Shown: piece after piece, positions 1 to 64,000 of the stretch
Layout of the letters: each line of letters starts with the position of its first letter
How positions within the stretch are numbered: position 1 is the stretch's first letter
Source: Anthoceros angustus
Taxonomy: Eukaryota > Plantae > Anthocerotophyta
Assembly: GCA_010909165.1 (NCBI GenBank)
Contig: MU008192.1
Coordinates: 248,001 to 312,000 of the forward strand
Direction: 5' to 3'
DNA: 64,000 nt
The notes under the pieces: model-generated
Seen by the model: the letters and a program-made list of their open reading frames with translations, nothing else
Told to the model about the DNA's origin: nothing
The model's database searches: none
Position numbers and translations under genes: made by a program

Positions 1-199
1 ATCAGCCTAATCAACCAAACTCAGAGATGAATTTTCAGGCTGCACATGATCCCTTACCTCTTCGCCGTTCAGCCAAGCCGCATAGACCTAGATCTGAATG
101 GTTTGAGCCTCCTTATGTACCAAGCGATAGTTTTGTTTCTTGCCCAAGCTATAGTGCGATGGTAAGCGGACAATGTGCCTCCCTAACACAAATGGCACA

Positions 200-1375
200 C
201 CACATGGCATTGCTATGGAGCCACGGATACTCCTATGACTTATAAAAGAAGCACTCTCATCACCGCAAAAGGCGAATGAAAAGGCTATAGGCGGTGAATA
301 CGGTCCTTGATAGAAAACAAGACGTGGAAACTAGTAAAATTACCTGCAGGACGTAAGGCTATTTCGTCTAAATGGGTCTTTAAATTAAAGCTCGACCCTG
401 ATGGGACAGTAACTCGTTATAAAGCCCGTTTAGTAGCCCGTTGACACACACAAGTTCAGGGACTTGACTACGATGAAACATTCAGTCCAGTGTTTAAACC
501 AACATCCATGTGCATCCTGCTTTGTTATGCCATCCAGACCCATCTATTAGTCCACCAAATGGACGTTAAGACAGCTTTCTTGAATGGACCACTAGACACA
601 GTTATTTTCATGCAGCAGCCGGAAGGATACATTCTGGACCCTTCTCTGGTCTGCGAACTGCTCCAATCCTTATACGGGCTTAAGCAATCAGCCCGCATTT
701 GGAACGATAGGGCTGCCGCAAAACTCAAGGCATTAGGTTTTGTGCCACTAACTGCTGATTGCAGTGTATTCATTCTGCGAACAGCACAAGACTTGTGTAT
801 TATTGCGTTATATGTAGATGATAATTTCATCTTTGCCAGCAGCCAGGAAGTCATGACCAGGATTAAGAAGAACTTATCTGATGAGTGGGACATGACGGAT
901 GTCGGTCCTCTTCGATTTGCCCTTGGGATACAGTTCCACTTTAATCCAATAGACTCCTCAGTAACCCTGCACCAGGAACATTTTATCAAGCAGATACTAA
1001 CCAAGTTCAAGTTAGAAGATATAAATCCAGTTGGTACACCTGTTGCGGCAGGTGAGAAATTATCTTTACAGGACTTGAGGTCGTCGGTAGCCTCCTCTAC
1101 TTGGCAGGATGGACACGACCTGATATATCACAAGCAACAAGGATTGTATCAAGATATCTATCTAATCCGGGCAAACGTCATTGGGTAGCTGTTAAAAGAA
1201 TCCTACTCTATCTCAAAGGGACCAGAGACTTATGGCTAAAATACACCAAGGCCACAAATTTTATCCTAACCTGCTACTCGGATGCAGATTGGGCAGGCGA
1301 TGTTGATGGTCGAAAATCAATTGTAGCTTACTGCACCTTGCTCTGTGGATCAGCAGTAAGTTGGCCCTGCCACCT
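200..1375 (+). mobile_element. Ty1/Copia pol remnant (RT and start of RNase H), degenerate
   Basis: [16 protein letters not shown] followed by TGA at 442-444; QMDVKTAFLNG, LYGLKQS and YVDD in ORF 490..1188; TRPDI, HWVAVKRILLYLKGT and YSDADWAGD in ORF 1101..1613. Homology ends near 1375. Confidence 0.9.
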
Positions 1376-2035
1376 GCAAACCCAGCACACATGTTATACA
1401 CGGCCACAGGAGAGACCAGCACACTGGACAAGGCCACAAGACAGATTCATCACAGGACGCACCTGCAGCACCCTGGAGGAAGCTCAACTACGATCTAATC
1501 AGTGTGCAGCAGCGGCAAATCCTCACCAATCCTTTTTCTTCTTCACGGCGATATGCCATTTGATGCGGGGCGTGGTACCCATGCCTCTCAGGCGAGACTC
1601 AGCGGTCGTATAATGGTGCCTCTCTTGCGCTGCGAGCAGGCGGCCTTCGCCACCTTCACCCGATCTAATTGTGGCGGCGACCATGTGATGTGGTGCGAGT
1701 AGCCGAGATCGGATCACACACACCATCGGGGAGCGGCAATAAGCCGGGCGGATCGGGGATCGCGCTGCCACAGCGCTCCCGCGCTTACATAGCGGCCGCG
1801 ACGCCTGCGGCGCTGGCCACCATCTCACGCCCGGCTTGCTGGCGGCCATCCCGTGATCGAGTTTTGGCCGTCCCAATGATCGAGTTTTCGCGGCCGTCCA
1901 CGAGCGGTCGAAGCCAGTCCTCAATCCCAGTGGATAAGGCATGGCCCGCCCGATATTTCATATATCATTTTTTTACCACCCTTGCGGTTTACCTATGATC
2001 ATTACCATAATTACCAAGGTTAGGACTGAGAGGGG

Positions 2036-2319
2036 TATTAAATAATAGGTTTATTATTATTAGTCCAGCCCTAACTTAATAATTATAAATAGGTTTAGAG
2101 GTGAAGTTGAAACGTTATTCTTGAACGTCATTAAGTTTAGGTCTTGTAGTTTCATTTTAGGGTTTTGATTCGGTTACGACTCTTCACACACTTTCTTGTA
2201 CCTTTTCCAACCTCACCATAATTCATTCTCTCATGTGCTAAGAATTGCGTAATCTTCTAGGCTGTGATCATGTTACTATAACTTTTTAGGAACTGCTTCT
2301 TGAGGGATTCTTTAAAAGA
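2036..2319 (+). repeat. Possible 3' LTR remnant of the preceding Copia, interrupted by another LTR
   Basis: AT-rich block starting TATT directly after the purine tract GAGAGGGG (2028-2035) and cut at 2320 by the minus-strand LTR. No second copy in the window. Confidence 0.3.
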
Positions 2320-2606
2320 TGTTCAGTCTATGGTTGTATGTGTTTGGTTACCCTGGGCAACGTTAACGATTTAATAGGACTATGTAGATCAATTAAACAT
2401 ATAAATGAATAATTACATTGTATCAATAAAGAAAGAAAAGGGTTGATTAATTAAACATGAAAAGACAACTTAACTTAAACCCAAAAGCTACATCTATTCA
2501 ACCTAGGAACACAACCCTAATGAAAAGGTATGACTATTGATATTCTATCCCAGGTAGATATTATTCACCGTGTCATAAATGGTCAGCACTCATATTCACT
2601 TCAACA
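2320..2606 (-). repeat. Copia 3' LTR (287 bp)
   Basis: Minus strand reads TGTTGAAG...CTGAACA (TG..CA), preceded by PPT AAGAGGGAG (2607-2615). Shares TTTAAGTT..GTTGTCTTTTCA with the LTR of the 11155-20148 element. Confidence 0.75.
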
Positions 2607-2821
2607 CTCCCTCTTGTTGATCATTTCGGTGGGTGAGAGTGTTTCTTCCCCTGCAATGCTTATTGATTACGTGGAGTCGTCGCCAGCCGCTCCACGCCCC
2701 ATGGCGATACTTTCCACTATTTAACAAGCCAGGCTAGCAGGAGACCATTATCGGTCAGGTGTGCTATGCTCCTGACCTTAGTCTTTCTGCTGTCTCTTTC
2801 GAGCGTAAGCTCACCTTCACT

Positions 2822-3370
2822 ATGTCGTCTTCTTTAAAGAGCCAGCTGCCCAAGCGCCAGCACCACAGGGACCACCTCGGTCGTTTTGCGAGAAAAGCGT
2901 GTCGGTGGGACTGCCTCACCGTCCCTCTCTGTGGCTGGTCTGTTGAAACAGGCTCCTAAGAGCAGCGATGCCCTAGGGGAGCGACCAGCAGCGCCCTTAG
3001 GGCAGGAGGCGGACAAACCACCAACATGGGCGGTCCTTCAAGGCAGGCTGCTGTAGAGCAAGATAAGGGCCTTGGCCAAAGCTCTCGCCACTAGCAAAAG
3101 GTTCGTTACTCATGATTTTGCCTATTCTGACGACGAGTCCTCGCCTCCAATCCCTTTCAAGTTCCCAAAGCACAAGCGGTATGAAGAAACACAGTTGTGA
3201 GTGGCAGCGATGAGCACCGGGCACACACATGCAGTGCATTGCCATGACACCGACAAGCTCGATGAAGCGCCCACGCGTTCCTTGCTGCAAAAGTATAAAG
3301 GGACGCGTCGTGAGCTTCTCTGATGAAGTGTCTTCCTTGATTTCTTTGAATCTGTCTCAGCACATGTCTT
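2822..3370 (+). pseudogene. Disrupted antisense accessory ORF in the Copia 3' region
   Basis: MSSS..RDHLGRFAR, then PRGATSSAL..NMGGP past a stop in the same frame. Matches MSSS..RDSQGRFAR..PRGTTNAAL..TMGAP at 19629-19380. Confidence 0.55.
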
Positions 3371-5048
3371 AGTCTATCCTTACTGACTAGCTCCCACTGG
3401 TTGTCCACAGGGTTTGCTCGAACGAAAGCTTCTCTTCACCAACTGAGCCTGATTCCGAGAATCCTGTAGAGGAGAGTAGCTCGGAGTCCATCTCCTTAAG
3501 GTCTGGAGACGAAAGGTCATATAGCTATCAATCTAACTACTCTGGCCACTCTAGCTACTAGCCAGCTAGGGCTTCTTAGTTCGGCTGAGGAAGTCCTCTA
3601 ACTTCCCCAAGCCAAGACTTTGGACATGTTGCTGCGCTCTTTTTAGAGCTTTCGTCCTTTCTGTGGGTTGTCTTGTGTTGCCACATATTCGAGAGCAATC
3701 GTTCCTGCCTTTACTAAATCTCTTATGTAGTGCCACCTCCACATGCTTTGTGCGTGAGAGGAATACAGGGTTCTTGGCCAAGGCAATTGATCCTTGGTTG
3801 TCTATATGTATTGTTGTACAGGTAGGCAGTGGTATCCCAAGCTCCTCAAATAGCAGCTTACACCAAACGATCTCCTTTGCAGCAGCTGTGAGTACTCTGT
3901 ACTCAGCTTTAGTCCTAGAGAGTGCCACAATTGGCTGCTTCTTGCTTATCGGTCCACCAGCAACAGAGATAACATACCCGAAGACTGATCTTCTGCTTTC
4001 AACATCTTCAGCATAGTCAGAGTCTGTGAAGACTTCCAGGTCAAGTGATTTGCTTTTCTCATACTGATACTTGATGCCTACGTATGGCGTTCCTTTTAGG
4101 TATCGAAAATCTCTCTTGAGGCTAATCCAATGCTCCGGACCTGGGTTTTCCAGGAACTGTGATAAGGCACTAATGGAATACGCTATCTCCAACCTGGTTG
4201 TGTTGGATGCATAGATAAGTTTTCCTCCACCCTGTCGGTAGGGTATATTAGACATCTGGTCCCTCTGTGCTTGCGTGATTGGTGACATACTTTTACTAAG
4301 TTTGAGTCCTGTGGGCAGCGGTGTTGCTGCAGGCTTTGCATCTTTCAAGCCCATGTCGCGCCATAGCCACATAGTAGTCATGGGCACTCACACTATCCTA
4401 CCAAGGTAATTGTCAAACAACTTAATCATTTGTTTGCGGACCTCCGTGACTCACAACCGTGACTAAGTGAACTATTATGACATCCGCACAATGATAGCTG
4501 CAAATGGCAAAAATCCACTCTACTTCAAGTGATCACCGTCTCGTGCACACATCACCGCTGGAATCACACACAAGATGCTTGAAAACGCTTGGGACCTGTA
4601 TAGCTGTTCTCATGAACCAGACATCAACAATCCGCAGTCAATGACGGATTGCTTGCTTTTGTAGCCTACACCGCCGCCGGTCTTAATCACCGGCCCGGAT
4701 TCCGAAGAGCCATCAGCACGCCCGCACACCCGGAAAGATCTTCGTCGCTAAGCCTTAATTGCGCTTGTCCGTGCTCCGCATGGATGGCTCATGCTGCCAA
4801 GATGTCCATCCCACATCTACATACATGCTACCTATCATGCCATCACATCTCAATCACATGTATGCAGTCATGGTCTATGCATCGCCTCTCCTCACATACT
4901 CATACTAAACACACACACACACTCATCGTCGCACCCTACACACTGCCTGACTATCTAGACCTCTACATGCCATAACAGTTGTCGCACAGACGCATAGCGG
5001 TCATGGGCACTCACACTATCCTACCAAGGTAATTGTCAAACAACTTAA

Positions 5049-6930
5049 TCATTTGTTTGCAGACCTCCATGACTCACAACCGTGACTAAGTGAGCTACTA
5101 TGACATCCGCTGATAGCTGCAAATGGCCCCCCTGCCAAAGTTGGGGCTGCACAAGAAACACTGGGTTTGAAGCACCACTTTGGACATTCATATGCTAGAA
5201 TCTTGATTAAAACCTCGAGCATGGCTTCCAGCTGTGGTTCGGATGGTGCATCGTGCTCTGTTCTCCGCCCAGCGGCCACCGATCCTCAGGTCAAAGTACT
5301 CATCCAGTTGCGCTTTGCCCAATCGTGCACGTTCCTTTGCTCGATGTCGAGCCATCAGCTCCTCTTCTTCATCATTGTCGAGTTCAGTCTTCACCCTGGG
5401 CAACTGTGGACCGTTCAAACCATTCACATAATATTGTTTTTCGATGCACTGAGCCCTGAGAAAATCCCCCACATTGTCATTGAGCAAGTACCAAGATTCC
5501 AAAGTGGCCTCGTCCCATTCCAACACTCCTGTGCGCAGACAAGCAAACACCCTGTAGAAGGCTCGTGGATAACCTATGGCAAAACGACCCGCTTTTTCTC
5601 TATGCAAATGACTGAGCCACACTTTCAAACTCCGCAAATCAGCTGGTTTCTCCTTGTGTTTGTACACCAGAAACCCTTCTTTAGGCCAATGATGAAACAC
5701 CTGATGCATAAACAAGTGATGCTCCAGCTTTCGAAATGCTCCTTCACAATAACTAGTCCACACAAATCTTTGTCTGCTCATGCCCCTACACCTTTGCACG
5801 ACTATCTAGACCTCTACATGCCATAGCAGTTGTCGCACAGACGCATAGCGGTCATGGGCACTCACACTATCCTACCAAGGTAATTGTCAAACAACTTAAT
5901 CATTTGTTTGCAGACCTCCATGACTCACAACCGTGACTAAGTGAGCTACTATGACATCCGCACAATGATAGCTGCAAATGGCCCCCCTGCCAAAGTTGGG
6001 GCTGCACAAGAAACGAACTGTTCAGTTTGAAGCACCACTTTGGACATTCATATGCCGTAGAATCTTCGGTAAAACCTCCGGAGCATGGCTTCCCTGAGCT
6101 GTGGTTCAGATGGTCTGTCGTGCTCTGTTCCCCCTGTAATAAAGCGGCCACACGCCGATCCTCTGGGTCAAAGTACTCATCCAGTTGCGCTTTGCCCAAT
6201 CGTGCACGTTCCTTTGCTCGATGTCGAGCCATCAGCTCCTCTTCTTCATCATTGTCGAGTTCAGTCTTCACCCTGGGCAACTGTGGACCGTTCAAACCAT
6301 TCACATAATATTGTTTTTCGATGCACTGAGCCCTGAGAAAATCCCCCACATTGTCATTGAGCAAGTACCAAGATTCCAAAGTGGCCTCGTCCCATTCCAA
6401 CACTGCATGGCACAAGCAAACACCACAGAGAAGGCTCGTGGATAACCTATGGCAAAACGACCCGCTTTTTCTCTATGCAAATGACTGAGCCACACTTTCA
6501 AACTCCGCAAATCAGCTGGTTTCTCCTTGTGTTTGTACACCAGAAACCCTTCTTTAGGCCAATGATGAAACACCTGATGCATAAACAAGTGATGCTCCAG
6601 CTTTCGAAATGCTCCTTCACAATAACTAGTCCACACAAATCTTTGTCTGCTCATGCCCCTACCTGCCAACTCAAAAAGGTCTTGATGATCATAAGGGAAA
6701 TTTTCAATGCTGCAGGTTTCATGATGCGATTCCATATACAGCAAAAGTGCTTGTAATTCCAGAAATGTCCTAGGCCGTTCGGGCTTGCCAGGTTGATATT
6801 TCCTCACCAAAGGTGTCTTCCATTTGTCTTCCCAAGGTCTGTCAGGAAATTGTGGAACACTAGTGTTCATCCTGCGAAAACATGATTTGCAAGTGTGGTC
6901 CGCCTCGAGATCAATGTTAGCAGTCCTATG
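5049..6930 (-). pseudogene. Unknown-function TE-associated ORF (about 270+ aa), one near-complete and one partial tandem copy
   Basis: Overlapping ORFs 6301..6870, 5900..6415 and 5188..5799 give a continuous protein from LEADHTCKSC to RLGKAQLDEYFDP. A diverged homologue lies at 57330-58783. Confidence 0.65.
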
Positions 6931-7679
6931 CCAGATTGATGGTTAAACCACTGCTTCGATACTCACAAAATTGGATGATTGGTGCCTTCAGTGATTACCG
7001 AACTATCAAGCTAATTCCAGCTAACTCTCTGAAGGTGAGTGATACGCAGCCAGTGATTTCGCAAGGCGAGCAGCAAGCTTCATATCCAACGCGTCCTACC
7101 CTGATCGTGCTAGCGTCGAAGTGACTTGGTCTCAATCTTGTCCCAACTCACGCATCATCCATCTGTGTGTGTGTTGTCGCGTCTGCCCCAGACAGGTTAC
7201 TCCCGTTGCACTCCTCGCACTCGCGCTTAGGTGCCTGGCGCCGCGACCACTGTGAGAATTTTGCCTCAAATCACCTGTCCCACTGAGGGTAGTCTCTCCT
7301 AGCACCGTCCGTTGCTCCGAATTGCCTAGGGTCCACAATTTCAATTCACATGCACTGGCAGCAACCAGGCTGACACTTGACTGTGAGTTCAAGCTTCAGC
7401 GCGTGCTCCACACTTGCTCGATCGTCCTACTCCTGCAAGTCGCAATGAATCACTGCCAACTAGCTGGATCAGGCTGCCACACTTTATTCATCGCCCACAC
7501 ACGGGTTGTGGGCGTGACCAATCTCACCTCTCACATCCACTGTTGACTCACTGTAACTCATTCGTTTACCTCCATGCATCACCACCTGACGGGTGGTGCA
7601 ACAACACAAAATACCTGAATTCTCTCTAGCAAATCGCTCCTCCCTTCCCTGCTAGTTCTTACGTTACTCGCCGCGTACT

Positions 7680-10600
7680 CGCTTTGCACACCTGTCGCCC
7701 CACAACCCGTGTACTAAAAAGAAATGGGCTTTATAGGCCTAACCCTCTTACTGAAGTTCGTTCCTCACGCCCATATCGTGAGCATGCATTCCACTTGGCC
7801 CCCCAGCTTGTTTTCGCCCTAACCTTTCTGTCGAGCACTTGTGACAGAACCACTCACCTTCTGGAATCACCTTCAGTGGTGGCCGAAGGCAAAATACGTG
7901 ATGTCCTTGGTTACACTGGTCGCACAATAGTATCAGTTCCGGGCCGGTGACCTGGCCACAGTGTTCACAGGGCAGGTCAATAGGTGGCTTCCATGCTTGG
8001 GGTTGCGTGCGCATATCAAGGTTCGGCAAATGGCATGGGGCCAGATGTCGCATGTGTTCCTTGCATCGGCGCCGATCACGCCTTCCAACTCAACGACCCC
8101 TTGCTCACCGATGTTCACTACTCGCAAAATCAGTCGTCCTGTGCTCACATCCAAAGTGCTAGAAGGCGATCTTTGAAGAGTACGAAGTCACCCGGCAATT
8201 TGGCTTCCATGATTCTCCTCGAGTGAATGCATACCTCAACTGATCTCGGTGTTGTGCGATAGCTAGGTTATCCATTGCCATTGGTATCACACGTTGTAAC
8301 AATTTGGCCCTGTTCTGTAACTCTGAGAAACATTCATTCACATTTTGTGCCCAATTCACGGTTTGGAATACGTGTCGGCTACTATGTTTTGTGTCTGCGT
8401 TCTGCCAAACATGATATAATAGGGGCTGAAGTTGCCTAACGCTTGTTGACGGTCAGAGCCCAAGGCAACATACGGTAGCAGCTCATCCCAACAATTGGGC
8501 TCGACCTCCGTGCGATGCCCCGAAGAGCATCTTTGAAAGTTTGCACCAGGCTTTCGGCCAAACCATCCACTTGAGGGTGGTCTCGTGACGTCTCTGATCT
8601 ATCAAATTCCTATCCAACAATGCTTGAAACTCACCCGAATTCGTTCCTTGATCATCAATACCTCGCAGCTTCCATATCTACCGAACACCGGAGAAATGCC
8701 CGGCACTGTCGAGAGGTTCTAGCTAGGAAATGCCAGCTCCACCCACTTGGAGAAATGTTCTATCATGAGCATGCAATGCTTGTTGCCTTGCTTGGTCAAT
8801 GGTAGCTCAAGATAAGATCAACGGACCACCGGAAGAACAATCCCGGATGGGAAGTGAATGCAACACCACGTCTGGTGTTGAACCTTGCCTTGACATCACA
8901 AGCGGCACCTACGCCACCACTCGTTTGACATCGGCATACATTCCGGACCAAAAGTATGCACTCTTGCATGTGATGTCTTCACTTGAAATGTCCAAGTGTC
9001 TTGTGCACCTTGCTCACTATCCTGTTCTCGTTCCTCTATGGGAGGCACCTCTTTACTCATCCCATGATCATCACAAACAACACGTAACGCATGGTCTTCC
9101 GTCAATCTACCTTATGCATCGATCCAACTACCTATCCATCCCTCAATCATGTATAGAATGTGTTCCATATGTCTCGTCCGCCCCGAGTTGCCCACCTCCT
9201 TCCCCGCGGCCATGAGGCCATATTCATGCTTGGCATATAATGAGCATGCATTCCACTTGGCCCCCCAGCTTGTTTTCGCCCTAACCTTTCTGTCGAGCAC
9301 TTGTGACAGAACCACTCACCTTCTGGAATCACCTTCAGTGGTGGCCGAAGGCAAAATACGTGATGTCCTTGGTTACACTGGTCGCACAATAGTATCAGTT
9401 CCGGGCCGGTGACCTGGCCACAGTGTTCACAGGGCAGGTCAATAGGTGGCTTCCATGCTTGGGGTTGCGTGCGCATATCAAGGTTCGGCAAATGGCATGG
9501 GGCCAGATGTCGCATGTGTTCCTTGCATCGGCGCCCGTCCTGCCCTTCCAACTCAACGACCCCTTGCTCACCGATGTTCACTACTCGCAAAATCAGTCGT
9601 CCTGTGCTCACATCCAAAGTGCTAGAAGGGCGATGCTGAAGGTACACGAAGTCACCCGCTTCGAATTTGGCTTCCATGATTCTCCTCGAGTGAATGCATA
9701 CCTCAACTGATCTCGGTGTTGTGCGATAGCTAGGTTATCCATTGCCATTGGTATCACACGTTGTAACAATTTGGCCCTGTTCTGTAACTCTGAGAAACAT
9801 TCATTCACATTTTGTGCCCAATTCACTGGTTTGGAATACGTGTCGGCTACTATGTTTGGTAATACAGCGTTCCTGCCAAACATGATATAATAGGGGCTGA
9901 AGTTGCCTAACGCTGCTTGCACGCTGATTCTGAGCCCAAGGCAACATACGGTAGCAGCTCATCCCAACAATTGGGCTCGACCTCCGTGCAGTACTTGCGA
10001 AGAGCATCTTTGAAAGTTTGCACCAGGCTTTCGGCCAAACCATCCACTTGAGGGTGGTCTCGTGACGTGCGTCTGTGATCTATCAAATTCCTATCCAACA
10101 ATGCTTGAAACTCACCCCTGAATTCGTTCCCTTGATCTGTCAATACCTCTGCACAGCTTCCATATCTACTCAGAACACACTGGAGAAATGCCCGGGCCGT
10201 GTACTGAGAGGTTCTAGCTAGGAGAAATGCCAGCTCCACCCACTTGGAGAAATGTTCTATCATGAGCATGCAATGCTTGTTGCCTTGCTTGGTCAATGGT
10301 AGCTCCGGCATAAGATCAACGGACCACCGGAAGAACAATCCCCGGATGGGAAGTGAATGCAACACCACGTCCTGGCTGTTGAACCTTGCCTTGACTGCAT
10401 CACAAGCAGCACACCTCGCCACCACTCGTTTGACATCGGCATACATTCCAGACCAAAAGTATGCACTCTTCAGCATGTGATGTGTCCGCTTCACTTCGAA
10501 ATGTCCAAGTGTCTTGTGCACCTTGCTCACTATCTGTTCTCGTTCCTCTATGGGAGGCACCTCTTTACTCATCCCATGATCTGTCACAAACAACTTGCCT

Positions 10601-11154
10601 GTGTAACGCATGGTCTTCCGTCGCAATCTCTGAATTGCTGCAGCATCCAGTCCAGCTACCTATCCATCCCTCAATAGCTGTATAGCTGACCCATGTTTCC
10701 ATATGTCTCGTCCGCCCTTCTGAGTTGCCCACCTCCTTCCTGCCCTGCGGCCATGAGGGCCATATTCATGCTTGGCATATAATGAGCATACCCGAAATTC
10801 TGTCGCGCACCAGTCGTATCCTTGTCATAGGATACTGAGTTTCTGCTAAGTCCATCGGCATCGTGGTGCACCTTTCCTGCCCGATGGAGCATGTGCATAT
10901 CATACTCTGACAGCAGTAATGCCCACCTCGCAAGCTTGCCACTTAGCTTCACGTTCATCATGAGCCAGTGTAACGGCCGGTGGTCGGTCACGAGCTGGAA
11001 GCTCCTGCCAAACAAATAGATTTTGAAGTGTAAAACTGCCCACACAGCAGCTAGACATTCAGTTTGTCAAAGTCAGGCCTCTTGAGCATGGGCTTTTCTG
11101 ATAGTTGTGCCTTCAATTCCTGCCAAGCATGTTCATGTTTCTGCTCCCACTGCC
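7680..11154 (-). mobile_element. Ty3/Gypsy family A: RNase H, integrase, C-terminal PHD finger (integrase-PHD part duplicated at 7750-9130)
   Basis: RNase H FQLVTDHRPL..LARWALLL; integrase HKTLGHF..CAAC, WSVDL, TDQG, DGLAE; PHD CEHC..LLCDQC..HVFC..WFCHKC at 9297-9431 and 7835-7969. Confidence 0.92.
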
Positions 11155-11409
11155 TGTTAAGATATATTGTTGAGTCATATGTACGTGAATTAGGTATATA
11201 TTAATATACCAAGTACACATTTATAGGGGTAGCTATAATAAATAGTTTAAGTACCCTTGGCTAGGTTACAACCCTTGTGAAACGTTATGTCGTTTAAGTT
11301 CTAGTTTAAGTTGTCTTTTCAGCATAAGCACTCTTGGTTCTTTTCTTGAACACAATGTAATATGTAATTGCTTAATTGTAATTGATCTATATCAAACCCA
11401 TATTTTATA
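11155..11409 (+). repeat. 5' LTR (TG..TA ends)
   Basis: TGTTAAGAT...CATATTTTATA, followed by the PBS. Confidence 0.95.
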
Positions 11410-11421
11410 TGGTATCAGAGC
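11410..11421 (+). promoter_or_regulatory. Primer-binding site complementary to initiator tRNA-Met
   Basis: TGGTATCAGAGC directly after the LTR; repeated at 13244-13255. Confidence 0.9.
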
Positions 11422-12985
11422 AATCTGATATAGATTGCATCTAGGCAGATGCACATAGAAAATGTGCATTTAAAAATGTGCATTTCATATATGCTTTGTT
11501 GTTTCTTGATTGCAAATAGAAGTTAAATCAAGAAAACAAAATGTATATAAAGAAGATGTTTTGTATTACATTTTTCTGCTGTTTTCTCTATTAGAGACCC
11601 GGCCGATCTAGGTAGTAGAACCTAGGTACCTCCTTCAGACCTTTTCCAAAAGACGATGAAATATCCTAGGACAAGCACGATCTGCAGCATAGAAAATCTA
11701 AAATAGAATGCATACAAATGCACGTGCTTACTAAAGCATGCCGATGAATGGCCAATAATCCGCGGACGCACCGAGTGGCCTGCACACGAGGTGCTAAGAT
11801 GGTTAGCAAGGAGGAGATCCAATCTGCCTCAAGATCAACCAGGCCCGGGTGCTAGGGCATCAAATGCAGAGCGGCTCCATCACACAACGTGCCAGTGGAT
11901 TGCACGCAATCGTGATGATCACATGCAAGCCACTGAACTGCGAGAAGCCTTCAACTCAGTAATTGAGATTCTCTACCCTAATGAAAGGAACCTTCTGCTG
12001 ACTCCACCTCCCAGGAATTTCAACAATCAGCCTGAAATTCGCGTTCAACGTGCTTTCGACGGGAACGGCACTCCCAGAGGTTTTATCACTACACACGCAA
12101 CACGACACAATGTGGTTAGTGATTTAACAGAGAGAATCGAAGCACACCAGAAAAGCGTGGACAGGAAATACAGCAGTACTAACCATAGAATTTCTGCTGT
12201 TGGTGTTGACGTCCTGGATTTGAAGGAACAGATTTTGCATCTCGATTTTAAAGCTAACCTTTAAAGCGAACTACTAACATCCAAATCCAGGGAGCGCATG
12301 TAGGCACTAGCAAAACCAAAAAGGTACTAAATTCGATAGCCCAAACTCTTGTCCTTCATGTTCTACGATGCCTATAATGGTGGGAGAGCGGTATGAATCT
12401 CTAGAAATCGATCCAGTGACTGCATTACTACTGTGAATCGCAGACCGCTAACCCTACCAATCCTTTTAGAAAATAGGCAGGGGCAGCCCACCTTAGATGT
12501 AAAAGCACATCTAAACTGCCACCCACTTCAAAAGCCTTGTCTCGACAGCAGGTTAGGTCAAACAAGCACAGTCAGCCATAAATCCTAACAGTTAGGAAGA
12601 ACTAACAGAAGTTCTAAAACATGGCTGATCCTACTCCTGGGTTGAGTGATGGTGGTTTCAAAGAAAAGGATAGATTTGGGGGAGCAGACTATGACATCTG
12701 GGTCATTAGAATGCGAGGAGCATTACAAAACAAACAGTTGTGGAAATGGGCTAATGGTGAAGAGAAAATACTCGACATTATAGGCACGCCATCCATTGCT
12801 GAGAAAAAGTTGCTGGATGCGTGGTCAGTCAAGGATGAGGCAGCCCGAGTGACGGTGCTTGGACTCTGACATGCTTAGGCAAACTTCGTGCAAGAGCTCA
12901 CCACGACATCGGTCAAGGTCGGGCCTCTTGAGCATGGGCTTTTAGTTGTGCCTTCAATTCACTTAAGCATGTTCATGTTTCTCCC

Positions 12986-13243
12986 CGTTAAGATATATTG
13001 TTGAGTCATATGTACGTGAATTAGGTATATATTAATATACCAAGTACACATTTATAGGGGTAGCTATAATAAATAGTTTAAGTACCCTTGGCTAGGGGTT
13101 ACAACCCTTGTGAAACGTTATGTCGTTTAAGTTCTAGTTTAAGTTGTCTTTTCAGCATAAGCACTCTTGGTTCTTTTTCTTGAACACAATGTAATATGTA
13201 ATTGCTTAATTGTAATTGATCTATATCAAACCCATATTTTATA
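12986..13243 (+). repeat. Extra LTR copy within a 1.83-kb tandem duplication (about 11075-12910 vs 12910-14770)
   Basis: Preceded by about 80 bp of the same Gypsy flank as the 5' LTR and followed by the same PBS, leader and gag start. Confidence 0.9.
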
Positions 13244-13668
13244 TGGTATCAGAGCAATCTGATATAGATTGCATCTAGGCAGATGCACATAGAAAATGTG
13301 CATTTAAAAATGTGCATTTCATATATGCTTTGTTGTTTCTTGATTGCAAATAGAAGTTAAATCAAGAAAACAAAATGTATATAAAGAAGATGTTTTGTAT
13401 TACATTTTTCTGCTGTTTTCTCTATTAGAGACCCGGCAGATCTAGGTAGTAGAACCTAGGTACCTCCTTCAGACCTTTTCCAAAAAGATTCTGATGGAAA
13501 TATCCTAGGACAACTGCCTGATCTGCAGGCAGCCTAGAGAAAAATCTAAAATAGAATGCATACAAATGCATTCTGCTAATACAAAGCATGCCAGATGAAT
13601 GGCCAATAATCCGGCGGGACGCAATCAGTGGCAACTGCGCCCAGACACTGAGGTGCTAAGATGGTTAG

Positions 13669-14329
13669 CAAGGAGGAGATCCAATCTGCCTCAAGATCAA
13701 CCAGGCCCGGGTGCTAGGGCATCAAATGCAGAGCGGCTCCATCACTGGCGTGCCCTGGATTGCACTCGTGATGATCACATGCAAGCCGAACTGCGAAAGC
13801 CTTCAACTCGAATGGTGAGATTCTCTACCTAATGAAAGGAACCTTCGACTCCACCTCCTGTGAATTTCAACAATCACTGAAATTGCGTTCAACGTGCTTT
13901 CGGCCGGGGGCACTCCCGGAAGGTTTTATCACTACACACGCAACACGACACAATGTGGTTAGTGATTTAACAGAGAGAATCGAAGCACACCAGAAAAGCG
14001 TGGACAGGAAATACAGCAGTACTAACCATAGAATTTCTGCTGTTGGTGTTGACGTCCTGGATTTGAAGGAACAGATTTTGCATCTCGATTTTAAACTGCT
14101 AACCTTGCTAAAGCCTGAACTACTAACGCATCCAGTCCACAGGGGAACTGCATGTAGGCCTGTTAGCAAAACCAGCAAAGGTACTAAATTCGATAGCCCA
14201 AACTCTTGTCCTTCATGTTCTCGATGCCTATATGTGGGAGAGCGTAAATATAATCTTAAATCGATCCTCACGCATTACTACACAGAGATCGCAGACCTGC
14301 TAACCCTACCAATCCTTTGTAGAAAATAG
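13669..14329 (+). other. Upstream ORF in the Copia leader (duplicate at 11791-12400), unknown function
   Basis: ORFs 11791..12264 and 13599..14329 encode the same peptide (RWLARRRSNLP..LTERIEAHQKSVDRKY..CPSCSRC) between PBS and gag. Confidence 0.45.
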
Positions 14330-14481
14330 CTGCACAGGGCAGCCCACCTTAGATGTAAAAGCACATCTAAACTGTCACTCCACTTCAAAAGCCTTGTCTC
14401 TGACCTGCACAGGTTAGGTCAAACAAGCACAGTCAGCCATAAATCCTAACAGTTAGGAAGAACTAACAGAAGTTCTAAAAC

Positions 14482-17400
14482 ATGGCTGATCCTACTCCTG
14501 GGTTGAGTGATGGTGGTTTCAAAGAAAAGGATAGATTTGGGGGAGCAGACTATGACATCTGGGTCATTAGAATGCGAGGAGCATTACAAAACAAACAGTT
14601 GTGGAAATGGGCTAATGGTGAAGAGAAAATACTCGACATTATAGGCACGCCATCCATTGCTGAGAAAAAGTTCTTTGGATGCATTGGTCGATGAGGATAG
14701 AGCTGATGCATTCTTGGACTCTGGCTGACATGCTTAGGCAAACTTCTGGCTGCAAGAGCTCACACGACATCTGGTCAAGGCTACAGGATCTGTACGCAGG
14801 GACAGATGACACAACACAAATGACAGCTCTTCGTAACATTCAGACCTTGAAGATGAGGGAGGGTGACTCCATCGAAAAACATCTTGGAGTTTTCAGAACA
14901 CTGATATCTAAGCTTGAAAGTGCAACACAAGATACAGTGAAGGATAGTGCACTTATCTTGCACTTCATAATGACTCTCCCAGGCTCTTGGTCGCATTTTG
15001 TGACTTCGTATAACACTTCACAAATGCAAGGGCGAAAAATCGCTAAGGCTGCAGGTGTTGATCTCCCCAAAACCAAATTTTCAGAGTTTGTAGGAGCTCT
15101 ACTCCAGGAAGAAGCAACAAGAGGAACACTTGGCAAACAAGTTGGTAAGCAACAGGCCCTCTACACCACCAACAAGAACAAGGGCGGAAGGCCCAACTTC
15201 AAAGGCAAACAGAATGCCTCAGGTGGTGCTAGTAGCTCACAGCGAGCATCTTCACAAAAGAAAACACCCAAAAAGACTGGAAAGTGCCACTGGTGCCAAG
15301 TTCCAGGTCATTGGGAAAGCGAGTGCAGAAAGAAGCAGGCCGGAATACCTCGCAAGGAGGGCAATTCCACTTCTGAAACACACGTTGTTGTGAAGAAACA
15401 AGGCTCTCCTGCTGCCCTGACTGTAGGGACCAGGCAGTTTGTACGTCCTCTTGCTCATCCAACCTGCTTGTCAACAAATATTCAAGGTAAACCAGTTAGT
15501 GAGTGGTACCTTGACACTGGTGCAACAGCGCACATTTGTTTTGATAGGAATGCCTATGTCACATACAGACCAGTTAAAGGACAGTGCGTTTACCTGGGTG
15601 ACGATAGGTCCCTTATGTCTCCGGGAATAGGCACAGTTAAAATTCCTGTCCCTTCAGGGGTCACATTGATGCTAACAGATGTATACTATGTCCCTGAAAT
15701 GACTCGAAATCTCATCTCCGTTAGGAAGCTAAACATGGATAACAATAGCCACATCCTATTTACTCCAACAGAATGTAGAGTCATCGATGCATATGATCAT
15801 CGAAAAGTACTAGCTTATGGATCATCTGATCATGATCTATTTCGCTTGCACACAAATCTTGGTGTAGCCAAAGCCCATCTAGCTTCTCAGACTTCAGATG
15901 TGTCTGCACAAACAGTCGAGAAGGTCAAACTATGGCATGCACGCCTAGGTCACCCTCACAGTGCTAAGCTACAGAAGCTGGCTACAAGTGACCTATACTA
16001 TGATGGGAAAATTGGGCTACTACCATCCTTACCTTTGTGTGAAGCTTGTGTGCTTTCTAAGCGACACCAGGCAGCTTTCAAGAACAGAACTCCACATCGA
16101 GCTTCTGAGGTTCTTGAATTGGTACACACCGACATATGTGGGCCACTCTCACAGCCCTCTCTTGGAGGAGGTCGTTATTTCCTCACATTCACAGACGACA
16201 AAACAAGATTTGTCACTGCTTATATTCTGAAAGCTAAGAGTGAATGCTTTTACCATTTCAAGGATTACTTGAGATATGCAGAAAGATGGACTGGAAAACA
16301 ACTAAAGACTCTTCGCTCTGACAATGGGGGTGAATACACATCTAATGAGTTTCAAGCCTATTGTACAGCAGAAGGGATTGGGAGGCAACTTACAGTGGTT
16401 TACACGCCACAACAAAATGGTGTTGCAGAACGTTTGAATCTAACTCTTCAGGAGATGGTGTCTTCTCTGTTACATCACGCTACACGCCTTCCTATTGGAA
16501 AGCCCTTATGACATCTGCTCACCCTACAGGCATGCCAACTATTCTTGTCAGACGAGACGCCATATGAAGCTTTCTTCTGTCGAAAGCCTTCCATTCAACA
16601 CCTTCGCACCTTTGGTTGCATTGCTTATGCCTTCATCCCAAAGGAGAAACGCAAGAAGCTCTCTGCAAAATCCAAGAAGCTTCTTATGATTGGTTACACT
16701 GAGGGTATCAAGGCCTACAAGTTGTATGATGTTTCCTGTGGCCAAGTCAGCTATTCAAGAAGCGTTACCTTTGACGAAGGACGATTCTGGCAGCCAGTGG
16801 GAGTTACTCCCACATCTAAGGAGGACGCTCTCCCAGATGATCTTATACTTCCTGATGTCACTGTTTTTGAGGACTTCGCTCCTGAGGAGATTGCTCCTGC
16901 AGGGGGGGAAGGACAGCAACATGAGCAACAAGAACAGGACAATGAACAGGAAATTCTAGGAAATGCAGACGCAGAACTTGCAAATGAACCTGAAAATGTT
17001 GCTGATTTGCAGCAGCCACCTCCTCCAGTTAATGATCCATCGATGATGTCAAGGTTCACTGGCCGATGCCAAGCGGTGATTGATGATTCCACAACTGAGC
17101 AGATGGCGCAGAGCGTCATTCCTACTCAACGACGAGCTCCAGATTATTATAAGGCTCCAGATTTCAGACCCACCTCTTCACATGTTCAGATCAATTCTGC
17201 TATGTCAATTGATCCTTTAGAACCACAGACTCTTCAGGAAGCACTTAGCAGACCTGACCACAAGGAGTGGGAGAAGGCCATCCAATCCGAGTATGATTCC
17301 CTGATAGAAAATGGCACATGGGAGTTAGCTGAACTTCCACCTGGCAGAAAATTGGTGTCATGCAAATGGGTGTTCAAACTGAAAGTCAAGGCTGATGGTA

Positions 17401-18808
17401 CTTTTGATAGGTATAAGGCCAGACTTGTTGCAAGAGGTTTTTCCCAAGTACCTGGACTTGATTACTTTGAAACCTTTGCTCCAGTTGTGAAACATGCCAC
17501 CCTACGCACCATCTGTGCCCTGTCAGCATACAAGGACTATGAACTACAGATGTTCGATGTAAAAACAGCTTTTCTGAATGGCAAACTTGATACTGAAATT
17601 TACATGCAGCAACCTCCTGGCTATGAGGTTAAGGGCAAAGAAGCCTATGCCTGCAAGCTAATAAAATGTTTGTATGGACTTAAGCAGTCAGCATTAAAGT
17701 GGAATGTCGAGCTGGACACAGAATTGCTAGCTCTAGGATTCACTAAAAGCAAGGCTGATGGTAGTCTATACATCTATATTAGTGGAGAGGTCATTTGTTA
17801 CTTAGCTGTATACGTGGACGACCTCATACTCTCGAGTAATAGCCAGCCTTACATTGATAAGATCACGGATCTCCTGGCCACCAAGTTCAAAATGTCAAAC
17901 TTAGGCCCTCTTCAGAGTTGCCTAGGTATACATATTCAAAGGAACAGGCTTACCAAGGTCATCACTTTGACACAGCCGAGATACTTGCTTGATAGCGCTG
18001 AACAGTTTGGTCTGAAGGATGCAAAGGTAGCATCCACGCCCCTTCCAACAGGTCTGAAGCTCAGCAAGAGCATGGCACCTGTCACACAGAGTGAGAAGGA
18101 TCAGATGGCGAACGTGCCCTACAGACAAGCTGTCGGAAAGCTAATTTATGCAGCAAATTCAACCAGGCCAGAGGTGGCTTACTCGACAAGCGTGTTGTCA
18201 CAATATCTCGAAAATCCCGGACAGGAGCACTGGAGTTGTGTTAAGCGAGTGCTTAGATACCTAAAGGGAACAGCCAACAGAGGCATCAAGTATTCCAATT
18301 CAAATGGAAACCCTTTAGACTTGGAGGTTTACACTGATTCTGATTATGCAGGTGACATCGACTCTAGAAAATCAGTCTCAGGATATGTTGTATGTGTAGC
18401 AGGTGGACCGATCTGCTGGTCCAAGAAAACAGCCCATGCTATTCTATCACACGTGTCGAGCATGTGGTACTCACATCAGCGGCAAAAGAGGTCGTGTGGT
18501 GTAAGCTCTTGTTTTCAGAGTTGGGGATTCAGCTCCCTACCTGCACAATAATACACACAGACAACCAAGGATCCATGGCACTGGCAAAGAACCCAGTATT
18601 TCATTCGAGAACGAAACACGTGGAAGTAGAATACCACTATATCCGAGAATTGGTTGCAGCAGGAACAATAGGACTGGAGTACATTCCAACTCAAGAAAAT
18701 CCAGCGGATATTCTTACCAAGGCACTTGGACGTGAGTTACATGAGAAGCATGTCAAAAGTCTTGGGCTAGGAGAGTCAGCAGCTTTCCTAGCTGCTCCAG
18801 CAACCTAA
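14482..18808 (+). CDS. Copia gag-pol polyprotein (gag, zinc knuckle, protease, GAG-pre-integrase, integrase, RT, RNase H) with apparent frameshifts near 14680, 16490 and 18420
   Basis: CHWCQVPGHWESEC knuckle; WYLDTGATAH protease; LWHARLGH..CEAC; HTDICG, RSDNGGEY, QNGVAER; YVDD; TDSDYAGD; KHVEVEYHYIRE. Order PR-INT-RT-RH. Confidence 0.95.
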
Positions 18809-18809
18809 G

Positions 18810-19629
18810 CTAAGAAATGAAAACTGCCCACCCACTGCCCACTAGTAGCTGTAATTTTCACTCTCCTCGGAGGTTTCAGACACATCTTTGGGGTTGTCTG
18901 AATCGTAGAAGCTGCTGGAAGAGCTCGGGGTTGCATTATGCCCTGAAGACGGCGAGGACATGTAGTCCTCTGATGGGACATCGTCTTCTTCCAGCTTATA
19001 CACAGAACCTGTACAAGGAAATTACACAAGTTAGGAAAGCAGTGGGAGCACACATAGCAACAGGGGCAATTACTTAAACAGGGAACGACTTACGATATAT
19101 GCTCGTCACATGACCCTGGTTTTCATTTTCACGGACCTTAATGCGCTTCATCACTATGCAGGACATGTTGCATCTATACCACACAGGAGAGTTAGGCCTT
19201 GCAATTGTACCAAGCCCTATGATCTTGGTGTCCTTCTTCAGATTTCCCTTTGGAAAAACAGGAGGGAGGTCAGGCATCGTGGCGCCTTTCTCCCATTCAA
19301 GAACAGTCCGATCTTGGCAAAGGCTTGGAGTTGTTTAGCCGCCTCACCGGCATCCGGGTGGGCGAGCCAGGGGGCGTTAGAGTAGGGCGAGGTGGAGCCC
19401 CCATGGTCCTCCTCCCTAATTCAGCCCTGGCTGCAAGGGCAGCGTTTGTCGTTCCTCTTGGGCGGCCGGGTCCTCTACGTGTCGGAGCTGCTTCAGCAGC
19501 TGTTTCAGCCCTCCTCTGTGAGCTCGAGGCAGTTGTCCTAGGGGCGCAGCCCCTAGCCCTGGCAAATCTTCCTTGGGAATCCCTCACATAGCGGCGCGCA
19601 ACCTCCTTCTCCTCAGAAGAAGAAGACAT
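18810..19629 (-). other. Antisense accessory ORF(s) between pol and the 3' LTR
   Basis: MSSSSEEK..RDSQGRFAR..RRGPGRPRG (AT-hook-like), continued by ORFs 19074..19277 and 18805..19053. Conserved in the second Copia. Confidence 0.55.
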
Positions 19630-19891
19630 CTTGCTCAGCTTACTCTCCACGAACTCTGTGGCTATCATGCAGAGTGTGAAGAGAGCAAGGAGAAATGTAG
19701 CGCACCTGTATTCAACCGGCTTTTCTAGAGCACGCTCCATTAAGTACCGGATGGTGGAAGCTGGGGGGGTAGAGCAGCTGGAGGCGAGACACTTGCATTC
19801 CATAACTGGAGTGTTCATGAGCACGACAGTGAAGACTGAAGACTGAGGCGTACAAAGGAATTCACTATTTGATATGATCACCAAGTGGGAG

Positions 19892-20148
19892 TGTTAAGAT
19901 ATATTGTTGAGTCATATGTACGTGAATTAGGTATATATTAATATACCAAGTACACATTTATAGGGGTAGCTATAATAAATAGTTTAAGTACCCTTGGCTA
20001 GGGTTACAACCCTTGTGAAACGTTATGTCGCTTAAGTTCTAGTTTAAGTTGTCTTTTCAGCATAAGCACTCTTGGTTCTTTTTCTTGAACACAATGTAAT
20101 ATGTAATTGCTTAATTGTAATTGATCTATATCAAACCCATATTTTATA
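19892..20148 (+). repeat. 3' LTR (TG..TA ends)
   Basis: Follows the PPT; immediately followed by TSD CTGCC. Confidence 0.95.
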
Positions 20149-21123
20149 CTGCCATCGCATTCCCTTTTTTAACAACTCATACAGCACCTTGCAGGTGCTG
20201 CTCATGTTCCTTATGAACCGACGATAGTAGTTAACGAGTCCTAGAAACGCTCTCAGGGCAGCAACATCCCGTGGCCTAGGCATGAGATTGACAGCCTGCA
20301 CCTTTGCCAATTGTGGCAGCACACCGCCTGCTACAATTTTATGACCAAGATATTCTATCTCTCTATAAGCAAACTTGCACTTCTTTGGATGTGCCTTCAG
20401 TCCTGAGCTAGATAGCCTCTACAACAACGTTTCAAGGTGTTGAATATGCTCCTCCAAACTGTTGCTGAATACCAGAATATCATCGATATAACACCTCACG
20501 AATGGTAGCCCCTCTAACTCCAAGTCCGCTACTCGTTGAAAACAAATGGAAGCGTTCTTCAACCCAAACGGCATCGTCTCCCATTCCCATAACTACTCCT
20601 TGCCCCAGAAAGCCGTCTTGCACTTGTCTTCTTCCTCGATGACGATTTGATTGAAACCAAACCGAAAGTCCAACGTTGTAAAGTACTTGGCTTCTCCAAT
20701 CGCATCAAAGATTTCATCTGGGGTAGGCATCGGATATCGTTCCGTGGGCGTCACCTCATTCAGTGCTCGGTAATCTCCACACATCCGTCTGTCTTTCCAC
20801 TCACCATTCTCATCTTTCTTCAATGGCAGGACCGTGGCCGCAACATATTGCGAGCTTGATTCCCGAATTAATCCAGCTGCTGCAAGTTCCTTGCACCGTT
20901 TGTCCACGATGTCCCATTTTGTGGGGCTCAGCTTATGCCTTCTTCGGAACACCGGCTCGTTGGTGGTGGTAACGATCTTGAACTTGATGCGTTCATAACG
21001 TCCCAGCTCTTTCCAACTGAATGCGAAGGTGCCTCGATTCCTTTCCAACATATCTCGGATCCTTTGCTGATCCTCGCTGTCCAGATCTTCACATATCTGC
21101 CATATGTGAATCGATTGCTCATT
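20149..21123 (-). mobile_element. Ty3/Gypsy family A reverse transcriptase (continuation of 7680-11154 across the Copia insertion)
   Basis: RMCGDYRALN, YPMPTPDE, LDFRFGFNQI, KTAFW, LRAFLGLVNYYRRFI. Joins the 11154 side when the Copia and one TSD copy are removed. Confidence 0.92.
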
Positions 21124-24100
21124 CACTACTAGAACTTGCCATATGCTGTTACAATGTGTGTTACATATTTCTGTTACGGTGGACTGGGTTGTAACAGAAA
21201 TGGCTTTGGTTGTAGGATCGGGTTTAAGGTGTTGCAGTCATGTTGTAGTTGTATAACATGGATGTAACATACGATCGGGTCGCGATGGTTCCATTGCGGA
21301 GGCTTCCGTCGGCCGCACCCTTCAAATCGTATGGGGGCCGATTCGTGCAAGCCATTCGGCATATATATCCGCTGGATGTCGCACTAGTGACTCATATTGG
21401 TGAGTCCGGTTCAATGGGGTTTCACGATGATGGGCCGAGGTTCGCAAGGCACGCCTTCTTTTGGTATGCCGCTTGGAAATGCTAGAAAATAGCATGTCAA
21501 ATTCGTGAAGGTGACGGTTTCTCCACCAGTACAATCGGCCGATGATTGACATAGCTATGGATTGGCCACACGTATGTTTCCATTTGCAATCGCTTAGACG
21601 TGTGGCCTCCATGTCACTTGTTCCATGACCACCATGCTCGAATGTGTGAGGTCGCCCTTTCTTAGTGGGAAATGTGTGCTCTCTTCCGGCATTGTTTTCC
21701 ATCAACCATGGGAAGCGCGGATGGCTGAAGGCGGATCGTGATGTTCCACTATGCGGTCGCTCCCCGTGAGCAAGGCCAGAGCAATGCATGTGATTGGGCT
21801 GCCATGGCTGCTCCTCGCCTACCCGCGGAACGCCCACCGCAAATTGATGGCAATGGCTTGGTGATGGCACAAAATTCCTCGAACTTGCATATTTCGGCAA
21901 TGTTCCGCCACTGAGGCCTGGGAAATTTAGAACAATGTGCATACACCGCACCCGTTTTTATGCCATGGAGCACCAAATGACGTAACAAACAAAAGCGAGT
22001 GCGGCCGTGAAGAAGCGCTTGCGGTGGGGCAAGCGCGCGGTGTGCGGCCAAGGGCAAGCGGCCCGACATCGCCGACTATGGCGGGCGATGAGGTGGTGGT
22101 CAGCGACACCACGAACGGCCGTGGTTGTGGCGAACATGCAGCGATGGTCATGATCGTGGGGGCATGGTGGCATGGGTGACTCGGGGAAAGCAGGGGCAAC
22201 GAAGAACATGGTAGGGAGAGGCGTCGGTAAGTGAGTTGTACATGGGGCCGGTACACATCCAGGGAATGGCGGTGTCGTGGACATCAAAATGGTAGTGGCG
22301 CAGGATGGGCGGATGGACAATGGAGGCGGGGGGGCCGTGGGGTGACGACATGTGTGCAATGGTGCCAAAAGCGTTGCCCTCGGTGAGGCGGGAATGGGCG
22401 CGAGGCAAATGAGACATCATCACGGGGATCCAAGACCTCCAATGGAGACGGCGGGCGTCACGACATGGTGACGATGAGGAAGAGCAGGAGGTGGCGGAAG
22501 AGGATGGAGATGTGAGCAGCGCGTGCGAACTTTGTACCCGACACATACAGCGAGTCGGATCGAGAGCATGGACACCTGCAGTGAGGGCTCGAAAGGTGGC
22601 GCAACCTATGGAGGATGGAGGAGGCCTAAGAGGAAAGGAAGGGAATGCGGCAAGGCGGATGGGGAAGGAAGAGTTACAGTCGAGGCATGGCGGCCCAAGG
22701 AGCAGTGACAAACGCATGGAGGCGGGAAGTGGGCGGAAACAAAACAAAGAGAAGGCCGAGAAGGTAAGCACGCAAATTGCAACTCTGGCCGGTGTGCTTC
22801 TGACCAAGGGCCATGGGAATGGCATGTGGTCATCTGTTCTTCGAAATCCCGAAGCAGGTGGAATCGCGGGCTGACGGAAGGAAAAACCAGGCTTGAGGAA
22901 GGGAAGGGCAAAATCGGTAGCAGTGTGGGAGGTGCAGTTTCCAGCTGCGCATACGAGGAGTAGGCCTTCACAAGCGAGCAGGCGGGGCAGGAGAATACCA
23001 CAACCCCAAATTCACCCCTCCGAGGAGGGAGCCCGGTCGCGGATGGAGATTGCGGTTCATTCCTCCGCGGCGAGCACGGTACAGCGGATGCGGATGAGAT
23101 TCATCCCCGGGAGGAGGGCCAATTTTGGATGTGGATGCGGCAAAGAACCGTGGAAGGTGACGTGGTTTCTCCAATTGTGTACAATGTCACCATCTCGGTC
23201 ACGATATATGGATTGGCCACACGATGTTTCCATTTGCAATCGCTTAGACGCGGTGGCCTCCATGTCACTTGTTCCATGACCATATACGAATGTGTGAGGT
23301 CGCCCTTTCTTAGTGGGAAATGTGCCTCTTCGCATTGTTTTCCATCAACCATGGAACGGGGCGCGGATGGCGGGCGATCGTGATGTTCCACTATGCACGC
23401 TCCCCGTGAGCAAGGCCGGAGCAATGCATGTGAGGCTGCCATGGCTGCCTCGCCCACCCGCAACGCTGGCCGCCCAATTCGCAAATTGATGGCAATGGCT
23501 TGGTGATGGCACAAAATTCCTCGAACTTGCATATTTCGGCAATGTAGATGCCATGCTGAGCCTGGCCGAAATTTAGACAAGAGAACAATGTGCACCGCAC
23601 CCGCTTTTTGTATGCCATGGAGCACCAAATGATGTAACAAAACAGGGTGCGACCGAGAGAAGGAAACAGGGGCAAACGCATGAGCGTGCGGGCAGCCAGG
23701 GCAAGGATCGACATCGCCGACTATGGCGAGGGCGATGAGGTGGTGGTCAGCGACACCACGAACGGCCGTGGTTGTGGCGTAACATAGCAAAGGTCATGAT
23801 CGAGGGTGGCCGTGGGGTGACTCGGGAAAACGGGGCAACGAAGAACATGGTAGGGAGAGGGGCCACCGTAAGTGAGTTGTACATGGGGCCGTACACATCC
23901 GTGGAATGGCGATGCGCCGGACATCAAGGCCGGTAGTGGCGCAACAGATGGGCAGGTGATGGACAATGGAGGGCGCAGGGGGACCGGGGTGACGACATGT
24001 GCGCAATGGTGCCAAAACGTTGCTCGCCGCGTGGAATGGAGGCGCGAGATGTAATGAGACATCTCACGGGGATCCAACAGCCTCCAATGGATGATCGACG

Positions 24101-27036
24101 GCCACACGACATGGTGACGATGAGGAAGAGCACAGGAGGTGGCGGAAGAGGATGGAGATGTGAACGCGCCTGTCAACTTTGTACCCGACATACCGCCGAG
24201 CCGATGCCGAGAGCATGGACCGCATGGGGGCTCAAAAGGTGACGCAACCTATGGAGGATGGAGGAGGCCTAAGAGGAAAGGAAGGGAATGCCCGCAAGGC
24301 GTATGGGGAAGGAAGAGTTACAGGCCGAGGGGCGGGAACGTGACAAGCACGCAATCGAGGTGAAGTGGGCGGAAACAAAACAAAGAGAAGGCCGAGAAGG
24401 TAAGCTCGCAAATTGCAACCGCACTCGCCACCGCTTTGTGCTAGCCAAGGGCCATGGGAATGGCATGTGGTCATATGTTCTGCAAATCCTGTGAAATGTG
24501 GAATCGCGAGGAAAGACGGAAGGAAAACCCAGACCGCTTGAGGAAGGGAAGGGCAAAATCGGTAACGTGTGGAGGTGCATGCCACCGCACGACGAGGAGT
24601 AGGCCTTCACAAACGAACGGGCGGGCAACAGAGAATGCCAACCACAACCCCAAATTCACCCCTCCAGGAGGGAGCCAGAGGTCGCGGATGGAGATTGCGG
24701 TTCATTCCTCCCGCGATTTAGTGAGCACGGACACCGCGATGCGGATGCCGGTAGATTCATCCCGCTACCGAGGGAGGACGCCAATGATGTGGATGCGCAA
24801 AGAACCGCATGTTATCTCGAGGGTGCACGAAACTACGCCTTCGTTGTTCTTGTGGACAAGGGTTTCCAAAACAAGTACCCTTATACGGGACGCCCACAAG
24901 GGCACGAAATACGAGTGACGTGAAAGGCACCGCAAATAGGGTGGAAACAAACGCGTGAAATTTGCAGTGCACCGTATTGCAAAACGGAGTGACAACACGA
25001 TATACCACTTGTACGTGTACTTAATTTGAAAAGGCATCGATATGTAAATTTGAGTAATGACATCGGGCAATACGCACTGGAAGCCAAGGCATATTATATA
25101 CTTATAGTCCGTACACGATAACAATAAAGGCAGGGAAAACAAAGGAATGAAAGCAATAATGGCAAACCCACATGGGAAGGAGGTTCGTACCAAGCCTCGC
25201 AAAATCAGAATAAAAGAGGGTGTAACACTTTGGTTGTTGCAAATATGTTGAAATTTTGAAAGGGCCAAATACCGCCTCACTACATGCAACAAAATTGCAA
25301 CAAGATCAGAACGCGATTGTAACAAGATGGAGGTTGGTTACCAAGCCGTAAATAAGGGCCAAATATGTAACAAGACCCCAAGATTTTAACATAATTGCAA
25401 CAAGGGGGTTCAAATCTTAACAAAAGTGTAACATAGGGAGAGGGGCGCAGTAAGTGAGTTGTACATGGGGCTGTACACATCCAGTGGAATGGCGTGATGC
25501 AATGACATCAAGGTAGTGGCGCAACAGATGGGCGGTGATGGACAATGGAGCAGGGGACCGTGGGTGACGACATGTGTGCAATGGTGCCAAAAACGCTGAT
25601 TCTCGCCGGTGGAATGGAGGCGCGAGATGTAAATGAGACATCTCACGGGATCCAGCAGCCTCCAATGGACAGATCGACGGCGTGCCACATGGTGACGATG
25701 AGGAAGAGCATGGAGGTGGCGGAAGAGGATGGAGATGTGAACGCGCCTGCCGAACTTTGTACCATACATACCGCCGAGCCGATGCCGAGAGCATGGACCG
25801 CATGGGCTCCAAAAGGTGACGCAACCTATGGAGGATGGAGGAGGCCTAAGAGGAAAGGAAGGGAATGCCCGCAAGGCGTATGGGGAAGGAAGAGTTACAC
25901 GAGTGGCGGCCCAAGGAACGTGACAAGCAATCGGAGGCGTGGAAGTGGGCGGAAACAAAACAAAGAGAAGGCCGAGAAGGTAAGCTCGCAAATTGCAACC
26001 GCACTCGCCACCGCTTTGTGCTTACAGCCAAGGGCCATGGGAATGGCATGTGGTCATATGTTCTGCAAATCCTGTGAAACAGTGGAATCGCTGAGTCGCA
26101 AAGACGGAAGGAAAACCAGCAGACGCTTGAGGAAGGGAAGGGCAACCTAATCGGTGGGAGGTACGCTTCAGCACGACGAGGAGTAGGCCTTCACAAACGA
26201 ACGGGCGGGCAACAGAGAATGCCAACCACAACCCCAAATTCACCCCTCCCGCGAGGAGGGAGCAGCAGAGGTCGCGGATGGAGATTGCGGTTCATTCCTC
26301 CGCACGAGCAGGGACACGGATGCGGATGCCGGTAGATTCATCCCGCTACCGAGGGAGGACGCTTTTGATGTGGATGCAAAGAACCGCATGTTATCCGTAG
26401 GGTGCAAACTACGCCTTCGTTGTTCTTGTAGACCGGGTTTCCAAAACAAGTACCCTTATACGGGACGCCCACAAGGGCACGAAATACGAGTGACGTGAAA
26501 GGCACCGCAGCTAATAGGGTGGAAACAACGCAGAAATTTGCAGCCGCATCAGACAAAACGGAGTGCACAACACGGATACCACTTGTACGTGTACTTAATT
26601 TGAAAAGGCATCGATATAAATTTGAGTAATGACATCGGGCAATACGCACTGGAAGCCAAGGCATATTATATACTTATAGTCCGTACACGACAATAAAGGC
26701 AGGGGAAAAACAAAGGAATGAAAGCAATAATGGCAAACCCACATGGGAAGGAGGTTCGTACCAAGCCTCGCAAAATCAGAATAAAAGAGGGTGTAACACT
26801 TTGGTTGTTGCAAATATGTTGAAATTTTGAAAGGGCCAAATACCGCCTCACTACCGCAACAAAATTGCAACAAGACTGTAACGCGATTGTAACAAGATGG
26901 AGGGTTGGTTACCAAGCTCGACCGTAATAAGGGGCCAAATAAGTGTAACAAGACCCCAAGATTTCAACATAATTGCAACAAGTGGGGGTTCAAATCTTAA
27001 CAAAAAGTGTAACATAGGCGGCCTTTTCTAGTAGGG
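21124..27036. mobile_element. Non-autonomous CACTA-like DNA transposon with internal tandem repeats of about 1.6 kb
   Basis: Left end CACTACTAGAA (21124-21134); right end TTCTAGTAGGG (27026-27036, 1 mismatch). Subterminal TGTTAC(A) clusters at the left end and TGTAACA clusters at the right. The 3-bp TSD does not match (ATT vs CTA), and no transposase was seen. Confidence 0.6.
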
Positions 27037-28029
27037 CTACCTCGCTTCCCCTTCCCTTTGTCCTTTCTGGCTCGGCCACGTGCCTCATCCCGCCTCCCGC
27101 TTATACCGCCTCCAGCTTATGGGCCTTTCCACCGAGGCCTCGCCTCCCCGGGCTCGCAACAACTCCCCGCATCTCCCGGTTCGCCTGTGGGCATCCTTAA
27201 TTTGAGCCATGAGCGCTTCACTGGCTCGTCATGGCTTGCAACTTCTCCGGCCCCGCACAAATCTTCTTGAATCTTGGCCCTTATTTCCTCTAGGACCCGC
27301 TTGTCTTCCTCCGCTGTTTGCGCTTGGCCTCCTCTTCACAAACCGGCCTTCACCACTTCCTCCCGCCTGCACACCGAGCCGTGAGAGCTAAAGCCGCTTG
27401 ATCCAACAACCGCTGGGCCCGGATCATCGACGTGGTCAGCCGCAAGTCCACTTGTGGCGGCCCCGCCAGACGCCATCCTCCTGCCGAGAACTTTCTCCCA
27501 AGAAGGTGCGCACTCACCAACTGCTGCATCCACCTGCTGCTGGAGTCCCCTTGAAAATCTCTTCCCATGCCGAGGAGGGGTCCGCGAGGTCACCCTAAAC
27601 CCTCCGGAGTTGATTCATCATCCGCATCCGTGTCAAGAAAATTGTCCTCCTCGGATCGCGCCTCCTCTTCGCCACCTCAACCGCTTGGCTTTCATTTTCG
27701 TAGCCTGCTGACCGGTGACACATCCGCCTTCACCTTTTCGCCGATGCCCGCCTTTCCACCCCGGCCTTCCTCTTTGGAATTTCCTTCTCCTCCTCGAATC
27801 GCCTGCCGCCACCGACTCCTGCCTATCCGATTTTTCCCGATTTCCTCCTTGGGCTCCTCCGCCCATTTCACCTCCCTAACTGCTTCCACATGTGGAGGAG
27901 GCCACAATTCCACCTCCGCGTGCGCTAGCACATAAAGATGGACCAAATGGTGAGATTAGAGAGGGTCGAGGGTAGGAGAAATCGTTCAACCTCTTCACAC
28001 AACTTGTCAAGAGAATTCGTCCCCAATCG

Positions 28030-31000
28030 ATACTTTGACCACTTCATGAAGGAACAAAGAAGTGGTCGACAAATAATCCCGCTTTGTGTCATAGAAACAT
28101 AGGAGCCATCCGCCGACCATCAATCATACTACAATGTCGCCAACCGTTGTTCGACCACGCCCGCCTTAACCAGGCGGCGCCGGCCAGGTTCTTTCCCGGA
28201 CGGCTCCATCACCAAACCGCCCGCCTCCTTATCATACACCCTCCTAACCAACCTGTGTCCCAACTCCGCTCTAATTCCCCGCCCGTCGCTTGTCCTTCGT
28301 GGCGACACTCGCACCATCCCAAGTTCATGTAATTCCACCGTTCTTCCATGAAGCCAAGCTTCAGCCCTTCACCAATTCCAAATAACTTTCCAATGATCCA
28401 TGTTTGGCCATGGAGCAAGCACAATCTCATGCGACCTTGGGCGCCATCCCTCCACAAGAGTCTCCCGGTCTCGCTCCAAATCACTGACACCACACCACCG
28501 GGCACCTGTGGGGTTCCTACCTCCTCGCCGCCCGAGCGCCTTCCTCCTCTAGCGTCACACTGCGATGTCGCGGATGGGGGTTCGGAGCTCCTTCCCTCGT
28601 GGGTGCGCCTGCCCTCCCCGCATCGCGTGTTCTCCGGATGCAACTCCTCGACTGTCGCCTCCAGCCTGTCGCAGCCTCCGCCGCCGCTCCTCCACCGGCG
28701 CCTGCTTGTCCGAACGGATCATTCCTAGGGTTAAGTTCCCACCCCCACTGCTCGACCTCGCGACCGCCGCCTCCACACCCCAATCCACAACCCCACACTC
28801 ATTCAGCTACCGCCCAATCGGTTGACTCCAAGCCTATAGACCTATCACTCCCTAATTATACCAACCCCTACCTCACATATATAGACCTTTTAGTGGACAT
28901 CCCAAGTCCATGGGCCAAGGAACATCGAGTTCCCGGACCCCTTATTATCTAACCTAAGAAATAAAAACAAGGAAAGAAAACCATAGGCCAAGGACGTTTC
29001 TTTTATAAATACCCTTGCCTACTGTCAACCTGACTTATTTTCACACCACACTCGACCAAAACAAAAAAACACTTCAAGACACATCCCAATAGGGGGTTTC
29101 CGAGTCCAGATTGCTTACACGCAAGTGGACGATCGCCATCGCGCACGACGAACCAGGAGGCGGCGAGGTGGAGGGGTCGTGGCGCCGCACGCACCCCCGC
29201 AATGGGCGGGCGGAGGAAGGGCGGCCGGGCAAAGATGCAGCGGGCCGCATATGCGCAATGTTCGCTGGCCGACGGAGCTTGCGTACCGGCGAGTGGTCAC
29301 GCAGCGCTTTTGGGCTTGTAACTGCCCCTCGGAGCCGCAACGCCGCCGAAGGCGCCCATGCGAAGAGGATCACCGCACATGCGCGGACGGCGGGGCGCGG
29401 AGGAGGCCGGAAGCGACGGTGGCATGGAAGTCGGGCGACGGTGGAGCCGGTGTGGGAGTGGGAGAGCCCCCGGCAAATCCACTCCACTGACTCCGCATGT
29501 GCGAGAGCGTACAGGGCACAGCCGGGGAGGGCGAGAAATGTGTGGCACGATGCTGGTCCGGGGAAATGGGTACTCATGGTATTGGAGGTTGCAGGATTGT
29601 CCGCAATGCACAAAGATTTCATTTTCGCTGCTGTGGAGAAGACAGATTGTGGCCCACAGCCACTGAGGTCTGGGTTGGAGGTGGAGCTCAAGGTGCCTCG
29701 ATGGGCAGGCTGTCATGCACGCATGGGGCACGGAATGCTGGAACGCGCCAAAGAATTGGCATGGCACGTTGGTGCCATTGTGGATGCACCAAGACCCGTG
29801 ATTGCACCGCGGCTCACACAACACCGAGGGTCCCAATCGATTTTGACCACTTCATGAAGGAAAAAGAAGTGGTCGGACAAATAATCCGCTTTGTGCTAGA
29901 AACATAGGAGCCACCGCCGCACTCCATCAATCAATACAAATCGTCACCACTGTTCCGAATTACCGCCTTAACCAGGCGGCCGGCCGCTGCTTCTTTTCCG
30001 GACGGCCCATCACCAAACCGCCCGCCTCCTCCTTCTGCGCCCATACACCCTCCTAACCACCTGTGTCCCAATCCGGCTTTAATTCCCCCGCCTACTGCTT
30101 GTCCTGTGTGACGCGACACTCGCATCCCAAGTTCATGTAATTCCACCGTTCTTCCATGAAGCCAAGCTCACCTTCACCTCCCAAATAACTTTCCAATGAT
30201 CCATGTTTGGCCATGGAGCAAGCACAATCTCAGCTGCGACCTTGGGCGCCATCCCTCCACAGTAGCCTCCCGGGTCTTGCGCCTCAAATCGATGCGAATT
30301 CCCGGGGGCCCTGTGGTTCCTACCTCCTCACCAACCGCCGAGCGCCTTCCTCCTCTAGCGTCGCGACTCGCGATGTCGCGGATGGGGTTGAGCTCCTTCG
30401 GGTCGCGCGCCTCCTCGCATCGCTGCTGTGATGCCCGACTGCTCTCACTGCCGTGCCTGGGCTGCCGCCGCCTCCGCCACACAGGCCTGTTGTGAACGGG
30501 ATTCATTTTCCTAGGGTTAAGTTCCCGGGTTCCCCTACCTCCTCGACCGCCGCTCCACACCCCAATCCACAACCCCACACTCATTCAGCTACCGCCCAAT
30601 CGGTCAACTCCAAGCTTATAGACCTATCACTCCCTAATTATACCAACCCCCTACCTCACATATATAGACCTTTTAGTGGACATCCCAAGCCCATGGGCCA
30701 AGGAACATCGAGTTCCTAGACCCATTATTATCTAACCTAAGGAATAAAAACCAGGAAAGAAAACCATAGGCCAAGGACGTTTCTTTTATAAATACCCTTG
30801 CCTACTGTCAACCTGACTTATTTTCACACCACACTCGACCAAAAAAAACAAAAAAACACTTCAAGACACATCCCAATAGGGGGTTTCCGAGTCCAGATCG
30901 TTTACACGTGGGCAGTGGACGCATCGTCACTGCGCACGACGAACCAGGAGGCGGCGAGGTGGAGGTCGTGCTGGCCGCCGCGACCTGCGGTCGCGGTGGA

Positions 31001-31560
31001 GGAAGGCGCCGCGATGCGCGGGGGATATGCGCCGGCAAGCGCGTCAGAGCTTGCACCGGGCGATGTGGTGCGCAGCGTAGCTTTTGGGCTTGTAACTGCC
31101 CCTGTCGAACGCTGTCTGAAAGGCGCCCATAAAGAGGATCGGCTGGCATGCGCTGACGGGCGGGGTGAGGAGGCCGTGGAAGCGGCGGTGGCTCGCGGGC
31201 TTTCGGGCGACGGTGGAGCCGGTGTGGGAGTGGGAGAGCCCGGCAAATCCACTCCACCGACTCCGCATGTGCGAGCCGCTGAGGCACCCGGGAGGCGAAA
31301 TGTGGCACGACCGGTCCGGGGAAATGGGTACTCATGGTATTGGAGGTTGCGTGATTGTCCGCAATGCACAAAGATTTACCGCTTCGTGGAGACAGATGTG
31401 GCTGCCCACCGAGGTCCGTTGAGGTGGAGTCAAGGTGCCTCGATGGGCGCCGCCATGCACGCATGGCACGGAATGCGGAACGCGCCTAAAGAATCGGCAT
31501 GGCACGTTGGTGCCGTTGTGGATGCACTCAAGACCCGGGATTGCACCGCGTGCACGACCA
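28030..31560. repeat. Tandem duplication of an unidentified unit of about 1.8 kb
   Basis: TTTGACCACTTCATGAAGGAA at about 28035 and 29843; CAGCTACCGCCCAATCGG at about 28803 and 30586. The copies differ by many small indels. Confidence 0.8.
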
Positions 31561-34500
31561 TCGAGATAGGAACGCCACCGGTGACCATGCTCGTGAGAAG
31601 TCAATGGAGGCTTCGTGGGAGCCACCACAGAAGGACGCCTTTTCGGCAATCACCGTCGTTTGAAAGTGGAGGAAAGCAGGATGGCACCCTATGGTCGCGG
31701 TGGAGGGAATGATAGCGATGGATGTTCTCGCAATCGGAGAAGTGGAGTTGGAAGCTAGTGGTGAGGCGGTTGGGCGGAATGGGACCCGGCGTCACATGTG
31801 CTCGCGTGGAGGGAATGATAGCGATGGAACATGCAAGTGAGGCTCGTTTGTCGGCGGTGGGACATTGAGCATCCTCCCTGTGGAGTTGGATCAACACAAT
31901 TTTTGTGGGCGCCGCTCATTGCCGTTCGTGTACAATGAGGTGACATTTCATATGTTACTTGGACTTGAAGCGAGCGAAGGAGTATTCCGGAAGCATGTGA
32001 CACGATCATCGGGGCATGCCACACAATGGGGGTCGCAGGATCGCCACGATGTGGAAGATCCCATGCCTTTTTGTTACCGCCAGGTCGTGGAACCTGCATT
32101 GAGGTAAGGCGGCGAGGTTACATCGTTTCCGGGTTTCGGCGCGGCACGAAGATTGAAGGCGAGGCCGCCGACGGTGTCGATGTTTGCATCAGCGAGGGGC
32201 AGCAGTGTGTATGCACGGCGGGAAGCGGCCCATTAGATTGTTCACTCGGACGGCGGTGTGGCGTGCGTCTGGTTTGGAAAGTGCTGGTGCACTTGTGCTG
32301 CACTTCACAAAATCAAATGAAACCGAAGGAAAGTGATAGCTACGGCGCTTTCGCCCGAGCTGCGGCGATCTACTATCGACATCACGGGTGTGCAAACCCG
32401 CATGCGCTTCAAGCGGCGGACCGTCCGTGGAACACAAAATCGGAGTGGCAGTGATATGGTGGCGGTATGCGGAAACCCTTTGGCTGCGGACATGGCATTT
32501 CGGGCAAAGTGTTAGGGAGGATTATCGGGCGGGCGCGGAGACACCTGGTGAGGTTTGAGCGGGAGGAAGGCGCATGGGCAAAAGCGGTCCATTTGGAGGA
32601 AGTAGGGGGCGCGAGGTGTGGAAGGTGTTGAGGCCACCACCCCCATCACACAGGCGGCGGTGAAGGAAGGGTGCCCATGGGGCCTTGGCAGCGGCCTTGC
32701 AAGGCAGGCGGACGAAGAAGGAAGAGGGTGGCCAGTGCGCCAGCACGGGCTGCATCAAGAGGACTTGGCGCAAGGCCATCATCATGAGGACGGTGATCAC
32801 GCAATTCCGTGCGAGCAGCGGGCGGGGATGAGGGCTGGAAGGGGAGATGAAGGATGCATAGGAGGCGGCGGGCCTGTGCGCCACATAAGCGTATCTTGGA
32901 TTTGCGCGCACAGGGGAGGCCATTGAAAGGCCTACCGGAGCTAGGCTGCCGGCTTGAACGGTGACGAGGCTCTGCGCCGGCACCACGGCATGGCAGGGGT
33001 GTATGGGAGGCGTTGGAGGAGGTGTGCCGCCGATTGCCACACACACCCATGGCGTGCAATGGAATCACGATTCGTGCGGCGGGCTGGCTGGATGGAATCG
33101 AAATCCCTAGGAGGCGGTGAGGCGCTGCGTTTGATGCGGAGCACATGTAACGACAGTCGGCGATGCGCATCCGCGCGTCGATACCAATCGACACCCATGT
33201 ACATGTGGCATATGGATTGTAAGTGCGTGATGCGAGGTGCGATGTTCGCGAGATTGCGTTGCAGGAAGAAGTGATTGCGGGAGTTGGCGCAATCGGTGAG
33301 TGCATGTTGCCTTGTCTGCGACTTATGACAAGATGTACCAATTCTACTTGAGTGCATGGGGCCATAGATGGGGCAACCCATTCGTCCCACAGTTGGTCTT
33401 GGAGGATAACAAGCGGGGCAGCGATTTTCAACGCCTATGTGGAAGCGGTGAGGAAGTTTGGGCATCGCGTGATTGATCGGACTATCGCGACAGCACAACC
33501 TAATAAGCGGATATGAACCGAGCGAGGCCAAGGGCACATGGAAGCAACTTCATCCATGCCCCTCATGCACAACCGGTAAAAGTGTGGTGCTTGTCGTTTT
33601 CCTTATGCGCAGCGGTGGTGTCGGTATCGGGATTATTGCGGAGGATTGAGCATTTCGGCGGTCCTTGGGAGAAAGTGGGCATTCCTCTACAAGGGTACAT
33701 GATGGATATGGTGAGGAGCGGTACTGGACATCACCCCCAGCACATCCATTCACTGCGTGACCTTCATGCCCACGATGAGGCGGAGCTCGGCGTTGGAGGC
33801 GGTATGGAATAGGCACGGGTGCGGAAGATCGAGGCAGCCGGCGAGACATTCCCGGCCATGTGTACGCAATCGCATTCAAGAAGAAGGTCGACTACAAGGG
33901 TGGGTGCGACCACCGCATATGGGAGGAGGCGATGGCGAGGAGTTCGATGTGGGTGGCCTCGGTATGCACAAAGCGTGGCGAGATGCCACCACTCGGTGAC
34001 ATTGCTGCGGGGTGAAAGCTGCTGCATGTCCATTATTTTATGCAGTTGCGGCATTGTGCGAGGGAGGCGCGCCGCCATATGTGCGACCATGGGGGCCCAG
34101 AATCGTGTGGGGCACGTGGGTTGTCACGAGGCTGCGGATGGCGAGGACAATGCATATGCAAAGGCTTGCGGACATGGACTTCCTCCCGGACATGTATCGG
34201 TGCATGGCACTAACAACACTCTGCGAGTGCGAGGGAGTACGAGACGCATTGCCCGAATACCTCCACCGGTGGACGGAGGCTGAAGCCACCCGTGGGCGTG
34301 GAGAGCCATCACCCTGCTGCGGGCTGTGGTGCACCAGGCGTGAGGGGCGTGTGGCCCAAATTTGCGGCCCTTCCGGAAGTGAGCTAGGTGTAGGCGGCAG
34401 AAAAGTGTTTTGTGTGCTCACCATGACCTGGGAGCGCTGAGAATGTGGATTTCTTTGTTCTGGCCTTTTGAGACGTGAGCCCAGTGGTGGCTTTGTTGTG

Positions 34501-34929
34501 GTCGAGTGTAAAGGCTGGTTGTGTGAAGATGGTGTGCGCTACGAGGGTATGGCTGGCAAGTGCGCACGACGCACCGGATGGCGCGTGCACGAGGCGCATG
34601 GCGCCTCAGCCTATTAGCCACAAGGGCACGTATGCTGCGGCGTGGCGCTCCGCACGGATGGCTCCTCCACGCTATCTCCCATAAAGGCCTGGCAGCGGTT
34701 TCCTTGGCAAAGTAGTGAGATGGGGTCATGCGAGATGTGCGATGGCTCATGCCCCGGCACCCTAAAAAAATATTGTGTGTCACAACCACAAAAGATTACC
34801 ACACACCATGTGGCGAGATCGGGACACCGAGGGCCGACATCGGTGACACCGAGTTTTCCGCCGTATGCGTGAAAACTCTTTGTCACGATCGAAAAAAACC
34901 CTAAAGGGCTTCCTGACGAGATCGGTATT

Positions 34930-35608
34930 CCATAATGAACTCGATGCCCCACAACCAAATCCTTCTTAGCTGTACATAGTTTTAGATACAATGTACAACA
35001 AAGACTGGGAAATGGCAGACTTTGTCTTCGGCAGCGTTCCACGGCTCCAACGGCATCAAAAAGCTTCCCTGCTGACATATGCTCACGGTAACAGCAATAA
35101 CAACACCCATTGCCGATCCTGCACACCTCCCAGGTTTAGGCTTACCCGAGGAGCTGGACTCGGAAGGAGAGGCACCATGTTCCATCTGGATATCCATGCA
35201 CATGAGGTGCTCATCAACCCAAGCTGGCTCAAACATGTTGCTTAATCACAGCACCTCGTCGGATCCCTTACGCCGGAAGTCAGGGGAACGGGCGGTCTTC
35301 TTACCTCGTCTGTTGTCCCACCACAGGGTAGGGTTCAGAAAAAATTGCTGCCACAAGTGCTCTTGCTCCTGGCAACGACCGTAGCTGGAAAACCCGTCCC
35401 TATCCACACACTTTCTCGGAAGTGGAAGTACTGGGCTCCTTACACTGCTGCACCTGGAGGCTTTGCTTGCCAGAAGTCGACTCCCTAAGCTGAGGTTAGC
35501 AGGAGCTCCTCGTTGAATCCCTATACACACACCAATTTGCTGGGTCCCGCCTGAAAGCCAACGAACTGCAAAGAGAAGAAAAGAAGCTTCAGCCTTCGCT
35601 GTGGCCAT
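34930..35608 (-). pseudogene. PPR gene 5' fragment (transit-peptide-like N-terminus, PDF/WW-like motif, first PPR-like repeat)
   Basis: LWQQFFLNPTLWWDNRRGKKTARSPDFRRKGSDEVL then TGA; SAGKLFDAVGA..LKLCTAKKDLVVG matches 62806..63462. Confidence 0.8.
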
Positions 35609-35959
35609 CGTTCAGGGACCGCTGTCGGAGGTGCATGGACAGGACTAGGCCGCTCACAAACGCGTCCTCTCCACGCGCACAAACCCACGGCCTTTACAGC
35701 AGCCAGGCCAGGGTCGGTGGACTGACCTGGACGGTGAATGGCAGTGCTTAACTGCCCAGGACATGGGAAATTGCTGCAGAAAAGCAAGGCTGGACTGCAG
35801 AATTGGGCTGACTTTGCTCGTGAACCAATCTCATTGTGCAGTCCTTGCATTCTTGAGTTGCTAGTGTGTCATGGGGACACTGTTGTGAGATGAGAATTAT
35901 GTTCTGCAGCTTGTCTCCGTGGAACCCAATGGGGTTGGCCACCACAGCTTAAACATGCA

Positions 35960-36905
35960 ACCAGTGGTTGCATGTTTAATGTGGTTGGCATCAACAGGTT
36001 GCACAGGCCTTCAGAAGGCAAGTAAAAGTAACATGGTCAGCCAAAATGAGGTCCTCTTGCTCCATTTGTCGATACACAACGAGAGCTTCTTGCCCGGTTC
36101 CAAGTTGCTGTGCATACCCAGCAATCAGGGCATTCCATGTCACCTCATTCTTTATGGCCAAGCTCTCAAAAACCTGGCGTGCGTCGTCCAGTTCACCACG
36201 TTTTGCATACATGTCCACAAGGCAGTTGCCCAACATTACATTTTCCTGCAGTCCTCTTTGACAATCTCTGAGTGCGGCTGCCTGCCCCTCTGTATGGCAC
36301 CAGTGGTTGCACAGGCCTTCAGAAGGCAAGTAAAAGTAACATGGTCAGCCAAAATGAGGTCTTATTGCTCCATTTGTCGACACACAACGAGAGCTTCTTG
36401 CCCAGTGCCAAGTTGCTGTGCATACCCAGCAATCAGGGCATTCCATGTCACCACATTCTTTATGGCCAAGCTCTCAAAAACCTGGCGTGCGTCTTCCAGT
36501 TCACCACATTTTGCATACATGTCCACCAGGCAGTTGACCAACACTACATTTTCCAGCAATAATTGACAATCTCTGAGTGCAGCTGCCTGCCCCTCTGTAT
36601 GGCACCAGTGGTTGCACAGGCCTTCAGAATGCAAGTATACGTGACATGGTCAGCCAAAATGAGGTCTTCTTGCTCCATTTGTCGACACACAACGATAGCT
36701 TCTTGCCCGGTTCCAAGTTGCTGTGCATACCCAGCAATCAGGGCATTCCATTTCACCACATTCTCTATGACCAAGCTGTCAAAAACCTGGCCTGCATCTT
36801 CCAGTTCACCACATTTTGCATACATGTCCACCAGGCAGTTGACCAACACTACATTTTCCAGCAATCCTCTTTTGACAATCTCTGAGTGCAGCTGCCTGCC
36901 CCTCT
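35960..36905 (-). pseudogene. PLS-class PPR repeat array fragment (about 3 near-identical triplets)
   Basis: Repeats of NCLVDMYAKCGELEDARQVF / VVTWNALIAGYAQQ / HVTFTCLLKAC with a period of about 303-309 bp. No start or C-terminal domain. Confidence 0.9.
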
Positions 36906-36914
36906 GTGTGTTAA

Positions 36915-37165
36915 CTCTTCGGGAGCCATCACATATTTTGACAATGGTATCAGTGATTCAATCGATTTTGGGAGCGGTGGCTTTGGCAGCAGTTCGGGAT
37001 TTGGCTCAGGCCTAGATTCAGACCCCTTCGGAAAACCAAAAGGACGGTCAACACAACCTGTCCCTTTTGTTGCCCAAGGAGCTGGTATGAAGCTTGGCAA
37101 GTCACAGAAGTCAAACCAGTTCTTAGAATCCTTGAAGGCGGAAGGTGAAGTGATTGTAGAGGAGG
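36915..37165 (+). pseudogene. Coatomer subunit delta (delta-COP) gene fragment
   Basis: [50 protein letters not shown] matches the plant delta-COP linker region as recalled; not searched. Confidence 0.8.
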
Positions 37166-37584
37166 GCCTTGCCGATGATCACCGGTTGTGCTCCTGTATC
37201 CACGAGCACAAGCTTGGGGGCATTCCATTCACAGTGACATGGCTTCCCTATTGTCCACCATGGCATTGCTCACCCGCACGTTCATGCGGTTAGTGGGCTG
37301 AATGCGTGGATGCTCCCGAGTGCTTCGTGCGCCCTGAGAGGCATAGGCGCGAATCTGCCCTGGAAGTGGCTGGTTCTAACCATGACTGTCGGGGGCGTGC
37401 CCAGCCATTCCTATCATCGTGACATGTGCGAGGCAGTACCCAGCCATTCCTGTCATCGTGACATGTGCGATGGTGCTGGGCAGTACCCAGCCTGGATCAC
37501 CAGATATGACTGCCCATGTGGGCTCTGCCGGCTGTCCCGGCTGTCCCGAGTATGGGACTGTAGGGTCCTGACGCTAAAGACACC

Positions 37585-37987
37585 ATGACCCATCTGCATA
37601 TCGAAGGAAACGAGCTGCTCATCAATCCAAGCTGGCTTAAACAGGTTATTTAACCACAGGACCTCGCCGGACCCCTTACGCCGGAAGTGAGAGGCGAACC
37701 GGAGCTCTTCTTATCTCGTCTGTTGTCCCACCACATCGTAGGGTCCAGAAAAATTGTTGCCACGAGTGCTCCTGCTCCTGGGGACGAGCATCGGTGGAAA
37801 ACCCATCCCCACCCACACATTTTCTCGGAAGTGGAAGTGCTGGGCTCCTGACACTGCTGCACCTGGAGGCTGTGTTTGCTAGGGATTGATTCCGTAAACT
37901 GAGGTGGCTAGAAGCTCCTCGTAGAATCCCTGTACACACACCAATTTGTTGGATCCACAAGGGCTCCCGTTGACATACTGTGGCCAT
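37585..37987 (-). pseudogene. Second PPR 5' fragment (N-terminus and PDF/WW-like motif)
   Basis: MATVCQ..QQIGVCTGI..QEQEHSWQQFF, then FLDPTMWWDNRRDKKSSGSP after a frameshift. Confidence 0.78.
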
Positions 37988-38149
37988 CGTTTAGGGACCG
38001 ATGTCCGAACATGAGTGTAACAACAAACTACGGCAGGATGCCCAGGTACTGTGCATGACCGCACCACCCCGAAGAATGGTGCAGACGGTTTTTTTCGGGT
38101 ACCGAGAGAGAAACAAACGTCATATTTTCGAAGATTTGGCAAAGTTTAG

Positions 38150-38340
38150 GAGACAAACTGATATGTGAAGTATTGCTGGGCTCCTTACACTGCTGTAGTA
38201 GAAGGCTTGTTGGTTGTCTGCCGCGCGTGGATTCCCTAAAGTGAGGTGAGCGGGAGGTCCTAGTGGAATCCCTGTTCGCAGAGCAATTTGTTGGATCGAT
38301 CACAACGGTCAACTTGCCACACTGTGGCCATCCTTCAACG
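38150..38340 (-). pseudogene. Third, more decayed PPR N-terminus remnant
   Basis: GGGCTCCTTACACTGCTG..CAATTTGTTGGATC..TGTGGCCATC aligns by eye to 37843-37990. Confidence 0.55.
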
Positions 38341-38687
38341 TCCAGCAACAGACTGTTTTGGCAGCATCAGCATCCGCAGGAAACTAACTGTGTATGACTA
38401 CAGACGGTGCAGACCGTTTTTTATTGCGTACAGAAAAAGACCGTTATGGTGTCAAAGTTTTGGGCTTGTTAGGGTTAGTAAGGAAGGACTTTGGTGCGCA
38501 AATTTGCTGGAGTCCAGCTACATACCTAAACATTCCTCAAGCATTGTCATAACTGTCGACATGCAGACTCTGTGGCCTCAGAAGCTAAGGAGTATGTACA
38601 ACATTCTCGGATTGCCTTGTGCTATGGTGCAGCAAGTTGATTTGCCGGAATTCGGGTCCTCAGGCGGCCGTTCGGCCAAGAGCAGCC

Positions 38688-39836
38688 ATGGAGGGCCAGG
38701 CACAGGGCCCGAAGAAGGGTGCATCTCGCACGAGTTGGGTTTTGATGGACGTGAATGGCCACAGTACTGCGTTGGATGTAGACAAATATGCGATCATGCA
38801 TCGAGTAGGGATACATGCCCGTGATCTTCGGATTCTAGATCCTTTGCTCTCGTATCCATCGACCATCCTCGGGCGCGAGCGGGCCATTGTGCTGAATCTT
38901 GAGCACATCAAGGCTATTATAACAGCTGAAGAGGTTTTGTTGAGGAACCCTCAGGGAGAGCACGTGATACCAATTGTAGAAGAGCTCTCTCGCAGGCTGC
39001 CTGCGAAGAATTATGTGCAGCAACCTGACAATTTTGGAGTGGAGGGTTATGATGTGGATAGTAGTGGAGAGGTTCCCCCTTTCGAGTTTAGGGCATTGGA
39101 GGTGGCTTTGGAAGCTATTTGTAGCTTCCTGGATGCACGCATGACAGAACTTGAGACTTCGGCGTATCCGGCTCTGGATGAGCTGACTAGTAAGATTAGT
39201 AGTCGGAATCTGGACAAAGTGAGGAAGCTGAAGAGTGGGATGACCAGACTCACTGCTCGGGTGCAGAAGGTTAGGGATGAGCTTGAACAGCTTCTGGATG
39301 ATGACGGGGACATGGGTGACCTATTTCTGACAAGAAAAATGATGGGAGCACCATCTCCTACAGCTCGGACGTCTTTGACACCTGGGAACTGGGTTGCCAC
39401 CTCACCAACAATAGGTTCAAGAATCTCTCGAGGGGCTAGCAGAGCTAGTACGGTGTCTACCTATTCTCATGGAGCTGAGGACATTGAGGAGCTTGAAATG
39501 TTGTTGGAGGCATACTTCATGCAGATTGATGGGACTCTAAACAAACTCACAACGCTTCGAGAATACATTGATGACACGGAAGATTACATCAACATTCAGC
39601 TTGACAACCACAGGAATCAACTCATACAGTTAGAGCTTATATTGAGCTCTGCAACAGTAGTCACTGCCCTGTATGCACTAGTGGCTGGAATATTCGGGAT
39701 GAACCTTCCATACAAGTGGAACACCGGCCACTCCTACATGTTCAAATGGGTGGTTATTTTGACAGGGGTTGCAAGTGTTCTTGTTTTCGGGGGTGTACTG
39801 GCATATGCACGCTACAAACGCTTAATCGGTACATAA
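38688..39836 (+). CDS. MRS2: MRS2/MGT (CorA-superfamily) magnesium transporter, intronless, 382 aa
   Basis: [71 protein letters not shown] (GMN motif) and two C-terminal TM segments. ATG 38688 (MEGQAQ) is preferred over the 38619 start. Confidence 0.95.
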
Positions 39837-40593
39837 TGGCCTCGTCTGGAACCTACAACCATGCTTTACAAGATTGTTTGTGTTCAGGGTTTTATTCGGG
39901 TTTTGATTCCCTTCGTTCCCTCGTCGGCACACCACAAGGTGTCGCATTCACTTTGTACAGAATAGCTTCCTCGCCGAATTATCATCAATCGAAACATTTA
40001 TCTCTGGTACACGTATGGGTCACAGGAAAATAAATCTAATAGAAATACAAAAACATTCGTTTTGGAATAGACCCAATTTTTTTTTTGTCAGGAACGATCC
40101 GAAGCGATGTGTCGAACTTTTTTTGTTCTTTTGCAGCTGGAGTTGTAGGATAGTGTTAGAAAGGAAGGTAGGAAGTTTAGGTAAAAAGACATAATGCGAA
40201 ATGGCCTTCGGGAGAGGAGGGTAGGTGCCAAACGTAGTCGGGCACAGGTGCCAAACGTAGTCGGGCACATCAGCTCCTACCGTCGTAGGTCCATACCTAC
40301 CACCATAGGGAGGGGCACCATACCTACCACCATAGGGAGGGGCACCTACCATCGTAAGGGTGCACCTACCACGGTAGGTGGTAACCTACGGGCGTAGGTT
40401 GTTCGAGTGTTCAGCATGTTCGGGCGACTATATGTCATTAGTGGGCGGATTAGGATAAATATGTCTTAAATAGGGTGATTAAAGATAATTCTAGATAATT
40501 AGGATAAATTCGGTACCCTCAAAGGAGAAGGGGACAGCTAAGGGGAAGGAAGCTAAGGCAGGAGGTTCGGATTCAGAAGAATGGGAGCTGGAA

Positions 40594-41365
40594 ATGCCAA
40601 GATTCATATGTTTTGTAGGCCAGATGTCCCGGAAGGACTTGATGGATTTTAGGCCTGAGGCGAGCAAGGAGAATATTCAACTGCAGTGGGTGTATGGTAG
40701 GCATTGGGTCTACTCGAATTTGGAATTGATTGAGGAGTGCTATGCAAGCCTCCATCAATTGGAGGAGGACTTGGTAGCCCTACCGACAAGGAATGCCAGG
40801 ATTGATCCCCGATGTTGGACGGTACGCAACATAAGGCAGGTGTATGAAAGACCTCATAGTGAAGATAGCGGGATTGTTCTTATGAAGAGAACTAGTGATG
40901 GGAAAAGGTCTTCCAGGCCACCTTTGAGGCAATAGCTCTTATGGTGGGAGGAACCTAGCCGAAGACAAAGAATGGATGGAGGATGGAGAAAATAGCCGAC
41001 CTCAAGTGCAGACTTTTTAATTGCTAGGATTGTTCTTAGCCTAGTAAATTATCAGTGAACTTTGTACTTCAGCAATGCCTTCTTACATTTTATGTGGAGA
41101 GTGAAGCAAGGGGAGAAGTTAGACTGGGTCTTATCATGTATGAGGCCTACATACACCATTGAGAGAAGCTTCTCAAGCCCAATGCCTCGGATAAAGGGAG
41201 TGCATTGTCATTGTTATTTGAGTACCTACTGTGTGCACTTGTGGAAACAGAGCGATTGTTGACTCCTAAGGAGTTAAGTGATTTGTGGCAGCCTTTTGTT
41301 GTTGTCCATTTAGAGCCAGGAGTGGAGAGGCCCGTGCCCATTACCATAAGGGAGACACCGAAGTC
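40594..41365 (+). pseudogene. Gypsy accessory ORF remnant, joined directly to RT
   Basis: NIQLQWVYGRHWV..WTVRNIRQVY..FLHFMWRVKQGEKLDW; homologous to 43040-44100. Confidence 0.55.
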
Positions 41366-41374
41366 GAGGGCATG

Positions 41375-42090
41375 GAGTGGGACATTGTAGATCAACGATG
41401 CAAGGAGCTGGCCGCGGCTGGGCTAATCAGGAAGTCAACTTCTCAATATGCGGCAGCCACTGTGTTGTCACTTAAGAAGGACGAAAATGGTGAGGGGAAG
41501 GATAGGCGAATGTGTGGAGATTACCGTGCCTTGAATGAAGTGACTCCCATGGAACGGTATCCCATGCCCACTCCTGACGAGATTTTGGACGCTATTGGGG
41601 AGGCAAAGTACTTCACCACATTGGATTTTCGATCTGGTTTCAATCAGATTGTCATTGAGGAAGAAGACAAGTGCAAGACAGCGTTTTGGGGCAAGGAACA
41701 ACTCTGGGAATGGGAAACAATACCATTTGGCTTAAAGAACGCCTCCATATATTTCCAACGAGTAGCTGATTTGGAACTACAGGGACTGTCATTCGTAAGG
41801 TGCTACATTGACGACATCTTGGTGTTCAACAACAGTCTGGAGGAACACCTCGAACTCTTGGAAGTCTTACTGCAAAGATTGGCCAAGTCAGGGCTGAAGG
41901 CTCACCCAAAGAAATGTAAATTCGCATATAGGAAGATAGAATACTTGGGGCACAAGATTGTGCCAGGAGGAGTGTTACCGCAGTTGGCCAAAGTGCAGGC
42001 TGTGAATCTCATGCCTAGACCTAGAGATGTTGCTGCCTTGAGGGCGTTCCTGGGGCTTGTAAACTATTATCGTCGGTACATCAGAAACAT
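41375..42090 (+). mobile_element. Ty3/Gypsy family A RT fragment
   Basis: Very similar protein to 20154-21123; PFGLKNA, YIDD, LRAFLGLVNYYRR. Confidence 0.92.
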
Positions 42091-43039
42091 GAGCGGATGT
42101 GGAACACCGAATTTTGGGTCCACGGTTAGAGAAGAGGCGGATGCCTCCTAGTTTTGTTCATATTAGTTAGGTTTCATTTTTCATTTTTCTTTTTCTTACC
42201 AAGAGATTGCTGAAGGGAAGGTACCAACGAGAAGTTGCCCGATGAGAAGCGGGAGGACAGGTTGACAGTCCTCCGACGGGATGAACGGCACGGAGAGGAA
42301 CGGGACCTGAGGAGGGGTCCAACGGCTAGTTCGGACGGAGGACCGGTCAGGAGGGTCGGAAAACTTACGCGCGAGGAGGCAATTCACCGAATCCCGAACC
42401 TGAAGTATCGAGCGTCGGTACCAAACGTAGAAGTGGCGGCGCTAGATTACTCCTCGGCTGCGTCAATCCGTCACTCTCCACATGCAATGGGAGTAAACTT
42501 CTACTCCGACTGAAGAATGCACGTGTGAGGAGATTTGCGCGAGCATGTGCCACCGCCATCCCTTGGCGATTTGTGAGGAAGTCAGGTGCAAGAGGAAGAC
42601 TGAAGGGAGCACATGCAAGGCGTATATAGGATAATTCTCCTTGGTGCTCGGAGTTGTGGAAAATCGCGCATCCTCCTTGCAATTGGCCTTCGGCAAATTT
42701 TGGTCGAGCTGAAGCCTGGACGGTGTCGGGCGGTCTTAGGGTTGCAACGTGGCAGCGAACTGACCCCCTGGTGCATGGCCATCAATTTTCTTTCCTTGGC
42801 CTTTGGCAAATGAAGAACAGTTGACGTTTTTGTTGAAATTTGATGGTGTATAGAGTCCTTGGCCTTCGGACAGCTAGAGGTTTTGTCCTCGGCCTTTGGG
42901 GTTTTGAAATTGTAGCGGAAGTATATAAGGAGGGAGCTGGATGATGATAAACCATTCAGACTGATAGGAGGAACTGAGAGGAGGAGCGACTGGAGCGCTC
43001 TCTAGAGAAAAAGGGTCTGCAGGAACCCTTGGTCGTGAC

Positions 43040-44100
43040 TTGGAGAGACGTGAGGGGTTTTTCCAGCAGAGGGAAATGGAGAAGATGAAGATGCGCAACA
43101 GTCCAGGAGGTGTGCGCAAGCCTTCCAGCAGCAAGGAGGCGACGGCCATGTCGACGAAGGAGAAGAAGAAGGAGAAGCCTGTGAAGGAGAAGGCCGAAAA
43201 AGAGCAGGCCGAGAAGGAGGGGCCAGAGTTTCTATGTTTCAGTGAGCAAGTCTCTTCGAGGGACTTGTGGGATTTTCGGCAATGGGTTGTTGATGATAAC
43301 GTGCAGCTGCAGTGGGCTTACGACAGGCATTGGGTCTGATGTGGATTTGGTAGAGTCTTGCTACAAGTAGCTCAAGCTCACGGCGGAAGAGGCGGAGAAA
43401 ATGGATGAAAGAAACGTCCGGACAGATTCGAAGGGATGGACTGTCCAGCACATGCGCAAGGTGTATGGGAGGCTAGAAAGCGAGAAGGATGGTGTGGCTC
43501 CCACCGAGAGAAATGAAGAAGGCAAGAGGGCAGTAGTGGCTGATCTTCCTGAGGAAGCTCTCAGCATGGTTATCGGAGGGGTGGACGCAAAGATGCGCAA
43601 CGGCTGGAGGACAGACAAGATTGCGAACCTCAAGTGGAAGCTTTTTACAAGGATAGTGCTGGGGCTGACCTGCTGTCAGCGAACCACTTACTTCGCGTTC
43701 TTTCATTTTATGTGGAGATTGAAGCAAGGAGCTCATCCTGACTAGGGGACAGCCATGCTGACTGCTTATGAGCATCACCGAGACAAGTTGCTGAGGCCAA
43801 ACATAGTGGACAATGAAGGAGCGAGGCACAGGCATTTGAGCACTTACCTGGTGCATTTGTGGGCGGCACATGGAGTACTCACAGAAGAGGAGTTGGAGGA
43901 ATCTTACCAGCCATTTAAAGTGGTCCCTCTTCGGGATGGTACAGGGGTCCCTCGCCAAAAGAAGGTTAAGAAGGCGAAGGAGGAACCCAAGGTGAAGCAA
44001 GGGAGTGCTTCACCTCAGGTGGTGGTTTTGGATGATGAGGCCACGCAGGCATCTAACGCCCAGGAAGGAGAGGTGCATGTGGAGTGCCAATCCGGTGTTC
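43040..44100 (+). pseudogene. Retrotransposon accessory ORF resembling Athila/Tat extra ORFs (putative plant transposon protein-like)
   Basis: ORFs 43040..43339, 43401..43745 and 43755 onward join up. The MWRLKQGAHPDWG..LSTYLVHLWAAHGV pattern is typical of such ORFs; the family assignment is inferred. Confidence 0.5.
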
Positions 44101-44260
44101 ATGACCCCGGCAGCTTGTTTTGGGCTAGATTTGTTTTTTTTTTTTTGATGTTACTTCTTAGCAGGGATAGGGCGGAGTTAGCCAATAAGGCTATTTTTGG
44201 CCAGATTGCACTTAGTGTGCAATCCCTAGACCCTCGGTCCGTTACAGGCCGGAGCGGTCC

Positions 44261-44368
44261 GGGCGGGGTCCGACGGAGTGGTCTGTCTGGGCGGGGTCCG
44301 ACGGAGTGGTCCGTCCGCACGGGGTCCGACCGAGTGGTCCGGCCAGGCGGGGTCCGACTGAGTGGTCC
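44261..44368. repeat. 4 x 28-bp tandem repeat (GGGCGGGGTCCGACGGAGTGGTCyGTCy) in an LTR/promoter-like block
   Basis: Units start at 44261, 44289, 44317 and 44345; TATA-like GTATAAA near 44538. Confidence 0.85.
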
Positions 44369-44814
44369 TGCCATGCGACTTAGTTCGGTCGGGCGGCATA
44401 GTCTAGAATGGATCTGTTGCTGGGCAGGAGAGCGGCCGGTGGAGGAAGTCCGGCGAAATGATGAGCTACGGCATGGCGGTTACAACGACCTAGGGTTAGG
44501 GTTCATAACTAGGTGGGTTAGATTAGGGTGTGAGGGAGTATAAAGAGGCCTAGGCGCCCAAGACCGGGGGACTATCCCGGGTACCATCTTCGCACTCCGT
44601 GTGCTCTTGCCTCCCGTGTTCGAGGAGCGGAGTGTGTTCCTGCGTCACCGTGCAGGACTAATTAGTGGTAGAGGGATGTGTTGAGAGTTCTGGTGACGAG
44701 CTCCGCCAACACGCTTGATGGGTGCAGACCGGGGCGGGGTTGAGCGTGAAGGAAGTCAGGGGTTTGACTCGGCGGATGTTGACAACCCTTGAAGACGAAG
44801 CAAGTGTCTAAGAT

Positions 44815-45260
44815 TTGCCACAGGAGGTAGCAATGATGTCATTGCTGACCTTCGAACCAAGCATCTATGTGGAGAAGCGGAATGCTGCACGAGTGGGGGT
44901 GGCTTTGGTCAACAATCGGGAGAGGCACATTGAAATCAATGGATTCCCACCAAGGAGGGTGTTGATTGACACCGGAGCACAGCTAGTGATCGTTGGAAGA
45001 AGAGTGAAGAAAGCGTTGGGTCTCCACCAAGAAAGGTTGAAGGAAACCAAGTGGAAGATCCAAACTACAGCTAGGACCACGGAGCATGTGTTGGAGGTGA
45101 CAAGGTACAAGCTGAAGGTTTCATTCAAACCAAGAACAGCTGACTTCACCTTTGTCGAGGTACACCGCTGGTCACCGATGCACATTTGATGTCTTGGAGC
45201 GGACGCTTTGTACAAACTCGAGTCATGGTGGATTTGTGGACGGAGATAATCTACTATCGA
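44815..45260 (+). CDS. Retropepsin-type aspartic protease domain of pol
   Basis: HIEINGFPPRRVLIDTGAQLVIVG, followed by a DVL-like flap motif near 45190. Confidence 0.85.
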
Positions 45261-45662
45261 CCAGGCTGGAGAAGCTGGAGCAAAACCGATGAACGGATTG
45301 CCGCATCCTCCGCATGCATGGCAAGGATCATGAGAACCTCATTGCCAGCGTCTACCCAGTGTTTGGCGCCGTGGTGAAGGACACGCCATACGTGCTTGAA
45401 CCTCTTGGCGTGTGTCTAACAACATCGACGATGGAGGATTTCGACGAGGAGGAGGAAAACAAGCTAGGGTTGCAACCACCCTCGGAGGAGGTTCTTCAAG
45501 TCACCGGACGAGCGGTGATCAGCAATGAGCCGTGCAAAAGGCTGTGGAGGATGGTGCAAGAGGACCGGTGCCCTATGAGCCGAGAACGCTGTAAGTTCTT
45601 GCCTAGGGTTGAGCCTGCTTGTGACCTAAACACCTGTGTCATCACATGGCGACCTGGAAGAC

Positions 45663-46560
45663 ATAGTGCTCGTGGAACTCTTTGGAGGCATCGCACGGCT
45701 TGGAAGCAGTAAAGTGTGGCATCAAAGTGCGAAGATACGTGCATTGTGACCCGGATCCAAAAGCAAGGATTGTGTCACGTGTAAGAGACTTGATGGGGAG
45801 TACCTAACCTCGGCGTGGGAGTCGGTGAAGGGTTACCGTGGCGCCGATGGATGTTCGCATGATAGGGTTGTCCCATTTGAGTTGTCTTGGGCAACCGGTG
45901 GACCTTGTCATCGCAGTTGGGAGTGTCAAGGACTATCCTCCGCAGCAAGGGTCAAGGTCTCAAGGATCCACGAACAGATTGTTCTATGACAATGAGGATC
46001 TTGCGCTTGATCCGAAAGGGCAAGAAAGGCCTTGTGGATACATGTTGGAGAATGTGCCGATGCATGAGCGTGAAGAAGCAAGTTCGGAGGATTTTGCCAC
46101 GATCCGAGGAGTGTTGGGTCGAGCTTCTATTGGATGCGACTCAATTTGGTTCGAGGGCTCATAGGTTGAGGTCCATGTGGACTAACCTTGCTCCTTGGAA
46201 CATTTGAAGTGTGCGAGGTCGCTCACCAAGCGACCTAATCATGTTGTCAAGGATGTGCTAGCATCGGAAGGCATGCCCAACAAGTCATCAAGACCGACAA
46301 GCCGCACTGTGAACACGCCTGGACACCCCATGGCGGCTTGGCCAACCTTTGTGTCCAAGTCCAAGTCTTACGCCTTGGGAACCATGGCCCCTGCATTGTG
46401 GTGGACAGACATGGCGAGGTTTTGGAGAGCCAACACCACGAGAGGGAGTTGGCCATGGGATTTGATCCGAGCCACGAAGACACCGGAGTGACCGAGAAGG
46501 AACGGTGTCGATTGCTTGGGCAAGCATTTGACGTGAACATGATGACTGGTTGTTTAGCTG
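45663..46560 (+). CDS. DNMT3-like C5 cytosine methyltransferase domain inside pol (frameshifted in this assembly)
   Basis: Motif I IVLVELFGGI.. LEAVKCGIKVRRYV (DNMT3A: VLSLFDGIATG..LGIQVDRYI); III DVRMIGLSHL; IV PVDLVIA(G)WECQGLS with Cys TGT at 45924-45926; VI YMLENV at 46048-46056; VIII LLDATQFGSRAHRLRSMWTNL; IX ERELAMGF; X ERCRLLGQAFDV (DNMT3A: ARQRLLGRSWSV). Confidence 0.9.
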
Positions 46561-47789
46561 GAGTCGCTTACCAACTTCAAACCAAGAAGGCGGGGTTGAA
46601 GCGCGGGTTCGGTGGGTGAAGGATATTCGACTCGCATCTCAGGAGAAGGCGAGTTTGAGGGCAAGGAGAGCGAGCACGTAGAGGAAGCGTGCAAGCCATC
46701 CGAGCCACACCACATGAGTGGTTAACAGGCGTCGAGTTGAAGAGCAATCAAGCGTCGGCTAAAGGAGTTGTTGGAGGCATCGCGACATGTGTTTGCTTTC
46801 ACGCTTGCGGAGATGGGGAAGTACACCAAAGGGAAGTTCCACATAGATCGACCACGGATGAACCAGGTGCAGAGGGCAGTGCAAGGCCGAGTGGGATTTG
46901 GTTGAGAATCGATGCCAAGAGCTTCTCAAGCTAGGGCTGATTCGACGATCTAACTTGACGCATGCGGCTCCAAAAGAAGGATGGGAATGGATTGTGGACG
47001 GAGAGGAGAATGTGTGGTGACTATCGGCCGTTGAACAAGCGAATCCCACATAACCACTATCCCATGCCGACGGCCGAAGAGATCTTCGACACCATTGGGT
47101 ATGCCATTGGACTTGAGGCTAGGGTTTCGCCAAGTAGAGATCGCCAAAGAAGACAAGAAGAAAACGGTGTTCTGGGGCAGAAATTGCTTGTACGAGTGGA
47201 ACTACATGCCATTTGGGTTGAAGACATCGCCAACGCAGTTCCAAAGGTACATGGACAATGAGCTCAAGGACTTGCATTTCGCCAAGTGCTACATTGATGA
47301 TGTCATCATCTTCAGCAATACCTTTGAGGAGCATCTACAACATCTTCGAGCGCCTTTGCTAGACGGCTTGTGGGTTGAAGGCCCATCCAGGAAGTGTCGA
47401 TTTGGAGAGGATAAGGTGTTGTACTTGGGTCATTGGATCACGCTGACTCGCCGCATGCCACCAAGGTGGAGGCAATCGCGCATTCGAGCCAAACGACATC
47501 TCAAGTTGAGGGCATTCTTGGGTTTGGCGGTTACTACGGAAGTTCATTCCGATGGATGAGCGGATTGCGCGCCATTGAATGACTTGTTGAAGAAGTTGGT
47601 GACTTGGCGTTGGACTCAAGAGGAGGAGTCTTTCATGGAGTTGAAGGGTAGACTCATGAGCTCGCCAATTCTTGGTCATCCAAACTTCAGCCGTCGACTT
47701 TACATCGGGAGCAAGTACGATAGGGCCTTGGCGCAGATCAATGACAAGGAAGAGGAACATGTCATTGCCTATGCCACGGAGCAACAACC

Positions 47790-49408
47790 GGTGAGTCCAA
47801 CTACTCGCCTATGAAGGAGAATGTCTTGCGCAATGTGGGTCGGACACTTTCGTCCGTACTTGTTTGGACATCAATTTCGACTAATCACCATCAACCCTTG
47901 CATTGGTTGATGACGAACGCCAAGCTTAAGGTGAAAGTGGCGAGGTGGGCTCTCATTCTCCGAGTATGACTTTGTCATCGAACACCGAGCGTAGAGTTCA
48001 CTCTAATGCCGATGGTTGTCAAGGAATCCTCTACCTCGTGAAGACACTACGGGGCCAGGCAAGATTCGGATGACGAGCAACCGGTGGGGGAGAGTAGTCC
48101 AGATACCATGTTGGCCATGCTGCATGAGGATGTCAAGATGCCCTCCACTCATCGCTTTGAGAGTCCGCTGTGACATCCGGATGCAATAGCGGTGACCTTC
48201 CTAAGGTCGGGAATTGCCACAAGGGCTTTCATCTCGAGCGGCCAAGCTACGCGAGAAGGTGGCTCGATTATTGGAAGGAGGACATAATGTATGTCCGTGA
48301 TTCTGGAGATAGAATTGTACCCAAGCCGGAGGACCGGTGAGTCCAACTACTACGCCTATGAAGGAGAATGTCTTGCGTGTGGGCTGGACACTTTCGTCCG
48401 TACTTGTTTGGACATCAATTTCGACTAATCAAACCATCAACCCTTGCATTGGTTGATGACGAACGCCAAGCTTACGGAAAGCGGCGGTGGGCTCTCATTC
48501 TCCGAGTATGACTTTGTCATCGAACACCGAGCGTAGAGTTCACTCTAATGCCGATGGGTTGTCAAGGAATCCTCTACCTCGAACGAAGACGGGGCAAGAG
48601 GGCAAGAGATGAGCAACCGGCTGGGGGAGAGTAGTCCAGATACCATGTTGGCCATGCTGCATGAGGATGTCAAGATGCCCTCCACTCATCGCTTTGTATG
48701 CAGAGTCCGCTGTGACATCCGGATGCAATAGCGGTGACCTTCCTAAGGTCGGGAATTGCCACAAGGGCTTTCATCTCGGCCAAGCTACGCGAGAAGGTGG
48801 CTCGATTATTGGAAGGAGGACATAATGTATGTCCGTGATTCTGGAGATAGAATTGTACCCAAGCCGGAGGACCGGTGAGTCCAACTACTACGCCTATGAA
48901 GGAGAATGTCTTGCGTGTGGGCTGGACACTTTCGTCCGTACTTGTTTGGACATCAATTTCGACTAATCAAACCATCAACCCTTGCATTGGTTGATGACGA
49001 ACGCCAAGCTTACGGAAAGCGGCGGTGGGCTCTCATTCTCCGAGTATGACTTTGTCATCGAACACCGAGGTAGAGTTCACTCTAATCGATGGGTTGTCAA
49101 GGAATCCTCTCGTGAAGACACTACGGGGCAGGCAAGATTCGGATGACGAACACCGTGGGGAGAGTAGTCCAGATACCATGTTGGCCATCTTTGCATGAGG
49201 ATGTCAAGATGCCCTCCACTCATCGCTTTGTATGCGAGTCCGTCAGGACATCAGGCGGATGCAATAGCGGTGACCTTCCTAAGGTCGGGGTGCCACAAGG
49301 GCTTTCATCTCGAGCGGTGCCAAGCTAGAAGGTGGCTCGGTACTATTGGAAGGAGGACATAATGTATGTCCGTGATTCTGAGGAGATAGAATTGTACCCA
49401 AGCCGGAG
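47790..49408 (+). repeat. 3 tandem copies of a unit of about 540 bp (RNase H end and integrase linker)
   Basis: CCGGTGAGTCCAACTACT at about 47789, 48335 and 48872; each unit ends GTACCCAAGCCGGAGG. Confidence 0.88.
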
Positions 49409-51583
49409 GGTGAGACTCATCACCGTGTGCATGAAGGCTTAGGGCATTTTGGTGCTAAGCGCACCTACAGATGCTCAGCCCACACACTTTTGGGCAAGGA
49501 TGTATGGAGATGTGGAAAGGCGGTCGCGAATGTAGAGTGCGATCGAGTGAAGGCAAGGTTCACACCAATGATGTTGTGCTTCACTCTGCCGATCCGAGGA
49601 CTCTTCTGGTGGAGTGTGGATCTCATGCCGGACATGCCGAGACGCATCGGAAACAAGCATGTCATGCTAATGGTGGAGCATTTCAGCAAGTGGTGCGAGG
49701 TTGCCATCTTACCCAAGCGTGACTCTCGGCTTACCAAGAAGGCGTTCTTGGCTTCCGCTAGTCGATATGGAGCATGTGAGAGGTTCTCAGACGGGGCAAA
49801 GAATTCGTGGGGAATTTCAAGACTTGCTTGACAGAGCTTGATTGATCATCGACGACGCCGAGAGATCATCCTCAAGCCGATGGACTTGCCGAACGCTTGG
49901 TGCACCTTCAAGCGGGCCTTGCAAATATTGTCTCACAAATGACCAAGACATGGGATGAAGGGATGCCATACCTAGTGCTAGGGTACAGGTGAGCAATCAA
50001 GCGACCTTGAGCAATTTTTCACCATACTACTTGTTGTATGGGCGACAACCATTTTGCCAAACGTGAGGCAAGCAAGGCTACAAGCACCGGTGGATTGGCG
50101 CAATGCGGATGATTGCCTACGAGACCGGAAAGGCGGGCGAGCTTTTCAACGGATCATGCCCATGGCAATGGAGAACCTTGCCATAGCGCAACAGGGATCA
50201 AGCTGCGCTATGCTTACACACGAGGAGGACATGGAAACCCAAGGTGCGCAAGTTCGAAGTTGGAGATTATGTCTACCCGAGCCGTGCAACACCTTGGAGG
50301 TATCCACCAGAGTCATCTTGCGGGTCGTGCGAGTAGGCAAAGATGGAGTGCTTGAGCTCAAGGATCCGATGGTCAAGATGGAAGGATCACCTCAAGAATC
50401 GCACCATGCCACTTACCCAATTTGGACCCTCAACTACGGCCTACAATGTGGCGTCCACCCAAAGACTTGGAGTGTCGTTTGTGGACGATCGATGATGATG
50501 ATGTAATGCTTCTTTGTGATCGGTGCAATAGGGGATACCACATGTTTTGTGTTCAACCACCTCTTGACGACATTCCCGAGGAAGATTGGTTTTGTGCACA
50601 ATGCACTACATGAGGTGCGTCGTATGTAGTTCTACTAATGATAATGTTTGACTTGGAGTCTCACATTATCGGGGGATTGGTTTGCATTTATATATCTGTG
50701 TATTAGATTTGTTTGCTTGGTTGTTGGTCGAGGAAGTGCTTATATGAATTCAAGTGCTTACCTCGTGCGACAGCTGTCATGCCGTGTGATGCTAATCGCT
50801 GCACTTGGGTTTAGTATTTGATTACCACTAATTAATCTAATTACCTAACTTTAAGCAAGTAATTAGTGTTAATTAATCTAATTAATCTGATCTTATGTTA
50901 ATTAAGTATTGATTAGTGTTAATTAAACATAGTTAGCAATAGCTAAGTGGATAAGCTCAAGTAATATGCTTTGGCATATTCCTTGCATATTATAGTGTAT
51001 TCTTAGGATACAATAGCTAAGTGGATAAGCTCAAGTAATATGCTTTGGCATATTCCTTGCATATTATAGTGTATTCTTAGGATATTTCCGCACACGATGC
51101 CAATAGGATATCTTAGGAATATGCCGATGCCAGTCTAGTATATATAGACCCTTCCATTGAGGACAAGCTCGCATCATAGCTTGTCCTCTACATGCAATGC
51201 AAGAGCGTTGTGAGGAGGCCAAAGGTATGACCCGGCACGTGCGAGTAGGCAAAGATGGAGTGCTTGAGCTCGAAGGATCCGATGGCGAAGATGGAAGGAT
51301 CACCTCAAGAACTGCACCATGCCACTTACCCAATTTGGACCCTCAACTACGGCCTACAATGTGGCGTCCACCCAAAGACTTGGAGTGTCGGGTTTGTGGA
51401 CGTCGATGATGATGTAATGCTTCTTTGTGATCGGTGCAATAGGGGATACCACATGTTTTGTGTTCAACCACCTCTTGACGACATTCCAGGAAGATTGGTT
51501 TTGTGCACAATGCACTACATGAGGTGCGTATGTAGTTCTACTAATGATAATGTTTGACTTGGAGTCTCACATTATCGGGGGAT

Positions 51584-52310
51584 TGGTTTGCACCTATATA
51601 TACCGTGTTAGATTTGTTTGCTTGGTTGTTGGTCGAGGAAGTGCTTATATGAATTCAAGTGCTTACCTGCGACGGTGTCATCTTAGTGTGATACTAATCT
51701 CGCACTTGGGTTTAGTGTTTGATTAGCATTAATTAATCTAATTACTTATCTTTAAGTAAGTAATTAGTGTTAATTAATCTAAGTGTGCTTATGTTAATTA
51801 AGCATTGATTAGTGTTAATTAAACATGGTTAGCAATAGCTAAGTGGATAAGCTCAAGTAATATGCTTTGGCATATTCCTTGCATATTATAGTGTATTCTT
51901 AGGATACAATAGCTAAGTGGATAAGCTCAAGTAATATGCTTTGGCATATTCCTTGCATATTATAGTGTATTCTTAGGATATTTCGTATCATGATGCCAAT
52001 AGGATATCTTAGGAATATGCCGATGCAAGTCTATATAGACCCTTCCATTGAGGACAAGCTCGGATCATAGCTTGTCCTCTAGATGCTCTGCATGAGGCGT
52101 TGTGAGGAGGCCAAAGGTATGACTCCGATAGCGATGCGTGAGGAATTTGCGTGTTGTTCTCGTGGGAAGAGTGTGTTTGTGCCACGACGTGGGAGCTACT
52201 CCCTCCTGTCATTATTGGTTTGCATTTATATATCTACGTATTAGATTTGTTTGCTTGGTTGTTGGTCGAGGAAGTGCTTATGTGAATTCAAGTGCTTACC
52301 TCGTGCGACA
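51584..52310 (+). repeat. Putative 3' LTR of Gypsy family B (truncated duplicate at 50678-51230)
   Basis: Follows a GGGGG tract and ends GCGACA. Internal 73-bp tandem repeat, TATA-like TATATAGA, and a 95-bp block repeated at both ends (50678-50772 vs 52216-52310). Confidence 0.65.
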
Positions 52311-52607
52311 TATTCCTCTCTCGCCCTAGGAGAAATATAAACTTGAACTTTCTAAGACATCTTTTAATCACAATAGAAAAAAAGGTTCCTACAAGTCTTG
52401 ACTCTACTATGCATGGAGACACGGATATAACAAGCCTCTTTTTGTCACAAACTATGCTCAAAACTTGAAGTTTTTTTTGTGAAAAGAACTTGATTAAGTA
52501 ACACCGCCAAATAAATGACTCACAATCTTTATATCATGTTCTTTATTTTTCATTTTATGAGTATCATATTGTAATGCATCTACCTACTCCAATAGCTCTC
52601 ACTTAGG

Positions 52608-54814
52608 TTAAGAAGCAACAATCTCCTTCTCCCCTGGGCCACCGTAAATCACCCATATCCTATCATTCTTTGTTTCTGCAACATTATGCGTTGCATCGTA
52701 TATAATAGGATCCATTTTTTGACCAGGTAATGGCCCAAATAGCCCAACTCCATTTAAGAAAACCAAAAGTAATTTATCATCCATGTTCACCATAGTTAAG
52801 TCTCTCATACATGCTCCATCAAAATTTTGGATTGTTGAGCCAAATTTCCCATTTCCCATCTCCAATGGCTTCACCATTTGATCACCTCTCTTGTCACGGA
52901 CAACTTCTCCTCCAAAGTCCAAGACATTCGCAAATTCTGACAATCCACCATCTCCAAATATGGCTTTTGGCCAAATTCCAACTCTTTGGTCGTTTATGCG
53001 CAAGGTCCAATCTCCTGATGCATCCAAGTTTACAGATATTCTGAAAAAACGCTCACCGTTGCTATCTTCATCTTGAAAAGGAGTACCAGGTATCATTGGG
53101 CTCTCATTTGGAATATGAACAAAACCCGGACATTGTAAATTGTAACATCCATCTTTATAATTGTCTGACTGCCATAAGAATAATTTAAAATATAAGAATA
53201 ACAAAATTAACGATCTAAAGATCAAGAATAGAGTTTGAGTGAAGATGTACAAAACCAAATAAATACCGTCCAAAATATAAAAAAATGTGGTTTGTGCTCA
53301 TTCCCCGTACCACGATATAAGTTTGGAAAGACCTATTATGTACACTCATTACAATTTACATTTCTATTACCTTGGTAATATAAGTATGGAAACACTAGTC
53401 TTATTAAAAACACAAAAGTCTTGGTATTTAGTTGAAATGCACAAACTTCTTTAAGATGTAGAAAAAATCTAATATCACTTACATGCCATCCAACTTCGAT
53501 CGTTTGGACTCGTTGACCAAAATTTACCACCCATAATTGTCCCAGTGAAAAATCGTTATAATCGGAAGATCTAACAGGCTGAGGTTGATAAACATTCATT
53601 GATACACTGATTGCTTTAGCTTGCGAATATGCAAGTGAATTCTCTGATAAAACGGACCTAGAAAGTGCATGCTGCCCAAAGTAAAAAATAGTTAGCCAGT
53701 CAATCCAATATTTATTTCTACGAAATTAAGAGTATTATCTAATATAATATTTCTTAAATTCACCTATCCATCGTCGTGTTCGGATATCTAACATTCCCAC
53801 TTTCACTCCACTGAAAACCACTTGATAATATTTTGTACAAAGATACTGATTGTAGAAAACAACTTACCCAACGGTCATATTTCGAGCCGTCTAAATCATT
53901 AACAGATTTGAATCTTGTGTTGTTAAAAACGAAAGGCCTTCGTTTTGCATATCGATATTGTTCTAAATCAATCTCAGGATTCATCACTCGAGCTATAGCA
54001 CCACTTCCTTCAGGACAATGTCCAACCTCCTTTTGAAACAAGCTAGATATAGTCTTGTTTGAGAAACCTTTGGAAAGTGACGAAGTATTATTGCCAAATC
54101 CATTCTTCTGCATAAAATCATTGCATTGAAAATGTCAAAACATGGGTTCAAGACATCTACAATAATCTCATTCTTTTGTAGAGAAGAACTACAATGAAAA
54201 TATTAGAACATGCCTTTAAGGCATTTACAAACATCTTGGGCCAAATATTGAAAGTGTACGTGACATAGGTAATGCAAACCTCAAAATATTCCTTTATAAC
54301 AGGATCTTGGAGACTAAGCTGATCTTCAAATTTTACACAATCGATAATGGTATTATCCGAAAGCTGTATCATAAATATTATCGTCAACAAAGAACATAAA
54401 AGAAAAACTCAAAGGCAGATATCAAATATTATCAACAAAGAACATAAAAGAAAAACTCAAAAGTCAGATTACAAATATTATCGTCAACAAAGAACATAAA
54501 AGAAAAAACTATAAACTTGTATCGCTACCATGGCTCTCATTACTATCATCTAAAAACTTTAAGACGGTTTTAGAAAATAAACTTCTCTCTAACAATAAAA
54601 AATAATTTTGAGCAAATCAAGATGTACCTACTTTATAGGACTTCACAAATGGGCGATTGATGGCATGCATAGGCCTTGGAATTTTCTTAGTAGATGAAAC
54701 GAGTTTCCCTGAACTCTTAAAATTGTTCTCATCATGTGCATGGAAAAATAGAATCAACAACAATGCTGATAATACGACAAACAAAGTAGTGACCGGTGCC
54801 AACCATGATGTCAT
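52608..54814 (-). CDS. Neprosin-family (DUF239) glutamic peptidase, 6 exons, about 440 aa
   Basis: Exons 54814-54632, 54363-54280, 54107-53868, 53671-53483, 53332-53267 and 53168-52608, all with GT-AG phase-0 introns and one open frame. Hydrophobic N-terminus; IIDCV and CPEG activation-peptide motifs; SLGQLW, IEVGWH, GCYNLQCPGFV, FGGEV and MGNG. Confidence 0.9.
54372..54510. repeat. 3 x about 50-bp AT-rich tandem repeat in neprosin intron 1
   Basis: AAATATTATC(GT)CAACAAAGAACATAAAAGAAAAA repeated three times. Confidence 0.85.
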
Positions 54815-55000
54815 AACTGAATTGAAAGATTTTAACACTAGAAATGAAATCCACCTTTCTCTCTCAAAATGAGGACTGTAAAGCTTTGAAGAAGCATACA
54901 TATATAGAGAATCAGTTAAAATATAAAAAATTCAACTCGAAAACAAAAAAAGAATGGAACATATTTATTTCACCTAGAGTTTCTCATAGGTTTCACAGAG

Positions 55001-56826
55001 AACAGCGTCTGTTTAGAAAGGGGTTTCTCCTGTCAAAAGGGGTTTTCGGAAAAATCCCAACCCTATTTCGCCGGAAACTGAAGTTGGTTTGGTTTTTGTT
55101 GGTTTTTGTAGGTGTTCATCCATCGGTTTCGGGCATTCTCGACTCCGGCACCACTTGTCGAGTCATTTACACCGCTGGCGCGCCTTATACTCGAGTTCAT
55201 GGCGATTTAGTCGGTGTGATGAAGGGCCAGTGACCTCATTGTTCCATAATTTCGTCATGTCCATAGTTTATGCATTTTGTGTGGTTTTGTATGTTTTGTA
55301 TATCAGACTAGCGCCGCATAAGCGCGCTAAACAACGCTATGTGCAAACTTGTGCATGCACTGCAAAAGAACGCGAAAAATGATCTTCTAATGGGAAGCAT
55401 GTCCTTTTGGCGGTCGAGGATGCCGAACTCCGACAAAATAACAAGTAGCACATCGGAGGTTCACCTAGACCACTCTTATATACCTATCCTATGCCCTAAT
55501 GCGACGAAGAACACCCTATCCCTTTTTATTCTTTACGGTGTTTAGTCTCTTTCGGTGACCTAAGTTATCATCAAAACATGCCGGGGGCCGGTGGGTGAAC
55601 AAGTGCATGCACCAGAGGCCCGCAAGACAAGTGCATGCACCACGGGCAGGGGCTGGGTGCACACAAGTGCGCACAAGTGCGCACCGAGCAGGGGCCAGTG
55701 CGCGCATAAGTGCGCGCACTGTGGGCAGGATGCGGTGCGCACTTGTGCGCGCACCGGGGCAGGATGCCGGTGCGCGCACCGCGCGCACTGTGGGGCAAGG
55801 ATGCCGGTGCGCGCACCGAGCAGGATGCCGGTGCGCGCATAAGTGCGCACAAGTGCGCACCGGGGCAAGGATGCCGGTGCACACAAGTGCGCACCCAAGG
55901 TCAAGAAGGGCCTGGGAGCATGAACCCAAATGGTTCATGCCTCCTAGTGCATTCCTGCATTTTGTTCATCCAAAGAAAAAAGAGCAAAAAGTCTAAAAAA
56001 ACCCTAAAAACCCCTTAAAAATTACAAAAAAGTCCAGTTTTTGAGGCAAGTGCGCGCACAAGTGCGCGCACTTGCTCTAAAATTTTGACAATTTTTGCAT
56101 TTTTTTGTATTTGTTTTGATATTTTTGTTGTTTTAAAGGGTTCCTTTCGACGTTTTCAACCTTTTTTGTGCAGCACCCTAATGTGGATATGGTCTTATCT
56201 TTACTTAACCCTCATCTTTTTTCTAGTGGTTAAAACTTTGAACTAGGAGTGAGAACCTTTTGCATCTTTTGAATCTTGAGACGTTTGGCGTGGACCCAGC
56301 TCTAAGTGCAGACCATGCCACTCTCATTCTCGCACTAGCCGTGGATCAAGAGCATCAGGCCAAAGAAGATATTATTGTCCCAATGTCTAAGGAACAAAGT
56401 CTTGTAAAATTCTCGGAGCGAGAGTATAGTCATAGGATTGACTAGTATGAATGAAAGGTAGGTGCAAACAAGTTTGCGCACAGAATCTCAAGCCCTAAAA
56501 ACTCTAAATGTTTGTATCGTCCAACACGCAATGATTGCGAGATGTTGGGCTGATTTAGATGTAAGTGCGCATAAGTTTTTGTGCAATTTGTGTCTAGTTT
56601 GAAAAAGCCGAGCGAGAATGGGACTTTAGGTTTTGCCACGTACTTGCAATCTACAATCTCAAATAACGTGTATCAAAACAATTATTCAAAAGGTTGCGGG
56701 TAACATGTCTGAGAGAAATATCAAAAAGCGATTATAGTGCGGATTTTTCAAGTGCAAAAGGGGTCGGCCAAGTCCGGTATTGCAAAAGGGGTTTCAGGAG
56801 AAACCCCTTTCTAAACAGACGCTGTT
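55001..56826. mobile_element. Non-autonomous TIR DNA transposon (1826 bp)
   Basis: Perfect 32-bp TIR AACAGCGTCTGTTTAGAAAGGGGTTTCTCCTG (55001-55032 / 56795-56826), flanked by AGAG on both sides. Internal GTGCGCGCAC-rich array at 55600-55890; no transposase. Confidence 0.88.
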
Positions 56827-57329
56827 AGAGGGTGAAACAAATGTAAAACATGTAATTCGCTGTAAAAAATGGAAAGAGGGTTTTTTATTGAAGTGAAAAA
56901 CCGATAGGAAAAGCCCATCCAAGAGGGGACAACCAAAGGGGACCAGGGGGTTGAGGTGGAGAGGAGCAACTAAGCTCCCTACCTAAAGTCACTTACTGCA
57001 CCCACAATGTCATATGCAGGAAGAATAAACGGTTTGCAAACCACGGAGGTAGAGGAAGATGCGTCACCTACTGTCGCCGCCTTGTGGAGGATCGCCGATG
57101 AGAGCGCCCGTTGAAGTGTAGTGTGATAAGCAGAGATAATTGGTGGGAGTGTGGCACAAGCACGGTAAAGCAGGTGTTTGTGCTTTGGTACAAAGTAGCC
57201 AAGGTGTGATAGCTTTGATAAAGCATAAATAAGAAGACCAAGAAGTGTCAGCGATTGTTGTGGCTATCTCATCGGGTGGTTGAAGTATAGGAGTGAACAG
57301 AGGTAAGCGTGTGGTGTGGTATTGTGGGT

Positions 57330-58783
57330 GCAGAACTCCAACTTGCTGAACATGGACTTGAGGCAGATCACACATGCAAGACATGTTTTCTCTTTTGGTG
57401 CGTAAGTATCAGCCTGGAAAACTTGAACGAACCGAGACCTTTCTGGAACTGCAGGCCTTTTTGCTGTATATGGAATCTCACCATGAAACCTACAGCATTG
57501 AGAAATTTCTGTATGATCACAGGGATCTCTTTGAACTTGCAGGCCAAGGCATGAGCAGACAAACTTTTGTATGGACCAGTTACTGTGAAGGGGCATTTTG
57601 TAAGTTGGAACACCACCTCTTCATGCACTAGGTCTTTGATCATTGGCCCAAGGAAGGATTCCTGGCCTACAGGCAATAGGAAAAACCTGCGGATGTGCAC
57701 AGTTTGAAGGTATGGCTCAACCATTTACATCAGGAAAAAGCAGGACGGTATGGCATCGGCTATCCCAGGGCATTTTATAGATTGTTTGCCTGCCTACGTA
57801 TGGGAATTTTAGAATGCGATGAGCCCACGTTAGAGTGCTGGTACTTGCTCAGCAATAATGTAGGTGACTTCTTGCGTACTCAATGCATTGAGAAACAATA
57901 TTATGTTGATGGGTTGAATGGACGACAGCTTCCCAGGGTCAAGATAGAGCTGGAGAGTGATGAAGAAGAAGAACTGATGGCTCGATATCGGGCCAAGGAG
58001 AGACAACGGTTGGGAAAAGCCCAAGTAGATGAGTATTTTGATCCAGAGGAAAGGTGGGTAGTGGCTCTCTTGGCCACCGCACGAACAAAGTATGAAAAAC
58101 CGTCGGAGCCCCAACTTCTAGACAACATGTTCAAACAATTTTACCGTCGGTTTTACGGGATCTGAGTGTTCAAAGTACTGCCACAACGGACGTAGAAAAT
58201 TGTGGCTGCGACTTTGGCAGGGGGGCCATTTCCGAGCTTAACTTGGAACATTGTCATTTACGGGTTTGCTTTGAGTAGTGTTTGCTACATTTGACTTAGG
58301 GTTAGGCCACTGTTTGTGTCCGCAGCTTTGCAGTACCATGCCCTATGCGCTATGGCGACAACCGGTATGGCATCGGCTATCCGGGCATTTATAGATTGTT
58401 TGCAGCCACGATAAATTTTAGAATCGATGAGCCCGTTAGAGTGCTGGTACTTGCTCAGGAATAATGTAGGTGACTTCTTGCGTACTCAATGCATTGAGAA
58501 ACAATATTATGTTGATGGGTTGAATGGACGACAGCTTCCCAGGGTCAAGATAGAGCTGGAGAGTGATGAAGAAGAAGAACTGATGGCTCGATATCGGGCC
58601 AAGGAGAGACAACGGTTGGGAAAAGCCCAAGTAGATGAGTATTTTGATCCAGAGGAAAGGTGGGTAGTGGCTCTCTTGGCCACCGCACGAACAAAGTATG
58701 AAAAACCGTCGGAGCCCCAACTTCTAGACAACATGTTCAAACAATTTTACCGTCGGTTTCACAGGGATGAGTGTTCAAAGTAA
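57330..58783 (+). pseudogene. Diverged copy of the unknown 5049-6930 ORF (stops, deletion, partial tandem duplicate at 58365-58783)
   Basis: LEADHTCKTCF, RKYQPGKLER.., GYPRAFYRLFACLR, QCIEKQYYVDGLNG, RLGKAQVDEYFDP; TAG stops at about 57629 and 57678. Confidence 0.7.
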
Positions 58784-59414
58784 CGCCACAGGACGTGTAG
58801 AAAATTGTGCGACTTGCGGGGGGCCATTCGAGCTTAACTTGGAACATTGTCATTCTGGGTTTGCTTTGAGTAGTGTTTGCTACATTTGACTTAGGTTAGG
58901 CCACCGTTTGTGTCCGGCTTTGATATTATGCTGTGTATGCATTATCATACGTGACGCCCGTGAAGTGTGCATGTATATGTGGATGGTGTGTATGTCAGTA
59001 TGAGAACATGCACATATGCATGGACACGGTCGATGATGAGCATGTGTATGCTCGCATGAATATGCCCATCTGCGATGTGTGGACAAGGTAGAGCAGTAAG
59101 GGTCAAGTTGTCGGCAACAGGCGCATTAAAAGCCAAGCTGGACGCGTTCACGGCGGGATCACGATCCTTCGTAGGAATCGCGGGCGGCGCCGTACGCCTC
59201 CCAAGATGAGCGCCAGTAATTAAGCAAACGGCGGCGTGGGAAGCGATATCAAAGGCACAATTCAAAGGCAGACGGATTAGCGATGTTTGTTGTTTGTGAG
59301 GAACCATATACAAGGATCCTTTTACGGTGTGAAGCTCTTGGGGGAAACGTCGAAGAACTTGCCTAGAGGAGGTTTCCGTTGATTTTTGGCATTTCCGAGC
59401 TTAACTTGGAACAT

Positions 59415-60004
59415 AGTAACGAGCCTTGCATGAGAAGCATGCAGCCCTGGATCTAGTTAGTAAGTTGTAAGTAGTGGTGGTAAGACTTAGCTTAGGGCTT
59501 AAGGAAGAAAGTCTGCTTTTAACAGTTACTTTGGAAATGATGTAAGCCTCCCTATATAAGGAGATGAGGCTAGCCCTAGAGAATTATCTTGTGATCCTAG
59601 CATGGGGAGCTACACTCTTGAGGATAGGACTTTGGAGCCTAAAGGCCTTGGGAGCCTGGAGTGTGAGCATGTCTAGAAGGATCCTAGCACTTGGGAGCTA
59701 CACTCTTGTGAGGGGATATGGTGCTGAGGCCTTGGGAGCCTAGAGTGTGAGCGTGCTAGAGGAGGCTGTTGAGGAGGAGATCGGGGAGAGCTAAGCTCTA
59801 GCTTAGGCAAAGATGGGGAGCTCTCTCTGATCTCTCATGTATTCTTGTTGACTCTTGCTGGAATAAATAGCAGCGGCAGATAGACTGATTGCGAGTCGTC
59901 CCGTGGAAGGACGGCGGGCTACTTGGAGGCCTAGTGTTAGTGTCTGGTTATGTTTTGTCGCTAACTGCGTGACTGCCCCACCTCGCTGAAAAGGGGGTGT
60001 TACT
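59415..60004. mobile_element. Solo LTR (590 bp) with AGTAAC..GTTACT ends
   Basis: 5-bp TSD AACAT at 59410-59414 and 60005-60009. The empty site GAGCTTAACTTGGAACATTGTC is present at about 58234 and 58829; TATA-like CTATATAAG at about 59553. Confidence 0.88.
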
Positions 60005-60102
60005 AACATTGTCATTTACGGGTTTGCTTTGAGTAGTGTTTGCTACATTTGACTTAGGGTTAGGCCACCGTTTGTGTCCGCAGCTTTGCAGTACCATGCC
60101 CG

Positions 60103-60450
60103 TGAGGAGAGACAACATTTCACAGTTTCAATCCTGTCTACATCAGGGCATTCCACGTCACCATTTCCTTTGTGGCAAAACACCTGGTGTTCATCTACAA
60201 ATTCTGCAATACAAGTCCACCAGGCAGTTGCCCAACAGTACGTTATCCAGCGGTCCTCTTTCCACAATCTGTGAATGCAGCTGCCTGCCCTTCTGTAAGA
60301 CACGAAATCTTGCAAAGGCCTTCAGAAGGCAAGCAAAAGTAACATGGTAAGCCAAAATTACGCATTCTTGCTCCATTTGTCATACAGAACAAGCGCCTTT
60401 TGGTTGAGCCCTTGCTGTGCATACCCAAGCAAATAAACATCCGGGTCATG
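60103..60450 (-). pseudogene. PPR repeat fragment
   Basis: HVTFACLLKAF..GRQLHSQIVERG..GNCLVDLY; truncated at both ends. Confidence 0.8.
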
Positions 60451-60479
60451 CCGGAAGCCACTGCCCTCTTTGGCGTAAA

Positions 60480-60990
60480 TGGTCTTTACAGGCAGAGCAT
60501 TGATAAAACAACAATGGTGGCCAATTGTTTGGGCTGGCACATTGTGGCACCTATGGGTGCACTGGACACGTCATAGGCAAACTAGTACGTCAGATACGAG
60601 AATCGGTGTTTCCCAGTGCGGCCGTAGGCCACAAGGCCCCAGTTGCTTGTACAAGATGAATGGAAGCCCATGGGGTTATGAACACCTAAGGCAGGAACAG
60701 CTGAATGCTTACACAACCCAGGACGAACTCCAGGCTATGGGGATGGATGCTTCCCACGGATGAGGATGCCCTCATCCGGAGTCTTCTGCCCAAGGTCTCA
60801 CATGGTTCACACACTCTCATGCCATATACATGTTCTTTAGTTGATTGGTTGGTGACACTGACTGCTCTTGATAAGGCATCCCTCTCAGAGGTGTCACGTT
60901 CTCCTTCGCCTGGACTGCTTTATGCGGACCTCTGTTCAGCCCAACTTGCTGGGTTCTCATGTATATATTATAAATAAAAATCCTAGATCT
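60480..60990 (+). mobile_element. Possible LINE ORF2 3' remnant
   Basis: WWPIVWAGTLWHLWVHW resembles the Trp-rich C-terminus of L1-type ORF2; the region ends in an A-rich tract. Weak evidence. Confidence 0.3.
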
Positions 60991-61008
60991 TTGCCTTAAA
61001 AAACAATC

Positions 61009-64000
61009 TCACGGTCGACCCTTACAACTGCAAGAACCAGCTGCGAATCGATGCACACGGTAGCCATCCCTTACAACAATGTCTCGCTGCTCAAGCCTTG
61101 ACATTATCTCTGTGGAGCTGTGGCAGTCACTGCACATGCGTAGATTCTTAGTTACCACCAGAGGGGTCCCACTCGGGGTGTTCAAGAGACCAAACGCCAG
61201 AGCTAGCTTCTCAGCATGCCCACAAAGCGCATCTTCCTTCTCCTTCTCAGACAGTGGCTTCAACACCAATTTTGTGTGAGGTACATGGCCTCCTTCCTGC
61301 TTCAGCTGCGCATTCGTGCTCTCTACCTTAAGAGCAATATCCTCCCTCCTTTCTCCCACCATAAATCTATGCACGTGCTTATTCACCTCAATGGTTGCCA
61401 CTGCAGGTTTTTTGTTGGCTCCTGCTACCCTTCTCTGTGTTTCAATCCTGTCTACATCAGTCCACCTACCCGCATCTGCGTAGGCATTGGCCATGAGCAC
61501 ATATGCGGGCGCATCTTGAGGGTCCAGCTTAACAATGCTTTCAAAACACCAAATCGCCCTATCTATATCCCCGTGACTTTTGCAGGCATTTAGCAAACAC
61601 CTCAAGCCCACAACATTACTTTGGCCGTCACATAATAATAGCATCTGCTCAGCCTCATCTAGATAGCCTGCCCGCCCAAGAAGATCAATCATGCAGATGT
61701 AATGCTCGATAGTAGGGTTGATGCCATGCTGTCCAGCCATGGAATCAAAGTGCTTGCGACCCTCATCGACCAGTCCCCCATGACTGCATGCTACTAAAAG
61801 GCAAGTGAAAGTGGCGTCATTAGGCTGAATACCAGCAATCAACATCTCGTCAAAACAAGCAAGTGCCTTGTGACCTTCGTCACAAGTACCATACCCGCCT
61901 ATCAGGGCATTCCATGTCACCACATCATTAGTGTTCATGCTGTCCAGAACCTGGCGTGCATCTTTCAGCTCACCACATTTTGCATACATGTCCACCAGGC
62001 AGTTGCCCAACAGTACGTCATCCAGCAGTCCTCTTTCAACGATCTGTGAGTGCAGCTGCCCTTCTGTAAGGCACCAGTGGCTCCACATGCCTTCAGAAGG
62101 CAAGCAAAAGTAACATGGTTAGCCAAAATCAGGCCCTCCTGCTCCATTTGTCCATACAGAACAAGCGCCTCTTGGCCGAGTCCTTGCTGTGCATACCCAG
62201 CAATCAGGGCATTCCATGTCACCACATCCTTTGGCCAAGCTGTCAAAACCTGGCGTGCATCTTCCAGTTCACCACATTTTGCATACATGTCCACCAGGCA
62301 GTTGCCCACCACATTATCCAGCAGTCTTTCCACAATCTGTGAGTGCAGCTGCCTGCCCTTCTGTAAGGCACCAGTGCTTGCACAGGCCTTCAGAAGGCAA
62401 GCAAAATGGTCAGCCAAAATGAGGCCTCCTCCATTTGTCCATACACAACAAGCGCCTCTTGGCGAGTCCTTGCTGCATACCCAGCAATCAGGGCATTCCA
62501 TGTCACCACATCCTTTGTGGCCAAGCTGTCAAAACCTGGCGTGCATCTTCCAGTTCACCATTTTGCATACATATCCACCAGGCAGGTGCCCAACACTACA
62601 TTATCCAGCAGTCCTCTTTCCACAATCAGTGAGTGCAGCTGCCTGCCCTTCTGTAAGGCACCAGTGCTTGCACAGGCCTTCAGAAGGCAAGCAAAAGTAA
62701 CATGGTTAGCCAAAATCAGGCCCTCCTGCTCCATTTGTCCATACACAACAAGCGCCTCTTGGCCGAGTCCTTGCTGTGCATACCCAGCTATCAGGGCATT
62801 CCATGTCACCACATTCTTTGTGCCATGCTGTCAAAACCTGGCGTGCATCTCAGTTCACCACATTTTGCATACCCAGATATCAGGGCATTCCATGTCACAT
62901 CCTTTGGCCATGTCAAAAACCGTGCATCTTTCAATTTGCCACATTTTGCATACATGTCCACCAGGCAGTTCCCAACAAACAAGTTAGTGGAAATGCCACT
63001 GTGCAACACATCATAGTGCACTTTTCTGCCTGATTCCAAGTCGGCAGCTATTGCACAAGCTTGAAGGACAGCTACAAAGACGTGACCATCCGCCTTCACT
63101 CCTGATCGACGCATCTCATGGTACAGTTGGACAGCCTCAATAGGTTTCCCATGCTTAGCATATGCAGAGATTATGGAAGACCACATGAAGGCATTCGGTT
63201 TGCCGACCCTGGTGAGCACATCCCTAGCCTCTTGTAGCCTACCTCCACAGGCATACATGCGCAAGATATGGTTCCCCAAGTATGCATTCGAATCGTACCC
63301 AAGTTTGACAGTGAGATCATGAACTCTTCGCCCCACAACCAAATCCTTCTTAGCTGTGCACAGTTTGAGCACATTGTAAAACAGAGACTGAGAAATAGCA
63401 GAGTCTGTCTGCGCCAGAGATTCCAGGGCTCCAACGGCCTCAGAAAGCTTCCCTGCTGACATAACATGCTCACGGTTCCAGCCGTTACGACGCCCATTTC
63501 CGATCCTGCACCTGCAGGTTCAGGCTTATCCGGAGCTCGACTTGGAAGGAGGCACCATGACCCATCTGCATATCCAAGGAAACAGCTGCTCATCAACCCA
63601 AGCTGGCTTAACATGTTGTTTAACCACAGGACCTCGCCGGACCCTTACGCCGGAAGTCAGGCGAACGGGAGCTCTTCTTATCTCGTCTGTTGTCCACCAC
63701 ATGGTAGGGTCCAGAAAAATTGTTGCCACAAGTGCTCCTGCTCCTGCACGCCTGCAGGTTCAGGCTTATCCGGAGCTCGACTTGGAAGGAGAGGCACCAT
63801 GACCCATCTGCATATCCAAGGAAACGCTCATCAACCCAAGCTGGCTTAAAACGTTGTTTAACCACAGGACCTCGCCGGACCCTTACGCCGGAAGTCAGGC
63901 GAACGGGAGCTCTTCTTATCTCGTCTGTTGTCCACCACATGGTAGGGTCCAGAAAAATTGTTGCCACAAGTGCTCCTGCTCCTGGCGACGACCATCGCTG
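61009..64000 (-). CDS. PLS-E1-E2-DYW:KP (GRP-type) PPR protein, candidate U-to-C RNA editing factor; 5' end beyond the window; middle frameshifted in this assembly
   Basis: ORF 61009..62103 has P2-L2-S2, E1, E2, then KKPAVATIEV, HAEKLA, CSDC and ends SCSCKGRP. PLS triplets at 62000-62950, first repeats at 62950-63462, PDF/WW-like motifs at 63615-63746 and 63855-63984. Confidence 0.92.

Follow-up and report, generated by a model that had tools for sequence, protein, structure and literature searches.

Retrotransposons carrying a cytosine methyltransferase

The closest described system is KnitGypsy-Dnmt3 of the green alga Klebsormidium nitens, which, according to the available text of its description (de Mendoza et al. 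2018, PMC5890265), has an intronless, non-permuted Dnmt3-type domain in a Gypsy Pol and follows a DIRS-like A1...B1-A2-B2 plan. The same text describes SymbioDIRS-Dnmt3 and SymbioLINE-Dnmt of Symbiodinium, which also are retrotransposon-borne cytosine methyltransferases, but belong to other retrotransposon classes, go back to independent captures and reside in a dinoflagellate. For such enzymes, methylation of the cDNA in cis was proposed there; the SymbioDIRS-Dnmt3 domains were active in yeast, methylating CG, whereas the K. nitens domain produced no methylation, a result called inconclusive by its authors, and human DNMT3B was likewise inactive in the same test. A 2026 preprint (bioRxiv 10.64898/2026.05.21.726589) reports, in the part available, the EpiLTRs of Cymbomonas and Euglena, elements of the LTR class in which a DNMT is combined with a chromatin-reader domain; it cites "streptophytes (Gypsy-DNMT3)", with no land plant named in that part. 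Host DNMT3 with its catalytic domain is known from non-seed plants and is present in bryophytes, according to the accessible text of Yaari et al. 2019 (PMC6453930).

In the literature searched, Gypsy elements of this kind are known only from a green alga, and no DNMT-bearing retrotransposon of a land plant was found; the supplements of PMC5890265 and of the 2026 preprint could hold one. The available portions of two hornwort genome papers, of the hornwort chromatin paper (PMC10952607) with its supplement files and of a plant LTR survey make no mention of such elements, and the accessible text of the plant LTR classification PMC6317226 mentions neither a methyltransferase nor a PHD finger for such a group.

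The locus described here lies in a stretch of 64,000 nucleotides, analysed as a whole and called the window in the following. It almost certainly belongs to the KnitGypsy-Dnmt3 family, with which it shares an intronless, non-permuted domain in a Gypsy Pol and B1-A2-B2 repeats at the 3' end, and it falls on the same side of the DNMT tree; as in the K. nitens protein KFL_009030040, the domain is placed between protease and reverse transcriptase (RT). It differs from KnitGypsy-Dnmt3 in its likely hornwort host, in an identity of only ~35% to the Klebsormidium-like proteins P0158 and P0161, in motif IV (WECQ instead of WPCQ), in a strong depletion of CAG/CTG (CWG) sites and in its apparently high copy number; furthermore, its integrase has a PHD finger, whereas none was seen in the partial K. 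nitens record. The EpiLTR DNMT is sister to DNMT4 and accompanied by a DAM domain and a chromodomain according to the available preprint text, whereas the window domain is DNMT3-like, is accompanied by a PHD finger and shows no DAM domain. Unlike host DNMT3 and DRM, which are separate genes, DRM being permuted (PMC6453930, available text), it is embedded in Pol. We read the locus, with a probability of roughly 0.6, as a 5'-truncated relative of KnitGypsy-Dnmt3 in what is likely a hornwort genome, whose intact copies probably make the enzyme within Pol and likely use it to methylate their own new cDNA. DNMT-carrying Gypsy elements would thereby move from one alga into land plants.

Architecture of the element

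The initial annotation had placed a methyltransferase domain in the pol of a Gypsy retrotransposon, between the protease (DTG at 44968) and RT. The order found, PR-DNMT-RT-RNaseH-integrase-PHD, is that of a Ty3/Gypsy pol with a DDE integrase, and the following features were assigned:

44736..44744, plus strand: approximate 5' break of the window copy, where contigs of other copies diverge
44812..45186, plus strand: aspartyl protease of pol with DTG at 44968 (PF13975, E 1.7e-6; PF13650, E 5.3e-6; above cut-off)
45657..46559, plus strand: DNMT3-like C5 cytosine methyltransferase domain (predicted; canonical motif order, at least 9 frame breaks, 0 stops)
45918..45929, plus strand: motif IV W-E-C-Q with the catalytic Cys (codon 45924-45926), Glu replacing the usual Pro
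46048..46056, plus strand: motif VI ENV (translation and alignment)
46160..46171, plus strand: motif VIII HRLR (RxR; profile alignment; [AS]HR.R in 66/84 relatives)
46515..46532, plus strand: motif X LGQAFD (profile alignment)
46792..47991, plus strand: reverse transcriptase and RNase H (RVT_1, E 3.7e-17; 304 bits frame-aware; 14 breaks, 0 stops)
47787..49409, plus strand: three near-copies of ~540 bp covering the RNase H end and linker (self-blastn; ~90% alike, with indels)
49391..50610, plus strand: integrase with C-terminal PHD finger (337.5 bits frame-aware; rve and PHD matches; 11 breaks, 0 stops)
50676..50772, plus strand: repeat B1, 97 bp, a DIRS-like split direct repeat (96.9% identity to 52214-52310)
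50773..52213, plus strand: A2 segment of ~540 bp (51669-52213) and an upstream near-duplicate of PHD-B1-A2 (repeat comparison)
52214..52310, plus strand: repeat B2, marking the 3' end of the element; AT-rich host DNA and a neprosin gene come next

The domain is thus flanked by the Pfam aspartyl protease match (44812-45186) on one side and by the RVT_1 match (47035-47556) on the other, in agreement with the placement proposed initially. In the integrase, the first Asp and the Glu of the DDE triad are visible, the second Asp is unreadable, and the PHD match in Pfam was scored on a duplicate at 51249. This near-duplication of PHD-B1-A2 (50326-51231 versus 51238-52123) is likely an assembly artefact, as are the three near-copies at 47787..49409; the pattern of the latter recurs at many other places in the window.

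Since contigs of other copies diverge at ~44740, the window copy lacks gag and A1; loose contig ends in runs X1 and X7 and a step in depth at 44520-44850 support this 5' break. No A1 repeat matching A2 was found in the 64-kb window, the copy being 5'-truncated, and no terminal LTR pair is present in the window, where the 5' end of the element is missing and split repeats form the 3' end. A tyrosine recombinase, the hallmark of DIRS elements, was absent from the window ORFs scanned, an rve-type integrase being found instead. The whole A1...B1-A2-B2 plan exists in two related loci, L050 and L053, in the latter at 2849-11154, around an 8.3-kb element with remnants of DNMT, RT and integrase-PHD; B1/B2 pairs occur in at least a dozen further loci. 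The designation as a Gypsy retrotransposon stands for pol; the element is probably not a standard one with two LTRs.

Gag-like ORFs at 42968-44130 were considered as the gag of the element and rejected, as deep contig cover is missing there and the other copies diverge at ~44740. They form, with 40495-41244, a pair of related ORF remnants upstream of Gypsy pol pieces, without a Pfam match and with an 88% relative in run X8. The stretch 44240-44700 is GC-rich, with short tandem repeats and a TATA-like box, and resembles a lone terminal repeat of another element; it has no second copy in the window.

Identity of the methyltransferase domain

In a three-frame translation of 45657-46559, the strings ELFGGI (45675), GIKVRRYV, DVR..PVDLVIA, WECQ, ENV, AHRLRSMWTNL (from 46157), ERELAMGF and RLLGQAFDV (from 46512) follow each other in alternating frames. 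We take WECQ, ENV, HRLR and LGQAFD to be motifs IV, VI, VIII and X of a C5-methyltransferase; the catalytic Cys, ENV and RxR count among the key catalytic residues of these enzymes. A family profile built from 84 database relatives only aligned with the window domain over nearly its full length (205.7 bits, E 2e-77, frame-aware with X at breaks), crossing nine frame breaks and no stop, compared with 13-20 bits in eight shuffles and 19 bits on the reverse strand. This alignment is collinear: the motifs are ordered I-IV-VI-VIII-IX-X, and not circularly permuted as in plant DRM, in line with the proposal made from the motif strings. A second profile scored 196 bits here and at best 26.6 bits in the background, and no second copy of the domain was detected elsewhere in the window on either strand. 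Motif IV had been read as GWECQ; WECQ with the catalytic Cys is seen, but the preceding G is unreadable at a frame break directly before W and was inferred. At this break, contigs of runs X1, X2 and X3 show an indel relative to the window.

Single-frame fragments of the domain (4 + 5) matched neither Pfam PF00145 nor PDB, a word-index search returned no homologue for them, and viral and metagenome contigs gave nothing useful. For the 77 C-terminal residues, the first Atlas match was a DNMT3B-family cluster (0.96). A representative search returned 27 matches, of which only P0080 and P0093 are true relatives; among the other 25, a check of 11 showed no relationship, most of them being repeat proteins rich in Cys/His, and the remaining 14 were excluded for their many-stretch pattern. 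P0080 and P0093 were aligned with the window fragments, and the resulting search yielded 97 proteins. PF00145 was matched by seven of the 11 relatives scanned (six above the cut-off), and the unbroken domain of locus L003 scored 49 bits against it. The match to this Pfam family that the initial annotation had called for is thus obtained through intact relatives, but not with the single-frame fragments of the window.

As to the enzyme class, a profile of eight relatives ranked DNMT3A/B/C first (E 1e-17), followed by DRM2 (1e-6 to 1e-7) and bacterial enzymes (1e-4 to 1e-5); a small early profile had found nothing in PDB below E 0.4. The predicted structure of P0138, a relative with ECQ as in the window, has a pLDDT of 95, and its first matches are DNMT3A/B structures (E 1.7e-19, TM 0.72/0.85), the model being that of the relative and not of the window domain. 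Profile ranking and predicted fold agree with the DNMT3-like identity proposed initially and indicate a methyltransferase family nearest to DNMT3A/B/C.

Does the domain transfer methyl groups at all? It might have been retained, for example, because it helps Pol to bind DNA or SAM, or because it attracts host methylases or keeps them away. The inactivity of the K. nitens domain in yeast would fit such a role, but human DNMT3B failed the same test (PMC5890265, available text). The residue preceding the catalytic Cys points the same way: the usual Pro is replaced by Glu in the window and in 25/84 relatives, Pro being retained in 48/84, and further relatives have other changes. Against this, neither the window domain nor most relatives have lost the catalytic Cys, ENV or RxR, and the model of the EC-bearing P0138 has the full DNMT3 fold. 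We therefore consider a non-catalytic role unlikely, if the most serious competitor of an active enzyme.

Frame breaks and the state of the window copy

The three domains of pol contain 34 frame breaks and not a single stop in ~1085 codons, and because of this disproportion the breaks are likely errors of the assembly. Decayed relatives show the opposite pattern: in 20 of 31 loci hand-picked from 80, the methyltransferase domain is interrupted by 5-15 stops and by 0-7 breaks. Tandem near-duplications, ~90% alike, occur throughout the window, its host PPR genes switch frame too, and short-read contigs align to it with many gaps (e.g. 15 over 360 bases in one X7 contig). Among the best 12 of 336 and the best 12 of 163 indel entries for the contigs, one indel in the domain coincides with the break at motif IV and six others lie away from the nine breaks, so the true number of indels in the domain exceeds nine. 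Most frame breaks are thus probably assembly indels. Of the differences between window and contigs that were listed, eight fall in the domain, five of them synonymous, and in RT 15 of 22 are non-synonymous.

The window copy might instead be an old dead insertion with real breaks, and the domain would then be a relic that selection in hornworts has ceased to maintain. The breaks in pol, at least 34 in number, the 5' truncation, the many non-synonymous RT differences among those listed and the decay of most related metagenome loci are what such a history would leave behind; the lack of stops in ~1085 codons, the 97% identity of the B repeats, the many indels of the near-duplications and the damaged host genes found throughout the window, and the gapped short-read contigs speak against it, and we regard it as very improbable. 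Neutral decay and loss of the catalytic Cys had been named as outcomes that would undermine the initial annotation; the Cys is kept, and the stop-free frame is unlike that of the decayed loci.

A single open frame for PR-DNMT-RT is not readable in the indel-broken window, but is present in the relatives P0167 and P0186. Locus L003 (321-6809) encodes gag-PR, DNMT and RT-RH-IN, all nearly intact, in a common reading frame that is interrupted by two single stops, one on either side of the intact DNMT region.

The family and the origin of the domain

The family comprises 97 proteins, including K. nitens KFL_009030040, two proteins of Closterium and one of Haematococcus, and all of them contain the DNMT domain. 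It is located before RT in five (including KFL_009030040 and a Closterium protein), after RT/RNase H in 49 (including the Haematococcus protein), before the integrase without an RT in the record in 25, and alone in 18. Among proteins P0095-P0190, the commonest order has DNMT between RNase H and integrase (49/97, Haematococcus lacustris included), their RTs form one branch, and this arrangement was not described in the literature searched. Of 56 metagenome loci that extend at least 1.5 kb beyond RT on its upstream side, 46 have the domain in that stretch and ten lack it, and none has it just after RNase H; many of these loci are redundant, the same insertion occurring in several assemblies.

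In a DNMT tree, in which type A rows were thinned to 44, the window domain is found together with Klebsormidium, Closterium and nine metagenome loci on one side of a branch with an SH-aLRT of 96 (94 in another quick tree); P0138, P0161 and P0152, whose records contain no RT, were assigned to the "before RT" group, and the DNMT-only proteins to the other. The window domain has a long branch (1.07), and its best BLAST matches are mostly proteins outside its tree group. In the RT tree, all DNMT-bearing RTs and the three RTs of the window are separated from 14 other Gypsy RTs by a branch with an SH-aLRT of 100, the window not being specially joined to Klebsormidium. Both are quick trees, without bootstrap and without a host DNMT3 outgroup, and suggest that DNMT and RT share descent with KnitGypsy-Dnmt3-type elements.

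Relatives of a single RT lineage carry the domain at one of two places, in front of RT or behind RNase H, so that its capture probably dates far back. The most economical account is a single early capture and a subsequent shift of the domain; the two orders that coexist among the 97 relatives of this RT lineage suggest a group of long standing in green plants. For the window element, membership of this old lineage, in a land plant, is a better description than a fresh capture. That a piece of a host DNMT3 or DRM was picked up just once, or that the assembly is chimeric, is hardly credible: the assembly is noisy, but the domain has no introns and the canonical order, it occupies the same position in Klebsormidium, in Closterium and in the 46 loci, and contigs of X1 and X7 run across the linker as far as motif I. 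These family data refute a one-off origin and bear out the expectation that other copies carry the domain at this position.

The PR-DNMT-RT region is covered far more deeply by contigs than the neighbouring MRS2 gene (~830-1710 versus 16-23 in X1, and 15,700-151,700 versus 54-94 in X3). Cover of this region is deep and made up of many contigs in the runs of organisms A, B and C, and consists of one contig across 45843-46602 in organism D. This points to many copies of the element, summed contig depth not being a copy number. The element is also a warning that copies of transposons can raise the number of DNMT3 genes counted in a bryophyte genome.

The window contains two further Gypsy fragments that belong to this RT lineage and are 89% identical to one another (20146-21237 and 9147-11060, minus strand; 41372-42094, plus strand), one of them with an integrase-PHD and split by a Copia insertion. 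A profile scan detected no DNMT beside either of them, and a string resembling motif X that lies upstream of the second Gypsy RT (~21570, minus strand), tried as a trace of the domain, was rejected for its background score. As ten of the 56 loci and these two fragments are without the domain, it may be dispensable or often lost.

The host

A land-plant host is indicated by one gene of the window that lies outside the element:

61009..62118, minus strand: PLS-PPR-E-DYW gene whose protein ends in GRP (Pfam DYW_deaminase, E motif and PPR; translation)

GRP is a hornwort variant of the DYW:KP proteins, according to the accessible text of PMC9478123, and this one marker makes a hornwort host likely; the land-plant origin assumed initially is in line with it. 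PLS-PPR genes are located at 61009-63500 and 35900-37200 (both minus strand), the GRP-ending one being of the candidate U-to-C editing factor type.

CWG depletion and the proposed mechanism

The pol of the element contains 55 CAG/CTG sites instead of the 178 expected (z -12.7; ratio ~0.3), CAA/TTG being in excess, CCG normal and CG mildly low (0.77). Over 44800-52300, 3' repeats included, CAG/CTG is at 0.2-0.3 of expectation, the lowest value in the window, and CG is less depleted in the element than in neighbouring host genes and Copia elements. CWG loss is missing from three Copia stretches, MRS2 and PPR, and the two other Gypsy fragments show little or none. The codons reflect this: CAG makes up 6/34 Gln codons and CTG 4/110 Leu codons of the element, compared with 16/39 and 25/103 for the two other Gypsy fragments; GAG and AAG have remained common codons. 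As the element has no stops, the loss arose in a lineage kept open.

Such a pattern is what deamination of methylated CWG would be expected to leave behind. In moss, CWG methylation is under control of the host CMT (PMC6453930), and transposable elements of Anthoceros agrestis have CG and CHG methylation (PMC10952607), both according to the available text. The host CMT is thus the default cause of the CWG loss, which the element's own enzyme could also produce. As a family-wide mark of self-methylation, CWG depletion found no support: at the intact loci L002 and L003, CG is scarce (0.3) but CWG is not (0.87-0.89), AT-rich loci have low CWG irrespective of the domain, and window positions 22000-34000 are CWG-poor as well (0.42-0.61). 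A parallel for self-methylation is seen in SymbioLINE-Dnmt, which has lost CG (PMC5890265, available text), whereas the window element has lost CWG. A more far-reaching scenario combines a single DNMT3 capture near the root of green plants, a move between two Pol positions, continuing amplification in hornworts and methylation of CAG/CTG in each new cDNA by the element's own enzyme. We consider it doubtful; if true, it would account for a 70% loss of CWG at synonymous positions with CG kept, and each new copy would be handed directly to host CMT maintenance without small RNAs.

According to the mechanism that we prefer, intact copies would make the DNMT as part of Pol, Pol would be packaged with the element RNA, and the protease may release the methyltransferase domain. 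The domain would then act in cis, methylating cytosines of the new cDNA while reverse transcription is under way or immediately afterwards, and the DDE integrase with its PHD finger, likely a histone reader, would insert an already methylated copy, which host maintenance methylases would take over. The benefit could be that the new copy resembles resident chromatin or limits its own expression. For the methylation of the cDNA in cis, taken by itself, we see the odds as slightly better than even.

An active enzyme might also be directed by the integrase-PHD complex, with host chromatin or the insertion site as its main target instead of free cDNA. Consistent with such a target, the window element and most long relatives have an integrase with a PHD finger, and the methyltransferase domain has been kept at two Pol positions, one of them directly before the integrase. 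A broad effect in trans is, however, not evident in the CHH context, as vegetative tissue of A. agrestis has almost no CHH methylation (PMC10952607, available text), and we regard this target as improbable compared with methylation of the cDNA. As hornworts can be cultured and methylome data exist for them, the question raised in 2018 becomes testable, namely whether such elements methylate the cDNA that they make, which sequence context is used and who profits.

Surroundings of the element

The remainder of the window contains two related ORF sets at 5100-6940 (minus strand) and 57400-58900, ~75% alike and without a Pfam match. A scan of the window revealed no tRNA genes. The region 21300-34000 consists of GC-rich repeats with tandem near-duplications, CWG-poor and CG-normal, in which only weak RING-finger matches were obtained. 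The MRS2 gene used for comparison is an intronless gene of an MRS2/CorA magnesium transporter at 38589-39836.
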